This document shows positions 1 to 64,000 of a stretch of 64,000 nucleotides of DNA, piece by piece. The notes under the pieces were generated by a model. That model was not told the DNA's origin and made no database searches. It saw only the letters and a list, made by a program, of their open reading frames with translations. How positions within the stretch are numbered: the first letter of the stretch is position 1; each line of letters starts with the position of its first letter. Origin of the DNA: Naegleria gruberi (taxonomy: Eukaryota); NCBI GenBank assembly GCA_000004985.1, contig GG738912.1. One strand, given 5' to 3'. The translations under genes were made by a program, and so were the position numbers.

Positions 1-273
1 AGAATGGAATCTACTGGAGTACCCGGAACTATTCAAATATCACGATCAACCTATGAAAGAGTCTTTGATTTGGGTTATGAATTTGAGGAACGTGAAATTG
101 AAGTTAAAGGAAAGGGGTCTGTAAAGACCTACTTGATGAAAAAGACGCATTTGCAAGAGCTCAACGTTTCACACCTTCTCACAACTCAACAATCTCTCAG
201 AAATGTTGTCACCTCACAACAGAGCTTGTTTGGAATATCTGCTGCTTTGAGAAGAGATGATGATTTAAAGTAA
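1..273 (+). CDS. 3'-terminal fragment of a class III adenylyl/guanylyl cyclase catalytic domain (gene continues upstream of the window)
   Basis: The frame is open from nt 1. The translation ...RMESTGVPGTIQISRSTYERVFDLGYEFEEREIEVKGKGSVKTYLM matches the conserved C-terminal cyclase-homology motif (..RMESTG.PG.I..S..TY..L...F.FE.RG.IEVKGKG.M.TYFL). Stop TAA at 271-273. Confidence 0.55.
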   Translation, partial: RMESTGVPGTIQISRSTYERVFDLGYEFEEREIEVKGKGSVKTYLMKKTHLQELNVSHLLTTQQSLRNVVTSQQSLFGISAALRRDDDLK

Positions 274-527
274 CCTAAATACATTACAATAAATTTAACA
301 AATGATGAACAATTAATGTTAGGAACAAATTTATTGTGATATTATTAAAACCTACTGTTGAGGATGATTAGTGAAAATTTTGACTTTTCCAAGAATTAAA
401 TTACTAAATATTGATTTCAGCAAATGGCTTTCACACTGCAAAACCATTCTGACCCACCAAAATGGGTAATTCGCAGAATTTTTTTGCGTAAATTAGTTTA
501 ATTATTTTCTAATAGATTTTGATTTTA

Positions 528-3500
528 TTAAACAGTCGATTTCAATTCATAATTTTGCGGAGCAGCATGTTCTTTACCCTTCTTTCTTCTGAGGACACAG
601 ACAATCAATCCAACAACAGCTACGATAATAAGAAGAACTGGAATAATTAACAAGATTAAGGCGATATAGTCCAAATTTGGAGTAGCTGGTGCAATTGGAG
701 TTGGGTTTTGAGTAGTGGTACTTGTTTCTGGTTGAACATCAGGAGTAGTAGATGAAGATATTCCAATAACATAGGAACCAGTTGAGTTAATAGAAACTAC
801 ATAAGAATCTGGGTTTGTACCAAGAATTGAGCAGGATGATGATTCGGTAATGGCTCCATTGACAACCATGTTACACTTTGGTTCTTGAAGAGCTCTGACA
901 CTTGAATTTGACTTTTCAATGGTCAATTGAGCAATTGATTTGCTGTATTGAATCAAGACATTGCTGTTATCAGTACTTGAAACCACAAAGTCAAAGATCT
1001 TTGAAGTGGACTTGAATGTAGTATTGCTATTTTCATAAACCTTCATTGAGATTTTAACACTGTCCAAGGAAGAAACTTGTGGAATTTCACTAAAAACTGA
1101 TGAGAGATTGAATGAAGTGATACCATTTTCAGCAACGCTTTCGAATAAACCATTCAATGAAGCAATATTTACCAATCTTACATATGAAAGTGATTTAATA
1201 CCAGATCCTCTAACAGCAGGCATATCAGGAACAACATTCTTCAACTTGATATTCATCAAGTTATTCTTAACTTGGTCAATCTTGTTCAAATCTTCAATTG
1301 TAAAGCTAGAAGCCATTAAACTTCTCTTTCCTCCCAAGCTAGTACTGACATAGCTTTGAATGGTTGATGCAGAATCAGTGGATGATTTAATTTCTTCATC
1401 AGACAATGAAATTGAACTTGATGATGAAGCTCCATTTGTTGCAGATTGGAATTTTTCAATAATCATTCTAATAGTTTCATCTGGTAAGTTGTCAACACAG
1501 GAACTAATTGATGAAATGACTGACAAGGTTGAAGATGTTGAAGTAGAGGTTTGACTACTCAACTTTTCTTCAGTTGCCTTTTGTTCAAAGAATGAAAGAA
1601 CAATTTGCTTACCAACTTCAGCCAATAGTTTCTTTTGTTCTGGATCATCTGTTTTAACAGATTGAATAACACTCAAGGCAGAGGAAACTGAAGATGTTGT
1701 CATTGTTCCACTTGAAGAACTTGTTAAAGCTGTAATGGCAGTTGAGGCATCCTTTGGCATACTTACTGAAACAGTTGTGGTTGTTTCAGATGAAGCACCC
1801 TTAGAATCAAAGACAACAACCTTAATTTCCAACTCACCAGCAGGGAGTGAGGTACCAAATGATCTAGTTTCAGATTTTTCTTTCAATAGTCTCCAATTAG
1901 TGTCTGTACTTGTCTTGGAGTAGAATGCAAATGATAGTGGAAGTTGTGGATCAGACCAACCATTACCACATGAAATCTTAAATTCATCAGATAGGGCAAT
2001 ACCACTCTTTGGAGATACTTCAAGAGTACCCACAGTTGGAGGAGAGTTAACAGTGAATGACAATGAAGCTTCACCACTCTTTTGACCATCAACAACCTTA
2101 ATAGTTAGGGTATAGGAAGCACCTGGTGCCAATAATGATTTTGGAATGACAATGTATTGCTTTGAAATGTCAACTGAAGAATCAAAAGTAAAATCACTTG
2201 AAGACCAAGTAAATAATCTGGCACTCGTTAAAGTATCCAAAGAAGTTGTTTGTAAAATTAAATCACTTGATGGATCGACGGCAACAAGATCAGCATCTTT
2301 TGGAGCAGAAATTGAAACTCTCAAAACAGTTGACTTGGATTGATCAGAAACAGTTACCTTAACAGAAGCAGTTGATGTACGAGTTGACTTGGTATAAGTG
2401 GCAGTGAAAGAATAAACACCTGGGGTCATTGTCTTAACCAATTTGAGTGTTGATTGATCAATATTTTGTGCACCATCAACAAAACCTTCACAAGTTGAAG
2501 CAGTATCAATGTTTGAACATGAAATTGAGACTTCTCCACCAGCTTCAGTTGGATTACTTGGATCTTGTTTAGAAATTGTGAAACTAACTGGATCTTCAAA
2601 TGATTGAGTCATATCACGAATATTGAAAGCAACTTTCAATGGTAAAGCAGTTGCTGTAACCTTAAAAGTAACTGATGCTTCTGGTGAATTATCTTCCTTG
2701 GCAGTTAATTTAAAGACATATTCTCCTTCTTGAGTCAATTGAGTATATTCATTACTAAATACTAAAAGTTCATTCTTTTGTTTGAGAATTAAAGGACTTC
2801 CACTTTCCAATGAGTAGGTATAAACCAAGTTACCACTTCCCTTATAACATGATGGGAAAGTTACAATTGGTGAAATAATATATGGACTTCCAATAACCAT
2901 TGAACTTTCCAAACCATTCTTAATTGAAATAGTTGGAGGAGTAGCAGCAATAACACTAAATGTAACAGAGGCAACTGATTCCTTGAGAGAAAATGAACTC
3001 TTAACAGTCACTTGAACGACATAGGTTCCAACATCCAAATCAGATGCTGAAAATTTAACACCAGGAGTTGACAGTTTTGAAATGATTGAATCTAAAACTT
3101 CAGTACTTGAAGGAGCCAAAGTTGTTGTCCATGAATAAATCAAAGATCTACGATCCAAACTTGAAGAACCAGATGCATCCAAATAAATAGAACCACATGC
3201 CTTTGAAATAGTGGACTTGTCAGCAATCAAAACAGCAACTGGATCAACAGCCTTATAGCTCATTTGTGCTACAGTAACATAGGTGGTCAATTCACTATCA
3301 AAATATTTCTTGACATTCAAAGTTCCACCAATGGTAATTGATGAAGAGATACCCAAGGTAATAGTCAATAAACTCTTTTCACCATTCAATGAGCAAACAG
3401 GATTAGTTCCCAAAACTTGTGAATTTGTAATCAATGAAGAACAGTCAATTCTCTTTCTCAAACTACTCATAACAGTAGCAGTGATGGAATCACCATTTTC

Positions 3501-3735
3501 AGAGAAACCAAATGAACTAGTATCAATACTAAAATCACACTTTTCACCAAACCAACCAGATTTACAAGTTTGACAATTGGCACCTTCTGCATTACCTGAA
3601 CATATGCATGATCCATCATTTGAACAAGTTCCCTTTCTATTACAAGTAGTTTCGGCAGAACATTGATATTGACATTGATCACCAACATAGCCATCAATAC
3701 AACGTTCACAGAATGGACCAGTAAACTTATCAGAA
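528..3735 (-). CDS. Giant gene, 3' portion: laminin-type EGF-like modules, PKD/REJ-like repeats, Ser/Thr-rich stalk, single TM helix, short cytoplasmic tail ending -KSTV
   Basis: The frame is open from the gap edge (…SDKFTGPFCERCIDGYVGDQCQYQCS…) through the 528..3470 ORF. Motifs such as GSIYLDASGSSSLDRRSLIYSWTT resemble PKD/REJ domains (LDAS.S.D......Y.W). The hydrophobic segment IALILLIIPVLLIIVAVVGLIVCVL is followed by RRKKGKEHAAPQNYELKSTV and then the stop. Confidence 0.65.
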
Positions 3736-6700
3736 NNNNNNNNNNNNNNNNNNNNNNNNNNNNNNNNNNNNNNNNNNNNNNNNNNTCTAATATCCTTATC
3801 AATGTAATTTCAAACACTCTTACACAATCTAGTTTCAGGAGTTGATGGAGAGTTACAAGATTGAATGACAGAATAGCAAGCAAGTCTTGCATTTGACTCT
3901 TCACATGTAGAATTACAAACTGTACCTTGTCCTTGAATCTTTACAATATTTGAATCATAGAGAGATTTAGCAGACTTGTCAAGTTGACTCATGGCATTAG
4001 TAATCAATTGTCTAGCATCAGTTGCATTGGCAGCTCCAGATGAGTAATGAGTATTCAATACCTTAAAGTTTTGAAGATGTGTTTTACAGAATGAAAGTCC
4101 AGAAGGTGGAATAGGAACACATGAGGCAGCTGGTGTATAAATAGTACAATCATCTCCAGTAAATTCAGGTGGACATACTTTAACACAGTTTCCTTGAGCA
4201 TTCTTTACATATCCGGAAATACATGAACCACATGGATTTGTAGCGAGTTCAGTAACATACTTTTCTTGACATTTACAATAACCTTGATAACCAGTGGTGT
4301 CCTTGTAGACACATTGTCCATATTGACCACATCCATCAGCACAATCAGCTGGTAAACGAATACAATTACCATTTTCATTATTGAAACCAAATGGACATAC
4401 ACAAACACCTTTTTGTAAAATAAATCCAGTCTTACACGAGCTACACAAGTCTCCAACAAATAAATCGCTTGTACATTGACACTTGGCAATACCAGTTGAG
4501 TTGAGACAAACACCTCCATTCAAACAAGTAAGTTTACAAGCAACTTCTGGTTGACCAGGAGCAGTTTCACACAATGAACCAGAATAACCATTAATGCATG
4601 AACAAAATTCCTTATTGGAAGCATCAAATTTACACAATCCTCCATTCAAACATTGCTTTGAACAAATTTTCTTTTCACACAAATCACCTTCATAACCAGA
4701 ATTACAATTACATTTAGCAATACCAGTAGAGTTGGCACATTGACCACTGACACATTTCAAGGTGCAAGGATTTGGAATCTTCTTTTCACACAAATCACCT
4801 TCAAATCCTGAATTACAAGTACATTTAGATACACCATTGACATTGTCACATCGTCCGTAAACACATAGTAAATTACATGATTGTTTTTCACACAAATCGC
4901 CTTCAAAACCATTGTTACACATACATCTGGCTGTTCCTGTTGTGTTTGAACAAAGACCATTGACACATTTCAAGGTACATGGATTTGGAATCTTCTTTTC
5001 ACATAAATCACCTTCAAATCCTGTATTACAATTACATTTGGCAATACCAGTTGTATTTGAACATTGTCCACTTACACATTTCAATGTACATGGATTGGCT
5101 GATAGTTTTTCACACAAATCACCTTCGAATCCATAATTACAAACACACTTCATCACACCATTGACATTGGTGCATTGACCATTGACACACCTCAAAGTAC
5201 ATGGTGCAGTTGTTTGTTTTTCACATAGATCACCTTCATAACCAGTGTTACAAACACATTTAGCAATTCCAGTTGTGTTAGCACATTGACCATTGACACA
5301 TTTCAGTGTGCAAGGATTGGCTGATTGTTTTTCACATAAATCGCCTTCAAACCCTGGACTACAAATACACTTCATCACACCATTAACATTTGAACATTGT
5401 CCATTGACGCATTGTAAAACACATGGTGTGGTGGATTGTTTTTCACACAAATCACCTTCATAACCAGTATTACAATTACATTTGGCAATTCCAGTTGTGT
5501 TAGTACATTGGCCATTGACACATTTCAAGGTACAAGGATTTGGAATCTTCTTTTCACATAAATCACCTTCAAATCCTGAATTACAATTACATTTCTGAAC
5601 TCCATTAACATTTGAACATTGACCATTAACACATTGTAAAGAACAAGGGGCATTGGATTGCTTTTCACACAAATCACCCTCATAACCAGCATTACAAATA
5701 CACTTTGGTGTTGCACCAGAACCAACACATTGACCATAAACACATGCCTTGCCACATGGTGATCTTTCTGGTACAGAACAAGTCTTTCCAGAATAACCAG
5801 TATTACAATTACAATAAGCTGGATTTTGATAAGAATCAGCAGTTCTCATCATGACAGCTTCATCTCCAATTAAGACACTAGTGCCAGAGGTACAAGTACT
5901 GTTAGTTTGAATTTGACAGAATTGACCTGTTTTACCAGAAGTACAAACACAACTACTTGTTCCATAGCTGCATTAAAGTAACTGAAACCAACATTGGTAC
6001 AATAATTATCATAATTGACGCAAGTTTTAGCATTGTAACGAGCAGTAACAGCAATACAGACTGGATTAGATGCTGGACAATCAAGACTAGTGGAACATTG
6101 TTCTTGGCATAATCCACTTCTACATTCAGAGTTATAATAACCCATTCCCAAACAATCAGCTTTAGTTTCACATAATCTGGCAACACATTTCTTTTGGTTA
6201 TTACAATATGGGGTCTTTGTGGAAGCTATTCCTTGACAATCAGCATCAGTTGCACATTGTTCAACACATTTAGTGTTTGAGCATTTTGGTTTGTTTGGAT
6301 CTTTACAATCATTATTACTTGAGCATTCAGAATGACAAATCATTTGACTTGAATTTGTGGAAATTAAAGAAACAGAAAAACTTCTAGAGGATGCAACAAT
6401 ACAAGATGGATAATTTGGATTTGTACAATCAGAGTTTGAGGAACACTTTTGATATGAACATCCCTTATATCCAAGAAGTAAATCTTGGCAAACTTCATAT
6501 GCATTTCCACATTGAGAATTGTCAGTACATCCAGCTGAACACTTATTATTGATACAAATCTTTCCTGAAGAACAATGGGCTGAGGTGGTACATTCTGGTG
6601 CACACTTTTTAGCGACAACATCACATCTTGAATTCACTGGATCGTTACAAGTAATGGTTGGGGATACAAGATTGCATTCATAGAAACAAACAGTTTGATC

Positions 6701-9700
6701 TGAAGAATAAAAAGTTGAAGCACTCGAGCTCACTTTGCTATAAGGAATACAAGCACTATATGTTCCAAGATTTGCACATTCTGAGCTTGAAGAACACTTC
6801 TTATAGGCACAATCATATTGGTTAGAAGAGTCCTTATAACAAACTTTGTTAGTAGAGGCACACACATCCCTATCAGTAATTTGATCACAACTTGAGCAAG
6901 TTCCTGCATTACAGAACTTCTTATTACCATAACTAAAACAATCTGTATCACTTGCACATTGAGATGCGCAAGTTCCATATTTAGTATTACATACTGGATA
7001 TTTTGGATCTTTACAATTTGTATTGGATGTACATTCTGGAGAACAAACAGTTGCTGAAGTATTCAATGTCAATCCATTAATAATATATCCAAAAGTTGAT
7101 GCTGGTTTACAATATTTGAAGAGTAAACCCTTACAATCAGTATCAGCATTACAAAGTTTGTAATTACAAGATTTGCTTCCATCCAAATGAAGTGCACAAC
7201 CCTTAGTACCATCACAAAAACCATCACTTGTACATGGGGCACACTTGGTATTCACACAAAAGTTCTTTCCACATTGACTATTGGATGTACATTCTGGAGC
7301 ACAAACGTTTTTGGTACATTTGGATTTGAATGGATCTTTACATTGACTGTCAGATGTACATTCAATATCACATGTTCCCTTATTACAAATTGGATAGGAA
7401 GCTCCACAATCAGAGTTAGAGAAACAAGGTTTCAATTCACAATCACCAGTTGCATTACAATATGGTCTAAAAGCATCAGTACAAGAACTATTAGAGGTAC
7501 AGAATGGAACACATTCTTTCCAAGAAGTACATTTGTGTTTGTTATAGGTTGAACTACAATCAGCACTTGTTGAACATTCATTCAATTTGACACGACACTT
7601 GTTAGTGGAAGTATCACAAGCACTTGTACTATTACAATGACTATCAAGTGTACATTCTGGTGAACAAACACCTGATCTACATCTTGGTTTGGCAGCAGTT
7701 GAACAATCGCTATCGATATCACATTCAGGTTTACAATAGCCAGATCTACAATATGAGTTAGGACTAGTAGATCCACAATCCATTGCAGAGGTACATGCCT
7801 TATATGAACAATCACCAGTGGTGGTATTACAAGTTGGGAAAGCATAATTCGTGTTGCAGTCAAAATTGGTAGCACAATTGGCAACACACTTATTTCCTGA
7901 ACATTTGTGTCTATTCGCAGTACCACTAAAAACTCCAAGTTAAAAATGAAATATTTCACAAACTTACCTGCAATCAGAATTTTCATTACATTCAAAGGTA
8001 CAAATCTTTTCACTTTGAGAGAGTATACTTTCATCATAAATATTGAATTTGCTTGCTGGGAAACATCCTCTACCTGAAGGACATTCACTAGTGGATGAAC
8101 ATTTCTGATATGTACACAACGTATATCCAGATGGAGTAATACCACAATAGTCCTTATTTGGTAATCCACCTGTACAGTCTGCTGTTGTTTTACAGTTGGC
8201 ACATGTTCCTCCAATGCATTTAGAATAACGGAAATTAATATTAGTTATGCAATCAGAATCTTGTGAACATGGACTAGATGCAACACATTTAGCTCCAAGA
8301 TTGGTATTATTCTTTACACATAATTGCTTTTCAACTGATTTACAGTCATCACCCATGCATTCCTGTTACAATTTTGTTACAATCAAAAATGTTGAAAAGA
8401 TTCTTAAAACTTACACCATAGCAATGAGTTCCAATGCATGAACTGAACCAAGGATTAGTACAAGTAACATTGGCATCACAATAATTGGTACATCTTCCAT
8501 CAACACAAGCTGTTTTATCGTCATCTCTTCCAGAACATTGACTGTGTGTTTCACATTCTTTTTACAAATTTAGAATAAAAAATCAAAAAGAAAACATACC
8601 TGATTTACACAAACCATCCGAACAACGTGTAAAAGCTCCCCAAGTACAATCAGCTGCAGAAGAACATGTTTTAAGTGCACAATCATTAGAGGTGGCGTTA
8701 CAAATTGGATGACTTCCAATAGGACAATCAGAATCTGATTGACAATTTTGAACACATTTTCTACCTGCACATTTGTGCTTGTTTAAAGTTCCACTATATA
8801 TATGATTTTCAGGAAAATATTCCTATAACACTGAACTTACCTGCAATCAGCATCAGTTTCACAATTATAATCCAAGCAAACTCTTGTTTCTGGATCTTCA
8901 AAATCATTAATACTAAAGTCTGTTGCCTTCCAACATTTCTTCTCTCCTGGACAATCACTAGATGATGAGCATCTTTGATAGGTACAAGCAGTGATACCAT
9001 CATCAGTCAATCCACAATAATACTTGTCATTATTTGGACAATCTGAATTTTGTAAACAGTAAGCACATGTACTATTCATACACTTTGAATAAATCCAGTG
9101 ATAATCATTTGATGAACCGCATTGGGAATCTGATGAACATGCAGAACCTAAAAAAGTAATAAATTATTAGTATTTTAATATAAAAAAACATACCTGGAAC
9201 ACATAAATTACCACCATTAGTACTATTATGATAACATTTTGGCTTTTGAAGTGATTTACAATCATTTCCAGTTGAGCAAGACTATTTTCAGTAATTAATA
9301 TAAATGTAATAGTTATTCAAAACTTACAGGGAAACAATAATTACTCAAACATTTACCGAACCAAGGATCAGTACATGGTTGATCATCACTACAATAGTTA
9401 GTACACTTGTTATCCATACAGACATGTTTACCATCTGTCTTATCTTTACAATCAGCATTGGATGTACATTCTATTACAATGATTAAGTATTACTGAAAAT
9501 TACAAAATGTTAAACTTACCATAAGAACAAACTGAATTAACACACAATGAATTTCTATTTCCAAGAGGTGAACATTCATCATTGGATGTACATGATTGAG
9601 CAACACAAATACCACCATCAGTTGTCTTTGCATTTGCTGGTCTTTGACATTTACCTTTTCCTGGCATGGAACATTCCAAATCCTTGGTACATTCTAAAAA

Positions 9701-12700
9701 GGCATTAAATTATAAACATTCTACAAGTTAAAACTTACCATGACGACACATTCCATTCACACAATGAGGGAAATAACCTTCTCCATAAGATTTACAACTC
9801 TCATCACTTGTACATGTTTGTGTAATACATTTAAATTTAGAAGCATCACACCTTTGAGTACCTGGTCTTCCACTACAATGAAAATCAGTAGAACATTCTC
9901 CATTACATCTATTATTATCACACATTGGACTCCAATTGAATCCCAAACAACCATAATCACCAAGACATACTTTTTCTTTACAAGAATAATTTGATAAATC
10001 ACAAGATGGTCTAGTTGGGGAGGTACAATTGGTGTCAGCAATACATTCCTTACCACAATTCATCAGGCCAGTTAGAGGACTTGTCATACATGCACCGAAT
10101 TTTGAAGGACAATCATCATTGGATTCACAAATATCATTCAAGTTATAAGTTGCACATTCATATCCATTCTTGGCCATGCAAACATTAAATGTTCCATAAC
10201 AATCATTATCAACAAGACAAGCTGTTGCACATTTTCCAGATTTACAATACTTATTGGCTCCATCTTGAGGACAATCACTATCTTGACTACATGTTCTTTC
10301 AACACAGACATTATTTTCACAAATTGGTTTGCCAGGAGTATTAGAACAATGAGAATCAGTTTCACATTCAATGGCACAAACTTTAGAATTTCCATACATG
10401 GTAGAATAGGGAGTTACTCTACAGCCCTTTGTGGAAGCAGGACAATCTTTACCATATTTACACATAGTAGGAACACACATATTCAATGTAGTATTACAAG
10501 TTGGGGTATCCAAATATGAACTACAATCAGATGAGGAAGCACAAGGTGGATACATGGCCTTACATTGAGAATTAATACAATACTTATTGACACCATTTTG
10601 TGGACAATCCTTATCAGCTGAGCATGATTTAGCAACACAAGTATTTGAAGAACAAGTTGGTTTTCCATTAACATTCTTACAATTGGCATCTTCTGTACAT
10701 TCCACCTTTGAACAATAACTTGTTCCATTCAATGGCAAGAATGAACAATATTTGTAAGAAGTAGAGCTGCATTCAGATGAAACGATGCATGGCTTTGGTA
10801 CACATGCTCCATTTTTGTTACAATATGGTTTACCAGGTACTGATTCACATTCAGAATCAACACTACATTCAACATTATCACAAGTTGATCTAACACAATA
10901 TGGATAAACAGGATTTGTACAGTTAGAAGAGGTAGTACATGGTGTCTTTTCACATCTACTTCCCTTAGCTCCGTAATCAACACAAATTGGGAATCTAGCA
11001 GAAGTACAATCAGCATTTGAAGAACATGTCTTTTTACAAGTTCTATAACTTGTTGAGGAACTATCAGTGTCACATTTTCCAAATCTATATTCATTAGTAC
11101 AATCACTATCTGAAGCACATTCAAAGGCACAAACACCACTAGATCCACAGAAATACATACCATTGGTAGTACAAGTAGATACTGCATATGTATTGGCAGT
11201 AGAACAAGATACTGGTGAACAATAAGAAACTCCAGAAACTGATTGACAAAGCTTGTTGGCAGAGAAACCAGAACATGAACCACAAGGTCTCTTACAAGTT
11301 AATGAATTGGTACGAACCATTCCAGGTTTACAGGCACAATTATCTTTAGATTCACACCAACCAGCATCAACAGATCCACAAACTTCAGGATTATCTGATT
11401 TCATTGATCCACAAGTGGTAATATTACAACTGGATCCAGTGAAAGAGTTTGTACATGTACAAGTATCAGGTTTAGAACAAGTACCATGGCCACTACAAAC
11501 AAGTGAATTTGAAGCAGGGATACCAAAACAAGAAATTGCTTGACATTGACTTCCAGAATAACCACTTTGACATTTGCATGTATCCTTAGCGATACATTTA
11601 CCATGTCCACCACAAACAGATGTATCTAAATTGGAAGATCCAAAACAAGTTGTTTGTTCACAATTACTTCCATTGAAACCAGAATTACAGGTACAGTTAT
11701 CAAAACCAGAACAAACACCATTTCCACTACAAACTGTAGAATTGGTATTTGGAATTCCATTACAAGTTGTAAATTGACATTGATTTCCATTATGATTAGG
11801 AGTACATGAACATTTATCTAATGAATCACATGTACCATGTCCACTACAAACACTTGAATCATTTGCTACCTTATCAAAACACTTGAGTTGACAATCAGGA
11901 CAAATAACACCCTCACAATCAGCACCATTCAAACCAGTTCTACATTTACAAATACCACTTCCGACTTTTTTGGACTTGTCATAAATGAATGTACATTGAC
12001 CTCTTCCATTACAAACATCCAAAGCAGAAGAATACTTTCCATTACATTGAATTTCACATTTGTGATCAAAATCAATTCCAGGAATAGTACTAATGCAACT
12101 CTTTGGAGTGAGAATTTTGATCGAATTTGAGGATGAATGGACATACATGATAGATCCATCATCTAACAATACCATATCAGAGGCACCAGCCATCAAAGAT
12201 TTAACAGAACTATCAGTACTAAGATAACCCGTATCTTTAACAATTGTATAGAATGTAGTGAATGTCGGATCTGTAACAAATACTTGTTCTCTATCAGAAA
12301 CATAAACGATTGAACCTGCTGAAGCAAAAGTGAATGCTGGATAAATTTCACCAGCCCAAACGAGATCCAAAGTGTAAATTGAAATAACATTCTTCTTGAA
12401 AACATAGACATAGTCACCAGCAACAGCCACATTCAAAACAAACCTTGCACCAACATTACTCAAATCTCCAAGATAGTTACAACTTTTACCTTGATTGACA
12501 GCACTATGTTTACAAAGATATTCCTTATAGGAAGCAACTTGTATAGCATACATACTTTGTGTTTTTGAGCTGAAACCACCAAATGTCAATTCTCCCCAAA
12601 AACATGAAGAACCACAAGAGCTAGCGCTAGAACCATCTGAGCCAGCAGAAGAGGCACCACCAAATGAAATGACAACATTACCATTCTGAGCAATTTTCAA

Positions 12701-14053
12701 AAGGAAAGTTCTACCACCATCAGTTGCCATACAAAAGATTACATCATTATCATCAATAGAAAGTGTTCTTGGATAATATGGAGCAATATTTGCTACTGTT
12801 GTAATTATATTAGTCAACAAGTCAATCTTTCTAATTCTTTTACCATTTCCTTCAGCAATATACAAGTAATTACCCTTTTTGGCAATCTTTTTAATATTGT
12901 TAAAATAAGCAAATTTGTAAGAATCATAATCTCCAATATTTTCAACATCTCCACCAGCAATTTTAGTGAATGAAAGTAAATCAAGATCAACTAAATAAAC
13001 AGAAGAAGATTCAGCAACAATAAGAGTCTTGGAATTGAGTTGAGTTGCAGAGACAAGCTTTTTTTCAAAACTGAGCCATGTTGAAATAGTTCCACTATTT
13101 GCATCACCACTGAAAAGCTTAATATTGTTATTGGAAAGGAAATACTTTTTAGAGTTTACAGTGAAATAATTACTTAATGGACCACATTTAGAATTTGTAG
13201 CATCACCATCAACATCGTACACCTCACCATATGAACACCAAGCAATTAATTCAGCATCACTTGGGGAAGGTTGAGCAATCTTGTAAACACGTTTTTGTTT
13301 TGTCATACTATAATCACCATCTATCATAAAGTACATGGTCTCATCAGCATCAACAAAGAGTGAAATACCAATATAGTCCAAGCCATAAATCACATCTCCA
13401 GCAGTAGTCTTGATCAAGAGTGATTTCAATCCTTTATAAAGAATACCTCCAGATCCAGAATCCATGTTACTAGTGTCAGCTGTGTATAACTTTATCATTG
13501 AACTACCATCGATAGTAATCTTTTCAAACCAAAGTTGATAAGCAATAGAGTTTGTACCACTGACACGATTAACCATATCCCAGTGAGTAAAATAAATGTA
13601 GCCATTTCTGTAACTAATAGCCCTAATATTCGCATAAGTTCTAGAAATGTAGGTTGGTGTAAAGGAAAAAGTTGCACCAGTGGTCAAATCAATTCTTCCG
13701 ATAGAAGCTTTATCTGATTTAACATAGAAGAGGTACTTTTCACCACATGTCATATCTTTGGTAATTCCAGAAACATCAATAATCTTAACAAACTTGGATG
13801 GATTTACCATTTTATAAACAGAAGAATCAGTGACAACATAAATGGTCTCATTAATGTTACATGTTCCAATAATATTCTTGATAGGAACATCAAGACCATA
13901 TCCATCAGGGAATTTAACAGGACGAGAGTGTGAGCTCAAAAAATCCTTACTCTCAAACTCATAGAACGAGTAAGGTGTTGTTGCATGGACAAGGGCACAT
14001 GCCAGGAGTACTGTTAGAACAAGTACCCATAAAGAGTTTCGTTGTAGCTCCAT
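528..14053 (-). CDS. Giant multi-exon gene (~13.5 kb; estimated >4,000 aa) for a secreted type I membrane cysteine-rich adhesion/receptor-like protein
   Basis: ATG at 14053 is followed by signal peptide MELQRNSLWVLVLTVLLACALVHA. The large ORF blocks 9728..14053, 5870..7783, 3810..5852 and 528..3470 are all Cys-rich extracellular-type sequence without their own signal peptides. They are linked by about 8 short GTAAGT...YAG introns between 7926 and 9727 that keep the frame, e.g. ...CRHG|gtaagt...ag|ECTKDLECSMPGKGKC. The frame of 528..3470 stays open upstream into the N gap, and the frame of 3810..5852 ends at a GTAAGA donor 25 nt before the gap. A TM helix (IALILLIIPVLLIIVAVVGLIVCVL) and a 20-aa tail end at stop 528. 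Confidence 0.55.
3736..3785. other. Assembly gap (run of 50 N) inside an intron/exon boundary region of the giant gene
   Basis: Literal N characters 3736-3785. Confidence 0.99.
3810..5990 (-). CDS. Giant gene, internal exon: about 13 tandem 38-aa EGF-like repeats (..PCTLKCVNGQC.NTTGIAKC.CNTGYEGDLCEK..)
   Basis: The ORF 3810..5852 frame is open upstream to ~5985 (CSYGTSSCVCTSGKTGQFC...). Two alternating 38-aa repeat subtypes give a ~228-bp nucleotide tandem unit. A GTAAGA donor sits ~3820, immediately before the N gap. Confidence 0.6.
4650..5770 (-). repeat. Tandem array of ~228-bp units encoding alternating 38-aa EGF-like repeats
   Basis: Near-identical peptide repeats in the 3810..5852 translation. 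The same periodicity shows in the opposite-strand six-frame ORFs (e.g. 4912..5136 repeats HFKVHGFGIFFSHKSPSNP twice). Confidence 0.7.
5975..7925 (-). CDS. Giant gene, internal exon: tandem Cys-rich modules (C..C....DC...C)
   Basis: The ORF 5870..7783 frame stays open upstream of its Met to the acceptor at about 7925 (...S|GTANRHKCSGNKCVANC...). So the Met at 7783 is internal. About 20 copies of a ~30-aa six-Cys module. At ~5975 the frame breaks by 1 nt relative to the next block. Confidence 0.6.
9728..14053 (-). CDS. Giant gene, 5' exon: signal peptide, beta-propeller-like domain, EGF-like modules, CxxxxDC-type Cys-rich repeats
   Basis: A continuous 1,441-codon exon. Residues ~60-640 are beta-strand-rich with repeated YxxxD/G motifs. 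They are followed by 8 or more EGF-like modules (CSGHGTC..C.C..G..G..C, tenascin/Dictyostelium type) and then repeats of the form C....SDC...P.C....C. The exon ends at GTAAGT (9727), not at a genuine stop. Confidence 0.7.
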   Translation of the reverse strand: MELQRNSLWVLVLTVLLACALVHATTPYSFYEFESKDFLSSHSRPVKFPDGYGLDVPIKNIIGTCNINETIYVVTDSSVYKMVNPSKFVKIIDVSGITKDMTCGEKYLFYVKSDKASIGRIDLTTGATFSFTPTYISRTYANIRAISYRNGYIYFTHWDMVNRVSGTNSIAYQLWFEKITIDGSSMIKLYTADTSNMDSGSGGILYKGLKSLLIKTTAGDVIYGLDYIGISLFVDADETMYFMIDGDYSMTKQKRVYKIAQPSPSDAELIAWCSYGEVYDVDGDATNSKCGPLSNYFTVNSKKYFLSNNNIKLFSGDANSGTISTWLSFEKKLVSATQLNSKTLIVAESSSVYLVDLDLLSFTKIAGGDVENIGDYDSYKFAYFNNIKKIAKKGNYLYIAEGNGKRIRKIDLLTNIITTVANIAPYYPRTLSIDDNDVIFCMATDGGRTFLLKIAQNGNVVISFGGASSAGSDGSSASSCGSSCFWGELTFGGFSSKTQSMYAIQVASYKEYLCKHSAVNQGKSCNYLGDLSNVGARFVLNVAVAGDYVYVFKKNVISIYTLDLVWAGEIYPAFTFASAGSIVYVSDREQVFVTDPTFTTFYTIVKDTGYLSTDSSVKSLMAGASDMVLLDDGSIMYVHSSSNSIKILTPKSCISTIPGIDFDHKCEIQCNGKYSSALDVCNGRGQCTFIYDKSKKVGSGICKCRTGLNGADCEGVICPDCQLKCFDKVANDSSVCSGHGTCDSLDKCSCTPNHNGNQCQFTTCNGIPNTNSTVCSGNGVCSGFDNCTCNSGFNGSNCEQTTCFGSSNLDTSVCGGHGKCIAKDTCKCQSGYSGSQCQAISCFGIPASNSLVCSGHGTCSKPDTCTCTNSFTGSSCNITTCGSMKSDNPEVCGSVDAGWCESKDNCACKPGMVRTNSLTCKRPCGSCSGFSANKLCQSVSGVSYCSPVSCSTANTYAVSTCTTNGMYFCGSSGVCAFECASDSDCTNEYRFGKCDTDSSSTSYRTCKKTCSSNADCTSARFPICVDYGAKGSRCEKTPCTTSSNCTNPVYPYCVRSTCDNVECSVDSECESVPGKPYCNKNGACVPKPCIVSSECSSTSYKYCSFLPLNGTSYCSKVECTEDANCKNVNGKPTCSSNTCVAKSCSADKDCPQNGVNKYCINSQCKAMYPPCASSSDCSSYLDTPTCNTTLNMCVPTMCKYGKDCPASTKGCRVTPYSTMYGNSKVCAIECETDSHCSNTPGKPICENNVCVERTCSQDSDCPQDGANKYCKSGKCATACLVDNDCYGTFNVCMAKNGYECATYNLNDICESNDDCPSKFGACMTSPLTGLMNCGKECIADTNCTSPTRPSCDLSNYSCKEKVCLGDYGCLGFNWSPMCDNNRCNGECSTDFHCSGRPGTQRCDASKFKCITQTCTSDESCKSYGEGYFPHCVNGMCRHGKF

Positions 14054-15736
14054 TTTTTTGTTCAAACTTGTTTTTGCTGGGTAGCTTAGCCAACCGCAAC
14101 ATGTGTTGTTGTTAAACATGTCTATTTTAATGCTTAGATTCAAGAGATCGTCTTCATTGCCATATTGTATCACTACAAACATAGTATTTATTGTAAATGC
14201 ATGCCTTTATTTAAAGAGTACTAATAAAGACATGAAGATGGGGCTCCAAACTTGTGTTTAATCTCCTAATTGTAAACATGCACTTTTGGGAGATTCTGGC
14301 TTTTAAGGCGCAAGTGTATTTGAGACATTCACCGACTATTAAGAGGCCTCTGTTGTTTCACATAGGACGATAATTGGTTCTGTGTGTATTACCACAGCGA
14401 GGAAAACCACAAGAAATACAAGACTTCCTTAGTTTTCCTCAAGTTAAAACTTGGCGGAAACACATGCTGTGATATATTAATAAACCTTAATGATTCACCT
14501 TAATTAGGGTGGAAACACAACAAATTAATAGTATGCAGTTCACCCGTTTTACGTTGCCAGCTGAATCATTGGCTTGCAAGAAAAATGAAAGCGATACAAA
14601 GTCTACCCAAGTATGCGATACCAAATCATACCGCTAATTTGCTGTAGTTCCAAAAAAAGTCCATTCTGGGAATCAAAACAAAATTTTCCTACACTATTTG
14701 AGTTTAGCTCCTCAAATCAAACCAAAAGCTAATAAGGAACTGAAGGATGAATAAGGAAGAAAAAATCGACAGCGCTAAATCAAACTTTTAAAGCACGAAT
14801 TAGGTTGGACCAAGGCAGACCCACTCTTAAAATATATTCCCTTCACTCTGATATTCGAGTGCCAAGCAAGCAAATGCTCTTGAGCATTTCCGGCTCCAGA
14901 ATTTTGGTGTGAATGCTCGTGTGCAAGCTCCTCTATTTCCATTTATAACCTTCAGTTCCATTCCTGACCTTCAGTTCCATATTAAAATATCAACAAAATG
15001 TATTTTAAAATGTATTATTAATAATATAATAAGGCTGGCAATTATTTGTTGTTGAATCAGTCCTGTTGGTTGAATTGGCACATTGTGTTTCTTTGATTTT
15101 GTGTTTACCTTAATTAAAATAGTAGCGAGAAATAACGTTGCTTACTACATGTATGTATTCTACCTTATTCCAGATCCATTTCCAAGTGGAAAAAGCAAGG
15201 GTTGTGAAGGATTTATTTATTTTGGAAGCTCTGTTATTAGTTGTAAGGATTTATGGATTAATAGTCAACAGGTGAAATTACCTCTAATGTTTGATATAAA
15301 GCTAGTGAATGTGCAATTAAAGTCAGTGTTCAAATCGTAAAACCCATTAATGATGGGCCAAACAAATTTGGATACTAAGAATTTGCCGCCTGTCAAAATG
15401 AAAACCGTTACGATTATTAAATAATAAATATTCACCATCAGAAAAAAACTTACCAACAAGAAATCACACCAACAACAATCAATAATTTATTTACCATGGG
15501 TGTGATTTCTTGTTGGTAAGTAGTTAGTTCAAAAAAATTGATGTGATAGAGCTGTAACATATTTCCACGTATCAACCAATTTCACACTTATCTCATCAAC
15601 ATTAGGTATCAAGCAAAGATGATCTTGCCATTACAATATCCGTCGAGGCTTTAAACCCCAGATAGTACGCACTCGCAGATGCTCGTATAAATAATTCACG
15701 GTTCTTCAAAGATGATGTTTTCACACACAAACAAAA

Positions 15737-16551
15737 ATGCAACTCCACTACTTTAACATCCAAGCTGTAAGTAATCCAATAATAATTGGTTATCGTGATG
15801 TGCTAATCTCATCTTTTAACACGTTTGTGGTAAAAATTATATAAATCTTCATCGTCATCCTTGTCATCTTCGTCGTTCCTATATTGTGAAAATAATTATT
15901 ATTAATATTAATATTATTTCACAGAGATCCGAAGCCGCTTACTTGATTGCTCTCCAAGGTCAACTCCCAGTCGAAAGAAAGGGTGTTAGCAGTTTTGCTG
16001 ATAGTGACTTGAAGAAGAGTGCCCCATTCGGCCAACTTCCTCTCCTTGAAACTGATGATAGCACAGTTCTTGCCCAATCACTTGCCATTTGTCAATTTTT
16101 GGCTGAAAAGTCAAACTTGCTTCCATCCCAATCAAGTGCCAATCAAGGACAAGACTCTGCCTTGTTAAATGCTCTTGCATTGTCCTATGTTTTGGGTGTT
16201 GATGAATTCAGAAGTGAAGCTTATCGTGCTCATAGACCAACCACTGCTGAAACTGCTGAAAAAGACAAAACTGAATGGAAGGAAGGAAGACAAGCATTCT
16301 TCTTGTCTAAATTCGAACAAGTTCTTGCTCACTCAAAGAGTGGCTTCCTTGTTGGAAACACCTTGTCATGGGCTGACATTTGTCTCTATGATGCCTTGTA
16401 TGAACAAAAGTTCTTGTTTGCTTCTGATTTTGCTGAAAAGTATCCACATTTGAGCAAGTTGATGAATCAAATGGAAGAATTGCCAAATCTCAAGTCCTAT
16501 ATTAATGATCCAAATAGATTGCCACTCTACTTGCCAAAATGGAGAAATTAA
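15737..16551 (+). CDS. Glutathione S-transferase (sigma/alpha-like), two exons: 15737..15766 and 15925..16551
   Basis: ATG CAA CTC CAC TAC TTT AAC ATC CAA GCT|gtaagt ... ttcacag|AGA TCC GAA GCC gives MQLHYFNIQARSEAAYLIALQG..., the classic GST N-terminal beta-alpha-beta motif. FGQLPLLETDDSTVLAQSLAICQFLA is the G-site. The C-terminal helical domain is LSWADICLYDAL. Intron of 158 nt. Confidence 0.85.
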
Positions 16552-16610
16552 TTAGTAAACTAATAAATTAAATATATTATTAAATTCTTATTGTTGTTGG
16601 AAAGTAAAAA

Positions 16611-17045
16611 TTACTTGTCCTTCGATGATTCAACTTCCTTTGTTTCCTTGGTATTAGATTCCCTTTGTTTTAGTTGAACCTTATCCTCCAAATCAATAAT
16701 CTTCTTTTCCTTCATATTAACTCCTAAAGTGATCAAAGACAAAACTGCTCCGATCATGGACATGTAAAAGTTTCTCTGTGCTCTAAATTCCTTCATTTGT
16801 CTCTGTGCTTCCAACTCAAAGGTCTTTGCAGTAGCCTTCTCAAGATGATACTTATTCATATCCGAATAGCAGAAGAAAGCCAACACTAAAAAGACAACCA
16901 ACAAGCCTAAGAAAATTGCCTTTCCAGAATCCAATTTTCTAACGAGTTTTGTCCTCAAGAAGGATGGAAGAGGAACAAATAATAGAACCAAGTTTAGGGT
17001 GGTGAGGAGAGCAAGGGCAAGAAAAACGAGATACCAACTTGACAT
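16611..17045 (-). CDS. BAP31/Bcap31-like ER membrane protein (three N-terminal TM helices plus C-terminal coiled coil)
   Basis: From the Met at 17045: MSSWYLVFLALALLTTLNLVLLF... The topology and the coiled-coil tail (ELEAQRQMKEFRAQ...KIIDLEDKVQLKQRE) match the B-cell-receptor-associated-protein-31 family. The upstream in-frame ATG at 17078 lies in AT-rich leader sequence. Confidence 0.55.
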   Translation of the reverse strand: MSSWYLVFLALALLTTLNLVLLFVPLPSFLRTKLVRKLDSGKAIFLGLLVVFLVLAFFCYSDMNKYHLEKATAKTFELEAQRQMKEFRAQRNFYMSMIGAVLSLITLGVNMKEKKIIDLEDKVQLKQRESNTKETKEVESSKDK

Positions 17046-17696
17046 TTTTTTTATTAAAATATTTTTAGTTGTTTCCATTCTATATGAAGAACAAATTTGG
17101 AAATTTTATAAATATTTGAAAATACGTGTAAATTATTGTAAATTATTCTTGTATACCGGGAAACGTACTTGCCAACTAGTACACGAAAAACAGCTCTTGA
17201 AACGTGCACTTGTGTGTTTAAGAATGAGAAGGTCAAAATCCTTAATATTTACTTTATTATTTACAACTTTTCCTACCCTCAAAATTTACTGTAGTTACAG
17301 TATTGTGTGACTTGTGAATTATACCACAGTGGCTTTCCTTTTTGAGTTTTTTTTGAAAATGGAGTTTGAACACTAGGTGGGTTACGTGGTGCGTATTTCA
17401 GTTACTAAAACAATATTGAATATATAGTAGTATGAAGAGTATATGATTGTATGATTTGTGAACTTGAGTAAGGAAATTATTCGAAACTAACTTCTTCTAT
17501 TTGTCACTTTTCATGGAAATTGAGATTCAATGAAATTAATTAGAATTTAAACAATAAGTGTATATATCTCCACACGTTGTAAACAACTCACACATCGCAA
17601 GAAGCCGCCTGAAACTACTGAACTTGGTTTCGAATAAATTCAACAATCATTTTCACATTTCTTCTCAATCCAAAAAAAAAAAACAATCTCAAGAAA

Positions 17697-18245
17697 ATGA
17701 AAACTATCATTCTCTCCCTTGTCCTCCTTGCTCTCCTTGCCATGACATCAGTCAATGGTCAATACCTCAGAACTTCCAGCTACACTGACTCCAAATGTTC
17801 AAGCACTATCCCAATGTTGGATCTCTACACTCCAAGTACTAACTGTACCTCCAACCCAACCTGTACTGCCAGTAACACCACCTCACTCTATTCCACTACT
17901 CAATGTACTTCAACTGTTCCTTCCATTGGTTCCAAGAATACTTTACAATTATCCATTTATTCTGACACTACTTGTGCTAGTGCTAATTTGGCTGTTTCAC
18001 AAATCTTCCCATTGGATACTTGTGTTGCTATTTCAGGTGTTGGTTCCTATAAGAGTACTGCCTGTAGATATTTGACTATTTATTATGATAGTGCCTGTAC
18101 TAGTGTTAAACAAACTGTCGATTATTCTGCATATAATGGCGTTTGTCTTTCTGGAACTAAATATGTTTGTTCTGGAGCTGAAAAGATGATTGGATCAAGC
18201 ATTATGATCGCATTGATGATTATTGTTTCATTCTTTACTTTTTAA
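17697..18245 (+). CDS. Small secreted Cys-rich protein with a C-terminal hydrophobic GPI-type signal (ponticulin-like)
   Basis: Signal peptide MKTIILSLVLLALLAMTSVNG. Ten Cys in S/T-rich context. C-terminal ...GSSIMIALMIIVSFFTF. This architecture is typical of the amoebozoan ponticulin-like family. Confidence 0.45.
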   Translation: MKTIILSLVLLALLAMTSVNGQYLRTSSYTDSKCSSTIPMLDLYTPSTNCTSNPTCTASNTTSLYSTTQCTSTVPSIGSKNTLQLSIYSDTTCASANLAVSQIFPLDTCVAISGVGSYKSTACRYLTIYYDSACTSVKQTVDYSAYNGVCLSGTKYVCSGAEKMIGSSIMIALMIIVSFFTF

Positions 18246-18352
18246 AATAAAGTAGTATTTATAACATAAATTATTAGAATGTTGTTTTGTGACAACATAA
18301 CAAGGATTGAAGGATAAGGAACGAAAACTTTCAAGAACATGGTGAATTGAGA

Positions 18353-18889
18353 TTAGAAAGCATTAATCAACTTTTTAGCTTCAGAATCAGCAGATGGACT
18401 TTGTCTTTCATTGGCGACCTTCATAACAAGAGTCAAATTGCATTCCAAAGTGACAACCAAATCAGAACCATTAACCTTGTAAGAATAGCCAAGGAAACCA
18501 GAAGATTCCTTACTATCAGCATTGTGAACAACTCTGAAAATCAACTTTTCCAATCCCATGAATGCTTCCTTACAATCAGGATCTTGGATGAAAACCTTGG
18601 CAATTTCACTCATATTGCTCAATCTTGGACTTTCGGTTAAGAATTTGATACAATTATTCAACAAGGTATCTTCAGCAAATCTGTCACCATACTTGTACTT
18701 GGTTTCAGTTGGCAATGCTGCAAGAGAAGCCCAATCCAACAAGATGATCATCTTTGGATTGACTTGTTGAAGATTCTTGGTAGCAGGAACAAAACGATTG
18801 TTGAATAATTCACGAACTACCTTCTTGAATGCCAAACCACTTCCACATACGTTTTGGTTGAATAATTCTTCGTGAGTAAGTTGAGTCAT
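18353..18889 (-). CDS. Hypothetical 178-aa globular protein (no family recognised)
   Basis: Single ORF of non-repetitive composition with clean AT-rich flanks. Confidence 0.4.
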   Translation of the reverse strand: MTQLTHEELFNQNVCGSGLAFKKVVRELFNNRFVPATKNLQQVNPKMIILLDWASLAALPTETKYKYGDRFAEDTLLNNCIKFLTESPRLSNMSEIAKVFIQDPDCKEAFMGLEKLIFRVVHNADSKESSGFLGYSYKVNGSDLVVTLECNLTLVMKVANERQSPSADSEAKKLINAF

Positions 18890-20042
18890 TTCTTAAGATT
18901 TTAATAGCTTTTGAGTTATTTCAAATATTGAATTTGTTTTTTGATTTGTTTAATAACTCCTGTGAATGGTAAATTGATTTTATAGCAAATTTTAATGACT
19001 AAGATTACAATAGTTACAATGGAGTTTAATAGAGTTCAAATGTTTTCTGAGAATTGAAGTGATTGAACAATTGTGGAACAACCTTATTGAGAAGTCAGTA
19101 AGAGGAATGGTAACACCTCAGTTTCTTTAGAATGCATCTTACTATCGAATAGGATGGAAACAGCAAAAATTGGATATGGAAAAGGGAGGATATTAGTTTA
19201 CAATATTCTCATTTAACCGTAAGGATAGCATAACTGCTAATAATTGGGAACTCATTGTAACTTGTGTAATCACTAAATTGATAACACTAAAAAATTAGCA
19301 CTTCATGTAGACATGCACACATGTACAATCATCATGCATGATTTTGAAATACGAGTTTACATGAATAGTTATTGAATCAACATCTCAATTTTATTGAAAA
19401 TATCAAGAATTGGAATTTAAAGCAACATGTGGTTTTTCGAATAGATTACTCTTCATGTCGTGTTCTTATTGGTTGAATTCAGGTAAAACTTCACTCATTT
19501 GACAACTTGTTCTGATGATGTAAGGGATTGAGTATGTATGTTATTTTGAAACAGTTTATAATGTCTCTGATTTCGAACAATTAAGAGATTAAACAAGTTT
19601 TAAAGAGTGTGTTTTCTTCTGGTTGCGTTGACCAGAATCATTGTTTCACATGCAAGAGCTTCATATTTATGTGAATTGTAAACAAAATACATCGTGTTAA
19701 TTCATATTAGGATGCCATCTTTTTAACAAATACATCTATTATGATATTTCATTAAATATATGATCAATCAATACATAGTAGAATGCTCTTAGAAGTCATA
19801 GTAGAAGGATCATTGAAATCAAATAGCTGCTCCACAGTTTAAAGAAAAAAAAGCGGCAAAAAATTAAATCCAAAAAAAAATTCAAAAATCTGCTTTTCAC
19901 TCGCGCCGTTTATTGTTTTTTGATTTTCATCATCTACGAGGATAGTGCAGCAATTTAAATAATTCATCATCCATATTTTGTATAGATAGTAATAATAATA
20001 ATAATATTTATTTTTTTGATATAATATATAGCGATCATCATC

Positions 20043-20741
20043 ATGGCTCTTTATTATCAACAATATTATAATGCCTCACAATTAAATAATTCTACCAATC
20101 AGAATAATCATAACAATTTTCAATTACCAGTGTATGAAGGAAGTTATTTACATCCGTATTCAAAGTTGAGCTCTGATGGGTGTTCTAACTTGATCTTGTC
20201 GCAATATGCTGCTCCAAACTCATCACCTATTTCACTGGGAGAAATTACACAAATCACCAATGAAGTTAACACAATAGTTGATCAGGTGTATAACTCTGTG
20301 AAAATGTATGATTATATTTATTGGACTACATTTATTATTAGTATGGTATTGGCCATACCAACAATGGGTTTATCAGTGTTTGGAATTATATTTGTCATGT
20401 TCTTGCCAATGATGAAGGCACAAAAGATTATCACCAAGTTGAACAATGTTGCCAAACCACAAATTCAACAAGTATTGGAAAGGAAGAATCAAGAAAGATT
20501 TGAACCAGCTGGTTTGCAATGGTGTGTTGGTTACAGACAAATTTTGGTTGCTATCGTTGCTAACAGATATAACAATACTCCAAAATTTGAAACATCCATC
20601 GATATTAGTTTGAGACCAGTTCTCAGACAACCTGTTGTCATGGTAGTTCAACAACCACAACCTGTATATAACGTCCCACAACCAATGGTTCAACAACCAT
20701 TCAATCCAAATCAACAACCAATCGCTGCTGAACAAAAATAA
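20043..20741 (+). CDS. Hypothetical membrane protein with an N/Q-rich N-terminus, two hydrophobic helices and a Q/P-rich C-terminus
   Basis: ORF 232 aa. Hydrophobic segments WTTFIISMVLAIPTMGLSVFGIIFVMFLPMM. Family unknown. Confidence 0.35.
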   Translation: MALYYQQYYNASQLNNSTNQNNHNNFQLPVYEGSYLHPYSKLSSDGCSNLILSQYAAPNSSPISLGEITQITNEVNTIVDQVYNSVKMYDYIYWTTFIISMVLAIPTMGLSVFGIIFVMFLPMMKAQKIITKLNNVAKPQIQQVLERKNQERFEPAGLQWCVGYRQILVAIVANRYNNTPKFETSIDISLRPVLRQPVVMVVQQPQPVYNVPQPMVQQPFNPNQQPIAAEQK

Positions 20742-20898
20742 ATTATTCCTTCCTTAATATATTTATTATATTATTATATTAAATAGTACAGTTACAATTC
20801 AATTCCAAAGTTCAATTATACATTATTGAACTTGATTCAAGTAGATCAGCCACTATGCATTCATCAAAACATTCAATTAATATCATCTGCAAAGAAAA

Positions 20899-22560
20899 AT
20901 GTCCACAACCAACAACACTCTCAAGAAAGCCCTCTTGTGGTTCCGAAATGATTTACGTCTTCACGATAATGAAAGTCTCATCAAAACTCTTCGACTTGCA
21001 AACTCATCCAATAATAACACATCAAAGGTTGGAGTATTGCCACTCTATTGCTTTGATCCGAGACATTTTGGATTCTCTAGGATTGGTAAATTCAGAAAGG
21101 CCAATGCAAATAGAACTCGTTTCCTTACTGAATCAGTTGACAATTTGAGAAAGAATTTGATGAATGAATGGGGACTCAAGTTGATGATTCAAATAGGACA
21201 CCCAGAGGAGATTATTCCACATTTGTGTTCTCAATATGAAATTGAACAGGTTTTTGCAGATAAGGAAGTAACAAGTGAGGAAACAAGTATTGAACAAGTG
21301 TTGGAAAAACAAATCAATGTGAATTATTCTTATGGATTTTCAATGGTTCATGTTGAGGATTTACCATTCAAAATAGAAAACCTTCCTCATGTTTTTACTG
21401 ATTTTAGGAGAAAGGTCGAAAATCCAAAGCTCATAGTGAGACCACTTCTTCAATTGAGTCCAAACGAAAAGAAACTAATCTCATCACGAGTAGTTAACCT
21501 CATCCAAGATGAAAATGCACTTGGTAAAACACCAGATTTGAAAGTTTTAGGATATACAGATGAGGAAATCTCAGAAATGATGGAAAATCTCAAAGATCCT
21601 CGTTCAGTTCTCCACTTCAAGGGAGGTGAGGATGAAGCTCTTGCTCGCCTCAATGACTATCTCTGGACACAGGACAGACTGAAAACATATAAGGAAACCA
21701 GAAATGGTCTCGTTGGAGAGGCATACAGTAGTAAGCTGAGCCCATGGCTTTCACTCGGTTGCATTTCACCTCGTAAAATTTATCACGAAGTGAAAAGATA
21801 TGAAAAGGAAAGAGTTGAAAATGACAGCACTTATTGGTTGATTTTTGAATTATTGTGGAGAGATTACTTTAGATTCTTTGCTGAAAAGTTTGGAAATCAT
21901 ATTTTCATGTTGAAAGGTGTCACTCGTGCTTCATCGAAAAGGAAGGGTCTGATTGGAGATAGCTCTTCCAATAAGGTAGAATCGAAATATGACGAAACTC
22001 GATGGAAACAAGATTTAAAATTGTTCAAATTGTGGGCAGATGGTAAAACTGGTCTTCCATTCGTTGATGCCAACATGAGAGAGCTCAAAATTTCAGGTTG
22101 GATGAGTAATAGAGGTCGTCAAAATGTTGCCAGTTTCCTCAGTAAGGATTTGAATTTGGATTGGAGATTGGGAGCTGAATATTTTGAAAGCTTACTATTG
22201 GACCATTCAGTGACGAGTAATTGGGGTAATTGGCTCTATGCTGCTGGTGTTGGTGATGTGGATCCGAGAGGAGAGGCCAGATATTTCAATGTTGTGAAAC
22301 AGGGCTTTGATTATGATTTCAATGGAGAGTTTGTCAAGTTGTGGATTCCTGAGCTTGATCAGGTTCCCCAACGATGCATTCATGCACCTTACTTGATGAG
22401 TGAGTCTGAGCAGACGAATGCTAAATGTACTATTGGAGTGGATTATCCTAAATCATTGGTGAATGTGAAGGCTCATCATCATTTGAATGAGAATGGAGTC
22501 AAGGCAAATTATAAACATAAAACTGGTAAGGCCAATGAAAGGGAGAGAAAAATCAGATAA
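20899..22560 (+). CDS. Cryptochrome/photolyase family protein, CRY-DASH type
   Basis: 553-aa single exon. N-terminal WFRNDLRLHDN is the DASH signature. FAD-binding C-terminal region: ...WRDYFRF..., LFKLWADGKTGLPFVDANMRELKISGWMSNRGRQNVASFL, GNWLYAAGVG. Confidence 0.85.
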   Translation: MSTTNNTLKKALLWFRNDLRLHDNESLIKTLRLANSSNNNTSKVGVLPLYCFDPRHFGFSRIGKFRKANANRTRFLTESVDNLRKNLMNEWGLKLMIQIGHPEEIIPHLCSQYEIEQVFADKEVTSEETSIEQVLEKQINVNYSYGFSMVHVEDLPFKIENLPHVFTDFRRKVENPKLIVRPLLQLSPNEKKLISSRVVNLIQDENALGKTPDLKVLGYTDEEISEMMENLKDPRSVLHFKGGEDEALARLNDYLWTQDRLKTYKETRNGLVGEAYSSKLSPWLSLGCISPRKIYHEVKRYEKERVENDSTYWLIFELLWRDYFRFFAEKFGNHIFMLKGVTRASSKRKGLIGDSSSNKVESKYDETRWKQDLKLFKLWADGKTGLPFVDANMRELKISGWMSNRGRQNVASFLSKDLNLDWRLGAEYFESLLLDHSVTSNWGNWLYAAGVGDVDPRGEARYFNVVKQGFDYDFNGEFVKLWIPELDQVPQRCIHAPYLMSESEQTNAKCTIGVDYPKSLVNVKAHHHLNENGVKANYKHKTGKANERERKIR

Positions 22561-22657
22561 AATTCCATATAATATTATGATAATTATACCAATATTCTAA
22601 ATTTTCTAAAAGAAGTTATTATATTTTGTACATTTTTGGTTAATTAGTTCATTTGAA

Positions 22658-23296
22658 TTATTTCAAATTCATAACTCGTCTCATTAATTCGTCATCATCC
22701 TCAATTTCATCCAAATCCTTTTCTTTTCGTGAAGCTTTTAGAGCAGAAGATCCAGTCTTGGCACCTGATAATTTTCCACTCACTTCCAATCCAATTTCAT
22801 CATAAATTTGTTCCATTGCTTCATCTACTTCTTCCTCTTCATCTTGGAACATATCATCCAAAGCATCATCCATCATTTCTTCAGTCATACTTGTCTTTTC
22901 TTGTGCCTGTTGGAATTCCATCATTGTCTTTTGCATATCTTGAAGATTCATTTGTTGATTCATCTTTTGCATGACATTTCCAGTTGCCTTGATAGCTCCA
23001 ACCATTTTATCTTGTGCTTGCATGGATGTTGCTTTGAACTGCACTGTATTCATTGTTTGTTTCATCTTTCCCATTCGTTCTTGTTGTTTTCTTAAATTTA
23101 CAATTTGTTTAGCAAGAGTTTTGGCAGTTGTCTGATCTCCTTTCTCAAGAGCCCTCTTTACTTGAATTTGAAGCTTTTGCTCTTCTGTTTTTAATTTATT
23201 AGCCTCTCTGTCCATATCCCGAGTACCAGAACGAAGTTCCTTCTTTTGCTCCTTCAACAATTCTTGATTGGTTTTTGCTTTCTCAAAGAGTGGCAT
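22658..23296 (-). CDS. ESCRT-III subunit CHMP2/Vps2 (Snf7 family)
   Basis: 212 aa. The basic N-terminal half and acidic C-terminal half (MMEFQQAQEKTSMTEEMMDDALDDMFQDEEEEVDEAMEQIYDEIGLE) are collinear with CHMP2A. C-terminal MIM-like DDDELMRRVMNLK. Confidence 0.85.
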   Translation of the reverse strand: MPLFEKAKTNQELLKEQKKELRSGTRDMDREANKLKTEEQKLQIQVKRALEKGDQTTAKTLAKQIVNLRKQQERMGKMKQTMNTVQFKATSMQAQDKMVGAIKATGNVMQKMNQQMNLQDMQKTMMEFQQAQEKTSMTEEMMDDALDDMFQDEEEEVDEAMEQIYDEIGLEVSGKLSGAKTGSSALKASRKEKDLDEIEDDDELMRRVMNLK

Positions 23297-23660
23297 AGTG
23301 TATTTACAAATTTATATTAAAAGGATGAATATTATTTGGATTATTTGGATTATTTGGATTGTTTAGATATAGTACAATGGTATCCGATAGTTTTTAGCAG
23401 TATCAAATCACTCTCCTATTTTAAAATTAGCAATTTGTTGTTTGGTGTGATGAAAAATCTCCTTGTTGCAATTTTTTTGTTTTTATTTTTAAATTTTTTA
23501 AAGTTGTTTGCTGTTGAGAAATTGGAAATGAAATGGAAGAAGGAAGAGAGGAACAAGTTCAATTTGGTGTGGTTTCAAGTTTTTTAACAATTTCACAAAT
23601 GAAAGTGATTGGAGCAGGTTTAAATATAATATTTGAAATGTTTAATTCAATAGAGGGTGA

Positions 23661-24998
23661 TTAAATGTTAGCAAGAATGCTTCCTTGAGTTTGTTCCTCA
23701 TAGGTCAAATTATTTTCCTTCAAATAGGTCAAAACTGCTGGTTTGATTTTAGGTCCAGAAGCATCAGAGTGATTACCAGCACCATAGATGATGGTTAATT
23801 GATTGATGGATTGACTCTTTAACTTTTCAATTCTTTGTTTCAAGAAATTCATGGCAGCATCAACATATTGTCCATGCAAATCAATTTCAGTTTCTGGTCT
23901 GTCCTTATTGAGATGATCATACATGACATTGGCACTTTCTTCTTGATATTGCTTCATCAATGATTGAGCATGCTTTCCTTCATTACTCAATTGGGATGCA
24001 AGACCTTTATCTCCTTCTTCAAAGGCCTTCTTGGCATTCTCAAATGAAGAAGCCATAATTTGAGCTTGTTCTTGAATCTTCTTTTCCAATTCCTTGAATA
24101 ATTTCATTGATTCAGTCAAGTGTTCAACAAATTGATTTTCATTCTTATCAAATTCCCATCCATAAACCTTCAATTCATCACGCAATTTAATATAAGTCTT
24201 TTCTAAATCGAATCCTTCTCCATTGGCAGTAATTGTAACTAATGTGCTGTCATCATCGATTGGTGACATGTCAATTTTTGATTGTGTTTCATCTTTGATC
24301 TTGTTAATAGTAGCTCCCTTTTGACCAATCAAATACTTGGAAATGTGAGATGGTTTGATAACGAATGAACTCTTTTCGACATCCAAATTCGAAACAAATT
24401 CTCTTTCTTGTTCAGATGATTCTGTAACAACAGCAACCACTGGTTTAGTTTCTTCTTCCTTTTGAACTTCAACTGGAGTTTCGTCAACAGCAGCAACAGG
24501 CTCTTCTGGGACAAATTCATTACTTTCTTGAACTGTATTAGAAACAACAACTGGTGTGGTTTCTTCAACAAATTCATTGGTAGAAATTTCTTCTTCCTTT
24601 TCAATTTCGACTGGGGTTTCGACAAGTGTTGTAGCAACTGGTTCTTCCTTCTTTTCGGCAACAATTGGGGTTACCTTTTCAATGACAACTTCTGTTGGTT
24701 TAGTTTCGGCAGCAACAACAACTGATGGTTTTTCAACTTTTTCAATAACAGGTTTTGTTTTTTGATCATCAACTTTCAAAGGTGCATCTTTTGTGGATGA
24801 TGAAACAGCAGTAGCAGTAGTAGTTGTTGTATTCTTTGGAGTTTCCTTCTTATTGTTAGCTGATGAATTTTCGTCAACTTTCTTAGCAGCACCAGAAGAT
24901 GCAGAAGAACTAGTAGTTGATGGAGAAAAGATGGCTACCAAATACTTGGTCAAGATCGGAAAACCAGCAAGGAATAATATCAAAATGAGTGGCAACAT
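23661..24998 (-). CDS. KH-domain / DUF1771 / Smr-domain protein with an N-terminal hydrophobic anchor (N4BP2-like architecture)
   Basis: Start taken at Met 24998 (MLPLILILFLAGFPILTKYLVAIF). An acidic S/T/E/K/V-rich linker follows. KH motif: SKYLIGQKGATINKIKDETQSKI. C-terminal Smr: ETEIDLHGQYVDAAMNFLKQRIEKL...LTIIYGAGNHS. The upstream in-frame extension to 25199 is AT-rich leader. Confidence 0.7.
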   Translation of the reverse strand: MLPLILILFLAGFPILTKYLVAIFSPSTTSSSASSGAAKKVDENSSANNKKETPKNTTTTTATAVSSSTKDAPLKVDDQKTKPVIEKVEKPSVVVAAETKPTEVVIEKVTPIVAEKKEEPVATTLVETPVEIEKEEEISTNEFVEETTPVVVSNTVQESNEFVPEEPVAAVDETPVEVQKEEETKPVVAVVTESSEQEREFVSNLDVEKSSFVIKPSHISKYLIGQKGATINKIKDETQSKIDMSPIDDDSTLVTITANGEGFDLEKTYIKLRDELKVYGWEFDKNENQFVEHLTESMKLFKELEKKIQEQAQIMASSFENAKKAFEEGDKGLASQLSNEGKHAQSLMKQYQEESANVMYDHLNKDRPETEIDLHGQYVDAAMNFLKQRIEKLKSQSINQLTIIYGAGNHSDASGPKIKPAVLTYLKENNLTYEEQTQGSILANI

Positions 24999-25299
24999 TT
25001 TTTTTTGATGAGTGTTGAAGAGGATGAATTTTTTAAAAAAGTAAAGTGAGCCATAAAACGGCGGGAAAGATGTCCTTAATAGGACTTTTAATTGGTTGTC
25101 AATAATTTGATGGGTTCGAGTGTGAAATACATGTAAGTTATTGTAAATAAATTGAATAGATATCGAGTGTGGAATTAAGAGTGGCTGATGAGTATCCAAC
25201 TTTGGAAGAGTTTAGATTCTTTATGGATGTCGCTTTTATTTGTTTGGAAATGAACAGTTTACAATGAGTGTATTAGAAATCAGGTCATCAGTTGTTTTA

Positions 25300-26940
25300 T
25301 TATTCAATATTTGATGGTTGGTTTCTTGAAGCATTCACTACTTCACTCATGGATCGTAAAAGAGTTTCATTTTGTAATTGAACTATCTTGTATCTATTGT
25401 TTAAAAGTGTCAACGCTTTCAAATCTTTGGAAACTATTTCAAAATAATCAATTTTCTTTGGATTTCCATCTGGTCCAATTCCCAACTGATTGTTTTCTCT
25501 CGTTCCTGATTGAATACTTTTAGCAATTTGAAGGTTGACACGGGCTGCCAAAATGAAATATGGAATTAAGATAGGAGAGGTTGCAGAAAAGAAAATATTT
25601 CCAGTGAGATGTGAAATTTTCAAGCTTGCTTCCTCAATTAATTCCTTTCCAGTGGTAGCTCTTATCAAAATTCCAATTTGAATTCCATTATAGAAAATAT
25701 CTCTGGTAAAGAATAGTCCATCGTAGTAATGTTTCTTATTAGCTGGTTTCTTAATATCAATTACTGTCTTACACAATTCGACCATTTGATTGAATAAGGA
25801 TTCAGAAACTGCGATGATTTCATTACAGTTTTGTGGTGTGATGGATTGTTCGAAAAGAGCCGAAACATATTTTGGAAGAAAAGTTCCACTAGCAAATTCG
25901 TATAATTTTGGAATATTTCGAATGGCAAGATCGAAATCCGAATGGAAAACTACCATATGCTCAAATACTCCAAGTGTCTTGAGTAGTCCCTGTTCCTCAG
26001 GTGTCATTTCCAATCTTTCCTTTTCACTTTTGCTTGTAAAATAAAATTTCACACTATTCATGTAATAATTCGAAAGTTGCAAATTTCCATTTCCAATTTC
26101 TACAATTGCCAAATTGAGATACGCAGAAGAAACTACTAAGGAAGGCGCCTTATTGATTAAAGCAAGTTTCTTTCTGCAATTTAGAGCACTATCATTAGAA
26201 ATCTCGCTTCTCCCAAGGAATTGTTCAACCACTGATTTTGCACTATAAAAGAAAGCTTCCATTTCTAATTTAATTTCTTGATTAGTTTCGTCTTGATCTT
26301 GTAAAATTAATTTACGTAATTCTTCCTTATTAACAGTGGTTAAGATCCAGTTCACTGCGAAATAGAAATCAATTGTGTTAGATTTCGTCAAGCTTGGCGT
26401 TTTATGAAAGAATGAGGGATGTGAGGATTCTTCAGGACTTGGTTTCGTCTTTTTTCGGCTACTTTCTTCAGTTTTTTGTTTTCTTTTGGATTCTCTATAT
26501 TCACATGGAATTCCTCTTGATACACATCTATCACAGGATGGTTTAGTTCTACCTATTTTCGAATAAATTCAAAAAAATTCTAATTTCAAAAACTTACTAC
26601 AATATTTGTGCATCTTTCTACATCTGACACATGCAATAATATTATTACCATCACTACTCGTTTCTGCTTCCACATTTTCATTAGTTTCCTTATTTTGTTC
26701 CTCTGAGGATGAAGGAGACGAATTATCCGAAGGTCTTTCCAATAAACTTTCCAATGGTTGTTGACAATCAAGAATATTTCCATTATTTTCAACAAGTTGT
26801 TGTTCATCCATATTCAATTCGTTACCAGTTCCCAAATTATTTGTTGTCCACAAATTCAATCCCAAAGCAGCCAACAAGTTTGGACTAAACTGAAGCGAAT
26901 CCAATTCGTTTCCTCCCATTAGAAACCATTCCTCACTCAT
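25300..26940 (-). CDS. Zn(2)-Cys(6) binuclear-cluster transcription factor, two exons (26940..26598 and 26552..25300)
   Basis: Exon 1 ends ...ACVRCRKMHKYC S|gtaagt. A 45-nt intron follows. Exon 2 reads RTKPSCDRCVSRGIPCEY..., reconstituting C-x2-C-x6-C-x6-C-x2-C-x6-C. The frame is continuous to the stop at 25300 and total CDS length is divisible by 3. Confidence 0.75.
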
Positions 26941-27145
26941 TTTAGCATCAATGTAGGGTGCAGTTAGTTATTTGATTTTTTTTAATGTTGTAAATATTAC
27001 GTAGCCAACCAAAGGAGGAAAGGAGACGAAACCGCGGACATTGTTATTGGAATGTTTGTCGTTCCTCCTACTTTTTGTTAGAACCATGCAGTTCTTTCTT
27101 CTTGTAAAAATAAGGAAGGTTTATCAAACAATTTAATAAGGAAAA

Positions 27146-28219
27146 TTAGAAAATCTTCTTTTCTAAAACTTGTTTTCCCATCTCTTCATATTCACGTTTG
27201 GAAATTAGAGAAAATTGTGTGAAAGAGGCAAGAATTGAACCTCCGACCCAAGCACTATTTTCAATGCTTGGCAAGACTGATACATTTCCAATGCGATGGA
27301 AGGCACGTGTGACTTCAGCGTCCAATCTCTTATCAAATCCTTCGAGCAGAGTATTTCCTCCATTGAGAATGAGTGTTCCTGACCTTTCGTCTTTGGATCC
27401 ATCACTCAATGGAATTCGATAATAGACGAAAGAACTGAATTCTTCATCTTGGAAAAGACTTTCAGTACAAGCAAGACGAGTAGAGGCAAACACTCGCACA
27501 GTATTCCCATCTGGAAGCTCGAAATTGGTCAATTCAGGTAATTGGAACCTAGTTGTTGACACACTCTTTCCAGACCTTGCAAGATGTGCAAGAGTTTCTT
27601 TTGCCATTCTTGCAAATTTCATTCGTGTATATTCATCATAGTTTGATGAGTCAGAAAATTCCATTCCTTCGAGCATGACTTGTGTTAAATCTCTTCCTGC
27701 TTTCGAATATTTCTCTGTCGTATGAGGAATTAAACGACCTTCATGAATAGACAAAACATAGGTCAGTTCATCTCCACTCGTTAAAACTGTTGCTTTGGTT
27801 TCACCATGAGCAAAAGAAGATGCTACACAGTTTTGTATAAAATTCAATCCAGATAATCCCAAACTTTCCAATATAATTTCTGAACTTTTCATTCTATCTG
27901 AATGTTCTGTAAAAGGATGATCAAATAAAAGAATTGAATAATCACTCCAATCCGATTTCTCTCCCAACTGTTTACTCATTCCGTGATGAAATATGAGCTC
28001 TGCATCTTGCCAATTGTCAATCATTCCTTCCTTGACAGGTTTCGTCAATTCCATTTCTTCTTTTCCATATAATTCGTCTACTTTCTCACCAACAATCTCC
28101 TTCCCATTATTCAATCTCCCAACAAGTGTCTGAAAGATATGTTCTGGTGTTTCATCTCCAGCCATTCCGACTCTTGTATTGAGCGAGCCCATTTCGAATA
28201 CAATTACTGGTCTTTGCAT
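27146..28219 (-). CDS. Actin-related protein (divergent Arp, actin fold)
   Basis: 357 aa. IVFEMGSLNTRVGMAGDETPEHIF aligns with the actin N-terminal phosphate-1 loop (DNGSG.CKAGFAGDD.P). LNGGNTLLEGFDKRL matches actin GG.T...G...RL. Confidence 0.65.
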   Translation of the reverse strand: MQRPVIVFEMGSLNTRVGMAGDETPEHIFQTLVGRLNNGKEIVGEKVDELYGKEEMELTKPVKEGMIDNWQDAELIFHHGMSKQLGEKSDWSDYSILLFDHPFTEHSDRMKSSEIILESLGLSGLNFIQNCVASSFAHGETKATVLTSGDELTYVLSIHEGRLIPHTTEKYSKAGRDLTQVMLEGMEFSDSSNYDEYTRMKFARMAKETLAHLARSGKSVSTTRFQLPELTNFELPDGNTVRVFASTRLACTESLFQDEEFSSFVYYRIPLSDGSKDERSGTLILNGGNTLLEGFDKRLDAEVTRAFHRIGNVSVLPSIENSAWVGGSILASFTQFSLISKREYEEMGKQVLEKKIF

Positions 28220-28372
28220 TTTTTTTAATTAAAAAATTAAACTTTCAAGTTCATTCAATCTAAATAATTCACTAACATGTACAATATTCATATTAAATTC
28301 ATAAAAGTATTTCAAATTACAAAATTTACAATTTTTGATTTTTGTAAAAGTTTGAAAAAGTTCAAAAAAAAA

Positions 28373-30463
28373 ATGATCAACAATAAATTGCTACGATTTG
28401 ACAAACTCTCGAGAAGCAGCAGATTTACCACTTGTTTCTCATCATCATCAACTTTATCAATATTTAAATATTCACCATTTCCGCACTCATCAAATAAATT
28501 AAAAAATAATTCGATTTTTCGTGATGATTCCAATTTGGGAAATTATAGAACGTTTAGCAAGAATTTGATGAATTGCAATAGTAATAATAATAATGGAACA
28601 ACAGTAGAGAAAGTAGAACGTAATTTTCACTTAAAAGAAGGAGGTGGAGTTCTCGGAATTGATTTAGGAACAACCAATAGTTGTGTGGCCATCATGGAAG
28701 GAAATCACTTGGATGCAGTTCATGTTCGAGTGTTGGAGAATGAATTGGGATTTAGAACGACTCCTTCGGTGGTTGCATTTGATTCTCAGGATAAATTGAT
28801 TGTTGGTGAGCCAGCCAAGAGGCAAGCCATCATGAATCCAAAGAATACTTTGCATGCTGTGAAGAGATTGATTGGATTGTCGTATGAGGATGCTAGGAAA
28901 AATGGCCATTCATTACCATTTGAGTTAGTTAGTGGAAAGAGAGGTCAGGTGGCTATTCGAATGGGAAATGGAAAGGAATTTTCTCCAACACAGATCAGTG
29001 CCTTCATTTTGCAACATATGAGGGATGTAGCTCAACAATATTTGGGACAGAGAATTGATAGGGCAGTAATTACAGTACCTGCCTATTTCAATGAGAATCA
29101 GAAACAGGCCACGATGGATGCTGGAATGATTGCTGGAATCACAGTGGAGAGAATTATCAATGAACCAACAGCTGCTGCTTTGGCTTATGGATTGGGAGGA
29201 AAGAGATTCTCCAATTTTGAAATTAATGATCGAGATGGAACTATCGTAGTATTTGATTTGGGAGGAGGAACTTTTGATGTGAGCATTTTGGAAATTAGTG
29301 GAGATGTTTTTCAAGTTGTTGCTACGAATGGAGATGCATTTTTGGGTGGTGAGGATTTTGATAATCGAATTCTTCAGTGGATTGTGAAAAAGTTCAAGGA
29401 AGAGCAAAAGGTAAACTTGGAAGAAGATCCATTGGCTTATCAGAGATTGAAAGAGGCTGCTGAGAAGGCCAAAATTGAACTTTCCTCAGTAATTTCTACA
29501 GAAATTAATTTGCCGTTCATTGGAAGAAATGCATTCGGACCTGTAAATTTGAAAATGACTTTGAAGAGAAGTGAATTCGAAACCATGTGTGCTGATTTAG
29601 TGGAACGAACCCTCAAACCAGTTCAGAAGTGCATGAAAGATGCTGGATTGAGGCCAAGCGACATTTCACAAGTGATTCTCGTAGGAGGAATGACCAGAAT
29701 GCCACTTATTGAGAAAATGGTTTCCTCCTATTTCCAACAAACTCCCAACAAGTCCGTAAACCCTGATGAAGCAGTTGCCATTGGAGCAGCCATTCAAGGA
29801 AGTATTTGTAGTGGCCAATTAGTAGAAACCAAACAGTCAATAATCTTGTTGGATGTTGTACCTCTTTCATTGGGTGTTGCCTTAGTGAACGATGTTTACA
29901 AGGTCATGATACCGAGAAATACTCAAGTTCCAGCTCGATTTGCTGATCATTTCACAACAATTAAGGACAATCAAACCAACATTCTAATTGACATTTACCA
30001 GGGAGAACGTGAACTGGCCTCCAAAAACAAAAACCTCGGTCAAATGGTCCTCAGTGGCATCCCACCAGCTCCTAAAGGTATTCCAAATATCAAGACCACA
30101 TTCTCCATCGATGTCAATGGTCTCCTATTCGTGGAATCCGAAGATATGGCCTCAGGAAGTCAAGTCAACATGTTTATCACCTCCCACAACTCTCTGACCA
30201 ATCAGGAAATTGAGGAAATGAGAAAATTAGCAGAACAATACAAATATCAAGATACTCAACAAGTGGAATGGAACGTTAAAAAGACAGAATCTGAGGAATT
30301 GATTCAAAAATGTGAAAATTCTCAACATGTTGCGAAAGATTCATCAAATGAAAAACAAGCAGAGTTGGGAGAAGCCATTCGTGAATTGAGACATAGTGTT
30401 TCCAATAGAGATTCTGCTAAATATACCTCCATTACAGATCTCTTAAAGAGAATGTCATTCTAA
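28373..30463 (+). CDS. Hsp70 family chaperone, mitochondrial DnaK/HscA-Ssq1-like
   Basis: Start at Met 28373 (MINNKLLRFDKLSRSSRFTTCF... is presequence-like). GIDLGTTNSCVA, DLGGGTFDVSILEI, IINEPTAAALAYGLG, VGGMTRMP and NPDEAVAIGAAIQG are all present. There is no cytosolic GGMP/EEVD tail. Confidence 0.85.
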   Translation: MINNKLLRFDKLSRSSRFTTCFSSSSTLSIFKYSPFPHSSNKLKNNSIFRDDSNLGNYRTFSKNLMNCNSNNNNGTTVEKVERNFHLKEGGGVLGIDLGTTNSCVAIMEGNHLDAVHVRVLENELGFRTTPSVVAFDSQDKLIVGEPAKRQAIMNPKNTLHAVKRLIGLSYEDARKNGHSLPFELVSGKRGQVAIRMGNGKEFSPTQISAFILQHMRDVAQQYLGQRIDRAVITVPAYFNENQKQATMDAGMIAGITVERIINEPTAAALAYGLGGKRFSNFEINDRDGTIVVFDLGGGTFDVSILEISGDVFQVVATNGDAFLGGEDFDNRILQWIVKKFKEEQKVNLEEDPLAYQRLKEAAEKAKIELSSVISTEINLPFIGRNAFGPVNLKMTLKRSEFETMCADLVERTLKPVQKCMKDAGLRPSDISQVILVGGMTRMPLIEKMVSSYFQQTPNKSVNPDEAVAIGAAIQGSICSGQLVETKQSIILLDVVPLSLGVALVNDVYKVMIPRNTQVPARFADHFTTIKDNQTNILIDIYQGERELASKNKNLGQMVLSGIPPAPKGIPNIKTTFSIDVNGLLFVESEDMASGSQVNMFITSHNSLTNQEIEEMRKLAEQYKYQDTQQVEWNVKKTESEELIQKCENSQHVAKDSSNEKQAELGEAIRELRHSVSNRDSAKYTSITDLLKRMSF

Positions 30464-30581
30464 ACTCAATAAACTCTGTTGTGGCTTTCCAAAAACTTAC
30501 CAAATATTGTAAACATTTGTCAAAGATAGAGCATGTTGTCCTTTGGAAAGATAACTAAACTTGAATAAAAGATAAACTTTA

Positions 30582-31424
30582 CTATTCAAAAACTTTCTTT
30601 AACAGCAATGAAGAACCATCTGTCGAAGAATACATGATTGAATTCATCAATTCTCTCATTGAAGGAAGTTTCTGTGATGAATTCAATGATTGTTGATGTT
30701 GTAATTGTAGTTGTGTTTGATTAGCAAATGATTTGAATGGAACAATTTGATTAAATTGTGGCAAGTTATAGTGTACAGAATGTGTTGTATCGACAGAGGA
30801 GGTGGAATAATGAGTAAAGGTTTCAAATACATTATTCGAAGGAGGACATGTGCTTGGAGAAAACTTTCGTTTCTTTTGAGTTAAAGTTGGAGATGTAGAG
30901 GAGGCAGAATGAGAAGAAACAGCTGAGTAGGATTCGTTAGAGGAGTATGGTGAGGTAGAAGCACAGAGTCTTCTTTTTAGTGGATTAGTTTCGTGTTGAT
31001 CAATACTGTAATTCGAATAATGAGTATTCGAATAATCTTGAACAAATTTACATGTGGTATTAAGAGTATTTGGCATTGAATTGGAATTGCTATTTGAAAG
31101 TGTTGAAGATTTAGTTTGCTTTCTATCAATTTTGTATTGGTCAACTTGAAGCAATACTTCTGTAATTGTTGACTTTCGTTTCTTACATGTTTCGAATACA
31201 ACTCCTTCACTCTTCATTTCAATGATAGATTCATAGAGAGCAATCATACCGTTAGGAGAAAATTGTGTAAACTTTTCCTTTAGAATAATGTTCATTTGGT
31301 TTCTCTTTGCAGGATTAGTTTCGTATATTTCCTTCAACATGAAAAAGTACTTTTGATCCATGATTTCAATACTATGATACTTCTTTCTAATAGCACAGTG
31401 TTGAGTGTTGCACTTTAATTTCAT
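30582..31424 (-). CDS. Hypothetical S/T/N-rich protein with an N-terminal Cys/His cluster (MKLKCNTQHCAIRKKYH); 5' end uncertain
   Basis: The frame is open from a GTG at 31460. The first ATG in frame is at 31424. A possible upstream mini-exon (ATGTCC...GAAG|gtaagt at ~31495) could not be joined in frame. Confidence 0.4.
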   Translation of the reverse strand: MKLKCNTQHCAIRKKYHSIEIMDQKYFFMLKEIYETNPAKRNQMNIILKEKFTQFSPNGMIALYESIIEMKSEGVVFETCKKRKSTITEVLLQVDQYKIDRKQTKSSTLSNSNSNSMPNTLNTTCKFVQDYSNTHYSNYSIDQHETNPLKRRLCASTSPYSSNESYSAVSSHSASSTSPTLTQKKRKFSPSTCPPSNNVFETFTHYSTSSVDTTHSVHYNLPQFNQIVPFKSFANQTQLQLQHQQSLNSSQKLPSMRELMNSIMYSSTDGSSLLLKKVFE

Positions 31425-31924
31425 AGAACGGTTATTCGAAACAATACGAAACCTTTCCACTTACCTTCAAGTGAGTCAAATAATGATATGGACATGTGGT
31501 TGGCATTGTTTAGTATTTGTTTTATGTTGTTTATTTGCCCACAATCTTCAACAGCATCTTTTCAATAATCTCGGCAGACCTTTAACTTCATGATTACTCA
31601 GTTTAGTCTAAGGTTTCGAATTAGGACTGAAAATGTGGTGACAAGAATTCTATTAACATCGTGAACAAGGCGTCAACGATTCAAAGGGCCCCTCTTAACA
31701 CTTCTCTAAAAGTTGAATAAAAATTAAAATGTGTCAATCAGTCACTTGTCGTGAATGAGAAGTATATAAAGAGAGAAAAGAATAAAAGAATGACTTGGCA
31801 ATAATGGATCTGTAATTTCATATTTGTATTTTTGAATTGTGCTCACTGTGCCTTTCGGCAGTATTGAGATGATTTCAGGTTTAGAATAACTAAAAGAAAG
31901 TTCAGTAACCGTGATGAAACTGTT

Positions 31925-32960
31925 TCAGTTAATATTTAAAAGTACGAAGAGCACAATCATGAAATAAAAAACGAAGGGTGCAACACAACTTGATGGAATA
32001 CAGTTGGAAATTGTGGTTTTTGGTTCATTATTAGAATTTCCATTTTGAGAGTTATTCGAAACCTCAGGGTAAGTTTCATTACAGCTAATTTTGAATCGTG
32101 AGCATTGTTGGGATGTTGGTGGAACGTAAAAACCAGTATACATGTTATCTAACTTCCATGAATCATCAGATTGTTTTGTCCAACTCTATATTTGAAAGAT
32201 AATTCAAAATTCCAAAATAGGTAAAATAAAAAAATACATGAAGAAAACCTACCGAACTTTCTTGTGTATAATCCCCACATGGTCCTGTATAATTGTACTT
32301 GAAATTACTCAATTCCACAGTTCCATTAATTTGAATATTAGCACAGCTGTGATAGACACTTCCACATAATTCTGAGTTGCCTGTTTTTGTGGTTGGATAG
32401 GAACAACAACCTGATTGTTTATCAGTCATTGGGTTGGTTAATGAGATGGAACATTTTTGGCATTTGATATTTGGAATGTCAACTAAATATTGGTAAACTT
32501 TTAGAGAGCTACTGTCTGATTGATCATTGTGTGGAATGTGATCGATCAAAATGTACTTTTCATAATTGGAATCAGAGTTGATACTCAGTGCAATACGAAA
32601 GGGAGCTCCTGTATGTGAAATTGTTTCTTCAAATTGAAGAATTTGCTTTCCTGGTTGAAGAATTGTAACTGGTTGACCATTTCCAAAGAATTCAACACCT
32701 CCACATGGATAACTTTTTAATCCAGAATCTGATGTTCTTGGTCTAGTAGTATTTCATTCAAAATCGTCCAATTTCATGTTTAATATTTTTAATAATTTAC
32801 AATTAATAATTAATTTACATGATTGTTGATATTTTAATAGTATTTTAAACACTCACGTTGGATATTTCCATCTAGCATGCCCACTAACTGATGAAATCAT
32901 AAACATTCCGATACACAAAAAGAGGAAAACCAACTGTTGTGAAACTGTCATTTTTTTCAT
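31925..32960 (-). CDS. Secreted, probably GPI-anchored 284-aa protein whose predicted mature N-terminus is His; candidate histidine-brace copper protein. Three exons: 32960..32857, 32742..32253 and 32185..31925
   Basis: Signal peptide MKKMTVSQQLVFLFLCIGMFMISSVSG|HARWKYPT. Donors AAC|GTGAGT and TCG|GTAGGT, acceptors ...tactag| and ...aatatag|. The frame is preserved across both introns. C-terminal VAPFVFYFMIVLFVLLNIN is a GPI-type hydrophobic tail. Confidence 0.6.
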
Positions 32961-33051
32961 GAATTGATTTGTGATACTTGGTTATTGATCTTTACAATCT
33001 AGGTTTTTATTTACAAATATTGTTGCAAAAACGATGGTTTTGTTAGCAATC

Positions 33052-33420
33052 TCATGGCATGGCAACAATCTCTGCATGGCTTGGTAACTTCAACGTGCCA
33101 ACTAATCTTTCCTCTTCAGAACTCAACAAGACGTCAACATTTCTGCCAAACCATTCACAGGGTATTTCCACCTTAAAGTAAAACGAAGATGATTGTGGTG
33201 CGTAGCATTGTGAGAAGATGGTTTTGTTATTATCTCGGAGGGTCATGCGAATTTTGAAGAGATCTTGTTCTTGTTGAATGAGACATCGTAAATCGTACGG
33301 ATATCTATTCGAAATGTGAATATCTGCGAGTGGCTTATCATTGTGAAGGTCAATGTCTGTGAGTTTTAGTTGAACTTGTCTTGTGTTTTTGATGGTTGGT
33401 GGAGAGGTGAATGCTGTCAT
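33052..33420 (-). CDS. Hypothetical 122-aa protein
   Basis: Compact, non-repetitive ORF flanked by AT-rich DNA. No family recognised. Confidence 0.35.
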   Translation of the reverse strand: MTAFTSPPTIKNTRQVQLKLTDIDLHNDKPLADIHISNRYPYDLRCLIQQEQDLFKIRMTLRDNNKTIFSQCYAPQSSSFYFKVEIPCEWFGRNVDVLLSSEEERLVGTLKLPSHAEIVAMP

Positions 33421-33720
33421 GATATTGTTTGTTTTTTTTCACATAAAGTTTCCTCGCTCTCCTATTTTGCCGAACCTTTTCGTATGTTTTCTGATTATTT
33501 GGTTCGGTTGCCTTTTATGTGAAAAAATTCATATTGTAAAAAAATGTTATATACTAATAAAGTAAGCATGAAAATAATGATCAATAATTTTTTTACCAAC
33601 CATTGCCACAAATAGATAAAATGTGAATATACAATGAGCTCTTCACAAGCACAAATAGGCTAGAGCCTCAAAAGGCAAAGCAATTATAATCCATGCAAGT
33701 AGATGTCCATTAATGTTGAA

Positions 33721-35172
33721 TTATTCATCTATTACAATTGAAACATCAGAGAAATGTCCAATATTTGATTGTATATGATACTTCAATCTAGTCTTGGTCA
33801 GGTTGTCTGTGGCTTTGAGAATTTGCTTACTGAGGAATGATTTACCATGATACGGAGATCCACTTTCCAGTAAAGCTCTCAAAAATAGAACATTTTCCTC
33901 CATGTCAACTAGATTGACCACATAGTAAGGCACTACTTCATGGTATTTTCTACACAATATCCAAAACTTGCTGAAGAAGTGTTCAAAAACTCGAAGAGGA
34001 TCAGTACTGTTTCCAACAAAATCTGGGAATATGGATTGTACATCGATGGATCCTGAAGAGATTCGCTTGGAAAAGATATCTGCCTTTGTGAAAACCAGTA
34101 CTTTTTGAGTGCCAGGATCTGTGAGTGTTGTATAGAATTTCTCCAGGTAATCAGTCACAAATGTTGTCCTCTTGCTCTTCTTCTTATCAATATCAGATAA
34201 GGGTACAAGGAAGAGCACAACTGGAGCTGATTTAGTATGATAGGATTGAGCCAGATTGTACACTCTGGGCTCTGTTTTGATTCCCCAAGAGAATTTTCCA
34301 TACTTGACACCTTGTTCTCTATTCTCAGTAATGTGTTTGTCATTTTGTGGATTACTAATGTCAGGTGCAAAGAACCTATCCTCGAGATAGGTCTTGAGGA
34401 GATATTCCACAATCTTAATACTTCCATTCTTCATATCTTTTTCAGATCCTTGAATAGTAATAGGCCTTTTCATTATAAAACTCAAATTATCCAACAAGTC
34501 AGCAATATTCTCTCCTCTAATATTTGGATTTGATTGTGCATAGCCATACTTATCATTGGAAAATTGAAAGAATGGTGTAAAGTATCCACAATCCAACAAC
34601 CTCTGATACGTACTCTTAATAGCAGGAATCATCCAAACAGTACTCAAATTATCAATCATTCCATTCACTCGATGAGTATCCAATAAACTATCCCAAATAC
34701 TATTCTCTTCAATAATTTCCACCTGTCTACCAAATGTATTCTTAATATCAGCATATTCACTTCCGAGAGATGAAGATCCCAACATTTCTGATGCGTTACT
34801 TGCTGATGAATAGCCATGAACCGAATGATTATGTTGATTCAGCTTTAATTCATTCAAAATTAATTGCATTGTCTTTAAACAAGTTTGTAAGACTTTGAGC
34901 TGGAATTGATAGCCGTACGAGGTAGATTCATTCGATGGAATGGGGAAGCCTGTGATGAGTGAAGTAATTGGTCCAGATGAGCCGAGAGATGATGATGAAG
35001 AAGGCTTTGCTTTTCCAGTTAACAAATCCAAAAGATCAGCCTTTCGGATCAATCTCAACAAGGTTGATTTACCACTATATGGCGATCCAACAATCACTAC
35101 TCCATAATTAAATTTACAAAGGAGAGTTGCTGCTGGATGAAATGTTTCTATTAAATTGTAATTATTATCCAT
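33721..35172 (-). CDS. Divergent G-protein alpha-like P-loop protein (predicted GTPase-deficient)
   Basis: P-loop VVIVGSPYSGKSTLL aligns with the G-alpha G1 box. The helical insert region is present. LVFTKADIF matches the NKKD (G4) box. The C-terminal region is collinear with G-alpha. The switch I Arg and the DVGGQ (G3) box are not conserved (FSWGIKTEP). No N-terminal MGC lipidation motif. Confidence 0.55.
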   Translation of the reverse strand: MDNNYNLIETFHPAATLLCKFNYGVVIVGSPYSGKSTLLRLIRKADLLDLLTGKAKPSSSSSLGSSGPITSLITGFPIPSNESTSYGYQFQLKVLQTCLKTMQLILNELKLNQHNHSVHGYSSASNASEMLGSSSLGSEYADIKNTFGRQVEIIEENSIWDSLLDTHRVNGMIDNLSTVWMIPAIKSTYQRLLDCGYFTPFFQFSNDKYGYAQSNPNIRGENIADLLDNLSFIMKRPITIQGSEKDMKNGSIKIVEYLLKTYLEDRFFAPDISNPQNDKHITENREQGVKYGKFSWGIKTEPRVYNLAQSYHTKSAPVVLFLVPLSDIDKKKSKRTTFVTDYLEKFYTTLTDPGTQKVLVFTKADIFSKRISSGSIDVQSIFPDFVGNSTDPLRVFEHFFSKFWILCRKYHEVVPYYVVNLVDMEENVLFLRALLESGSPYHGKSFLSKQILKATDNLTKTRLKYHIQSNIGHFSDVSIVIDE

Positions 35173-35477
35173 ATTACTATTAATATTTTAAAAACTATTA
35201 GTATGATGATGATTAGGTTTTTAATCAACGTTGATGTTATTAGTTTGTAAATAAATTAATTAATTAATTAGTTGTTATTGTTGTTGTACAATTAGAAATT
35301 ATGATGGAATATTATTCTGTGGTTTTTTAAAGATAAAAAAGATTCCAAGTCAAACACGATAACAAACGAGCGGATGGTCTCTTTAAAACACACAAGGATT
35401 CTTATGAAGATGAGGAACAACAAGAGTTTCAAATTCAAAAATTAAACAAAATATTATCTTTAATAATAACTAGTATT

Positions 35478-37346
35478 ATGGTGGCCGAACAAGGTGGAAT
35501 TGTAGAAGTATCTAGTGATTGTGTTTGCATCAATGATGATGATCATCAATTTAATAATAATAATATTAGTAATTTAAATAATGTAGTAATAACAAATGAT
35601 GAACAACCAATCAAGACAAGATTCCAAGAATTACCCTTTGAAGTTTTGCTCCACATTATGGATTACTTCTTTCCTTTCTATTCTCACTTTGAAAAGGCTA
35701 CCCGAGAGAAGAGTAGTAATATTAATTTCACTGATCGTAGAAAATCCATCATGATACTGAGTGAAGTTTTGCATCGTGTATTCTCTGCTCCTTCTTTCAT
35801 GTTGGAAACACGAATTGTACAATGTGGTGGGGATGCCATGTTGCATTTCAACTCAAACCAGCAGGTATCATACAAGTATTTGAATACTAATCGCGACATT
35901 GATGTACGGGCATTGGCTTTACGACAATACATCATTGATGAGGTTATTTGTGAATTTTACAATTTAATTAGAGTTTCAAAGAGAACTTTCTATTCGTTTC
36001 TGATAGAGGATTGCTATGACTTGCTGGTTGTGAAATTGATTTGGGAAGGCCTACATCATTGTATCAGAAATCCTGACTTGGTACTTGACAATGCTATGGT
36101 AGATTTGGAAGAAATTCAGCCATTACCAGGCAGCCAGTATATTATTTCAGAGCCACTTTATTTATATGTTTTGAGATCGAGATTGGAGCCTATTTTGTTC
36201 GTTAGATTATTCCTTTCACAGCCAAGTTTTGGATTTTCCAATTATGTGACTTGGAAACTCGGCAAAAATGTAAATCTCACCAATGAAATCACAGAGTCTG
36301 ATTGGAGTTCATTCTTAGACTTTATTCGTGAGCAAGTTACTAGATATCCCCTACTGAAATCTGGTACAAAGTTCAGCTCCAGATTCCAGACTGAAGATTT
36401 TGTATTTATCAAGAAGTGTGGTTTTGATACAGATTCAATTGTAAAGCTGGTTTATATCGATTTGGATATTCCAATCGGAGCAGTGAGTACACTGAAATCT
36501 ATAGAATCTCCTATACTGTGGAAGGCCATTTTGGAAAGGAAGGGAAATAATTTCAGTGCACTTGAAATTTGCGAGGATGGTCCACTATTTTTAGCTGTTC
36601 TTAAGAATCTTAGATTAGATATTTTGGAATTAATAATGCAACTTCAACAAGAGAATTCATCAGACCTGGACTCGTTCTTCAATGGACTATTATCACCTTT
36701 ATACACACTCATTTCAGCATGTATGTATGATGATAATTTTGAAGAGAAGAGTGAACGAATAGGGCGTATACTAAAAACGATGAGAAGGAACTTTTTGCCT
36801 TTTCTTGATATATTTACAACTCCCTCATCCTGTCTTCACCTGCTTATTTCACGAACAGCTGAAATTTTCCAGTTCAAATTATCCTTTTATTATCCAACAC
36901 AGTACTGCAAGACAGTATTCCAAGTATTTTATCGAGTTTTTGTAGAGGAATTGGAGCAGTCACAGTATGAAATCCTTGCTGCAGGTTTGCCTAGCCTTGT
37001 ATTGCAAGCTGTTGGTGTTCCGTTTTTCTTTCCAATATTGTTTGATAAGAGTTTACCTCCATACATTCTAACTCTTCACAAGAGGATGCTTGCTAATCCA
37101 ACAGATGACATTTTTGGGATACTTTTGGAAAGTTATGGAGCTAAACCACAGCAAAGTATTTCTCCATTGAGAACTATTTTTGAATGTGTGAAAGAAAATC
37201 CATTTGCATTCAGAGACACTCTCATTCAAAATAATTTTGCAGAAAAGCTAAATGATTTTATCCAAAATATTCCCCAAGAAAATAATTCTATTGAAATAAG
37301 TGCTCTCAAAGAAATTCTCCAAGATTTAAATACTCTCTACAATTAG
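35478..37346 (+). CDS. F-box protein
   Basis: 622 aa. F-box motif LPFEVLLHIMDYFFPF after an N-rich N-terminus. The remainder is leucine-rich and helical. Confidence 0.65.
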   Translation: MVAEQGGIVEVSSDCVCINDDDHQFNNNNISNLNNVVITNDEQPIKTRFQELPFEVLLHIMDYFFPFYSHFEKATREKSSNINFTDRRKSIMILSEVLHRVFSAPSFMLETRIVQCGGDAMLHFNSNQQVSYKYLNTNRDIDVRALALRQYIIDEVICEFYNLIRVSKRTFYSFLIEDCYDLLVVKLIWEGLHHCIRNPDLVLDNAMVDLEEIQPLPGSQYIISEPLYLYVLRSRLEPILFVRLFLSQPSFGFSNYVTWKLGKNVNLTNEITESDWSSFLDFIREQVTRYPLLKSGTKFSSRFQTEDFVFIKKCGFDTDSIVKLVYIDLDIPIGAVSTLKSIESPILWKAILERKGNNFSALEICEDGPLFLAVLKNLRLDILELIMQLQQENSSDLDSFFNGLLSPLYTLISACMYDDNFEEKSERIGRILKTMRRNFLPFLDIFTTPSSCLHLLISRTAEIFQFKLSFYYPTQYCKTVFQVFYRVFVEELEQSQYEILAAGLPSLVLQAVGVPFFFPILFDKSLPPYILTLHKRMLANPTDDIFGILLESYGAKPQQSISPLRTIFECVKENPFAFRDTLIQNNFAEKLNDFIQNIPQENNSIEISALKEILQDLNTLYN

Positions 37347-37373
37347 ATGATTCAAAGATTTTATAATACTGTA

Positions 37374-37964
37374 TCATTCATCACTGATGGTGGTTTCTAA
37401 ATCAGTTTGGTCTGTAGGAGATCTTCTGAAAAAGACAACTCGCCAAAACTGTTTCGAACCAAACCAAGTTTCCAACCATCCAATGTCTTCCGGAGGAGAA
37501 TTAATGAACCACTCAAACCACACATGACACAGAGCTAATCTTACAATCAAATAACTGAACACTCCAAAAGGGCAAGCCATAAGTGTCAACATTATAATAC
37601 CACAGGTGATGATGTGTGGAATTTTCCTACTGATGGCATCATTGTAAATGAAAATTGCACACAATGGATCAGTAAATAAATAATGTATCCATCCTACTAG
37701 TGCAAATGGCTTTTGAGCAAATCCATCATTTACCAATGATTCAAAGGAGAGGAAGTTTATCATTTTCGGAGTTGTGGCCATAACCATCACTAGTAAAATG
37801 GCATAAATAATGGATACGATGCACATCATGATTTTTGAATTGATGATAAATTTAGTAATCTTGGTATTGGGAAGAATTATCATCGGCGCCAAAACAAAAC
37901 CAGGTGTCAGGTTAATAATCCAATACATCCAACTCAGTGCTTCATTACTAGCTGGGAATGACAT
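37374..37964 (-). CDS. Hypothetical multi-pass membrane protein (196 aa, 5-6 predicted TM helices)
   Basis: Hydrophobic periodicity only. No family recognised. Confidence 0.4.
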   Translation of the reverse strand: MSFPASNEALSWMYWIINLTPGFVLAPMIILPNTKITKFIINSKIMMCIVSIIYAILLVMVMATTPKMINFLSFESLVNDGFAQKPFALVGWIHYLFTDPLCAIFIYNDAISRKIPHIITCGIIMLTLMACPFGVFSYLIVRLALCHVWFEWFINSPPEDIGWLETWFGSKQFWRVVFFRRSPTDQTDLETTISDE

Positions 37965-38028
37965 TTTTTATTGAGATTCTTATTGGTTACATCAATTACA
38001 GAACTTGAAACGCACTATTGAATTGAAT

Positions 38029-39779
38029 TTATTGCGTTGGATCAAAGAATAAAACCAAATCCACTCGATTCTTGGGATTAGGGGAGGTGGTAAAAAGAGT
38101 ATCCTCAGAATCGTCAAATTTTCGAATCCATAATGCAAATTTTCGTAACGTTTCGCTGTCTACTTCTTGTATGTATATTTGCAATCGATCTTTGAACAGA
38201 CCTTTCTTTGTGCTCGTTAACTTTCGTTCTCTCTCACTTGGTAATAAGGTAAAATCGAATAGCTCATTATTAAATGTTATTGTTCTCGAATGGTTATCTT
38301 GGTTCTCTATGAATGACAGGTAAAATACGTTGGTATCCTTATATCTGGGACGCGAGGGATTATGTGGAAAGTGGATATCCACAAAACGTTGTTTAGCTAT
38401 TGGTGCAATATCCTTATGATGTACCAAGTTTTTCAATACTGTTTTTGTCAATTCCTTTCCATAATTCGTTCCACTATTTGGTTCATTCATCATGAAACAA
38501 GTTACAATAGCTCCGTGATATTGTTCATTTCTTTTAAACAATGCAGAGAGAATGTAAAATCTTGTTAAAATGTGAGAATTCTTCACAATGCTCAGAATAC
38601 AGTCATCGTCTCCAAAGTGTTTGGCCAATTCTATCAGCTTAAGCTTTGCTTCACAATCGGGTAGTGAACCATCAAGCAAATATTTTACATAGCTATTGAA
38701 TGTAGGCATTATAATAGGAGTTCTATCTTTGAAAGAGGAATTTCCAATATCAATAAAAACATTTGAATTTTTTTTGAGAATTGGGTGGTAATCTGTCAGT
38801 ATCTTTGAAAAGAACTTGGACCTTTTCAAATGCTTTACACATAAATTGTGATATTGATTTTCATAGCCAATCAAAAATTCTTTCTCTGGATCTAGAGTTT
38901 CATTCAGCTCTGAAATGATTTTGCCTTCAGGGAATTGTGCATGAGCAAAGTTCAACTCTGGTTCATCAAAAAAGAACTCTAAATCCACCGATCGATTTCT
39001 TGACTTGGAGAGCCAATAATTCGATGCTCCCAAATTCTGTTCCACTCCAACTCCTGTTAGATATTTAATTCCTACTTGTATCTGAGCTGCAACATCATCT
39101 CTCTTTGCTGCTTTCAAATACAACTCAAATGCTTTTTTGTAATCTTGTTTTACATGAATTCCAAATTCGTAAAATATTCCTAGGTTGTATATTGCATCCG
39201 AATCACCAATTCCAGCATACTCAGAATACCATTCAAACTCTTCACTAAAATCACGTTCCATTCCTTGAGAAAACATGAATAATCCAGAGGATTTAAAACG
39301 TCCAATTGCACTATTTGATTTTTCAAACCATTGCATAGCCATCATTACATTTTCCTTAACAACTTTTCCCTTCTCAAAGAAGGTTCCAATCTTGTATTTG
39401 GAAATTTCATCACCTTGTTCCGAGGCTTTCATATACCATTCCAATGCTTTTTCATAACTTTTCTGCACTCCCTTTCCTTCATCATACAACCATCCAATAT
39501 TAAACTGAGCATGAGCATCACCCTGTTCAGCAGCCTTCCAATACCACTCAAATGCTTTAACATAATCCTTTTCACTCCTCTTCCCTCCTCAAACAACAAT
39601 CCAACATTGTATTGAGCATCGGAATGTCCCTGCAAGGCTGCTTTCATATACCAATGCATTGCTAAGGCACAATCCTGCTTTACTCCATCAGAACCCTCAT
39701 CAAAACAAAGCCCCAAATTATATTGAGCATCAGCATCACCTTCCTCAGCTTGTTTAAGGTAAAGATCGAGCGCGGACAT
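38029..39779 (-). CDS. Sel1-repeat protein with a C-terminal BTB/POZ-like domain (paralogue A); apparent -1 frameshift at ~39569-39572
   Basis: MSALDLYLKQAEEGDADAQYNLGLCFDEG... shows Sel1 repeats (A.YNLG..Y..G.GV..D...A..WY.KAA.QG). At GGAGTGAAAAGGATTATG the frame changes. Inserting one A (GGAGTGAAAAAGGATTATG) restores ..GVKKDYVKAFEWYWKAAEQGDAHAQFNIG... C-terminal BTB-like KHLKRSKFFSKIL...KLKLIELAKHFGDDDCILSI. Confidence 0.6.
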
Positions 39780-39946
39780 TTTTTTTAAAACAAATCAATT
39801 AATATCGCGTGATTGTTTTTGTGATTAAGGTGCGGCTTAATTGGCGCCAAAAATCTTATCAAATGATATTAAGGTGAAACACCTTTTGAGAATGTTGTGA
39901 TACTGGTACTATAGTATTCTGTAGAAGATTGATGAATCTAATTGAA

Positions 39947-40981
39947 TTAGTAGAATGGCTCTTCATCAAAGTTAAAATCATGATCATGAGTTGTTTCTGG
40001 GTTTTTGATTTGGGTGGTGGCAGAATTTTTCATTTCCTCGATTTGCAATCTTAAATTTTCTATTTGGGTCTTTTCTTCTTGGCGTTCTTGTTGAATTTTT
40101 TCAAGTTCTTGTTTCAGAGTTTGCATTTCTTGTTTCAATTGGGTAACAATTTCTGTTAAGTTTTCTGTTAATGGTGGTGGTGGAGAGAGTGGTGAAGAGA
40201 AAAGTTGCCTGGGTGTAGTTGCTAGTTCTTCGCTTGATTCAATTATTGATTGGTGAATTGGAATAATAGGTTGCAACATTAGCATGTTTTCCATTGTTGG
40301 AATTAACTGGAGGGGTTCATGCTCTTGTATTTCTCTACTCCTTTTTGGTGCAGAGTCATTATCGGCCTCACTTTCATTGGATCTTTTACCTGTTTGATCT
40401 TTCACTTCGAATGCACTCTCTGAAATAAACCAATCCAACCTTTCTGGATTTTCTACATCCTTTTTATGAGCGAAACACAATAAAATTCGAAACTTTCCAC
40501 TTCTATCATCCTTTTTGAAAAATCTACACTTTTCAGTTACGAAAATGTCGCTCAATATTGATTTCTTCTTATTTCCATTTATCGTCTTATTCTTTTCCAC
40601 TAATTTACTCATTGTTGTAATCTTTTTCCGAATATCAAAGAATGCAAATGCATAAATTGCTTTATATTTGGCAAAATTTGTTATAGAAATTTCAAAGGCT
40701 TTTCTTGTAAATGTAACATCACTCAATTTTAAATTAATAATTCCAGCATTTTCGTTCGGATCAAGAAAATTTCTATTCTCCTTCTGAAAGTATTCATCAA
40801 TTTTATGTTTAATTTCCAAGCCTTCCGAATCAACATCCGATTTATTATCCTTTGCTTGCTTAATTTTGAGAATTAATTCCTCGAGAATTTCACTTGTTAT
40901 TGAAGATAGTCCCGATGATGGTGATGAAGGTGTTTGTGGTGGTAAGAGACGAAAAGTTTCCCAGTTTTCCGTATCAGACAT
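39947..40981 (-). CDS. Hypothetical protein with a PH-like core and C-terminal coiled coil
   Basis: 344 aa. C-terminal heptad-rich LTENLTEIVTQLKQEMQTLKQELEKIQQERQEEKTQIENLRLQIEEMK. Confidence 0.45.
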   Translation of the reverse strand: MSDTENWETFRLLPPQTPSSPSSGLSSITSEILEELILKIKQAKDNKSDVDSEGLEIKHKIDEYFQKENRNFLDPNENAGIINLKLSDVTFTRKAFEISITNFAKYKAIYAFAFFDIRKKITTMSKLVEKNKTINGNKKKSILSDIFVTEKCRFFKKDDRSGKFRILLCFAHKKDVENPERLDWFISESAFEVKDQTGKRSNESEADNDSAPKRSREIQEHEPLQLIPTMENMLMLQPIIPIHQSIIESSEELATTPRQLFSSPLSPPPPLTENLTEIVTQLKQEMQTLKQELEKIQQERQEEKTQIENLRLQIEEMKNSATTQIKNPETTHDHDFNFDEEPFY

Positions 40982-41163
40982 TTTTTTATAATTTGTTTTT
41001 AATTTTTATTTAATTCCTATTTTAGGTGGAAGAACTATTCCTTTTGCAAATATTGATTGCAAATATTAATGCTTTTCACATGTTTTACAAAACGAAAAAT
41101 TACTTTGAAAGTGCATATAATATAGAAATATTAACTAATATTTACTAAAAAAAGAAAATAAAT

Positions 41164-42186
41164 CTATTTTCTGAGAGGAGAAACTTGAATTTGAGCAGAC
41201 ATCATAACATCCATAGTACCTCCATATTCCAAAGTGACTACGAATGGACCATCTTCAATTTGATTAGCCACGAGGGAGGTTTGAGTTTTCAATTCCTTTT
41301 TGGTGGTGGAATGAACAGCCATGTTGGAGTTGAATGGATTTGGATACAATATTGTTGGAAAGGTGGAATGGTAGAGAGTGTATGGTTTGATCATGTCATA
41401 ATTATTGTTATTCAAAATTGTTGTAAAGTTAATTCTTGAATTTCCTGGAACATTTTCAAAAGTGAATTGAACAGAATTCAAACCAGATGCTCTTTGATCA
41501 TTAATATAGACATGTTCATAAAAATTGGTGGATTTGACATTAACAAACTTGGAAACTCCTGAATAAACAGCAACTGAAACTGTAACAGGATGAGACGAAA
41601 GTGTAATAACACTCAAATAAACAATATAAACCACAGGAGATTGAACATAATTTGGAGCATAGAGAGTTGCATTAATACCTCTTCCACCAAACAATGAATT
41701 TTCCTTAGTTGGTTTTCCATAAGCAATAGATCCATAAACTAAAACTGAACTATTCTCAAATCCCTTAATATTATTCAGGAAAGTAACTTCTGAACCCAAA
41801 AGTGGATCATAATTGAGAGTATCAATATCACTTTGAATACTAATGTAATAATAAGTAGGTTGCTTATTATCAACAAGAAGGACTTGTCCATGTTTGATTT
41901 CCTTGGCATCTGACGGCAAATCAGTAGCAAAACAAACAGTTCTCTCCTCATTACTGGCAGCTGGACATTTCATGCATGAAGTCGAGGCCTTTCTGGTGGA
42001 AATAGTTCCTGGTGGACACTTGTTGGCAGAATCATTTCCTGGACAGTAATAACCATAGTCACATGGGAGGCAACGATCGAGATCGTTTGGAGTTGGTGCA
42101 TAGTAATAACCAGGATCACAAGCGAATGCAAGGGTTGTGAAGAGCAAGATGGCAGAAATGAGTGTTACTGACAAGTGTTTAGACAT
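41164..42186 (-). CDS. Secreted protein with an N-terminal TNFR/GCC2-GCC3-like Cys-rich module
   Basis: Start at Met 42186 (MSKHLSVTLISAILLFTTLAFA signal peptide). CDPGYYYAPTPNDLDRCLPCDYGYYCPGNDSANKCPPGTIS, then a beta-rich domain. Confidence 0.5.
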   Translation of the reverse strand: MSKHLSVTLISAILLFTTLAFACDPGYYYAPTPNDLDRCLPCDYGYYCPGNDSANKCPPGTISTRKASTSCMKCPAASNEERTVCFATDLPSDAKEIKHGQVLLVDNKQPTYYYISIQSDIDTLNYDPLLGSEVTFLNNIKGFENSSVLVYGSIAYGKPTKENSLFGGRGINATLYAPNYVQSPVVYIVYLSVITLSSHPVTVSVAVYSGVSKFVNVKSTNFYEHVYINDQRASGLNSVQFTFENVPGNSRINFTTILNNNNYDMIKPYTLYHSTFPTILYPNPFNSNMAVHSTTKKELKTQTSLVANQIEDGPFVVTLEYGGTMDVMMSAQIQVSPLRK

Positions 42187-42612
42187 TTTGTTTTTTTTGT
42201 TTCGAATAGGTTTGCAAGAAAGTTGTGTAATGCATTTTATTGCTATTTGAAAGGTCACAACGCCGTTGATTTTACATCCATTAAAGGAAGAGTGGAAGGA
42301 TACTTTGTTCTTGGAAGTAAATATTTTATAAACTCCGAAAACTCCTTTTCACAAAGATTGGTTTTATTAATCTCCTATTGAATTGTAAACTATCTTTCAT
42401 TTATTACAACTCCAAAGCAGAATATTTAGATACCTCACAGGTGTTGATTCTCTTTGATTTTACAAGAAACTGGAAGAAACTGGAAAAATCATATCTTCTC
42501 AATGACCGAAAAGCAAACTCACAACTATCTCTAAAATTCTCAATAGAAACTAAGAAATAAACCTCCAGTAGAGCGAACGGTTCGTAGAACTTCCAACTTT
42601 ATTTAATTTTAG

Positions 42613-44228
42613 GGGAGGAATTTCATAACAGAGGAGAACACGCAAAAGGCTTTGATTGTTTTTGTAAAGGTTATGAAATACACAAATCCAGCGAGTTGGA
42701 GCATGCAATTGGTTGTTGTTATACATTCGGATTGGGAGTTGAAAAGGATTATTCTAAAGCAAGGGAATGGTATTTGAAAGCTGCTGAAAAGGGATTTGCA
42801 AATTCACAAAATAATCTTGGTATGATATATGAAAATGGATTAACTGTTGAAAAGGACTTGGCTGAAGCACTGGAATGGTATTTGAAAGCTGGTGAAAATG
42901 GTGATCTAACTGCTCAAGTAAATCTTGCTCGGCTCTACCGTGACGGTGAGGGAGTTGAACAAGATTATTTGAAATCATTCGAATGGAATATGAAAGCTGC
43001 TGAAGCTGGGGATGCAGAAGCTCAAGTTCACATTGGCTATGCATATGATAAGGGTCTAGGAGTTGAACAAGATTTTTCGAAATCATTCGAATGGAATTTG
43101 AAAGGAGCAGAAAATGGGAGCCTAGATGGTCAATTTAATGTTGGACTTTTATTGGAACTGGGGGATGGAGTTGAAAAAAACATCAAGAAATCTGTGTTTT
43201 GGAAATCAAAGTGTTTTAATAGGTCAAAATGTTTTGACTTTGTAGAAGAACCTTACGAGCAGTTTGCTATGCAATATTTTACATCAAATACTGAGGATTG
43301 GAATCAATCCTCACCAAATAGTGACAAAGAACACGTAGTCGTACGATTTGAAGAGAAGGATTTCACACTTTCACAAAAGCATTTAAAGCATTCAAAATAT
43401 TTATCAACCATGATGAATTCAAATTGGAAAGATTTCAATGTCAAAGAGAAAAACCGAACCATACTTGATTTGAGAACCATTCAAAATGATATATTTCAAG
43501 AACAAACAGATATCATTCAAATATTTAATAATTATGTGAACTACTTAACAAATGAAATATTACCACCAGATTTTGACATGAAATTGAAATTAATTGAACT
43601 GTCAAGATATTTACAAGATGACGGATGTATATTGAATATTGTCAAAGAAGCAAGTATTCTGCAGAGATTTTACATTCTTTTGATATTAGAAATTATTGTT
43701 GAACCTATTCACATTGCAATTACTAGTTGTTTTGCAGCAGAAACTAAATTTAAAATCAATGATCTCTCAGAAAATGTTATTGAAAAATTACTCACTCAGT
43801 CTGGCCTATCTCAACATGGAAAGGACGAGATTTATAATGTATTTAAAGAAAAATTCAATGGATATCCTATAGCAATCAGTAAGTTGATCTATATTCAATT
43901 CTAATTTTTCCAACTTAATTTAGATATGAATATTCTTCATGTAACATTTTCAACGCTTAAAGAGAAGAAACTAATTCATTTCAATCAAGAACAAGTCGAA
44001 TTTTCTTTGGAATTGGGTAAAGATATCGATAACACTATTTTCAATATCAACAGCTCGCATGATGTTCAATTCTTTGGAAAGAATGCCAAGTTATATATCC
44101 AGATATCGAGTAGTGTTGATGGAGTATATGGATTTTGGTTGGATAACAGTTCTGAAAAAGGAAAAACTATTTTCATTTTACCTGAGATTAACTTTGAGGC
44201 ACTTAACTTGATTATAATGACTACATAA
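42613..44228 (+). CDS. Sel1-repeat protein with BTB/POZ-like domain (paralogue B); 5' exon not located; 45-nt intron 43879..43923
   Basis: The frame is open from the acceptor tttaattttag|GG at 42612 without an ATG (the ORF track's Met is a TTG). Sel1 repeats ...AIGCCYTFGLGVEKDYSKAREWYLKAAEKG... BTB-like FTLSQKHLKHSKYLSTMM...KLKLIELSRYLQDDGCILNI. Splice ...GYPIAI N|gtaagt...tttag|AT ATG joins in frame to the 43926..44228 ORF. Confidence 0.6.
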
Positions 44229-44286
44229 TAAGGCCAGTTATTAAGGTGTGTTTGGGGTTTATTTTCATTATGTTTTTGTAATTATT

Positions 44287-44613
44287 TCACACTTGTTGAG
44301 ATTTAGTGATTCGCAACCATCGAATGAGTTCTAAATTCTCAAGTACAGGGCTTTGACTGCTCCAATATCCACCATTTACTATTTCTTCTGTACAGGGCAT
44401 CCAAAATATCTCATCAGGAGACCAAAACCATCCATTGGTATCCATTTTTTTGAAATATATTGGGCTTACAAAGATGCTATCAACTTTGTGAATGAAAACT
44501 CCATCTGGTCTGTGAGGACGATTGGAAAAGACATCTACAATGAATTGAAATTGAGTGGCAGACCATCTCTTAGAGAATAATGCAGTCAATATCAAATATC
44601 CAACAAGCTCCAT
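44287..44613 (-). CDS. Hypothetical small secreted protein (108 aa)
   Basis: N-terminal hydrophobic signal-like MELVGYLILTALFS and W-rich mature part. Weak call. Confidence 0.3.
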   Translation of the reverse strand: MELVGYLILTALFSKRWSATQFQFIVDVFSNRPHRPDGVFIHKVDSIFVSPIYFKKMDTNGWFWSPDEIFWMPCTEEIVNGGYWSSQSPVLENLELIRWLRITKSQQV

Positions 44614-44792
44614 TTTTTTTAAGATAAAATACCGGCTGGACTGGGTTAATGGAATGGAAATATATAAGGAAATAGATATAAATACACATGATGTACAATC
44701 ACTCTACTAGTGCAATAGGTAGAAAAATGTATTTGATGGATGTAAGATCACTGAAATAAAGAATCTGATAGTTCAAAAACAGTATCTGAGCT

Positions 44793-47700
44793 TTACTTTT
44801 TATTGAGCAATGAAAGCGAGGATAAAAGGGCAACACCAGTTTTTCTTTCCTCTCCGTATTTGAATTGTCTAGTTACAAGGTTGAGTCGTTGATGGAATTG
44901 TGACTTGAGGACAGCTCGTTGTTTGGCAGTGAGGAATCTTCTTCCAATTGCTTGAATTGTTGTGGTAGATGATAAAGTTTGTTCAGAAAATTGAGTGGTC
45001 TGTTTTCTTGTAAAGGAACCTCGCAGCAAACCTTGGATAGTTTGTAAATTCTCATTCTTGATGCTTAATTCAACTCTCGTTCTTGATCCCTCAATTGCTG
45101 ATCGAATAGTGAACACCTTATCCGTTATACTCTTGAGTGATTTGGCTTGTTGAATTTGTCTGACTCGGGCTTGCAATAGCGAAATACTACTCAGAGCAAA
45201 TTCAAATTCATTCCTCTTATTGTGACACATAAAGAGAAGAGCGACAGTGTTAGATAACTCCTTCATATCAGTGAGACTCCCTCTCGTTTCATGACCATAA
45301 TACAAGCTCTGAAGATAGTTGGCAGAGTCAGAGACAGTTCTGAAATCTTCATTGACAAATCGTCCTCTAATAATACTCTGCAATGCGTTAATATATTGAA
45401 TGTTGGTATTAAGATCTCTGATTGCAATCTGTTGTTGCATGAGTGATTGAATGGATTCTGTGAGTATTTGCATTTTTTTGAATTCTTGTCTTGTTTGATT
45501 GGCTCTGTAGAGGGCAATGATCATATTTCTAGAATCGAGTAGAGAATCTCTGTCCTCATTAAAAGATCTTTTCACTAGGTTTGACCTGAAAAAGGTCTGA
45601 ATGACAATTAGTCCGCTCATTTTCATATCTCTTTGTTTGAGAGTTGTGAAAGTTCTCACCCTTGATTGAAAGATTTTCATATCTTTCTTTTTCTGATATG
45701 TTTTGAGAATGGTAGTCTTTCTTTCCAATAAGGATTGTAAAACAGTGGCCAGAGTGATAGACTTGCTAAAAGATCTTCTTGCAAGTTGCGATTTGAAGAG
45801 AGCTTGAATGATAGCAATATTTTCTCTGGTTTTTTCAATTCTTCTTTCTTCAGACATTCTATGGACAATAGATTGAATTGTTTTGATGGATTCGGTTGTG
45901 GTGGACGATTGTCTCCTGGTAGAAATTCCATGTAAGCGAGTTGTGACAATTTGAACTTTGGTCATAGAATTTGCATATTGTTTTCTAACTAGACTGGAAC
46001 TCATGAAGGTTGAAATTAAATCCATTTGAGAGGATATTCTTTCGAAAGTCTTCAATGCTAGTTGTTTTCTGCACAAGGACTGAATGTGAGTGAGAGAATT
46101 GATAACTTCTTCTCTACTGGTTCTCGCAGAATATCCTCTTGATGCAGCTTGGAGAGTACCAACACGTTGTAATTGATTTTCATGATTTTTCCTATCTGTA
46201 TTTCCTCTGGCAGCATTTTGAATTATAGTAATTGAATAGTATCTCCTTTCGTTTTGGTATTCTTGTTGAATTGAACGGCTTCTACAGACAGCTTGTAAAT
46301 TAAGAATATGCTTTTCGATACGTGATCTTGTGGAGAGTTGAATGAACCCCTTAGCAAATGATGTGAAAATCTGCAATCTCTCCTGTTCAAGGGTGGTTGC
46401 ATTTCTTTGACTTATGCCATTCCATAAAGATTGAAGTAAAATGACTTGATTGATAGAAGTAGCTTTTTCGTCTTTGGCTTGTTTTCTTCTTAATAGTGAT
46501 TGAAGAGCACTAACGTCTTGAATAGCTTCAGCATTTTCCCTACGTTTGTATTTACCTTGAAAAGCTGCTTGGATGGTGACTAAATCATGTTGAGCTCTTT
46601 CATAACCAGATCTCACAAGGACTCCTTTGGCAAGAGCATGTACATACTTGGTAAATGTTTGGAGTGCATGTATGTTTGATCTTTCCTTGTTTGCTCTCAC
46701 TAATGCTTGAATCATTTGAGTGGCATTCCTATCAATAGGAGAATAATTGTTCTTTTTAGATGATTTGTTTCTAATCAAAGCTTGCAAGACAATAATCTTG
46801 TTAAGGGTTTGATTTTTCAACATGTTGATATTTCTAGAATTAGCCAGTGCTTGTAGAGAAATTAAATCTGAAATGTGTTGCTTTCTGCTCTGTTCTTCAG
46901 CTTTTCTCCTTACCAATGCTTGCAATACTATGATACCAGAACAATCCATGTGAGTCGTGCTTCCTCTTAAAAAGGCTTGAATTATTGTTATATTTTCTAG
47001 TTGCTTTGATTCTATGTTTTGCATTGCAGAGGATCTACATCTAGCTTGTATTGCTAATACTGCATTCTTGGATATTTCAAACTCTGCTCTTGTAAATCTA
47101 TTTCTGATTAGTGACTGGATAATTTCAATATTGTTTAAGGAGTTTTTTACCAATAGTCTGGTCTTATTTCCTCTAAGGAAGGCACAAACCATTGAACTTG
47201 AACTAGTTTGTTTATCCAATTTCTTTTGTACTATTTTTGATCTTATTAATGATTCCAAAGTTTCCAATCTTTTCAAATCCAATTTCATCTTGGCAGCTTC
47301 AGATGATTTCCTAATAGTACTTTGAAGATTGGTAACAAATGCCATGCTGGTTTGAGCTAGTCTTCTTTCCATGCCTGATTGTATTAATGCATGAATAAGA
47401 TGAACACTCTCAATAGGGGATGCATGTTCAGTCCTTTCCTTGTGAGAAATTATTAAATTTTGTATCATGGAGACTGCTTCAAGTTGGTTAAGTTTGCTGG
47501 CAACTGTTGAGCTTGATCTAAAAGCAGATTGAATGGTAATAATTTGATTCTGCATGCGATTTCTACTAGTTCTTTCTGTATTACCTTGTAGCAAGGCATG
47601 CAATAGATTCACTCCACCTCTAATTTTTTGTTCATTAAACTTCCTGATAGTGGCTTGAGCAACAACCAACTTTTGAATATAAACCCTGCCATGGGAATTG

Positions 47701-50700
47701 TTCCTAACAATATGTCCTCTAATAAGAGCTTGCAAACTTGAAATTCGCTGCTTTTCACTCTCCAAACTAGCAGACACAAGGTTGGATCTTGCTGCTGATT
47801 GTATAATTTGAATTTGTTCCATCAATTTAAGCTTGACTTCTCTTTCTATGCATCCTTGGTTTAGTGTTTGAACAATTGTGGCAACATCTCTAAAAGCAGA
47901 CATTTGGAGCTTTTCAACCAGAGATTTTCCAAGTGATTGAAAGGTCAAAATAGCATCTTTTTGTCTACCATCGTTGACCCTTGTAAAGTGGCCAACTACA
48001 GCGCTTTGTATTATCTTGGTATTTCTGATTGCCTTCTCGGTTTCCCTACATTTCAAGAATCTCCTGACCAAAGATTGCATTATTTCCACCAAGTCCCTTG
48101 TTAAGTAAAAGGTTTGCCTTAATGATCTACCTTTAAAAAAAGATGCAAGGGTATTACTATCCTCAAAACGGTTCCTTACCAGAGCTGACTGTAACAAGGT
48201 TGAAATAATATCTATTTTGGACTTTTCTTGTTCCGCTAATCGCCTTGTGTTGAATGACCTAGCACTCAATGAAAGGATAGAAATCATGTCCAAATGAGCT
48301 TGTTTGCTTGTCATTACATGTTTTCCTCTGATTGCACTCTGAATTACAAGCACTTTGGTTAATTGATACATGTCCACATGGTTATTTCCACGTCCTCTGA
48401 AGAAGGCCTGAATATTAGTGATACTATCATGTACATGTGAAAAATTCTTCCTTTCCAAATATCCTCTAATGAGAGCTTGCTGAGTGTTGATGTGGTTTTT
48501 GGTAGGTTGTAGATTTTTTCTCTCATCTCTTCCTCTCATGCTAGATTGCAAATTGATGATGTAAATTGTGTACTGTTCATGTTGTGCACGTAGCGTGTGA
48601 GAAAGAATGAGAGATTGTAAAATCTTGATGTTGTTGATGCATGTTTCCGATTGTTTTCTATTGATGTATGCTCTTCCGAATGTTTCAACTAAAAGAGAAG
48701 AGTCAATCAAGTCCTGATGTTCCTTCAACTTTGCATGTCCTCTTACCACAGCTTGAACATATTTGGTGTTGTTTGAAAGGGTTGAAAGGTGAGCCTTTTC
48801 CAATTTGCTTCTTATACGAGCTTGTAAAGTTTTGATCTTGTTCAATTCATTGATGAAATCTCCTCTACAGAAAGAGGATTGTAAAAAACCTTGTACGATT
48901 TGAACATTTTCTACATTTTCAATAAATTTGTTCTCTGTCAATTGTCTTCGGGAAAGTGATTGAATAACAGTAACATATTCATTAACACTGCTTTCTATTT
49001 TCCTGGCTATAAAACCACGTACCGAAGCTTGAAGAGTCAAAATGTTATAGTGGTTATGTCTAAAGGATTTGATTTCATTCTTTTTACGAATGTTGGATTG
49101 CACCAACAATACGTTATTCATTTGTTTCTCTTGTTCTTGAGTTATTAAAAAGGTCTTGACTCTTGCCTGAAGAGTTATTATTAAACTCTTATTTTGTGAA
49201 AATTCCTTTCGTGCAAAGTTTCCAAATAAAACAGATTGGGTATTCACTAAATCTTCTCTTCTGGCAGATAAATCTTTTCTTGTGAGATAAGATCTAGCTG
49301 CAGTTTGAATCATTCTCAAGTTCGCAACACTGTTTCTAAACAAGCATCTTGTTTCGAATGTCCTTAAAAGTGCCTGAGTAAAACAGATTCTAATTAGTTC
49401 ATTCTTATGCTCCAAACGTTGCACATGACCTTTCATGAGAGAACCTAATATATTTGAGCTTTCAGTTGTGTGTTTAACAAGTTGATTTTCAATTTTTCCT
49501 TGATATAATGTTTGAATTTGATGGGCCAAATTAATTTTAACTTGAAAACCACGTCTAGTCTGTACGCCTCGCAGCCATGATTGTATAGTCGAAACCTTTC
49601 GTTGAGTTTGGTGCATCAATGAACGGTTTAGCTTCCCTGAGAAAGACGCTTGAATACTATTGATGGCATTAATTCGATGCTTCAAATCAATTCTTCCCAA
49701 ATGTCCCTTGATTGAATGCTGTAAAGTTTGAACAGCATTTTGCAAGGAATGCTTATTTACTTGCTCCAATGTGCCTCTTGCTCTTGACTGAATTAGATGG
49801 GCAGCATTTCTCGTATCATAAAATTTCATCTGTCCACTGTGGCCACGAGCCAAAGAGGTCAAGAGAAGTGCCTTATCTAAATCCGTGCAAGCTTGCGAAG
49901 CGGTATTAATGCTCCTTAATAGAGTTTGAAGAAGCAACACACCCTTTTTAAGATCTGTATATTCCTTCCTTCTTGCGACAGCGTCAATTAAAGTTTGTAG
50001 GACAAGCACGTCCGATTTATACCTTTGGACTACCTTTTGTTGTTCTAGTCCACGACCATTGGCTTGAAGAAGGGAAGCAACTTGCACATATTGAGATAGG
50101 TCCTTTCTTACAAATAAAGATCTTGAAACAGGTTGAACAAGGATAGCAACGTGTTTCTTCTTTTTAAAGTCTAGGAATACCTTTCTTGCACAACAAACAG
50201 ATTGAATTAAAGTGGATGCATTCAACGCTGAATCTTTGAATTTCTGAATCAATTTGGCTCTTATAAGCGATTGTACAAGTGTAATTCTATTACATTGTTC
50301 TTTAAAGGTTGTACGAGCATTGAAACCCCTGATTGCACTATCCATAATCAAACATTTTGAATTCAAAGATTTTCTGTTTCGGTATTCGATAAATCTTCTG
50401 GAAAGCGTTTGAATGGTAGTAATGTCATTGATTAGATGGTTCAAATTGGATTGGCATTGCTTGACCCTTATCAAGGTCTGTATTGCTTGGATATTAGAAA
50501 TTTCCTTAGAGGAGTCTTGTTTCAAAAGTATTCTCCTGATCAATGCCTGAAGTAATGGAATGGATTCACTAGTGGTTTGATATTTCTTTCTCTGATTGCA
50601 TCCTAGTATCGTAGATTGAATTACTTTGATATTTTCCATAGAAAGAGTAAAGCATTTAGCTTGTTGTCCAGCTCTGAATAATCCTTGGATTACTACAGCA

Positions 50701-53700
50701 GAGTCCAAACTTGTTGTGAGATTAGTTCTTTCCAATCTTCCAACTAATGCTGCATTGAATAGATGAGCCAAATTTCGGAGCAATTGCAGGTTTTTCCTAC
50801 TAACATTAGAAGACATCATAGCTTGCAAAACCTCAATTGAGGAGGAGAAGATTACCATTTCCTGCCTGTCAGAAGAACCCTTGATGGATGCTTGCAGAGT
50901 GAGTAAAAAATTCTCCAATTGGCTCACTTCCTTCATTGCTGCTCTTCCTCTAACAAGACTTTGAAGCAATATTATCCTACTTGTCAAAACCGAACGAGAA
51001 TGTTTAACTGATAATGCCTTGGAAAGAGCTGTAAATATTTCGGATCTATCCAATTCGAATCTATAAATTTGTCCTTCTCCTTTGCCTCTGCAAAAGCTTT
51101 GCATTATCTGTATGGCTTCCTTCTTCGATTGTAAATCTTTTTGCTTATGATGTCTCCTTACAAGTGACTGTAAAGTAATGATTTGTTGAATATTGTGTCT
51201 TGTGAAGGAGACTAATAATCTAGACCTTGAAATAGACTGAAGAATTACAATTTGTTGAATATTCTTTGCAAAACAACCTCTTTCAAGTTTTGATCTGGAG
51301 AGCGATTGAATACATTCCAAGTTCAACTTGTTAGAATTGAAATCTTCTTGTTGGTATCTTCTTCTGTGCCAAGTTTGAACGGTGAGAGCAGTAACCCTCA
51401 TCAGATTGAATGTCTCTCTGATTCTATTAGACTCGCACAACACTGCAATGTTTGAAAGGGCTTGAGTCCTGAACACCTCAAAGGCAAAGAGTGAACAAAC
51501 TCTAATTAACTCTGCATCCTCGACAAGTCTTTGGTCTTCCATGATTTCGTCCTCCTCTCCAAAATAAGGTCTCATTCTCGGTATTTCACAATTGTCAGGA
51601 TAGCAATCATAATTAAATCTAACTACAGCCTCCATGAACTCGATAATGAAAAGTGGAATATACTTGAAATCAAGTGGGAATAGCCGTATTTCGTTCAAGT
51701 ATGGGAAGAGTTGTACTTGAACCCATATCAACAAAAGGGGAACCGTAGATTTTGCATCTTCTTCTACCACCTCATCTACCTTTTTGCTTGTTGTCGAATA
51801 GTAATGTTCATTCATTTTGGTGAGAACGGATTTAAGTTTTTCTCCATCATAGTGAACCAGTAGAGCTTCGTGGAAAATGTGTGAGAGAGGGTGTTCATCT
51901 CCAATTTTCATCAATGACTTGTAATTTTCCACATACTTTTCTGCATCTTCGATTGATATCTTTTCAGAAATCAAGTCAACTATACCTCTAACATTATCAC
52001 CTCTAGGATCTAATTTTTCAATTTCCTTTCTCAAAATTGCTGGGGTTAGTTTGGATTTAATCTTATCCAAAGAAGTAGGTTCCTCTGGGAATTGTATTCC
52101 TTCTTCATCTGAAATTTTTTCAATTTCCGATTGGTCTGATGATGACTCTCTGCCATGTCTCTTCAGTGGAGGTTCTTCATAATTTGCCAGAGATTCTAAG
52201 GATGTAACCTTAGCCATATCAGTGGATGTTGGTGTTGAAGGAGTTTTTGCCTTTTTGGCAAACTTGTTGAAAAAACTTTTGATTTTTTCACTTTTTGTCT
52301 TTTTTCTTTCTAATAGTTGACTACTTGTCAATGCTATTTGCGTATTACTATATGTTGATTCATCATCATCAAGTGTATCCAAACTCTGTCCTACAGAACG
52401 GCTGAAATTATTGTTTCTTGCTGGTGCTGATGCAACAGAAAATGCAGTGAAATTACTGTGAGAAGAAATTGTATCAAAAAGATCATCCCTTTCCACAGAT
52501 CCCTTCCCATCCATTAGACTGATTTTAAATGATTTGGATATATTCATGGCTTGAGATCTTCTGACTGGACTCTTTGGAGTTGTTGAGCCAGAAGCTTTTT
52601 CAGCCAGCTCTGAAAAATTGACACCCTTTCTTCTTTTCTGAGACAAATCTTTGTGTACTCCATTAAATTCTGTCAACTTGACTAGAACTTCACTCACCTC
52701 ACTATTAACATGAGAATGGGTTGTGGTTGTACTTATTTGAGAGGCAAAGGTGTGAGTATATTGTGAATATTGAGATTCTTCTGGTGATACAGGTGTTGCT
52801 GTTTCCTTCTTTTTTCTTTTTAATTTTGTAATTATGGAAGGCAACTTTCCTAGTAGAGATTTTGATCTTCCTTTCGTGGTTTCCTTTGTTATTGGAACTA
52901 CTATAGAGGGAACAACAACTAGAGGTCCTTGAAAATTATTGTTTGCTGATGCTGATGTATTACTGGTACCAGTATGATTAGGTGTATTTCCACTAGAAAT
53001 ATCCGATGTATTCATATCATCAAAATCATTGTCAGATTCATTCTCCTCTCCTTGCATATCATTCTCTGTAATATCATCAAATGATGCTCCATACACTCTA
53101 TTGCCATGTTGAACATTTTGAGTTGATGGTGTAATGCTGGATGCACTTGGTGGTGGTGAGGGTCTTCCTCTTGGTGAAAATTCATTCCTTGGAGAACGAC
53201 CATTTGGCATGATTGACCTAGGTGATAATAAGTTACCTCCTCTCGGAGTGTATAAATTGTGAGCTAGTGAATGTGATCGATGTGTACGACCACCACTCTT
53301 GGATGAAGATGTTGTAGATGCAAGTGAACTCTTATTTGAATTATTTCTAAATCTACCAACAGGTCTATTCTGTACAGGTGGTTTACTAATTACTATGGCT
53401 ACAGGTGTGGAGGAATTAATTGATGGTGAATTATCGCTATTATTGTTGGTTTGTTTACTCGATGTTACTAAATTATTCGAATAGATTATTACTCCTCCTC
53501 CATTAGTTGAAGAAGTACTTGTTCCATTCTGATTATTAGGTATTTGTCTATAGAAGGAAGAAGATGAATGTAGGGATGTATTGCTATTATTGTTACTATT
53601 ATTGAAAAGGGATGCTGGATTGGAATTTTGAATGGCAGAAAGTTTTAACTGGGGAATGACAGCAGGTACTCTTTTCGAGGAAGTAGAAGAGAAGGTAGAT

Positions 53701-54275
53701 GCATTAGGTGGAGTGGATGGAGAAATTGGTGAAAAGGTCGTGTTATTACTTCCCTGAAGATGATGAAGATTTGAGGCAAAATTGGGACTTGATGACTGAG
53801 AACGATGTCTTGGTGATAATGTCGATGATGAAGACAATGAATTGGCAAGTGATAAATTAGAAGAACCCACATTCCGTAAAACTGAAGAAGCCGAAAGTAT
53901 TCCTCCTCCTACTCCTCCTGGTGAATTCGAGTTATCCAAACATTGACTATTACCTATCGATAATTGACCTCCATTATTATTATTATTACTAATAATATTA
54001 TTATTAATCGAAGCAGCAATCAATCCTCCAATATTATTATTATTATTATCCATAATACTATTATTTAAATTAATTGTTCCTTGTTGTTGCACACTTGTCG
54101 GCGATGATACAACAACAGATGCAGATGCACCTCCTCCTCCTCCCTGAGCAGACGAAGAAATACTTCCATTGAAAAGAACATTTTGTGCAGCTGCTGATGA
54201 TGATAAATTGGCGGCGGGAAGTAAATCTTGATGGAGGCGGGAAGTGATTTTTTCGGGATTTATCGAATTTCCCAT
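44793..54275 (-). CDS. Giant IQ-motif array protein (3,160 aa): low-complexity N-terminus, ~300-aa globular region, then ~2,100 aa of tandem IQ-like calmodulin-binding motifs to the C-terminus (ASPM-like array)
   Basis: Single uninterrupted ORF. From about residue 1,000 the pattern [ILV]Q..[ILVF]R[GRSKA]....[RK] recurs every 23-27 residues, e.g. IQSLVRG, LQALIRR, IQSAIRGK, IQALVRANK. I estimate on the order of 80-90 copies by eye. Confidence 0.8.
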   Translation of the reverse strand: MGNSINPEKITSRLHQDLLPAANLSSSAAAQNVLFNGSISSSAQGGGGGASASVVVSSPTSVQQQGTINLNNSIMDNNNNNIGGLIAASINNNIISNNNNNGGQLSIGNSQCLDNSNSPGGVGGGILSASSVLRNVGSSNLSLANSLSSSSTLSPRHRSQSSSPNFASNLHHLQGSNNTTFSPISPSTPPNASTFSSTSSKRVPAVIPQLKLSAIQNSNPASLFNNSNNNSNTSLHSSSSFYRQIPNNQNGTSTSSTNGGGVIIYSNNLVTSSKQTNNNSDNSPSINSSTPVAIVISKPPVQNRPVGRFRNNSNKSSLASTTSSSKSGGRTHRSHSLAHNLYTPRGGNLLSPRSIMPNGRSPRNEFSPRGRPSPPPSASSITPSTQNVQHGNRVYGASFDDITENDMQGEENESDNDFDDMNTSDISSGNTPNHTGTSNTSASANNNFQGPLVVVPSIVVPITKETTKGRSKSLLGKLPSIITKLKRKKKETATPVSPEESQYSQYTHTFASQISTTTTHSHVNSEVSEVLVKLTEFNGVHKDLSQKRRKGVNFSELAEKASGSTTPKSPVRRSQAMNISKSFKISLMDGKGSVERDDLFDTISSHSNFTAFSVASAPARNNNFSRSVGQSLDTLDDDESTYSNTQIALTSSQLLERKKTKSEKIKSFFNKFAKKAKTPSTPTSTDMAKVTSLESLANYEEPPLKRHGRESSSDQSEIEKISDEEGIQFPEEPTSLDKIKSKLTPAILRKEIEKLDPRGDNVRGIVDLISEKISIEDAEKYVENYKSLMKIGDEHPLSHIFHEALLVHYDGEKLKSVLTKMNEHYYSTTSKKVDEVVEEDAKSTVPLLLIWVQVQLFPYLNEIRLFPLDFKYIPLFIIEFMEAVVRFNYDCYPDNCEIPRMRPYFGEEDEIMEDQRLVEDAELIRVCSLFAFEVFRTQALSNIAVLCESNRIRETFNLMRVTALTVQTWHRRRYQQEDFNSNKLNLECIQSLSRSKLERGCFAKNIQQIVILQSISRSRLLVSFTRHNIQQIITLQSLVRRHHKQKDLQSKKEAIQIMQSFCRGKGEGQIYRFELDRSEIFTALSKALSVKHSRSVLTSRIILLQSLVRGRAAMKEVSQLENFLLTLQASIKGSSDRQEMVIFSSSIEVLQAMMSSNVSRKNLQLLRNLAHLFNAALVGRLERTNLTTSLDSAVVIQGLFRAGQQAKCFTLSMENIKVIQSTILGCNQRKKYQTTSESIPLLQALIRRILLKQDSSKEISNIQAIQTLIRVKQCQSNLNHLINDITTIQTLSRRFIEYRNRKSLNSKCLIMDSAIRGFNARTTFKEQCNRITLVQSLIRAKLIQKFKDSALNASTLIQSVCCARKVFLDFKKKKHVAILVQPVSRSLFVRKDLSQYVQVASLLQANGRGLEQQKVVQRYKSDVLVLQTLIDAVARRKEYTDLKKGVLLLQTLLRSINTASQACTDLDKALLLTSLARGHSGQMKFYDTRNAAHLIQSRARGTLEQVNKHSLQNAVQTLQHSIKGHLGRIDLKHRINAINSIQASFSGKLNRSLMHQTQRKVSTIQSWLRGVQTRRGFQVKINLAHQIQTLYQGKIENQLVKHTTESSNILGSLMKGHVQRLEHKNELIRICFTQALLRTFETRCLFRNSVANLRMIQTAARSYLTRKDLSARREDLVNTQSVLFGNFARKEFSQNKSLIITLQARVKTFLITQEQEKQMNNVLLVQSNIRKKNEIKSFRHNHYNILTLQASVRGFIARKIESSVNEYVTVIQSLSRRQLTENKFIENVENVQIVQGFLQSSFCRGDFINELNKIKTLQARIRSKLEKAHLSTLSNNTKYVQAVVRGHAKLKEHQDLIDSSLLVETFGRAYINRKQSETCINNIKILQSLILSHTLRAQHEQYTIYIINLQSSMRGRDERKNLQPTKNHINTQQALIRGYLERKNFSHVHDSITNIQAFFRGRGNNHVDMYQLTKVLVIQSAIRGKHVMTSKQAHLDMISILSLSARSFNTRRLAEQEKSKIDIISTLLQSALVRNRFEDSNTLASFFKGRSLRQTFYLTRDLVEIMQSLVRRFLKCRETEKAIRNTKIIQSAVVGHFTRVNDGRQKDAILTFQSLGKSLVEKLQMSAFRDVATIVQTLNQGCIEREVKLKLMEQIQIIQSAARSNLVSASLESEKQRISSLQALIRGHIVRNNSHGRVYIQKLVVAQATIRKFNEQKIRGGVNLLHALLQGNTERTSRNRMQNQIITIQSAFRSSSTVASKLNQLEAVSMIQNLIISHKERTEHASPIESVHLIHALIQSGMERRLAQTSMAFVTNLQSTIRKSSEAAKMKLDLKRLETLESLIRSKIVQKKLDKQTSSSSMVCAFLRGNKTRLLVKNSLNNIEIIQSLIRNRFTRAEFEISKNAVLAIQARCRSSAMQNIESKQLENITIIQAFLRGSTTHMDCSGIIVLQALVRRKAEEQSRKQHISDLISLQALANSRNINMLKNQTLNKIIVLQALIRNKSSKKNNYSPIDRNATQMIQALVRANKERSNIHALQTFTKYVHALAKGVLVRSGYERAQHDLVTIQAAFQGKYKRRENAEAIQDVSALQSLLRRKQAKDEKATSINQVILLQSLWNGISQRNATTLEQERLQIFTSFAKGFIQLSTRSRIEKHILNLQAVCRSRSIQQEYQNERRYYSITIIQNAARGNTDRKNHENQLQRVGTLQAASRGYSARTSREEVINSLTHIQSLCRKQLALKTFERISSQMDLISTFMSSSLVRKQYANSMTKVQIVTTRLHGISTRRQSSTTTESIKTIQSIVHRMSEERRIEKTRENIAIIQALFKSQLARRSFSKSITLATVLQSLLERKTTILKTYQKKKDMKIFQSRVRTFTTLKQRDMKMSGLIVIQTFFRSNLVKRSFNEDRDSLLDSRNMIIALYRANQTRQEFKKMQILTESIQSLMQQQIAIRDLNTNIQYINALQSIIRGRFVNEDFRTVSDSANYLQSLYYGHETRGSLTDMKELSNTVALLFMCHNKRNEFEFALSSISLLQARVRQIQQAKSLKSITDKVFTIRSAIEGSRTRVELSIKNENLQTIQGLLRGSFTRKQTTQFSEQTLSSTTTIQAIGRRFLTAKQRAVLKSQFHQRLNLVTRQFKYGEERKTGVALLSSLSLLNKK

Positions 54276-54703
54276 CTCTCTATGATTTCATACTAGGTGT
54301 TATGGGAGAGAGGCAGAGGCTTGGGAAGGGAGAGAACCAATTTGTTTTTTTGGTTTTGTGATGAGTGATAGCGCTTCTGCTTGATGTGTTGTTGTTGATG
54401 ATGAAAAAGTGGAAATTGATTGGCGAATTTTTTCAGAATGAATTTTGACAGGAGACTTCCGTACGTGTTGTTTGGCAGGTGGCTTTCAGATTGGGGTTGG
54501 ATCAGGTGAAAAGTTTGCGACTTCCATCTATGAGCAAAATTCTTGTTCCATGTTGATCAATATCAGGTTGACTTTAATTTTACAACCATTGTATTTCAAT
54601 ATTTGAATTCAGATTTACTCAAAAAGTTTTAGATTGAAACACGTTCTAGATAGAATTTCTGTCTTGAAAAATATAAATTAGTTTTATTAAGATTGAAAAT
54701 TAA

Positions 54704-55821
54704 TATTATTTTGATTCGAAATTTGGAATTAAACCTGATAATATTACACTCACAACAATTCTTCTGTCCTGTGCTGAACATCATGATATTGGAAAGGGTC
54801 ATACCCGACTACATCAAGGAGAATAGACTTGTTGGTGATGTCTCATAAACTTTTACTCTAAATGTACTGATTTAGAGACTGCTCTCTCAATTTTCGAATC
54901 AATTATTAAGAAAAAGAAGGAAGTGAACTCATACACGTACAATGCTATTATTTTTGCATGTGCAGAGCATGGGCAGTCAAGCCATTGCTTTAAATTCTTC
55001 ACTCAAATGATACAGAGCAATATTGAGTTATTGCCAACACCAGAAACATTCACAGCTTTGCTTACTGCTTGTAGCCATTCTCATATGTACGATAAAGCCT
55101 GGGATATCTACAATTCTATGGGAACAAGTTTCGGTATTGAACCAAGTAATATTCATACATCTTGTTTGATTGATGCACTAGCGAGATCTGGGCAATTTGT
55201 GAAAGCTCTTGAAATAATTGGAAAACGCAAAGATAAAGTATATTGGATGACTCTGATGGGAGCATGTAGAAAATTCAACCATGTTGAGATAGCAGAGAAG
55301 GCTTTTGATGCATTGATTGACATTGATTCAACAGATGGTTCATATTATGTTTTATTATCCCATATTTATATATTCAACAATCAAATGGAAAAGGCAGCAA
55401 CAATAAGATTTAATGAAATATAATAATGGCTCAAAAGTTGTTGGAGTCACTTCTGTGATACATTGGCGACGAGATTCACACCCAGTGATGACAGATAAGC
55501 ATCTCATTCAAGTCGAGCTTGATAAATTGATTAATGAACTAATGGAGGCAGGTTATTCTCCAGATACTAGATGGGTTACCAGAATAGAAACTTTGAGCAC
55601 TGAAGAAAAACGAAACCTTTTATGTAGGCATTCTGAAAAGATTGCCATGGCGTATGCTTTTGTCAGAATGCCAAAAACTAAACAAATAGTCTTATTCCAA
55701 AACCTGACTGCCATGAAGCAACAAAGTACATTTCCAAAGTGAGAAAATGATTGTTGTGAGAGATGCAAGTCGATACTACCATATTAAGGACGGAAAATGT
55801 AGCTGTGGTGATAATTGGTAA
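54704..55821 (+). pseudogene. PPR (pentatricopeptide repeat) E/DYW-type gene relic, fragmented by at least 4 frame breaks and lacking an N-terminus
   Basis: PPR motifs GIKPDNITLTTILLSCAEHHDIGKG, LINFYSKCTDLETALSIFESI, NSYTYNAIIFACAEHGQ, TPETFTALLTACSHS, GIEPSNIHTSCLIDALARSGQ. E/DYW-like region across three frames: MKYNNGSKVVGVTSVIHWRRDSHP...GYSPDT...EEKRNLLCRHSEKIAMAYAF (HSE motif) ...DCHEATKYISKV...MIVVRDASRYYHIKDGKCSCGDNW-stop at 55821. Confidence 0.6.
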
Positions 55822-56906
55822 TAACTGTACTAATTTCACTTACAATAATTCAGTCTTACCAATTTATCAAACATCAAATAATAATATCGTATCAAATGAA
55901 AACAACTAGAGATTCTTTCCTGTTAGAATCAAATAAGTATCTGGACTTGAAGTACAAATCCAAACACACTCCATTATAATATCATCACTGTTGTTCCTCC
56001 GAGTGAATCGGACTACTCAGAGACTAATCTCTCTATCTCTCAATCATCTAGAGGCTTATCGACATTACATAACAGACTTGTTTGATAGTATGTCGGAGAA
56101 GGTATTCGTTCAAGTTGTTTTAATAACAAATCTGATATTATAACAATATCTCTTTGCAACCCAAAAAGTTAAGGTATATGATCCAGTCTAGACAGAATAC
56201 TTTCCTTATTTACCTTTGGACATGTTGAGATAAAACGAAGACATAATATTGAGATTGGTCCTTGGAGGATGGCCTTAATAATTTATAGGTTCTGCGAAGT
56301 TATGTATTGGTCCCTTAAGCTTGCAGTGGGGAAGAGAATGTAGGAAAAGTCGAATACAAAAACATCATGACAAATAGTAATCAAATCATGGTGTTGAGAA
56401 TTGTAAATACTAATATGAATTTACATGATTTATCAATATCAAATATTGGATTCTTGATCCACAAGTGTTGCTTAATATCATCTCTAATACCCTATTAGAG
56501 CATTAATTTTAAACCGCCAATAGTTCCATTGTCCAAAACCAAACCACATCCTTAATTTGGCTAGCATATCCGAAAATCCAAATTCAGAACGTATTGCTTA
56601 TGGCGCATATGCTTGCGTCAATCGAATCAGCAGCATGAAGCTCAACTTTGCAGATGATGGATCTGCTAAGAGGACAAGACCTAAACAAACTCAAAAAAAA
56701 CCAACAACACAACAATCACAACATTAAGCAGAAGAGGAATAAGAACTCTTTCTTTAGTAGTACTACTCTCTGACAAGCACTGCAAGACCGCATATAATAT
56801 TTGGTGGTTCGATTTCTTCTTTTTTAAAAGCTCTCACAGAAAGTGAACTGGATTGGATCACAATAATATTATACAATATATTATAATATTCAAGAATAAT
56901 TATACT

Positions 56907-59742
56907 ATGAATCATCCTGCACCCAATAATAGTGATATCATCAACTATGCAAATGGGCATCCTCATCGTCATAACCAACAACAACAGCAGCAACAAGATA
57001 CTCAACACTTTTATTCAAAATCCTATCCAACTTCCTTTAATAATGAAATTGGAAACATCAACAGAAGTGAAGGGGTGAGAGAACCACTCAACCCTGTTTG
57101 GAATAATACTCAACCATATCAGAACCCAAATAAGAGTGCAGCCTCCATGCTCATGTTTCCTCATGATGATGACAGAAGTCCTCTAACCTATTCATTAATA
57201 TCTTCACCTGCCAACAATACTACAAATACAACAACACCATGTACATCTTCTCACAACCGTAATGCTAACAATACCACTAGTTCAAGTATACCACAAGCAT
57301 CAACAGAGAGATCCTCATGTACTAACTACATGTATCCAACGTCCTCAAACAACAACTCAAACATCCAACAACAATATCCTCAAAGGAAACAATCTTCTCC
57401 ACCACCTCACTATCCAATCAGAAATAATAATCAATCTGTACATGATGTGGCGCCTTCACCCATACAGCGTAATACACCTTCTTCAAATGGCTCAACCATA
57501 AACAGTCAATTGCTCCATGACTGTCGGGGTGTACAAATTAATAATTATGATATACCTAGTTCGAATTGTCAAAGAGAGGATGGAAAATCATTCATCCAAC
57601 AACCTGATCAGCTTGTCCAAACAAAACAAGAATTCAAAACAAACATAACCATCAGTAGCAGCTCGGATATTGATTTTCCCAACAATATGAATAATACCAA
57701 TAGAGTTTCGACTGATCATCATCAGCCTACATGTATTATTAATAATAATAATTATAATAATAATAATAATATGAACGAATTCAATAACACTAGAAGAACA
57801 ACATCATCATCAACATATGGTTATAATAATAATAATTCTACGACATTAGACCAGAATATGTTTAATAATTCCTCTTCACCACCTCCTTCTTCCATGTTGC
57901 AATATTATAACTCACAACAACATCATAACAACAACAATAACTCTGTATCAAATATTCCTAATCAGAAGAGAATTTCTCCAACTGTAAATTATGAATCTTC
58001 TTCGACTGGTAGGATTGTTGATGAATCAGCATCATATCATAATGGTAGTAGAGCAACAACAAGCTTACCACAACAACAGCATGCAGCAACATCCTCACAT
58101 GACAATACACATGTACTACCTTATTATAATGCACATCCTTCTAGACATGCATCGCCTACATCCACCACCTATCAATACTCCCCACATCAGCAGCACCAAC
58201 AACAACATGTACAACAATCACCTAGAAGTTTGCCAACTGATCAGCCGAGAGAATATCCTTCTTCTTATTCTGATCCAGTGGTGAGTAATTCTTCTCAACC
58301 ACCACAGTATCAGCCATCATTACAGAAAGATAATAGATCGTTGGATCCTTCTTATTCAGCTAATGGATATCACTCGCAACAGCAGTATCAATTAACAACA
58401 CAAATAATACTACTAGCAGCAATCATACTAGATCAAATTTAAGTGCTAATTTCCATTCCTCAACTGATTTTTCATTTAGTGGAAGAAATGCAAGTCATAG
58501 TGGATCCTCTGATGATAATTCTGATTCAAAACTGAATCATGGAGGAGCTTTGAATGGTGATTCTAGAAAACACAAGAAGAAAGGTCCAAAGAAGAGAGAA
58601 ATTTCAAGAGATGATATGAAAAAGTATTTCCATGTTTCTCAAACAGTTGCTGCTAAAATGTTAGGAGTTTCAGTTAGTACTCTTAAAAGAAGGTAAGTTG
58701 TCTTCTCGAAGAAAATCATCTAATTCTTGTATTTATCATGTTTGCTCTCATGTACATTGATTGCATAATACTTAATGTAAATGTATTAATTATCAATATT
58801 ATGTTGATGCATCTTACATCCAATGCATGTATCTGAATTTAAATTATATCGGATGAACCAATTCGCTTTTTGCTGATTCCTCCCTTAATGCATTTAACAT
58901 TGGTATTTACCGTAAAAAAACTTACTTTCATATTTGGACTTTAAGATTTTATGAGGAGTTTAACATGAAATGGCCATATGTGCCTTCAAAAACCAATACT
59001 TCAAAGAGAAAGAAGGATGACAATGGGGAGACAACATTGGGAAGTGGTGATAATAGTCAACAAAACTCAGATGAGCATGCTTCATCACATGAGATGGTAC
59101 TTCCTCATCAACAACAGCAACTGCAACCACCATCCTCATTCGATTCACCTTATAAGAAATTGAAGAGAGATGTTATCTTTGATCCACCAAATAATGTAGT
59201 TAGCGAGCAAAATCATCTTTCTGCAACATTCACATACTTCTTATCAAAATAATGTTCAGAATGCACCACCACCTCAATATTCTCAAATGAATGATAGAAA
59301 TTCATCCACACATGGATCCATGCATGCCTATCCAACATCCATTAATGTAAATAATAATCATATAGAAAATGGATCAACTAGTTTACATATCAGAAATGAG
59401 AATGTTTCAAATGTAGCTCCAACAAGACATGCTCAAGTGGTTTCTTATCAACATGCTGAACCTTATCCTCCTTCCTCTTCTGCTACCATTCGAAACAATA
59501 TCAATAACAGTACATCTACCTCACTCATGTCTTATCATGCTCCACAACAAACAATGAACCATGCCAATCATGGTATCATACATTCTAATTCACCTCCTGG
59601 TTACATGATGAGAGGAGAAGATGTTTATTCATCAGCTGCAACTACATCTCAATCACAACATTTTGAAGCAGCTACAGTTTCTGGACCAACTACCAATATG
59701 TTACCTCCTATTTCCTCTTTTAAAATGGAATCTTGGAAGTAA
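56907..59742 (+). CDS. RWP-RK domain transcription factor with a long N/Q/S/H-rich low-complexity N-terminus; intron 58693..58945 splits the RWP-RK domain; 1-2 frame breaks
   Basis: ...KKGPKKREISRDDMKKYFHVSQTVAAKMLGVSVSTLKRR|gtaagt ...253 nt... ttaag|FYEEFNMKWPYVPSK aligns residue-for-residue with the RWP-RK consensus ([IL]S.[ED]DL..YFH....AAK.LGV..T.LKR.CR..GI.RWP.RK). A frame change occurs between 58364 and 58442. Another lies near 59190-59240 (alternatively a 61-nt GTTAGC..CAG intron). Confidence 0.6.
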
Positions 59743-60383
59743 TTAATACACCCAATTGTTTAATTGTTTGACATGTTACATATGCCATGTCACTTTGGAA
59801 CCTGATCGTTTTTTGCAAACAATAAAAGGATCTTTGTTATCCAAAATTATACTCAAGGTGCATTGTTTAATAAGGAAATCATCAGATATTAAATAGTTCA
59901 CTGTTTCAAACGACATTTTCCTTTCGTCAGATATGCATTTTTTAGTGTGGATGATTTACTATTTGCAATTTATTTACAATGAAATTGAGGAGGAGCAGTA
60001 ATTAGAATAGTCAATTCCTAATACCGCTCCATATATGTGAATTATGAAACAAGTGACATGATAGCAGCTGATTAATTGCAGGAATGGGTTTAATTGTATA
60101 AATGTTAAATACGTAAACATCTTCACCCGTTGAATACCTTCAAGTATACAATTACATTGAAGCCACTTTTACAATTAAATACCTAGATAAAGACAATGAT
60201 TTAAGATTGGATGTAAACAATCTCCAATATATATTCAAAATATCGATCAGTGTTGCTGCTCAATAACAACTTCCAAAGCGTGAAATTTGAATCAGATCAA
60301 CAACTTATATTTTGAGGGTTGGTCTGGGAATCGAATTGCAATAAAAAATTTGAAAGACCAGAGAATAAATACATTGATATAAC

Positions 60384-60444
60384 AGCCAAGAAGCGCGATG
60401 GGCTCATAACCCATAGGTCCTAGGATCGAAACCTAGATTTGCTA
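60384..60444 (+). tRNA. Initiator tRNA-Met-like fragment (anticodon CAT) lacking a D-arm; probable pseudogene
   Basis: AGCCAAG-AA-GCGCG-ATGGG-CTCATAA-CCCAT-AGGTC-CTAGG-ATCGAAA-CCTAG-ATTTGCT-A. It has the eukaryotic initiator hallmarks: A1:U72, three G:C pairs in the anticodon stem, and T-loop AUCGAAA with A54/A60. Only 5 nt lie between the acceptor and anticodon stems, so the D stem-loop is missing. Confidence 0.4.
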
Positions 60445-60553
60445 ATCGTTTTACAATTTTGGAATTGAAAATGTTTAAAATATTTAAATCTATTAATAAA
60501 TTTAGTGAACTAAGGTAAGAAAACCTTATCTATCCAATACATTTAAAAGGAAA

Positions 60554-60625
60554 GGGGACCAGTGGGAATCGAACCCACGGCCTCTCGCACCCAAAGCGAG
60601 AATCATACCACTAGACCATGGTCCC
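60554..60625 (-). tRNA. tRNA-Pro (anticodon UGG)
   Basis: Reverse complement GGGACCATGGTCTAGTGGTATGATTCTCGCTTTGGGTGCGAGAGGCCGTGGGTTCGATTCCCACTGGTCCCC. Cloverleaf with 7-bp acceptor, anticodon loop TTTGGGT (UGG, G37) and T-arm GTGGG-TTCGATT-CCCAC. A TTTT tract follows the 3' end. Confidence 0.85.
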
Positions 60626-60730
60626 TTACACTATTATTTGCTTAAGACATAGATCCCAATAGTTTGTTGTGTTTTCTCGAATAATTTGTAGGCACTGTTT
60701 GTTTAAGCAAGTTAAAATTTTGAAAAGAAT

Positions 60731-60739
60731 AACAAAAAA
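60731..60739 (-). terminator. RNA polymerase III terminator (T6 run) immediately 3' of the 5S gene
   Basis: Plus strand aacaaaaaa gives TTTTTTGTT on the minus strand, directly after ...GTAGTC. Confidence 0.6.
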
Positions 60740-60857
60740 GACTACAGCACCACAGGTTCCCAAGTTGTCTCCAACCTCAGTATTGATGTGGCTCGACGAT
60801 GCTTAACTTCTCAAATCGGACGGGATGAGGTGCATTCATCGTGATATGGCCGTAGCC
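60740..60857 (-). rRNA. 5S ribosomal RNA
   Basis: Reverse complement GGCTACGGCCATATCACGATGAATGCACCTCATCCCGTCCGATTTGAGAAGTTAAGCATCGTCGAGCCACATCAATACTGAGGTTGGAGACAACTTGGGAACCTGTGGTGCTGTAGTC is collinear with eukaryotic 5S rRNA (GCCTACGGCCATACC...CCCGTCTGATCTCGGAAGCTAAGCAGGGTCGGGCC...TGGGAGACC...GGGAATACCGGGTGCTGTAGGC). Helix I pairs GGCTAC/GTAGTC. Confidence 0.85.
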
Positions 60858-61045
60858 GTTCATTAATAAAAAATTTGAAATATAAATCAAATTCACACCA
60901 GTTTCTTGAAAGAAGCAACATTTCTTAGCTATTCTGTTACACAAAAACTGGGAAATTGAATAGAATTAAGTTGGGAATTCCCAACTCGATATTCCTCATC
61001 ATATAAATCAAAGTTGGAAATATTAATTGTCATAAATAAAAAAAA

Positions 61046-61663
61046 ATGATGAACAACCAAACAAACGAAACAGTAGAACAAGCAAATGAATTAAAGTACG
61101 AATTAAACTCTGTTGTTGAACGTTTAGATCAAGTGGTCATGGCTTGGAGCAGTAAAATGACCAAACGCGAGAATGATTTTCAAGAATTACAAAAACTTTC
61201 AACAAAATTCACATTCAAAGAAGGTGAAATTATCAAACTAAACATTAGTGGAATCGTTTTCAAGGTTTTTAAGGAAACTTTGGATCAGAAAATTGTAAAA
61301 CCTAAACCTACAACAATTAAATTTACAAATAGTAGACTTAGAAATGAACAAAGTATGGAACAGTCAACGGAGGAAGTTCAATATTATCCACCTAACTTTT
61401 TCAATGTACTCATGTCTGGAATTCACAATTTATCGATGGATAAGGATACAAATGCGATATTTATTAATAGAGATCCAACTCATTTTCATTGCATTCTCAA
61501 TTATTTGAGAGGTCAAGGACATTCGAAAGATTTCGTTCTTCCAAAAGATTCGTATGCTCTCGAATGTTTGTTTATCGAAGCAAGATTTTACATGTTGGAA
61601 GGTTTGATGGAAATTATTGAGAGAATTTCTCCAAATATTAAACAAAATTATTGCAGAGATTAG
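61046..61663 (+). CDS. BTB/POZ protein of the KCTD / K+-channel-tetramerisation (T1) type
   Basis: IIKLNISGIVFKV...FINRDPTHFHCILNYLRGQG...LPKDSYALECLFIEARFYMLEGL matches the T1/KCTD BTB consensus (FIDRDG..F..ILNYLR.G). Confidence 0.7.
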   Translation: MMNNQTNETVEQANELKYELNSVVERLDQVVMAWSSKMTKRENDFQELQKLSTKFTFKEGEIIKLNISGIVFKVFKETLDQKIVKPKPTTIKFTNSRLRNEQSMEQSTEEVQYYPPNFFNVLMSGIHNLSMDKDTNAIFINRDPTHFHCILNYLRGQGHSKDFVLPKDSYALECLFIEARFYMLEGLMEIIERISPNIKQNYCRD

Positions 61664-62083
61664 TTTAAAAGAATTGCAAACTAAACTCTTTAGATTCTGC
61701 CAATTCTTCAATATACAATTATATTCTGTAACTTCTTTGAATAATAAACCAACACGTAATTGTCAATCCTCATTCCAATTAAAGATGCTTCTGACATTCA
61801 ATTTCTCCATCTCTTTAAACCAGTTTCGAACAACTGAATTCAACACTTTCTTGCATTCACGCCATTCTCAACATTTTCAGCATTTTCTTACATCCACAAC
61901 GCATTCCAATCATTGTAATCTTTGAATTTCTCTTCTTCTTATCTCTCAAGTCCTTAAAGAATCCGCACAATAAACCCAAATATAGACCACAACAAGTCAA
62001 CTCACGTACAATGAATTGTAAAAAAAAACAAAGCAACATACATTGAGCAGTACGCACACTCTCTTTTGCACTACTAACTCAAG

Positions 62084-63526
62084 ATGTTCGCAGAGGAAAC
62101 TCATGGTCATTACCATGATAAAAAGAAGACGAAACTCGCCAAAGATAATGTTGACGAAATGATTGAAATTGAAATGCCAAATAATGCAAATAACAGCAGT
62201 AGTGGAAACGGAGATGTGGCTGGACAACAAACAGTAATGCATAGAATTGGTTCTTCTCCGACCTTTAGTCCAGTTTCTGTTCCTAGGTTAAATGTTTCGT
62301 ATGTGGATCAAGCTACTCGAGAGTGGCAATCGGATTTTAAACAATTTCCTCTAGTGGATACAGCCAATATTTCAAAGAAGGAAGTTGTAGAGTTTTACGA
62401 AAAGCAAAATGAAATGGTTGATGAATATTCGAAACTTTTCAAATCCAAGTTGGAGCATTCGGACGAAACTACAACTGAAGGCGATTTGACAGGACGTTCT
62501 GTTGCCAATGAAGCTGCTTTCGAACAGGAAGAACATATTACACCTGCCATGAAAAGATTAGAATATTGGTGCATTCACTTGTCATTTTGGACAAACGTTT
62601 GTTTATTTGTGTTGAAATGTTCTGCGAGTATCTTATCAGTTTCTCTCTCAGTTATTACATCCACAATTGATTCTGCTTTGGATTTATTATCTGGTTTGAT
62701 TATTTATATTACTTCATTGTATAGAAGAAGAAAGAATGATATTTATCAATATCCAATTGGTAGAAATAGATTGGAACCAATTGGTTTTGTAATTTTTGCT
62801 ACTTGTATGTGTACTGCAAGTTTGCAAATTATCAAGGAAGGTTTATCTCAAATCGTGACAGGTCTCATTACAGGTGATGTTTATATTAATGCAAATAGCT
62901 CAGATGATTCAAATGCTGAAGTTGACTGGATGTTTGGTATTATGATTCCTAAATATGTTGCCACTATTTTCTATTGGTATGGTATTGGTGTCCTGTTGGC
63001 AACCATTCTCATCAAATTGGCTCTCCATTTGATTTGTAGAAGAGTTAAACATTCTCCTTCAGTTATTGCCTATGCATTCGATCACAGAAATGATGTCTTG
63101 TCTAATAGTTTGTTGCTTGTTTCCCTATTCTTGAGCAAATATTTGTGGTGGCTCGATTCTATTGGTGCTGTCATTTTGAGTATTTACATTATTAAGAGTT
63201 GGATTGACGAATCTTTGGAACATGTGACTAAACTTGTTGGTTTGACTGCTGATAAGGAATACATTCAAAAGTTGACATTCATGGCATTGAATCATAGTCC
63301 TCTAATTACTCAAGTTGATTCAGTAATGGCCTATTATTCTGGTGCCAATATGATTGTTGAGATTGATGTTGTCTTGCCAAAGGAAACTCCACTCTTGGAA
63401 TCTCACGACGTTGGTGAAACATTGCAAAAGAAGATTGAATCCTTGCCAGATGTTGAAAGATGTTATGTCCATTTGGATTATGAATTTTCACATACAAAGG
63501 ATTATGAACATGTCGTTAAGGATTAA
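62084..63526 (+). CDS. Cation diffusion facilitator (CDF) transporter, Mn-type (MTP8/11-like)
   Basis: Six TM helices. TM2 STIDSALDLLSG and TM5 FDHRNDVLSNS both carry DxxxD, the Mn-CDF signature; Zn-CDFs carry HxxxD. C-terminal cytoplasmic domain with HLDYEF. Confidence 0.8.
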   Translation: MFAEETHGHYHDKKKTKLAKDNVDEMIEIEMPNNANNSSSGNGDVAGQQTVMHRIGSSPTFSPVSVPRLNVSYVDQATREWQSDFKQFPLVDTANISKKEVVEFYEKQNEMVDEYSKLFKSKLEHSDETTTEGDLTGRSVANEAAFEQEEHITPAMKRLEYWCIHLSFWTNVCLFVLKCSASILSVSLSVITSTIDSALDLLSGLIIYITSLYRRRKNDIYQYPIGRNRLEPIGFVIFATCMCTASLQIIKEGLSQIVTGLITGDVYINANSSDDSNAEVDWMFGIMIPKYVATIFYWYGIGVLLATILIKLALHLICRRVKHSPSVIAYAFDHRNDVLSNSLLLVSLFLSKYLWWLDSIGAVILSIYIIKSWIDESLEHVTKLVGLTADKEYIQKLTFMALNHSPLITQVDSVMAYYSGANMIVEIDVVLPKETPLLESHDVGETLQKKIESLPDVERCYVHLDYEFSHTKDYEHVVKD

Positions 63527-63667
63527 TTTTAAACACACAATTATATAACTCGACAACACAGACTTGTCTTTGTAAATATTAAATATATATTCACATAATA
63601 TTTATTCTAGAGACAGTTCAATAATTTCAGATTTGATTGATTTGTTTACAATACTTTACAAAAATCT

Positions 63668-64000
63668 CTAAAACAACATTTTCAAAATACTCTTAATGAC
63701 AAAGTAAGCAAGAATCAAAAATCCTAAAAAGTATAATGGACGTTGTTCCACAGGAATTCCATTAGCTTGTCTAACAAGAGGATCAAACAAATCCGATAAT
63801 CCACCTCTACCTCCAGAAGCTTGCAAATTATTATAGGTTGTTGAAGATGATGCAGATGATCCCAAAACTCTTCCTCCACCCGAAGGGAAAGCTCCTGGTG
63901 ATGTATTAGTTCCATGTTTCTTAATCATATCCTCCACTTTATCCATATCAGCTCCTACAATTTGTCCTAACTTTGATCCTGCCTTGAAGAAGAGGAATGT
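63668..64000 (-). CDS. Thioredoxin-fold protein with a G/S-rich linker and C-terminal TM tail anchor; partial, 5' end beyond the window
   Basis: The frame is open to the window edge: ...TFLFFKAGSKLGQIVGADMDKVEDMIKKH matches the thioredoxin C-terminal motif (PTF.FFK.G..V...GA....L...I.KH). Then ...QRPLYFLGFLILAYFVIKSILKMLF-stop at 63668. Confidence 0.6.
   Translation of the reverse strand, partial: TFLFFKAGSKLGQIVGADMDKVEDMIKKHGTNTSPGAFPSGGGRVLGSSASSSTTYNNLQASGGRGGLSDLFDPLVRQANGIPVEQRPLYFLGFLILAYFVIKSILKMLF

Follow-up and report, generated by a model that had tools for sequence, protein, structure and literature searches.

Layout of a cysteine-rich locus in N. gruberi

The stretch of Naegleria gruberi DNA analyzed here (the window) comprises 64,000 nucleotides of contig GG738912.1 in assembly GCA_000004985.1, and the locus of interest occupies 14053..528 on its minus strand (Table 1). 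The strain is NEG-M: of ten window ORFs that were tested, five, all outside the locus, match N. gruberi NEG-M proteins exactly. Four large minus-strand open reading frames (ORFs; 9728..14053, 5870..7783, 3810..5852, and 528..3470) lie exactly where a preliminary description of this DNA had placed them, and all four encode Cys-rich modules of extracellular type, as it had also claimed; the spliced model contains 415 Cys residues (9.5%). A hydropathy scan of the ~4,370 visible residues detected only two hydrophobic segments, the N-terminal MELQRNSLWVLVLTVLLACALVHA and one helix near the C-terminus, which agrees with the earlier assignment of a signal peptide to the first piece only and of a membrane helix to the last piece only. 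The coding frame extends over ~13 kb at 35% GC and is uninterrupted apart from two lesions, a 1-nt frameshift at ~5973 and a TGA at 3812-3810. The overall plan is that of a signal peptide, a 4.3-kb exon 1, seven short exons, a long terminal coding stretch, and one membrane helix, giving at least nine exons if 14053..528 is modeled as a single gene.

From N- to C-terminus, the encoded domains are the signal peptide, an NHL-type propeller, teneurin-type EGFs, ~58 four-Cys modules, ~13 EGFs, a Frizzled-like cysteine-rich domain (CRD), EGFs hidden by a scaffold gap, laminin-type EGFs, PKD/REJ, a GAIN-like domain, a Ser/Thr/Pro stalk, the helix, and a short basic tail. Most of the architecture proposed in the preliminary description was thereby verified, including the NHL-type propeller, the teneurin-type EGFs, the EGF array, the REJ and PKD-like domains, the membrane helix, and the KSTV end.

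Table 1. Positions of the features of the 14053..528 locus within the window.
Feature	Position	Strand	Basis
Start codon ATG 14053 and 24-aa signal peptide MELQRNSLWVLVLTVLLACALVHA	13982..14053	-	Translation; one of two hydrophobic segments
All-beta N-terminal domain, ~660 aa, with NHL-type beta-propeller	11990..13981	-	
Teneurin-type EGF block, ~6-7 modules	11204..11989	-	Pfam EGF_Teneurin E 3.8e-11, EGF_2 E 4.2e-7; motif count
Four-Cys array, first part (end of exon 1)	9739..11119	-	Segmentation C-x5-C-x(5-10)-C-x(3-10)-C, unit ~25 aa
Seven short exons and eight introns, four-Cys modules throughout	7926..9738	-	Exon chaining, intron table, donor-motif enrichment
Short exons	9693-9520, 9470-9328, 9281-9194, 9147-8841, 8793-8600, 8557-8415, 8362-7968	-	
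Introns	9738-9694, 9519-9471, 9327-9282, 9193-9148, 8840-8794, 8599-8558, 8414-8363, 7967-7926	-	
Long coding stretch: rest of module array, then first half of an EGF module	5973..7925	-	Open frame
Frame change with one base apparently missing, tttaa[n]tgcagc	5970..5977	-	Sequence; inside EGF module
~13 EGF modules including tandem array	4563..5972	-	Pfam EGF_TEN E 4.2e-32; TRF; signature count
Frizzled-like cysteine-rich domain (tentative), cut by gap	3786..4139	-	Six-sequence family profile against PDB
In-frame TGA at codon for Cys invariant in five aligning homologues	3810..3812	-	Alignments; 25 nt from gap edge
50-N scaffold gap hiding ~270-290 aa (~0.85 kb) of teneurin-type EGFs	3736..3785	.	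Homologue spacing
Laminin-type EGF modules	3537..3734	-	Pfam EGF_laminin E 0.0046, EGF_LMN_ATRN E 0.0077, both below threshold
Ig-like beta-domain array: PKD-like and REJ	1755..3527	-	
GAIN-like juxtamembrane domain: seven helices then beta-sandwich, degenerate GPS-like motif	762..1748	-	
Ser/Thr/Pro-rich stalk, membrane helix 671-594, 21-aa tail LRRKKGKEHAAPQNYELKSTV, TAA stop 530-528	528..761	-	Translation, hydropathy

An alternative in-frame ATG at 14182 is possible for the first ORF and would leave the signal peptide buried. An exhaustive search with aa 1-1200 was flooded by matches to teneurin-type EGFs, 2,165 of which were drawn by the EGF block at 11204..11989, and it returned nothing for the NHL domain or the four-Cys modules. 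The best match to the N-terminal domain (P0002) covers only ~90 residues and resembles a bacterial NHL-repeat lipoprotein, and a Naegleria origin for it was therefore rejected. Homology searches found no Naegleria relative of either the N-terminal domain or the module array.

The four-Cys module array and its introns

Segmentation of the region between the two EGF blocks gives ~58 four-Cys modules over aa 979-2560 (~1,600 aa), in place of the ~40 CxxxxDC modules counted previously. The introns that interrupt this array are short (42-52 nt), AT-rich (11-26% GC), and end in AG in all eight cases, with six GTAAGT and two GTATGT donors. Each one either contains an in-frame stop or has a length that is not a multiple of three, and every splice restores the frame. 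GTA[AT]GT occurs 19 times on the minus strand of the locus, and eight of these sit exactly at the frame breaks. The in-frame splicing of the preliminary description therefore stands, while its eight mini-exons become seven. A tandem duplication of ~870 nt was also evident within the array, the blocks 9470-8600 and 8557-7690 being 59% identical and having two intron positions in common. The intron at 9193-9148 is precisely missing from the second copy, the remainder of which aligns in frame, and this intron-less paralogous copy corroborates the intron.

A Pfam scan of the modules yielded no family at threshold, the best response being the Dumpy DPY model (PF21164, E 1.3e-3, 19 bits where 27 are required), and a profile search of the modules against the PDB gave only marginal matches to small disulfide-rich peptides (best E 0.01). 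A query of 890 aa, running from the last ~560 aa of the array across the frameshift junction into the first EGFs, found one unrelated EGF protein and, among listed domains, only those of EGF-type families.

Two interruptions of the frame and a scaffold gap

Downstream of the array, the frames on either side of 5873-6060 are joined by a 1-nt indel, with one extra base needed at ~5973. The EGF module split at this point has the pattern C-x6-C-x10-C-x6-C-x-C-x8-C, with Cys 1-2 in the upstream frame and Cys 3-6 in the downstream frame. A splice junction had been proposed at 5950-5990. However, enumeration of GT..AG pairs of the right length class across 5873-6060 produced none with a GTA[AT]GT donor, and all of them delete EGF cysteines; a canonical or near-canonical intron was thus rejected in favor of a 1-nt frameshift within the EGF module. 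A metagenome scan for the junction DNA, with or without the extra base, returned no match. Within the EGF array that follows, TRF reports 9.4 copies of a 111-nt unit at 4671-5702, and the signature CxCNxG[FY]EGDLCE occurs 11 times.

The second interruption lies in the Frizzled-like domain, an assignment that is tentative: the family profile retrieved PDB cysteine-rich domains at uniformly marginal values (ROR2 E 0.004, MuSK E 0.04, Frizzled-6 E 0.45), and Pfam Fz scored the gap-truncated domain at E 0.17 only. The tail of the 5972-3813 segment nonetheless aligns with five Naegleria homologues (P0040-P0044; E 4e-38 to 3e-20) with its cysteines conserved, and the TGA stands at the second Cys of a shared motif (CKSV[TGA]NYI versus CKNTCAFI, CKSVCEQV, CLSTCKAI, CLDACKAI, and CKQTCIDI). 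Past the TGA, the frame stays open for eight more codons to the gap and keeps the conserved Ile of the family. The preliminary description had ended the 3810..5852 frame at a GTAAGA splice donor. We rejected this donor (3823-3818): its six bases are coding and specify the conserved CKS of LCKSVC, and the frame stops at the TGA. On the other side of the gap, the 528..3470 frame is indeed open, as had been stated, up to the gap edge at 3735. The two flanks align, at 39-51% identity, with successive portions of the same seven Naegleria homologues. Residues before it align up to P0042 residue 537 and those after it from residue 815, with the same spacing in P0040, P0041, P0043, and P0044. The gap thus conceals ~275 aa.

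The membrane-proximal half and its Naegleria relatives

The laminin-type EGF region at 3537..3734 is conserved in all homologues. The REJ domain was recovered by Pfam (PF02010, E 2.6e-38, 132 bits where 25 are required) and is accompanied by a PKD-like domain. For the post-REJ region, neither Pfam nor PDB searches returned GAIN or GPS at the sequence level. Its GPS-like motif lacks both CxC and His-Leu-Thr, and autoproteolysis at the putative GAIN-like domain is unlikely because the cleavage triad is absent. A helix is predicted at residues 1022-1047 of the C-terminal segment. The cytoplasmic tail had been described as ~20 aa ending in -KSTV, a class I PDZ-ligand-like C-terminus; KSTV does fit the pattern, but the tail is 21 aa long and no paralogue conserves the motif, the paralogue tails ending in REI, QGV, LTA, and LSI, so that KSTV can be read as a match to the PDZ-ligand pattern only.

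The C-terminal ~1,750 aa match a Naegleria protein family (P0038-P0044) collinearly, with 39-51% identity over the last 1,068 aa and 115 invariant columns in the family alignment. Five of these are N. gruberi paralogues (NAEGRDRAFT_60003, NAEGRDRAFT_74497, NAEGRDRAFT_76453, EFC43684, and EFC50603, the last annotated as "basal body protein"; E = 0 to 6.6e-270), and two are sister-species homologues (N. fowleri CAG4717792 and N. lovaniensis C9374_000695; both ~1e-198), with query coverage of 93-100%. Collinearity extends over the laminin-EGF, PKD/REJ, helical-plus-sandwich, and membrane-anchor regions, and the family shares with the window protein the Frizzled-like domain, REJ, the helical-plus-sandwich domain, and the degenerate GPS-like motif, whereas no member has its NHL domain or four-Cys array. 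A metagenome scan for family relatives recovered laminin-EGF matches only.

In N. fowleri and N. lovaniensis, the homologous genes stand alone, are complete at ~1,700 aa, and have unrelated genes upstream. Their proteins carry their own signal peptide directly before the EGFs and, unlike the window protein, end in a hydrophobic C-terminus that has no cytoplasmic tail and resembles a GPI-anchor signal. Because these genes are complete, with their own signal peptides and unrelated upstream neighbors, the family did not ancestrally include the N-terminal 2,570 aa seen in the window protein. All five N. gruberi paralogue models start within Cys-rich modules and have no signal peptide, which suggests that the models are truncated and that these are not true starts.

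One gene or several

The public N. gruberi gene set lacks this ~13.5-kb gene. In addition, a collection comprising the N. gruberi proteome and public sequencing-run assemblies yielded no protein that is identical or nearly identical to the locus at any point, and there is therefore no sign in it of a transcript or of an independent assembly. As assembled, the gene is not intact because of the frameshift and the premature TGA. Our best reading, which we hold with evenly divided confidence, is that 14053..528 (minus strand) is a single N. gruberi gene encoding a type I surface glycoprotein of ~4,600 aa, with defects of the draft breaking its frame. We infer that each interruption reflects a single-base defect in the draft, and these two defects together with the 50-N gap are probably why the locus has no gene model. 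It should be noted that an intact frame is an assumption of the single-gene reading while the assembled frame is broken at two places, and that the frameshift lies 2.2 kb away from the gap, where errors in a Sanger draft are less expected. The earlier proposal of one locus encoding one giant type I protein thus remains the best reading, although two of the junctions on which it was built were wrong.

The same single gene could also carry a genuine frameshift and TGA, as a very recent pseudogene or an assembled null allele of an expanding surface-protein family. Two independent disabling lesions in one gene, the missing gene model, and the lack of a matching protein among those predicted from other public assemblies would all fit with such a history, and loss of one copy is plausible because N. 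gruberi has at least five further paralogues. We nevertheless consider this possible rather than probable, given that the lesions are the only two in ~13.1 kb of coding sequence, that all eight introns have canonical splice sites and the cysteine patterns are undamaged, and that 25 nt separate the TGA from the end of a contig, the part where base calling is least reliable. Decoding of the interruptions, with the TGA read as selenocysteine and/or a programmed -1 ribosomal frameshift at ~5973, seems highly improbable. A TGA opposite a Cys of the homologues is the classical signature of a selenoprotein, yet the protein is extracellular and the residue concerned is one among its 415 structural cysteines. 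Selenocysteine was rejected after a scan of window positions 1-1200, a range that takes in the DNA following the stop codon, turned up no match resembling a SECIS element. Nor does the shift sequence (c ttt aat g) fit the X XXY YYZ pattern of slippery heptamers, and slipping by -1 would bring TAA into the A site.

Other arrangements would divide the locus. An unlikely one is a pair of adjacent genes, in which a secreted NHL/EGF/module protein (14053..5870) would end in an out-of-frame hydrophobic tail ...AAMEQVVVFVLLVKQVNSVKFKLTVLVPLALVS and be followed by an EGF-REJ-membrane protein from the ATG at 5852, similar to the ~1,700-aa genes of the sister species. The upstream frame does hit a stop at 5872-5870, homologues of the downstream part stand alone in N. 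fowleri and N. lovaniensis, and no annotated family member has a relative of the upstream part attached. However, the downstream protein would start (MMRTADSYQ...) inside an EGF module and would have no signal peptide even though all of its domains are extracellular, whereas the N. fowleri and N. lovaniensis proteins do carry signal peptides; the N. gruberi paralogue models that likewise start mid-module appear to be truncated. Moreover, the two frames overlap by 100 nt, leaving zero intergenic space, and the EGF halves on either side of the shift are complementary. Less probable still is a misjoin at the 50-N gap that linked two paralogous loci, with 528..3735 derived from another copy of the family. 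The family is multi-copy, its paralogues are 46-50% identical, and it is exactly at the gap that ~0.85 kb of repetitive EGF sequence is lacking. Against a misjoin, both flanks share one strand and follow the order that the homologues predict, five homologues agree on the length that is missing, and the two sides of the gap contain no duplicated or overlapping homologous segment.

Comparison with known receptor and matrix proteins

Taking the locus as a single gene, we compared its product with known systems. The preliminary description had likened it to teneurin/tenascin-like or Sib-like proteins. The protein belongs to none of these families; its membrane-proximal half combines PKD/REJ with a GAIN-like domain in the manner of polycystin-1 and suREJ. 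As in the sea-urchin receptor for egg jelly (suREJ1), polycystin-1, and PKDREJ, REJ precedes a domain, here GAIN-like, that lies just outside the membrane, and suREJ1 also combines EGF modules with a single membrane helix. Unlike these proteins, the window protein has no C-type lectin, PLAT, or 11-helix channel-like region as judged by Pfam and hydropathy, its GPS motif is without the CxC and His-Leu-Thr, and a Ser/Thr/Pro stalk of 30 aa lies between the domain and the membrane. Polycystin-1 (PKD1) in particular has eleven helices, a PLAT domain, and a channel-like C-terminus, whereas the window protein has a single helix, a 21-aa tail, and no Pfam match to PLAT or PKD_channel. Similarly, adhesion GPCRs join GAIN to a seven-helix membrane domain, while here the GAIN-like domain precedes one membrane helix.

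With teneurins, the protein shares teneurin-type EGF repeats and an NHL propeller, but its propeller is N-terminal to the EGFs, and Pfam scans covering the whole model found no YD-shell, TTR, or toxin-like domain. Teneurins are also type II proteins with an N-terminal intracellular domain, as opposed to the type I topology with N-terminal signal peptide and C-terminal helix seen here. In the Sib adhesion proteins of Dictyostelium, a VWA domain on the extracellular side is combined with a cytoplasmic NPxY motif that binds talin. Neither is seen in the window protein: none of the Pfam scans detected VWA, and the tail LRRKKGKEHAAPQNYELKSTV has no NPxY. A published genomic survey found no Sib orthologues in Naegleria and called its adhesion factors "mysterious" (PMC8296547).

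Two N. gruberi proteins of >4,000 aa are already annotated, both with arrays of EGFs and an apparent REJ-type region and one with NHL repeats as well. NAEGRDRAFT_53247 (4,502 aa) and NAEGRDRAFT_51207 (4,968 aa) resemble the window protein in size, in their teneurin-type EGF arrays, and in having one terminal hydrophobic membrane segment and a short tail. Judged by eye from their sequences alone, the membrane-proximal region of both is REJ-like, and NHL-type repeats plus a GPS-like Cys motif can be made out in NAEGRDRAFT_53247. In contrast, neither has detectable similarity (BLAST E < 1e-4) to the N-terminal domain, array, Frizzled-like region, or post-REJ region of the window protein, and neither is among the best eight matches listed for its REJ segment. 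Both would appear to be architectural analogues rather than orthologues.

Proposed function and significance

Domain content suggests that the window protein is probably an adhesion or mechanosensory receptor. The distal propeller and the Frizzled-like domain may bind ligands, the long disulfide-stapled arrays of EGFs and four-Cys modules could form an extended stalk, and the PKD/REJ plus GAIN-like cassette might couple force or binding to the membrane, as in proteins of the polycystin-1/suREJ type. Adhesion and surface sensing are poorly understood in Naegleria, and a catalogue of giant EGF/REJ/GAIN-like proteins supplies concrete candidates. For annotation, the single-gene reading would add a ~13.5-kb gene to the N. 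gruberi reference set and suggests that the five paralogues without signal peptides are 5'-truncated. A PKD/REJ plus GAIN-like cassette and a Frizzled-like CRD in a heterolobosean would further bear on the age of receptor modules regarded as "metazoan". Current views are not overturned by the locus, which ranks as a large but otherwise ordinary representative of its known class.

The four-Cys modules invite comparison with Drosophila Dumpy, a gigantic membrane-anchored extracellular protein with hundreds of tiny disulfide modules (EGF-DPY-EGF arrays). DPY is the sole Pfam model to respond to the window modules, yet it does so below its cut-off, and, unlike in Dumpy, the modules are contiguous with no interleaved EGFs, and Pfam scans found no ZP domain. 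It is conceivable, though we think it rather doubtful, that the four-Cys run is a previously undescribed module family that was expanded by intron-carrying segmental duplication and grafted onto an older EGF-REJ-GAIN receptor. If so, a Dumpy-like membrane-tethered elastic fiber would have evolved independently in a heterolobosean amoeba.

A large locus in the window appears to lack a gene model

The window is AT-rich (GC ~35%) and gene-dense. An exact-sequence lookup of 10 of its ORFs identified five, all outside the locus at 14053..528, as N. gruberi NEG-M proteins encoded on a 238,573-bp scaffold, such as NAEGRDRAFT_74217 (cryptochrome DASH) and NAEGRDRAFT_74221. Three of the big locus ORFs were among the 10, and none is present as such in the protein collection. 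Homology queries with the first 689 aa, the last 1,068 aa and 890 aa across the end of the central cysteine-module array and the first EGFs returned no identical or near-identical protein from a database that includes the N. gruberi proteome. Thus, the locus appears to have no gene model. Its four ORFs lie where the preliminary description had placed them, and the first opens with a textbook signal peptide. Elsewhere in the window, the C-terminal two thirds of the product of another long, uninterrupted ORF form an extended series of degenerate ~23-aa repeats, which are IQ/LQ..R-rich and IQ-motif-like.

Table. Positions of features in the window
Feature	Positions	Strand	Remark
First locus ORF	14053..9728	minus	ATG 14053; first exon of 4,315 nt
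Intron-bearing stretch	9738-7926	minus	8 frame breaks
First duplicated block	9470-8600	minus	
Second duplicated block	8557-7690	minus	
Intron in first block only	9193-9148	minus	
Second locus ORF	7783..5870	minus	
Overlap of frames	5873-5972	minus	
Out-of-frame hydrophobic tail	5873-5971	minus	AAMEQVVVFVLLVKQVNSVKFKLTVLVPLALVS
Third locus ORF	5852..3810	minus	
Frizzled-like block	3786-4139	minus	
In-frame TGA	3812-3810	minus	25 nt from contig end
Gap	3736-3785		50 N
Fourth locus ORF	3470..528	minus	
Long repeat ORF	44793-54275	minus	3,160 codons

Short introns interrupt the cysteine-rich modules

Each of the eight frame breaks coincides with an intron ending in AG, of 11-26% GC, that either contains an in-frame stop or is not divisible by three in length; excision of each one lets the cysteine-module pattern resume in frame. 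On the same strand of the 13.5-kb locus there are only 19 GTA[AT]GT motifs, eight of them exactly at these breaks. Eight mini-exons and GTAAGT introns of 40-55 nt had been proposed here. In-frame splicing through short canonical introns (42-52 nt) is borne out, but the short exons number seven, and GTAAGT accounts for six donors with GTATGT at the other two. The duplicated blocks form a tandem duplication of ~870 nt (~290 codons) with 59% identity and share two intron positions. A further intron, 9193-9148, is precisely absent from the second block, which stays open in frame; this supports the reality of the intron independently, from within the locus itself. As it occupies only one of the two copies, it was gained or lost after the duplication.

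Two frame interruptions and a gap

The change of frame at ~5973 had been interpreted as a splice junction, which our analysis contradicts. Enumeration of all GT..AG pairs of the required length class at the frame overlap yielded no donor like the eight real ones, and every candidate pair would remove EGF cysteines. The upstream frame ends in ...KTC-VNYDNY-C-TNVGFSYF and the downstream frame begins with C-SYGTSS-C-V-C-TSGKTGQF-C; since one added base (tttaa[n]tgc) joins them into a complete six-cysteine EGF module, the break is a 1-nt frameshift inside a domain. Continued beyond the shift, the upstream frame yields out-of-frame EGF sequence in the form of a hydrophobic tail, which could pass for a membrane anchor or a GPI signal belonging to a distinct gene upstream.

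The GTAAGA near the gap, previously taken for a donor, codes within LCKSV. Directly after LCKSV, the in-frame TGA aligns with a cysteine that is invariant in all five aligning homologues (CKNTC, CKSVC, CLSTC, CLDAC and CKQTC), and the following eight codons are open up to the gap edge and keep the family's conserved Ile. The 50-N gap itself is just a placeholder. Against P0042, one of five N. gruberi paralogues (P0038-P0042), the residues before the gap align up to 537 and those after it from 815, and a spacing of 270-290 residues also holds for the paralogues P0040 and P0041 and for the N. fowleri (P0043) and N. lovaniensis (P0044) homologues. This equal spacing indicates that the gap conceals ~270-290 codons (~0.85 kb) of teneurin-type EGF modules, which, added to the ~4,370 residues of the joined visible model, would give a full protein of ~4,640 residues.

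One gene or several

We consider it very probable that the four pieces are one gene, the core idea of the preliminary description and still the best-supported reading. Along the joined model, hydropathy picks out only the signal peptide at its start and one membrane helix near its end. Division into two genes is improbable, as a separate gene from ATG 5852 would open in the middle of an EGF module without a signal peptide, whereas one does stand at the start of the homologues from N. fowleri and N. lovaniensis. A scaffold misjoin would be more surprising still.

The interruptions within a single gene allow several explanations. A TGA at a cysteine position of homologues is the classical Sec/Cys pattern. 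However, a search of window positions 1-1200, a stretch that takes in the region beyond the stop codon on its downstream side, gave no SECIS-like match, and there is no slippery heptamer at the ~5973 shift. Recoding, whether by Sec at the TGA or by a programmed frameshift, is thus unlikely, and for the interruptions as a whole we give it almost no credence; at the TGA, Sec is less likely than a point mutation or an error in base calling. The chances are about even that this is one intact gene carrying draft errors, while a single gene that is a recent pseudogene or null allele is a possibility we hold more tentatively.

Domain architecture

The central 1,600 aa comprise ~58 modules of ~25 aa with four invariant cysteines. 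The array noted earlier as ~40 CxxxxDC modules therefore exists but is longer, with C-x4-[DENQSH]-C in 53 of the modules. No Pfam family matched them at threshold (the Dumpy DPY module reached 19 bits, below the cut-off of 27), and a profile search of the PDB gave marginal matches to small disulfide-rich peptides (best E 0.01). A query made of the array's final ~560 aa plus the first EGFs retrieved one unrelated EGF protein, and when the complete array was compared by BLAST with 151 proteins retrieved in an exhaustive search with aa 1-1200, nothing matched. Possibly, this array is the single new element of the protein. Teneurin-type EGFs lie on both sides of the array, upstream (Pfam E 3.8e-11) and downstream (E 4.2e-32). 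In the downstream EGF array, the signature CxCNxG[FY]EGDLCE is present 11 times, and TRF detects a 111-nt DNA period. The Frizzled-like block has marginal but consistent profile matches to the cysteine-rich domains of ROR2, MuSK and Frizzled-6, and such a module is conserved in P0040-P0044. Downstream of the gap are weakly matching laminin-type EGFs, a K319L-type PKD domain (E 1.2e-9) and REJ (E 2.6e-38; both Pfam). The short, basic tail ends in KSTV, which fits the suggested class I PDZ-ligand pattern, although the paralogues do not conserve it.

This build suggests an adhesion or mechanosensory surface receptor, in which ligand-binding domains at the tip would be carried on a very long disulfide-stapled stalk, with a PKD/REJ plus GAIN-like cassette next to the membrane. 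Sea-urchin suREJ1 and polycystin-1 have a cassette of this kind at the membrane. Polycystin-1 family membership is ruled out by the single membrane helix and absent PLAT domain, and a Dumpy-type protein by the sub-threshold DPY match and absent ZP domain; an adhesion GPCR was also rejected. The earlier comparison with teneurin- and Sib-type proteins does not hold, given the type I topology and absent YD shell in the one case and the absent VWA domain and NPxY motif in the other. A published survey found Naegleria adhesion factors to be largely unknown and Sib orthologues absent (PMC8296547).

Relatives in Naegleria

The protein adds a new, unannotated member to an already known class of surface proteins in Naegleria, and its C-terminal ~1,750 aa are a member of a Naegleria EGF/Fz-like/REJ family. 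In N. fowleri and N. lovaniensis, the homologues are complete genes of ~1,700 aa with unrelated, glycosyltransferase-like upstream neighbours, so the N-terminal 2,570 aa are an addition rather than ancestral to the family. All five N. gruberi paralogue models (P0038-P0042: NAEGRDRAFT_60003, NAEGRDRAFT_74497, NAEGRDRAFT_76453, EFC43684 and EFC50603) lack a signal peptide and begin within cysteine-rich modules, suggesting that they are 5'-truncated as well. The extreme C-termini of P0043 (L002) and P0044 (L001) are hydrophobic, GPI-anchor-signal-like and without a cytoplasmic tail, whereas in the N. gruberi copies a membrane helix is followed by a basic tail. P0042 (EFC50603/XP_002683347) was named "basal body protein" by its depositor; we found no basis for this name, which might stem from induction as the cells differentiate into flagellates. 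The size and general build would be unexceptional in N. gruberi, given the annotated NAEGRDRAFT_53247 (4,502 aa) and NAEGRDRAFT_51207 (4,968 aa). Judged by eye from sequence, each carries an array of teneurin-type EGFs, looks REJ-like close to the membrane and has one membrane segment, at the C-terminus; NAEGRDRAFT_53247 additionally has NHL-type repeats.

What the first reader, a model, noticed from the sequence alone, without database searches (positions are those of the whole stretch)
44793..54275. 9.5-kb single-exon gene encoding a 3,160-aa protein that is mostly a tandem array of roughly 80-90 IQ calmodulin-binding motifs
Seen directly:
- From about residue 1,000 to the last residue the protein is a near-perfect IQ periodicity of 23-27 residues ([ILV]Q..[ILV]R[GRK]....[RK]).
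- It has no recognisable myosin motor and no clear CH domain.
- The C-terminal Armadillo-like region of ASPM is absent, because the array runs to the stop codon.
- The N-terminal 500 aa are S/N/G-rich low complexity.
- A ~300-aa globular region (VPLLLIWVQVQLFPY...RVCSLFAFEVF) precedes the array.

Interpretation:
- The only well-known comparably long IQ arrays are in ASPM/Asp spindle-pole proteins, which have up to 81 IQ motifs.
- This could be a highly divergent ASPM orthologue of an amoebozoan, or a novel calmodulin/light-chain scaffold or rigid lever rod.
- The IQ count is my estimate by eye.
Basis: partly seen in the sequence, partly recalled or inferred. Interest (0 to 1): 0.75.

Follow-up and report, generated by a model that had tools for sequence, protein, structure and literature searches.

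The report
Giant 94-repeat IQ-motif protein of Naegleria
A single 9.5-kb exon of the amoeboflagellate Naegleria gruberi encodes a 357-kDa protein two-thirds of which is an unbroken run of about 94 calmodulin-binding-type IQ repeats, the longest such array I could find, attached to a domain seen only in Naegleria, so it is probably a very long light-chain-coated rod and does not meet the definition of the spindle protein ASPM.

Summary
Window 44793..54275 (-) is one uninterrupted 3,160-aa ORF. Residues 962-3129 tile into 94 consecutive IQ-type units, 86 of 95 tiles exactly 23 aa (period-23 column information z = 39 over shuffles). A profile of these units retrieves only IQ-bearing chains from the PDB. 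The units are degenerate: 74 keep the Q, 55 keep Q plus the basic residue, 10 are complete IQxxxRGxxxR.

The organism is Naegleria gruberi (Heterolobosea), not an amoebozoan. The gene appears absent from the public N. gruberi protein set. The only relative of the pre-array domain among 1.84 billion representative proteins is N. fowleri hypothetical protein FDP41_010985. It is also single-exon, with about 77 units, the same N-terminus and a near-identical C-terminal tail.

ASPM membership is not met: no ASH domain, no CH domains (Pfam negative, hhalign at noise level), no C-terminal ASPM region, no higher-order IQ repeat. Sfi1/centrin-type repeats are excluded because the conserved tryptophan core is absent.

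Best reading: a Naegleria-lineage, roughly 325-nm alpha-helical IQ rod coated with calmodulin-family light chains, with functional ends. Cellular role, and whether it substitutes for ASPM, remain untested.

The parts
44793..54275 (-). Complete single-exon CDS, 3,160 codons plus stop (356.7 kDa, pI 10.2)
   Evidence: ORF listing and translation. Both termini are conserved with the N. fowleri orthologue, which is also a single 8,484-nt exon. An in-frame stop lies 15 nt upstream. Mass and pI.
52062..54275 (-). Residues 1-738: S/N/G/P-rich, basic (pI 9.55), probably disordered N-terminal region with conserved short islands. These include MGNxINPEKI at the start and islands around residues 289-300, 395-415, 479-490, 573-586, 666-675 and 681-689.
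   Evidence: Composition. Alignment with N. fowleri and list of islands. 22 of the protein's 25 [ST]P sites lie here, and 11 are conserved in the alignment. No Pfam domain at E <= 10.
53208..53351 (-). Residues 309-356: the most conserved N-terminal island, NSNKSSLxSTSSSKSGGRTxRSHS...TPRGGNLLSPR. It is Ser/Arg-rich and includes conserved [ST]PR sites, so it is a candidate phospho-regulated or microtubule/partner-binding segment (inference).
   Evidence: Conserved islands and [ST]P[KR] positions 343 and 351, with a third at 367 just downstream. Alignment A4.
51393..52061 (-). Residues 739-961: conserved acidic (pI 4.98), predicted all-helical block of about 220 aa directly abutting the first IQ unit. 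At sequence level it is an orphan domain known only from Naegleria.
   Evidence: 58-63% identity to N. fowleri. An exhaustive phmmer scan of 1.84 billion representatives finds only P0009. No PDB sequence hit, no Pfam hit and no metagenome relative. AF2 pLDDT is 41.9 and 45.2, helices only.
44889..51392 (-). Residues 962-3129: array of 94 consecutive IQ-type units with a period of 23 aa (2,168 aa, 248.6 kDa, pI 10.7, 5 prolines). It would be about 325 nm long as one alpha-helix.
   Evidence: Tiling, shuffle control z = 39, Pfam IQ, ASPM-trained HMM, PDB hits all IQ-bearing, composition. No DNA-level tandem repeat. Units share a mean 17.7% identity.
48987..49124 (-). Residues 1718-1763: two IQ units unusually conserved with N. 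fowleri (52% against an array mean of 25.6 +/- 6.8%). Candidate site for a specific partner or dedicated light chain (inference).
   Evidence: Sliding-window identity. Also visible in the BLASTP alignment.
44796..44888 (-). Residues 3130-3160: conserved non-IQ C-terminal tail, RLNLVTRQFKYGEERKTGVALLSSLSLLNKK. Candidate docking motif for the far end of the rod (inference).
   Evidence: 79% identical to the N. fowleri tail, and both end in ALLSSLSLLNKK.

Best explanation
This is a real protein-coding gene of Naegleria gruberi, conserved in N. fowleri, that encodes an IQ-rod scaffold.

Residues 962-3129 most likely form one continuous, basic, proline-poor alpha-helix of about 325 nm. Its 94 IQ-type sites, spaced every 23 residues, would be occupied by calmodulin or calmodulin-like EF-hand light chains. 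That is how IQ arrays stiffen myosin lever arms and how the ASPM IQ region binds calmodulin. A fully occupied rod would carry about 1.6 MDa of light chains.

Specificity would lie at the two ends. One end has a Ser/Pro-rich, probably phospho-regulated disordered region plus a Naegleria-specific helical domain. The other end has a 31-residue conserved tail. On this view the protein acts as a long tether, spacer or ruler, or as a calmodulin platform, between two cellular structures, possibly in a Ca2+-sensitive way.

Shown here: the ORF, the repeat, its IQ identity, the conservation pattern, and the absence of other known domains. Inferred: helicity, light-chain binding, the rod function and the roles of the ends.
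For: - Gene reality: a 9.5-kb ORF in a 35% GC genome. The N. fowleri orthologue scores E = 4.9e-163, shares the start MGNxINPEKI and the end ALLSSLSLLNKK, and is also single-exon.
- Repeat reality: z = 39 at period 23, and 86 of 95 tiles are exactly 23 aa. The N. gruberi-trained PSSM tiles the N. fowleri protein into about 77 units, 65 of 79 tiles being 23 aa.
- IQ identity: Pfam IQ at 76.6 bits; positive, in-register hits from an ASPM-trained HMM with shuffles at 0; the self-profile retrieves only IQ chains solved with calmodulin or light chains, including Myo2p IQ2-3 at 8.7e-5, RSP23, neuromodulin and myosins 1c, 5a, 7a and 10.
- Rod-like physics: 5 prolines in 2,168 aa against 45 in the 738-aa N-terminal region, and pI 10.7.
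- Selection on motif and spacing rather than sequence: the array is 25% identical between species, against 58% for the domain and 79% for the tail. Unit-by-unit orthology is undetectable outside the motif columns (z = -0.4). There is no recent DNA repeat.
- No motor, CH, ASH or any other Pfam domain.
Against: - The units are degenerate. Only 10 of 94 are complete IQxxxRGxxxR, and only 13-22 are individually recognised by a foreign IQ HMM. Total IQ score is 63 bits against 595 for a real ASPM. Many sites may therefore bind weakly, bind other EF-hand proteins, or bind nothing.
- No binding, expression or localisation data exist. The gene has no model in the public N. gruberi protein set and no literature.
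- The fold of the globular domain could not be determined (pLDDT 42-45), so a cryptic known domain is not excluded.
Confidence: 0.6

Rival explanations
1. It is the extremely divergent Naegleria orthologue of ASPM/Asp. The ASH and CH domains have diverged beyond recognition and the C-terminal region has been lost. It acts with calmodulin at microtubule minus ends or poles of the acentrosomal intranuclear spindle.
For: - After the N. fowleri orthologue, the best hits are bona fide ASPMs: Diadema at E = 2.7e-33 over 76% of the query, Procambarus, and a Planoprotostelium CH+IQ protein.
- The order of parts is ASPM-like: a basic, [ST]P-rich disordered N-terminus, then a helical block directly abutting the array, then a very long IQ array.
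- The single best hhalign segment against a 30-sequence ASPM CH profile places 'PLLLIWVQVQLFPYLNEIRLFPLDF' on CH2 helix A, 'LLLxWCQxVCAxYGVxVxNFTxSF'.
Against: - There is no ASH, CH or CAMSAP_CH hit in either species even at E <= 10, whereas real ASPMs from animals and an amoebozoan score 49-63 bits.
- The hhalign probability is 0.7-3.2%. An unrelated control block scores equally (19.65 against 19.09), and global alignment collapses.
- There is too little sequence between the putative helices C and G for a fourth core helix (read from the sequence).
- There is no C-terminal ASPM region, only a 31-aa tail.
- There is no three-unit higher-order IQ repeat (z <= 0.6).
- The ASPM matches run through IQ repeats only.
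Confidence: 0.2
2. It is mainly a calmodulin reservoir or buffer. A high-capacity array of apo-calmodulin sites, like neuromodulin or neurogranin multiplied about 90-fold, stores calmodulin and releases it on Ca2+ rise. Rod geometry would be incidental.
For: - The self-profile matches the neuromodulin IQ.
- Individual unit sequences are unconstrained between species, so only generic site properties are kept.
- The number of sites is very large.
Against: - The spacing is strictly kept at 23 aa in two species (86 of 95 and 65 of 79 tiles) and prolines are nearly absent. This argues that helix continuity and geometry are under selection, which a mere sink would not need.
- The strongly conserved ends (58% and 79% identity) imply specific attachment.
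Confidence: 0.1
3. It is an Sfi1-like centrin-binding filament protein, like Sfi1p or the Paramecium PtCenBP1 scaffold of the Ca2+-contractile infraciliary lattice.
For: - It shares the general design: a long, proline-poor helix of short repeats that bind EF-hand proteins, with spacing of about 23 aa (Sfi1 spacing is 23-35 aa and proline content is low, PMC2173958).
- PtCenBP1 is described as an extended molecule with many centrin sites (PMC6189993).
- Naegleria has centrin (Levy et al. 1996, cited in PMC2173958).
Against: - The Sfi1 consensus AX7LLX3[F/L]X2W[K/R], with its conserved tryptophan, is absent. There are 0 [FLIVM]xxW[KR] cores in either species and only 3 W in 2,168 array residues.
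- The unit matches IQ instead.
Confidence: 0.03
4. It is an artefact or mis-delimited gene: a headless fragment of a myosin or CH-domain gene whose other exons lie upstream, or a non-functional compositional ORF.
For: No N. gruberi protein model for it exists in the public collections.
Against: - The start and the stop are both conserved with the independently annotated N. fowleri gene.
- An in-frame stop lies 15 nt upstream of the ATG.
- The 2.5 kb upstream holds only short minus-strand ORFs (81 aa or less) and a plus-strand PPR gene.
- A chance 9.5-kb ORF in AT-rich DNA is essentially impossible.
Confidence: 0.02

Closest known systems
[quoted passage not shown]
   Same: - It has a very long tandem IQ array: 81 IQ repeats in human ASPM, implicated in calmodulin binding (PMC10436222). 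A sea-urchin ASPM shows 75 positive units with my HMM.
- A large part of the array is encoded in one exon.
- The region N-terminal to the array is basic and disordered.
- ASPMs are the best non-Naegleria sequence hits.
   Different: - No ASH domain, no tandem CH domains and no conserved C-terminal region.
- No higher-order IQ repeat, whereas many ASPM IQs form one (PMC10436222).
- A uniform 23-aa period.
- Units far more degenerate (63 bits against 595 bits).
- An orphan Naegleria-only domain sits where the CH domains would be.
Myosin lever arms (class V, VII and others) with bound calmodulin or light chains
   Same: - The same motif: the self-profile hits Myo2p IQ2-3, myosin-5A, -7A, -1c and -10, and scallop regulatory domains.
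- A similar spacing of about 23 residues.
- The proposed mechanism, a single helix stiffened by EF-hand light chains, is taken from this system (established knowledge).
   Different: - No motor domain, coiled coil or cargo domain.
- 94 sites, against typically 1-6 in myosins (my own knowledge).
Sfi1 / PtCenBP1 centrin-binding filament scaffolds
   Same: The design principle is shared: a long proline-poor helix of short repeats, each binding one EF-hand protein, forming an extended and possibly Ca2+-responsive filament.
   Different: - A different motif: Sfi1 needs the [F/L]xxW[K/R] core, which is absent here.
- The likely ligand is calmodulin-type rather than centrin.
Naegleria fowleri hypothetical protein FDP41_010985 (P0009)
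   Same: It is the true orthologue. It shares the N-terminus, the orphan domain (59% identity), an IQ array of about 77 units with a 23-aa period, the tail, and a single exon.
   Different: It has 17 fewer units. Array sequence is only about 25% identical, and there is no shared synteny. It is uncharacterised, and I found no literature on it.

Membership tests
IQ calmodulin-binding motif (Pfam PF00612) | Sequence match to the IQ profile above the curated threshold | tested here: met
   76.6 bits against a cut-off of 20.3. N. fowleri scores 71.3 bits.
IQ calmodulin-binding motif (Pfam PF00612) | Core [FILV]Qxxx[RK]Gxxx[RK] present in the repeat consensus and in individual units | tested here: met
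   The consensus is [IL]Q[SA]L[IVL]RGxxxR[KR]. Per unit, 74 of 94 have Q, 55 have Q plus R/K, and 10 are complete. The self-profile retrieves only IQ chains from the PDB.
IQ calmodulin-binding motif (Pfam PF00612) | Actual binding of calmodulin or an EF-hand light chain | not testable with these tools
   Needs pull-down, overlay or co-expression.
ASPM/Asp | N-terminal ASH (ASPM-SPD2-Hydin) domain, PF15780 | tested here: not met
   No hit at E <= 10 in N. gruberi residues 1-962 or N. fowleri residues 1-1006. Real ASPMs score 49.6-62.6 bits.
ASPM/Asp | Tandem calponin-homology domains (PF00307 / PF11971) immediately before the IQ array | tested here: not met
   Pfam is negative. hhalign gives 0.7%, 1.7% and 3.2% probability, equal to a control block. 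The structural test was inconclusive: pLDDT 42-45 and Foldseek best E = 0.88.
ASPM/Asp | Long tandem IQ array | tested here: met
   94 units.
ASPM/Asp | Conserved C-terminal (Armadillo-like) region after the array | tested here: not met
   Only 31 residues follow the array. No Pfam hit.
ASPM/Asp | Higher-order (multi-unit) organisation of the IQ repeats | tested here: not met
   Unit-distance identity at k = 3, 6 and 9 equals that of permuted order (z between -0.3 and 0.6).
ASPM/Asp | Spindle-pole / microtubule minus-end localisation and function | not testable with these tools
   Needs imaging in Naegleria.
Sfi1-type centrin-binding repeat proteins | Repeat consensus AX7LLX3[F/L]X2W[K/R] with conserved tryptophan (PMC2173958) | tested here: not met
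   0 matches to [FLIVM]xxW[KR] in either species, and 3 W in 2,168 residues. Consensus taken.
Sfi1-type centrin-binding repeat proteins | Low-proline repeat region with spacing of 23-35 aa | tested here: met
   5 prolines in 2,168 aa and a period of 23. This feature is shared with IQ rods, so it does not discriminate.
Myosin | Motor (head) domain N-terminal to the IQ region | tested here: not met
   Pfam finds only IQ. There is no upstream exon candidate.

The most novel reading that the evidence does not exclude
Naegleria has evolved, or retained from an early eukaryote, a motor-less and CH-less molecular ruler. It would be a roughly 325-nm single helix carrying up to 94 calmodulin-family light chains (about 1.9 MDa when loaded), the longest IQ array I found. 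Its lineage-specific head domain and conserved tail would bridge two structures at a fixed or Ca2+-tunable distance. One possibility is that it takes over the ASPM/calmodulin role in the centrosome-free intranuclear spindle. Another is that it spaces elements of the cytoskeleton assembled de novo during the amoeba-to-flagellate switch.
Probability: 0.2. Interest if true: 0.75.

Novelty: new variant of a known kind. Interest (0 to 1): 0.55.

Why it matters
IQ arrays are understood mainly as short myosin lever arms and as the poorly understood 81-repeat region of ASPM. This is a natural protein that is almost nothing but an IQ array. It has 94 units at a strictly constant 23-residue pitch and is conserved in architecture, but not in sequence, across two deeply diverged Naegleria species.

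- It is a clean test case for what very long IQ arrays are for: stiff rod, ruler, or calmodulin store. It also shows which features selection keeps, namely pitch, motif and helix continuity.
- If it turns out to be the functional counterpart of ASPM in an organism with acentrosomal closed mitosis, it would show that the IQ-rod/calmodulin module, rather than the CH and ASH domains, is the conserved core.
- The gene appears to be missing from the public N. gruberi protein set, so proteomic and transcriptomic analyses that rely on those models would not include it.
- Its orthologue exists in the pathogen N. fowleri as an unstudied hypothetical protein.

Tried and rejected
1. Three-unit super-repeat. 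Lag 69 looked as strong as lag 23, but unit-distance identity with a permutation control shows no higher-order repeat.
2. Young tandem duplication. TRF finds no DNA repeat at the 69-nt unit length, and the maximum pairwise unit identity is 43%.
3. Cryptic CH domain. By eye 'LLLIWVQ...YDCYP...DAELIRVCSLFAFEVF' resembled ASPM CH2. hhalign against 4- and 30-sequence ASPM CH profiles gave 0.7-3.2% probability, no better than a control block.
4. Structure route. Two AF2 runs with the only available two-sequence alignment gave pLDDT 41.9 and 45.2. Foldseek against the PDB gave only generic helix bundles, with E >= 0.88. Inconclusive.
5. More orthologues for a deeper alignment. The exhaustive representative search found only N. 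fowleri, and the metagenome scan found none.
6. Sfi1/centrin repeat: rejected on the missing tryptophan core.
7. N-myristoylation anchor. MG is conserved, but PROSITE PS00008 fails because of Pro at position 7, so I did not use it.
8. One-to-one orthology of units and whole-unit indels between species. Not detectable: z = -0.4, and gap lengths are not multiples of 23 at this divergence.
9. Checking whether Naegleria has a separate canonical ASPM. The ASPM CH-profile search returned only short proteins (615 aa or less) and not even its own seeds, so it is uninformative on this point.
10. Public gene model at the locus. Look-ups of neighbours in the contig index found nothing on record for N. 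gruberi.
11. The first homology search with the globular region returned nothing, although the N. fowleri protein is in that database. I treat this as a tool miss, not as evidence.
12. PDB sequence searches with the globular region and with the last 735 aa of the protein (most of it array) found no significant match.
Full report
**1. The observation**

The window carries one uninterrupted ORF on the minus strand, 44793..54275. It is 3,160 codons long with an ATG start. An in-frame TGA lies 15 nt upstream of the ATG (sequence).

Composition by 250-aa blocks confirms an S/N/G-rich N-terminal third and an L/Q/R/S/I-rich remainder. In the last two-thirds, spacings between [ILV]Q cores are overwhelmingly 23 or multiples of 23. 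Residue autocorrelation peaks at lags 23, 46, 69, 92 and 115.

I tiled the region by dynamic programming with an iteratively refined PSSM, allowing unit lengths of 19-31 aa.
- 94 consecutive units run from residue 962 to 3129.
- Of 95 tiles, 86 are exactly 23 aa.

Self-trained tiling can overfit, so I ran a training-free control. Cutting residues 962-2019 into fixed 23-mers gives 24.15 bits of column information, against 7.04 +/- 0.44 for 500 shuffles (z = 39). Periods 15-34 show no other peak.

The unit consensus is x[IV]xx[IL]Q[SA]L[IVL]RGxLxR[KR]xF, which is the canonical IQ motif.

**2. Is it really IQ?**

Four independent lines agree.
- Pfam finds IQ (PF00612) and nothing else: 76.6 bits against a cut-off of 20.3.
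- An HMM trained only on 96 IQ units from bona fide ASPMs scores 22 units above zero, 13 of them at iE < 0.01. All are in register with my tiling, none falls outside the array, and 30 shuffled arrays give essentially no hits.
- A profile of the protein's own 91 full-length units, searched against all PDB sequences, returns 21 chains at E <= 1. Every one is an IQ-bearing chain. They include Myo2p IQ2-IQ3 (8.7e-5), radial-spoke protein 23, the neuromodulin IQ, myosins 1c, 5a, 7a and 10, scallop regulatory domains, DRC9/10, Sp17, SPATA17, IQSEC1 and CFAP91.
- The N. gruberi PSSM, never trained on N. fowleri, tiles the orthologue into about 77 units. Of 79 tiles, 65 are exactly 23 aa.

The caveat is degeneracy.
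- 74 units keep the Q, 55 keep Q plus the basic residue, and only 10 are complete IQxxxRGxxxR.
- With the ASPM-trained HMM the whole protein scores 63 bits, against 595 for a sea-urchin ASPM.

It is not met, because the periodicity is positional rather than compositional. The honest description is still "94 IQ-type units, of which a minority are canonical".

**3. Organism and gene status**

Four neighbouring ORFs are exact matches to Naegleria gruberi proteins (NAEGRDRAFT_56361, _59614, _74217, _74229) on a 238,573-bp contig. The source is therefore a heterolobosean (Discoba), not an amoebozoan.

The 3,160-aa sequence is not in the 15-billion-protein collection. A homology search with residues 711-3160 returned no N. 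gruberi model of it. The gene therefore appears to be unannotated in the public N. gruberi protein set.

**4. Relatives**

The top hit is N. fowleri hypothetical protein FDP41_010985 (2,827 aa, E = 4.9e-163, Pfam IQ only). It is also a single 8,484-nt exon and lies in a different gene neighbourhood.

The two proteins share:
- the start, MGN(S/N)INPEKI;
- several short islands in the low-complexity region;
- the pre-array block;
- the last residues...ALLSSLSLLNKK.

Identity between the two species is 58% in the block (residues 739-961), 25% in the array and 79% in the 31-residue tail.

Outside the motif columns, a collinear unit-by-unit alignment scores no better than permuted unit order (z = -0.4). 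One two-unit island, residues 1718-1763, stands out at 52% identity.

At the DNA level there is no tandem repeat. Units within the protein average 17.7% identity, with a maximum of 43%. The array is therefore old, and selection has preserved the pitch, the motif and helix-compatible composition rather than individual sequences.

An exhaustive phmmer scan of 1.84 billion representative proteins with residues 711-984 found exactly one relative, the N. fowleri protein (5.2e-84, 59% identity). A metagenome scan found none. The domain has no Pfam match at E <= 10 and no PDB sequence match.

**5. Testing the ASPM reading**

Real ASPMs appear among the hits only through their IQ arrays (E = 2.7e-33 and weaker). 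They carry ASH, CH and CAMSAP_CH domains that Pfam detects easily, even in an amoebozoan.

The Naegleria proteins have none of these.

By eye, the block 'PLLLIWVQVQ...FNYDCYP...DAELIRVCSLFAFEVF' resembled ASPM CH2, so I tested it.
- hhalign against a 4-sequence ASPM tandem-CH profile gave 0.7% probability.
- Against a 30-sequence profile it gave 1.7%. The best local segment did fall on CH2 helix A.
- In sub-block tests the candidate block scored 19.09, an unrelated upstream block scored 19.65, and global alignment collapsed. The match is at noise level.

Two AlphaFold2 runs, limited to a two-sequence alignment, gave pLDDT 41.9 and 45.2. Foldseek against the PDB returned only generic helix bundles (best E = 0.88). 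The structural test is therefore inconclusive.

There is no C-terminal ASPM region, since only 31 residues follow the array. There is also no higher-order IQ repeat, whereas many of ASPM's 81 IQs are organised into one (PMC10436222).

ASPM membership therefore fails on three defining features that I tested. I could not determine whether Naegleria has a separate canonical ASPM, because one search was uninformative on that point.

**6. Testing the Sfi1/centrin reading**

Sfi1 repeats have the consensus AX7LLX3[F/L]X2W[K/R], a conserved tryptophan, spacing of 23-35 aa and low proline content (PMC2173958). Giant relatives such as PtCenBP1 form Ca2+-contractile filaments (PMC6189993).

The Naegleria array has no such core and only 3 tryptophans in 2,168 residues. 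This reading is rejected as membership and kept as a design analogy.

**7. Mechanism (inferred)**

The array is 2,168 residues long with 5 prolines, against 45 in the 738-residue N-terminal region. Its pI is 10.7. At 0.15 nm per residue, a continuous helix would be about 325 nm long, or 3.45 nm per unit.

By analogy with myosin lever arms and ASPM-calmodulin, each unit would bind one acidic EF-hand light chain, stiffening the helix into a rod. Full occupancy would add about 1.6 MDa (my arithmetic, assuming light chains of about 17 kDa).

The conserved ends are the likely attachment or regulatory modules.
- The N-terminal region is [ST]P-rich, holding 22 of the 25 sites, 11 of them conserved. 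It includes the highly conserved Ser/Arg island 309-356.
- The orphan acidic helical domain lies at residues 739-961.
- The tail covers residues 3130-3160.

I therefore favour a tether, spacer or ruler, or a calmodulin platform, possibly Ca2+-sensitive (confidence 0.6). The rivals are:
- a highly derived ASPM orthologue (0.2);
- a calmodulin reservoir (0.1);
- an Sfi1-like protein (0.03);
- an artefact or mis-delimited gene (0.02).

**8. Novelty and score**

The motif and the principle are known. What is not described is the architecture: an orphan domain, then 94 IQ units at constant pitch, then a short tail, with no motor, CH or ASH domain. I found no literature on the gene or on its N. fowleri orthologue.

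Other uncharacterised IQ-only proteins exist in public data, but with about 35-40 units and unrelated flanks.

I rate it a new variant of a known kind, with interest 0.55. It is a striking and clean natural IQ rod that is probably missing from the reference protein set, but its function is unknown and the biochemical principle is familiar.

Noticed in passing
window 54923..55742 (+): A short plant-type PPR ORF with an E motif (166 aa; PPR 66.3 bits, E_motif 31.9 bits) is followed, in a different frame, by a 109-aa ORF. The second ORF starts like a DYW domain ('GYSPDT...CRHSEKIAMAYAF') but reads 'NLTAMKQQ' where I would expect the deaminase CxDCH zinc motif (placement from my own knowledge of DYW domains, not checked against a model here). 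It looks like a frameshifted, truncated PPR-DYW relic or an intron-containing gene. It lies divergently upstream of the IQ gene.
   Followed up: partly
window 44793..54275 (-): The 3,160-aa gene seems to have no model in the public N. gruberi protein set. It is not found by exact look-up or by homology search, although four neighbouring ORFs in the window are present as exact sequences. Analyses that rely on the reference gene models would therefore not include it.
   Followed up: partly
window 38029..39489 (-) and 42696..43904 (+): Two Sel1-repeat protein genes (89 and 144 bits) lie just downstream of the IQ gene. Also in the window are a teneurin-like EGF protein (9728..14182, -), a G-alpha-like ORF (33721..35172, -), cryptochrome DASH (20899..22560, +), a cation-efflux transporter (62084..63526, +) and tRNA-Pro(TGG) (60554..60625, -).
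   Followed up: no
window 48987..49124 (-), residues 1718-1763: Two adjacent IQ units are 52% identical to N. fowleri, against an array mean of 25.6 +/- 6.8%. This is the only clearly conserved island inside the array and may be a site for a dedicated partner.
   Followed up: partly
P0015 (ENA, 2,984 aa) and P0011 (Logan, 1,827 aa): These are other uncharacterised IQ-array proteins without CH or ASH domains, with about 32-41 IQ cores and unrelated flanks. P0015 contains about nine near-identical 27-aa IQ repeats ('RQAAITIQQLFRAKCQGKRDRQTYLNT'), which indicates a recently expanded array, unlike the ancient diverged Naegleria one.
   Followed up: partly
tool behaviour: the search for homologous proteins returned nothing for the globular region, although the N. 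fowleri orthologue (59% identical, sharing long exact words) is in the database and was found. The ASPM CH-profile search listed only proteins of 615 aa or less and not its own full-length seeds. Negative results from this tool should not be read as absence.
   Followed up: yes

Follow-up and report, generated by a model that had tools for sequence, protein, structure and literature searches.

In the DYW-type PPR factors of plants, binding to the RNA upstream of a target C is the task of the PPR array, and the DYW domain deaminates that C. Editing factors of this type are rare outside plants. For the protist Naegleria gruberi, Knoop and Ruedinger reportedly described ten DYW-PPR proteins in 2010. 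In later sources, N. gruberi is named as the protist that provided the first DYW-type PPR proteins outside land plants (Knoop and Ruedinger 2010, via PMC4202320 and bioRxiv 10.64898/2026.09.04.749523), and it is credited with 11 DYW-PPR proteins and two verified mitochondrial C-to-U sites (PMC4202320; for the sites, Knoop and Ruedinger 2010 and Ruedinger et al. 2011 therein). The figure of 11 is the one cited by Fu et al. 2014. [quoted passage not shown] Plant editing factors are kept only while their target site persists (PMC5992886). The sister taxon of Naegleria is Willaertia (PMC11702301).

The locus described here lies in a window of 64 kb, which is the whole stretch of DNA that was analysed. 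With a high degree of confidence, it is a non-functional pseudogene, the 3′-terminal third of a former mitochondrial DYW-type PLS-class PPR C-to-U RNA-editing-factor gene of N. gruberi. A first-pass annotation had presented it as a plant-style gene in a non-plant genome. The homology holds, but the novelty was overstated, the family having already been described in N. gruberi (PMC4202320). The relic is a dead and unannotated member of a gene family that is already well known in this species. Its evolutionary interest is modest because N. gruberi was already known to carry the DYW-type PPR family, and its main importance lies in annotating the genome correctly and counting the members of the family.

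Identity and extent of the locus

The window comes from the nuclear genome of N. gruberi NEG-M, since three ORFs match N. gruberi proteins exactly (Table 1) and the GC content is uniform, the relic included (0.349 in the bin 54001-56000, within a window range of 0.315-0.366). The three proteins, EFC37960, EFC37962 and EFC37966, are all found on one scaffold of 238,573 bp.

The relic occupies positions 54716-55821 of the plus strand and contains five PPR motifs, an E motif and a DYW deaminase domain, which are spread over three reading frames. Three-frame translation places PPR-, E- and DYW-like peptides in all three plus-strand frames from ~54700 to 55821, and every ORF on the minus strand over the relic is shorter than 75 aa. 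The in-frame pieces all match Pfam above the curated cut-offs, with PPR at 1.3e-18, PPR_2 at 1e-17 and E_motif at 1.7e-7. The last of these represents the E1/E2 region between the PPR array and the DYW domain (31.9 bits against a cut-off of 27.3). The DYW deaminase (PF14432) is recovered as two fragments at 2.7e-11 and 1.5e-9 (43.5 and 38.0 bits against a cut-off of 24).

An HMM of 602 model positions, made from 57 plant DYW-PPR proteins, was searched against the six-frame translation of the window, and the relic is the sole locus matched. The matches are collinear and cover model positions 225-250, 270-456, 485-560, 564-576 and 577-602. Positions 561-563, which correspond to the V-C-x of NLRVCxDCH, are without a counterpart. 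With tandem PPR motifs, E1/E2 and DYW sequence all present, the relic is a homologue by descent of the DYW-type PLS-class PPR proteins. The first-pass annotation had seen at least five PPR motifs followed by E-like and DYW-like sequence; this is borne out, five motifs and a partial one standing before E1/E2. The profile search that it had proposed for PPR and DYW similarity recovered this with both Pfam and the plant HMM.

By exact look-up, nine variants of the fragment ORFs of the relic and one neighbouring ORF of the window were absent from a collection of 15 billion protein sequences. No relatives of the locus came up when JGI metagenomes were scanned with a protein pattern, and a degenerate DNA pattern for HSEKIAMAYAF gave no match. 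The repeats around the relic are short and at chance level, and no transposon-like structure was found there.

Table 1. Features of the relic and of its surroundings, with positions in the 64-kb window and length differences relative to W. magna
Feature	Position	Strand	Basis or remark
EFC37960/XP_002670704, cryptochrome DASH	20899-22560		Exact match to N. gruberi protein
EFC37962	35478-37346		Exact match to N. gruberi protein
IQ-motif ORF, 3160 aa, 9,483 nt	44793-54275 (ATG at 54275)	minus	Unbroken; adjoins the relic divergently
Spacer, 5′ truncation boundary	54276..54715	.	Between the divergent IQ-motif ORF and the relic; no recognisable PPR-gene 5′ remnant
PPR array remnant, partial motif and five PLS-type motifs	54716..55273	+	Pfam, frameshift-aware and DNA alignments; codons 425 to ~615 of W. 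magna KAL9657062; frame 2, then 0 (54798-54839), then 2
Frame break 1, net -5 nt	54797	+	DLAKGK-IIHNY vs DI--GK/VIPDY
Frame break 2, -16 nt, ~five codons gone (VMLDRS region)	54840..54841	+	Both alignments
Sole in-frame length difference, +6 nt (GTTATT)	55027..55032	+	NIELLPTPE vs GIQPTPE, DNA alignment
E motif (E1/E2), frame 2	55274..55405	+	Pfam E_motif, residues 118-161 of the ORF starting at 54923
Frame break 3, -2 nt (ATA AGA GAT to ATA A GAT)	55406	+	Both alignments
DYW deaminase remnant, including the conserved TAA	55407..55821	+	Frames 0, 1, 2, 0, 2, 1; Pfam
Frame breaks 4-6, PG-box region, +1 (A at 55458), -5 (55483), -11 (55496)	55458..55496	+	Both alignments
HSE codons, retained HxE catalytic/zinc motif	55629..55637	+	Sequence, alignment
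Frame break 7, -13 nt, LRVCG gone	55704..55705	+	Plant HMM, both alignments
DCH left over from CxDCH	55706-55714	+	
Frame break 8, -4 nt (RKCKIVV vs RK/IVV)	55748..55749	+	Both alignments
TAA stop	55819-55821	+	Position as in W. magna
EFC37966	62084-63526		Exact match to N. gruberi protein

Relatives in Willaertia, Naegleria and land plants

The closest intact relative is the product of ABK040_002688 of W. magna (KAL9657062.1, 808 aa; GCA_041937235.1, JBEGDK010000023.1). An exhaustive HMMER search was run with the 194-aa in-frame piece 54839-55420 as the query, followed by local blastp of the repaired relic translation, in which KAL9657062.1 is 67% identical over 385 aa (its residues 427-808). 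A word-indexed protein search, with the frame-repaired translation or just its DYW portion as the query, had missed this protein in spite of the 67% identity, and returned only land-plant proteins and a few short DYW-only proteins. The latter are not orthologous to the relic. The best N. gruberi proteins recovered reach 38-42% identity (EFC46752, 799 aa, and EFC41923, 662 aa, at 42%; EFC49906, 822 aa, at 38%), the DNA-level search having covered the 64-kb window. A second W. magna protein, KAL9655006 (813 aa), is 38% identical to the relic, and the best land-plant proteins reach ~35%. The best N. gruberi match of KAL9657062.1 itself, among EFC46752, EFC49906 and EFC41923, is only 37.6%. On these best-match identities, the relic is probably the N. 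gruberi counterpart of ABK040_002688. No other gene within ±10 kb of the W. magna locus matches the 64-kb window.

The relic is collinear with codons 425-808 of the W. magna gene and follows the same order of motifs, namely PPR, E1/E2, PG box, HSE, DCH, CSCGDNW and stop. Identity between the two is 73% for amino acids (265/362 in-frame codons) and 74% for nucleotides (814/1099), and 19 consecutive residues of the DYW remnant are identical (LLCRHSEKIAMAYAFVRMP). The W. magna gene differs in having an uninterrupted ORF of 808 codons, all of the catalytic motifs, further PPRs upstream and other genomic neighbours. This ORF is preceded by a PPR ORF of 295 aa, from which it is separated by one frame change that may be an assembly error or a real lesion. 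The W. magna assembly combines ONT and Illumina data (PMC11702301).

The N. gruberi proteins EFC46752, EFC49906 and EFC41923 have the same PLS-E-DYW architecture and conserved DYW motifs as the relic, but they are intact and annotated, whereas the relic is neither. The DYW-type PPR C-to-U factors of land plants (PF01535, PF20431, PF14432) show profile homology over the whole of the retained relic. In contrast to these, the relic is heterolobosean nuclear DNA, ends in a DNW tail and is non-functional.

The divergence from W. magna, estimated by the Nei-Gojobori method on 362 codons, gives a pN of 0.151, a pS of 0.696 and a dN/dS of ~0.085, with synonymous sites near saturation. Identity at the three codon positions is 81%, 87% and 54%. 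The dN/dS and the codon-position identities show that purifying selection acted on the sequence for the greater part of the period after Naegleria and Willaertia separated. Tajima-type relative-rate comparisons of amino-acid changes, with paralogues or plants as outgroups, gave 17-24 changes on the relic lineage as compared with 19 on that of W. magna; with plant outgroups the counts were 10 and 5. None of these differences is significant. Eight intact proteins share 41 invariant columns, of which the relic retains 36 (two of them substituted) and has lost five by deletion. The inactivation would be recent and dominated by small deletions, because the dN/dS is low, there is no excess of substitutions and the repaired path along the relic is without in-frame stop codons.

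Recent inactivation with few extra substitutions would also fit a young partial duplicate. The relic would then be a duplicated (non-unitary) pseudogene, copied in part from an intact N. gruberi gene elsewhere, and the function would not have been lost. The abrupt start of the relic in the middle of the gene and the lack of synteny with the W. magna locus agree with such an origin, and the representative library, clustered at 50% identity, could hide an N. gruberi member behind KAL9657062.1. However, the protein searches found no N. gruberi protein more than 42% identical to the relic, and the best match of KAL9657062.1 among the three N. gruberi DYW-PPR proteins recovered is at only 37.6%. 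Clustering tools usually choose the longest member of a cluster as its representative, and a full-length N. gruberi copy in the cluster of KAL9657062.1 would probably exceed 808 aa. A duplicated copy is considered unlikely, if not to be neglected.

Lesions and the missing 5′ part

With the relic taken as the remains of the counterpart of ABK040_002688, its lesions can be read against the W. magna gene. The W. magna locus was compared with the window by a frameshift-aware protein-to-DNA alignment and by an independent MAFFT DNA alignment, and the two agree. There are nine length differences, eight of which disrupt the frame (-5, -16, -2, +1, -5, -11, -13 and -4); all but one of these eight are multi-nucleotide, ranging from -2 to -16 nt. 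The first-pass annotation had counted at least four frame changes and had repaired two of them by one added A. The frame breaks number eight (Table 1), and the two supposed single-base losses are instead deletions of 2 nt (AGAGAT to AGAT) and 4 nt (TG[TAAA]ATT) relative to W. magna. Introns were rejected as the cause of the frame changes, as homologous codons abut every break. The relic contains no continuous ORF with a start codon.

The PG box (PGxSWIEV..VHxF) is not intact, with three frameshifts at 55458-55496 and a loss of about six residues. The ancestral reading of this region, YIGDEIH, SDD and KH, survives in frames 1, 2 and 0, respectively. The three breaks here are established by YIGDEIH (7/7 residues, frame 1) and SDD (3/3 residues, frame 2), which match W. 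magna in alternative frames. A reading of the region in frame 0 (VIHWRRDSHP, like the plant GDxSHP) with one in-frame deletion was rejected by the W. magna comparison.

The state of the deaminase motifs is mixed. The HxE catalytic motif is kept as CRHSEK at 55623-55640. The first zinc-binding Cys of the CxDCH motif is gone with the 13-nt deletion of LRVCG, in a stretch (NLRVCxDCH) that shows no variation among the eight intact sequences aligned, from Willaertia, Naegleria and plants. The second metal site, H..H..CxC, and the D-Y/N-W tail are present at the C-terminal (RYYHIKDGKCSCGDNW), but two positions that are invariant elsewhere have changed, one from H to Y and one from F to I. The relic ends in KDGKCSCGDNW followed by TAA. 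As the W. magna protein also ends in CSCGDNW, the DNW tail is a feature of the lineage and not of decay. Three earlier observations, that the HSE motif is present, that the C-terminus is a variant of CSCGDYW and that the first Cys of CxxCH is missing, are in keeping with these results.

Only codons 425-808 of the W. magna ORF are retained, and at least 424 codons are absent, without a start codon or a targeting peptide. The lack of an N-terminal targeting region, also remarked upon at first pass, follows from codons 1-424 having no counterpart anywhere in the window. A tblastn search of the window with residues 1-430 of KAL9657062.1 gave nothing beyond repeat cross-matches inside the relic. 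The relic is separated by only 440 nt from the ATG of the divergent 3160-aa IQ-motif ORF. In this spacer (54276-54715) the plant DYW-PPR HMM has no match, and its local DNA alignment with the upstream coding sequence of W. magna scores 25, compared with a mean of 25.7 and a maximum of 34 for shuffles. Since the spacer has no protein or DNA similarity to the W. magna upstream region, the 5′ part was deleted and not merely eroded. No organelle targeting presequence is found upstream of the relic, while the upstream ORF of W. magna opens with MRRLRIASKLGF..., which is presequence-like.

The first-pass annotation had offered two readings of the broken frame, a decaying pseudogene or a functional gene with homopolymer errors. 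A functional DYW-PPR gene with an intact frame in the organism, misread in the assembly through homopolymer or base-calling errors, would account for the position of several breaks in A-rich sequence, and it would agree with the stop-free repaired path, the low dN/dS and the absence of a substitution excess on the relic lineage. It does not account for seven differences of 2-16 nt, which are not single-base events, nor for a 13-nt deletion that takes an invariant zinc ligand. Neither does it explain the absence of at least 424 codons, any start codon and the presequence, with only 440 nt left before the neighbouring gene. Eight errors in 1.1 kb would predict ~69 breaks in the adjacent ORF of 9.5 kb, where none is observed. 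If each difference were instead a natural in-frame indel accompanied by a 1-nt error, seven such coincidences would be required, which is implausible because the rest of the alignment holds one in-frame length difference only. The N. gruberi assembly is presumably Sanger-based. Of the two readings, the pseudogene is upheld and sequencing error is rejected as very improbable, on account of the multi-nucleotide indels, the lost zinc ligand, the absent 5′ part and the unbroken neighbour of 9,483 nt. The argument for the indels as real decay is internal to the sequence, and it is strong.

It is extremely unlikely that the locus is expressed with its frame restored by programmed frameshifting, insertional RNA editing or tiny introns, or that a fragment ORF acts in trans as a DYW-like subunit. 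In favour of this, the repaired path is without in-frame stops, and the indels at 55458-55496 sum to -15 nt, so that frame 0 is open across them. Separate DYW proteins acting in trans do exist in plant systems (bioRxiv 10.64898/2026.09.04.749523). Yet the eight breaks vary in size and direction and have no sequence motif in common. The gaps between frames fall far short of the length of even a tiny intron, and codons homologous to W. magna reach right up to each break on either side. The deleted LRVCG and the missing 5′ part are beyond any correction mechanism. As for a subunit in trans, the HSE-containing ORF of 109 aa (55413-55742) has neither the CxDCH motif nor the C-terminal zinc site.

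A recent horizontal transfer of the fragment from a land plant, suggested by the word-indexed search that gave land-plant proteins only, can be dismissed almost entirely, as HMMER and blastp rank W. magna far ahead (67% against ~35%), the DNW tail and the LLCRHSEKIAMAYAFVRMP block are lineage-specific features common to the relic and W. magna, and the GC content of the relic equals that of the surrounding N. gruberi DNA.

Proposed history of the gene

By homology to the plant family, the ancestral protein would have been a mitochondrial site-specific C-to-U editing factor. In the N. gruberi lineage, the gene has lost its 5′ part, including the presequence and most of the PPR motifs, by deletion, and has gained eight small frame-disrupting indels, one of which removes a catalytic zinc ligand. 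From what is left, a PPR array long enough to be useful for RNA binding cannot be made, and an active deaminase cannot be made either.

By analogy with plant factors, the protein would have become dispensable once its mitochondrial editing site was lost, for example by a genomic C-to-T change, and an obsolete site in the N. gruberi lineage is, by this analogy, the most likely cause of the loss of the gene. Plant editing factors of the CRR28 / RARE1 type degenerate after site loss (PMC5992886), where the loss is likewise lineage-specific and a relative keeps the factor. Unlike in these cases, the tie of the relic to a lost mitochondrial site is one that we only infer. A more specific proposal is that the relic records the loss of one mitochondrial C-to-U site in the N. 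gruberi lineage which is still edited in W. magna by the product of ABK040_002688; this is put forward tentatively, as a possibility that is rather doubtful.

The combination of a dead gene in N. gruberi and an open ORF in W. magna provides a comparative handle for assigning a factor to its site in a protist. In the mitochondrial DNA of N. gruberi, the site that the W. magna protein edits is expected to be missing, with a pre-edited T in its place. If the reading of site loss is true, this would be the first factor-to-site assignment, and the first documented co-loss of factor and site, for plant-type RNA editing in a protist.

The mode of decay of the relic is a separate matter. Eight frameshifts with zero nonsense codons and no excess of substitutions are not obviously predicted by ordinary neutral decay. 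Decay with many indels and few substitutions would suggest that mutation in N. gruberi is strongly biased towards deletion. Relative to its substitutions, the indels of the relic seem numerous, though not to an extraordinary degree for an AT-rich protist genome.

Decay of the relic and its surroundings

The decay of the broken DYW-type PPR pseudogene is unusually indel-heavy. In the relic, a large 5′ deletion is accompanied by eight indels that shift the frame, yet there are zero in-frame stop codons, and its amino-acid substitutions show no significant excess relative to the Willaertia magna lineage. Three of the indels lie at 55458-55496 and total -15 nt, and frame 0 is therefore open across that stretch.

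The ORF directly upstream is divergent and runs as a single frame without interruption. It encodes many IQ calmodulin-binding motifs (Pfam IQ, 3.1e-22) behind a low-complexity, N/S/Q-rich N-terminus. The exact 3160-aa sequence was not found in the protein collection, therefore the public gene model must differ. The other four neighbouring genes are ordinary, and no link to RNA editing is obvious for any of them.

Coordinates of the relic and neighbouring genes in the window
Feature	Position	Strand
Cryptochrome DASH	20899-22560	+
Sel1-repeat protein	42696-43904	+
3160-aa ORF	44793-54275	-
DYW-PPR relic	54716-55821	+
BTB/POZ protein	61046-61663	+
Cation-efflux (ZnT-like) transporter	62084-63526	+

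Gene models of related DYW-PPR proteins

Two genes are annotated across the DYW-PPR locus of W. magna (L001:9064-10001, from JBEGDK010000023.1). The first is a PPR ORF of 295 aa that opens with a mitochondrial-presequence-like sequence (MRRLRIASKLGF...) and runs to 9951. The second is the 808-aa DYW-PPR ORF, which carries on in the +1 frame; its frame is open from 9923 on, before the 295-aa ORF ends. Because the PPR motifs run on across both ORFs (..ALNFFEE / KLSDDVITYG..), the sequence suggests a single gene of ~1,100 aa, broken by one frame change. Either a mistake in the assembly or a genuine lesion could account for this change.

A second model may be affected in N. gruberi itself. The 854-aa product of an ENA contig (P0287) is 97.7% identical to the 662-aa paralogue EFC41923, yet longer by 192 residues. 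This comparison suggests an N-terminal truncation of the EFC41923 model, and also the presence of a close relative of N. gruberi among the public ENA assemblies.

Short DYW proteins and search sensitivity

Two short proteins from the ENA/Logan collections, P0128 (200 aa) and P0136 (129 aa), consist of E+DYW only or of a DYW tail, and terminate in CEDFW or CGDFW. P0128 finds its best match in KAL9655006, a DYW protein of W. magna (52%). The 43-residue C-terminal tail of P0136 has its strongest local matches in W. magna KAL9657062 (67%) and the N. gruberi paralogue EFC46752 (65%). Both proteins may derive from other protists whose DYW proteins are truncated or stand alone.

All of the N. gruberi paralogues escaped the word-indexed homology search, as did KAL9657062, which is 67% identical to the query and shares a 19-residue identical block with it. 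Negatives from this search are not to be taken as absence; these proteins were recovered only by an exhaustive HMMER search.
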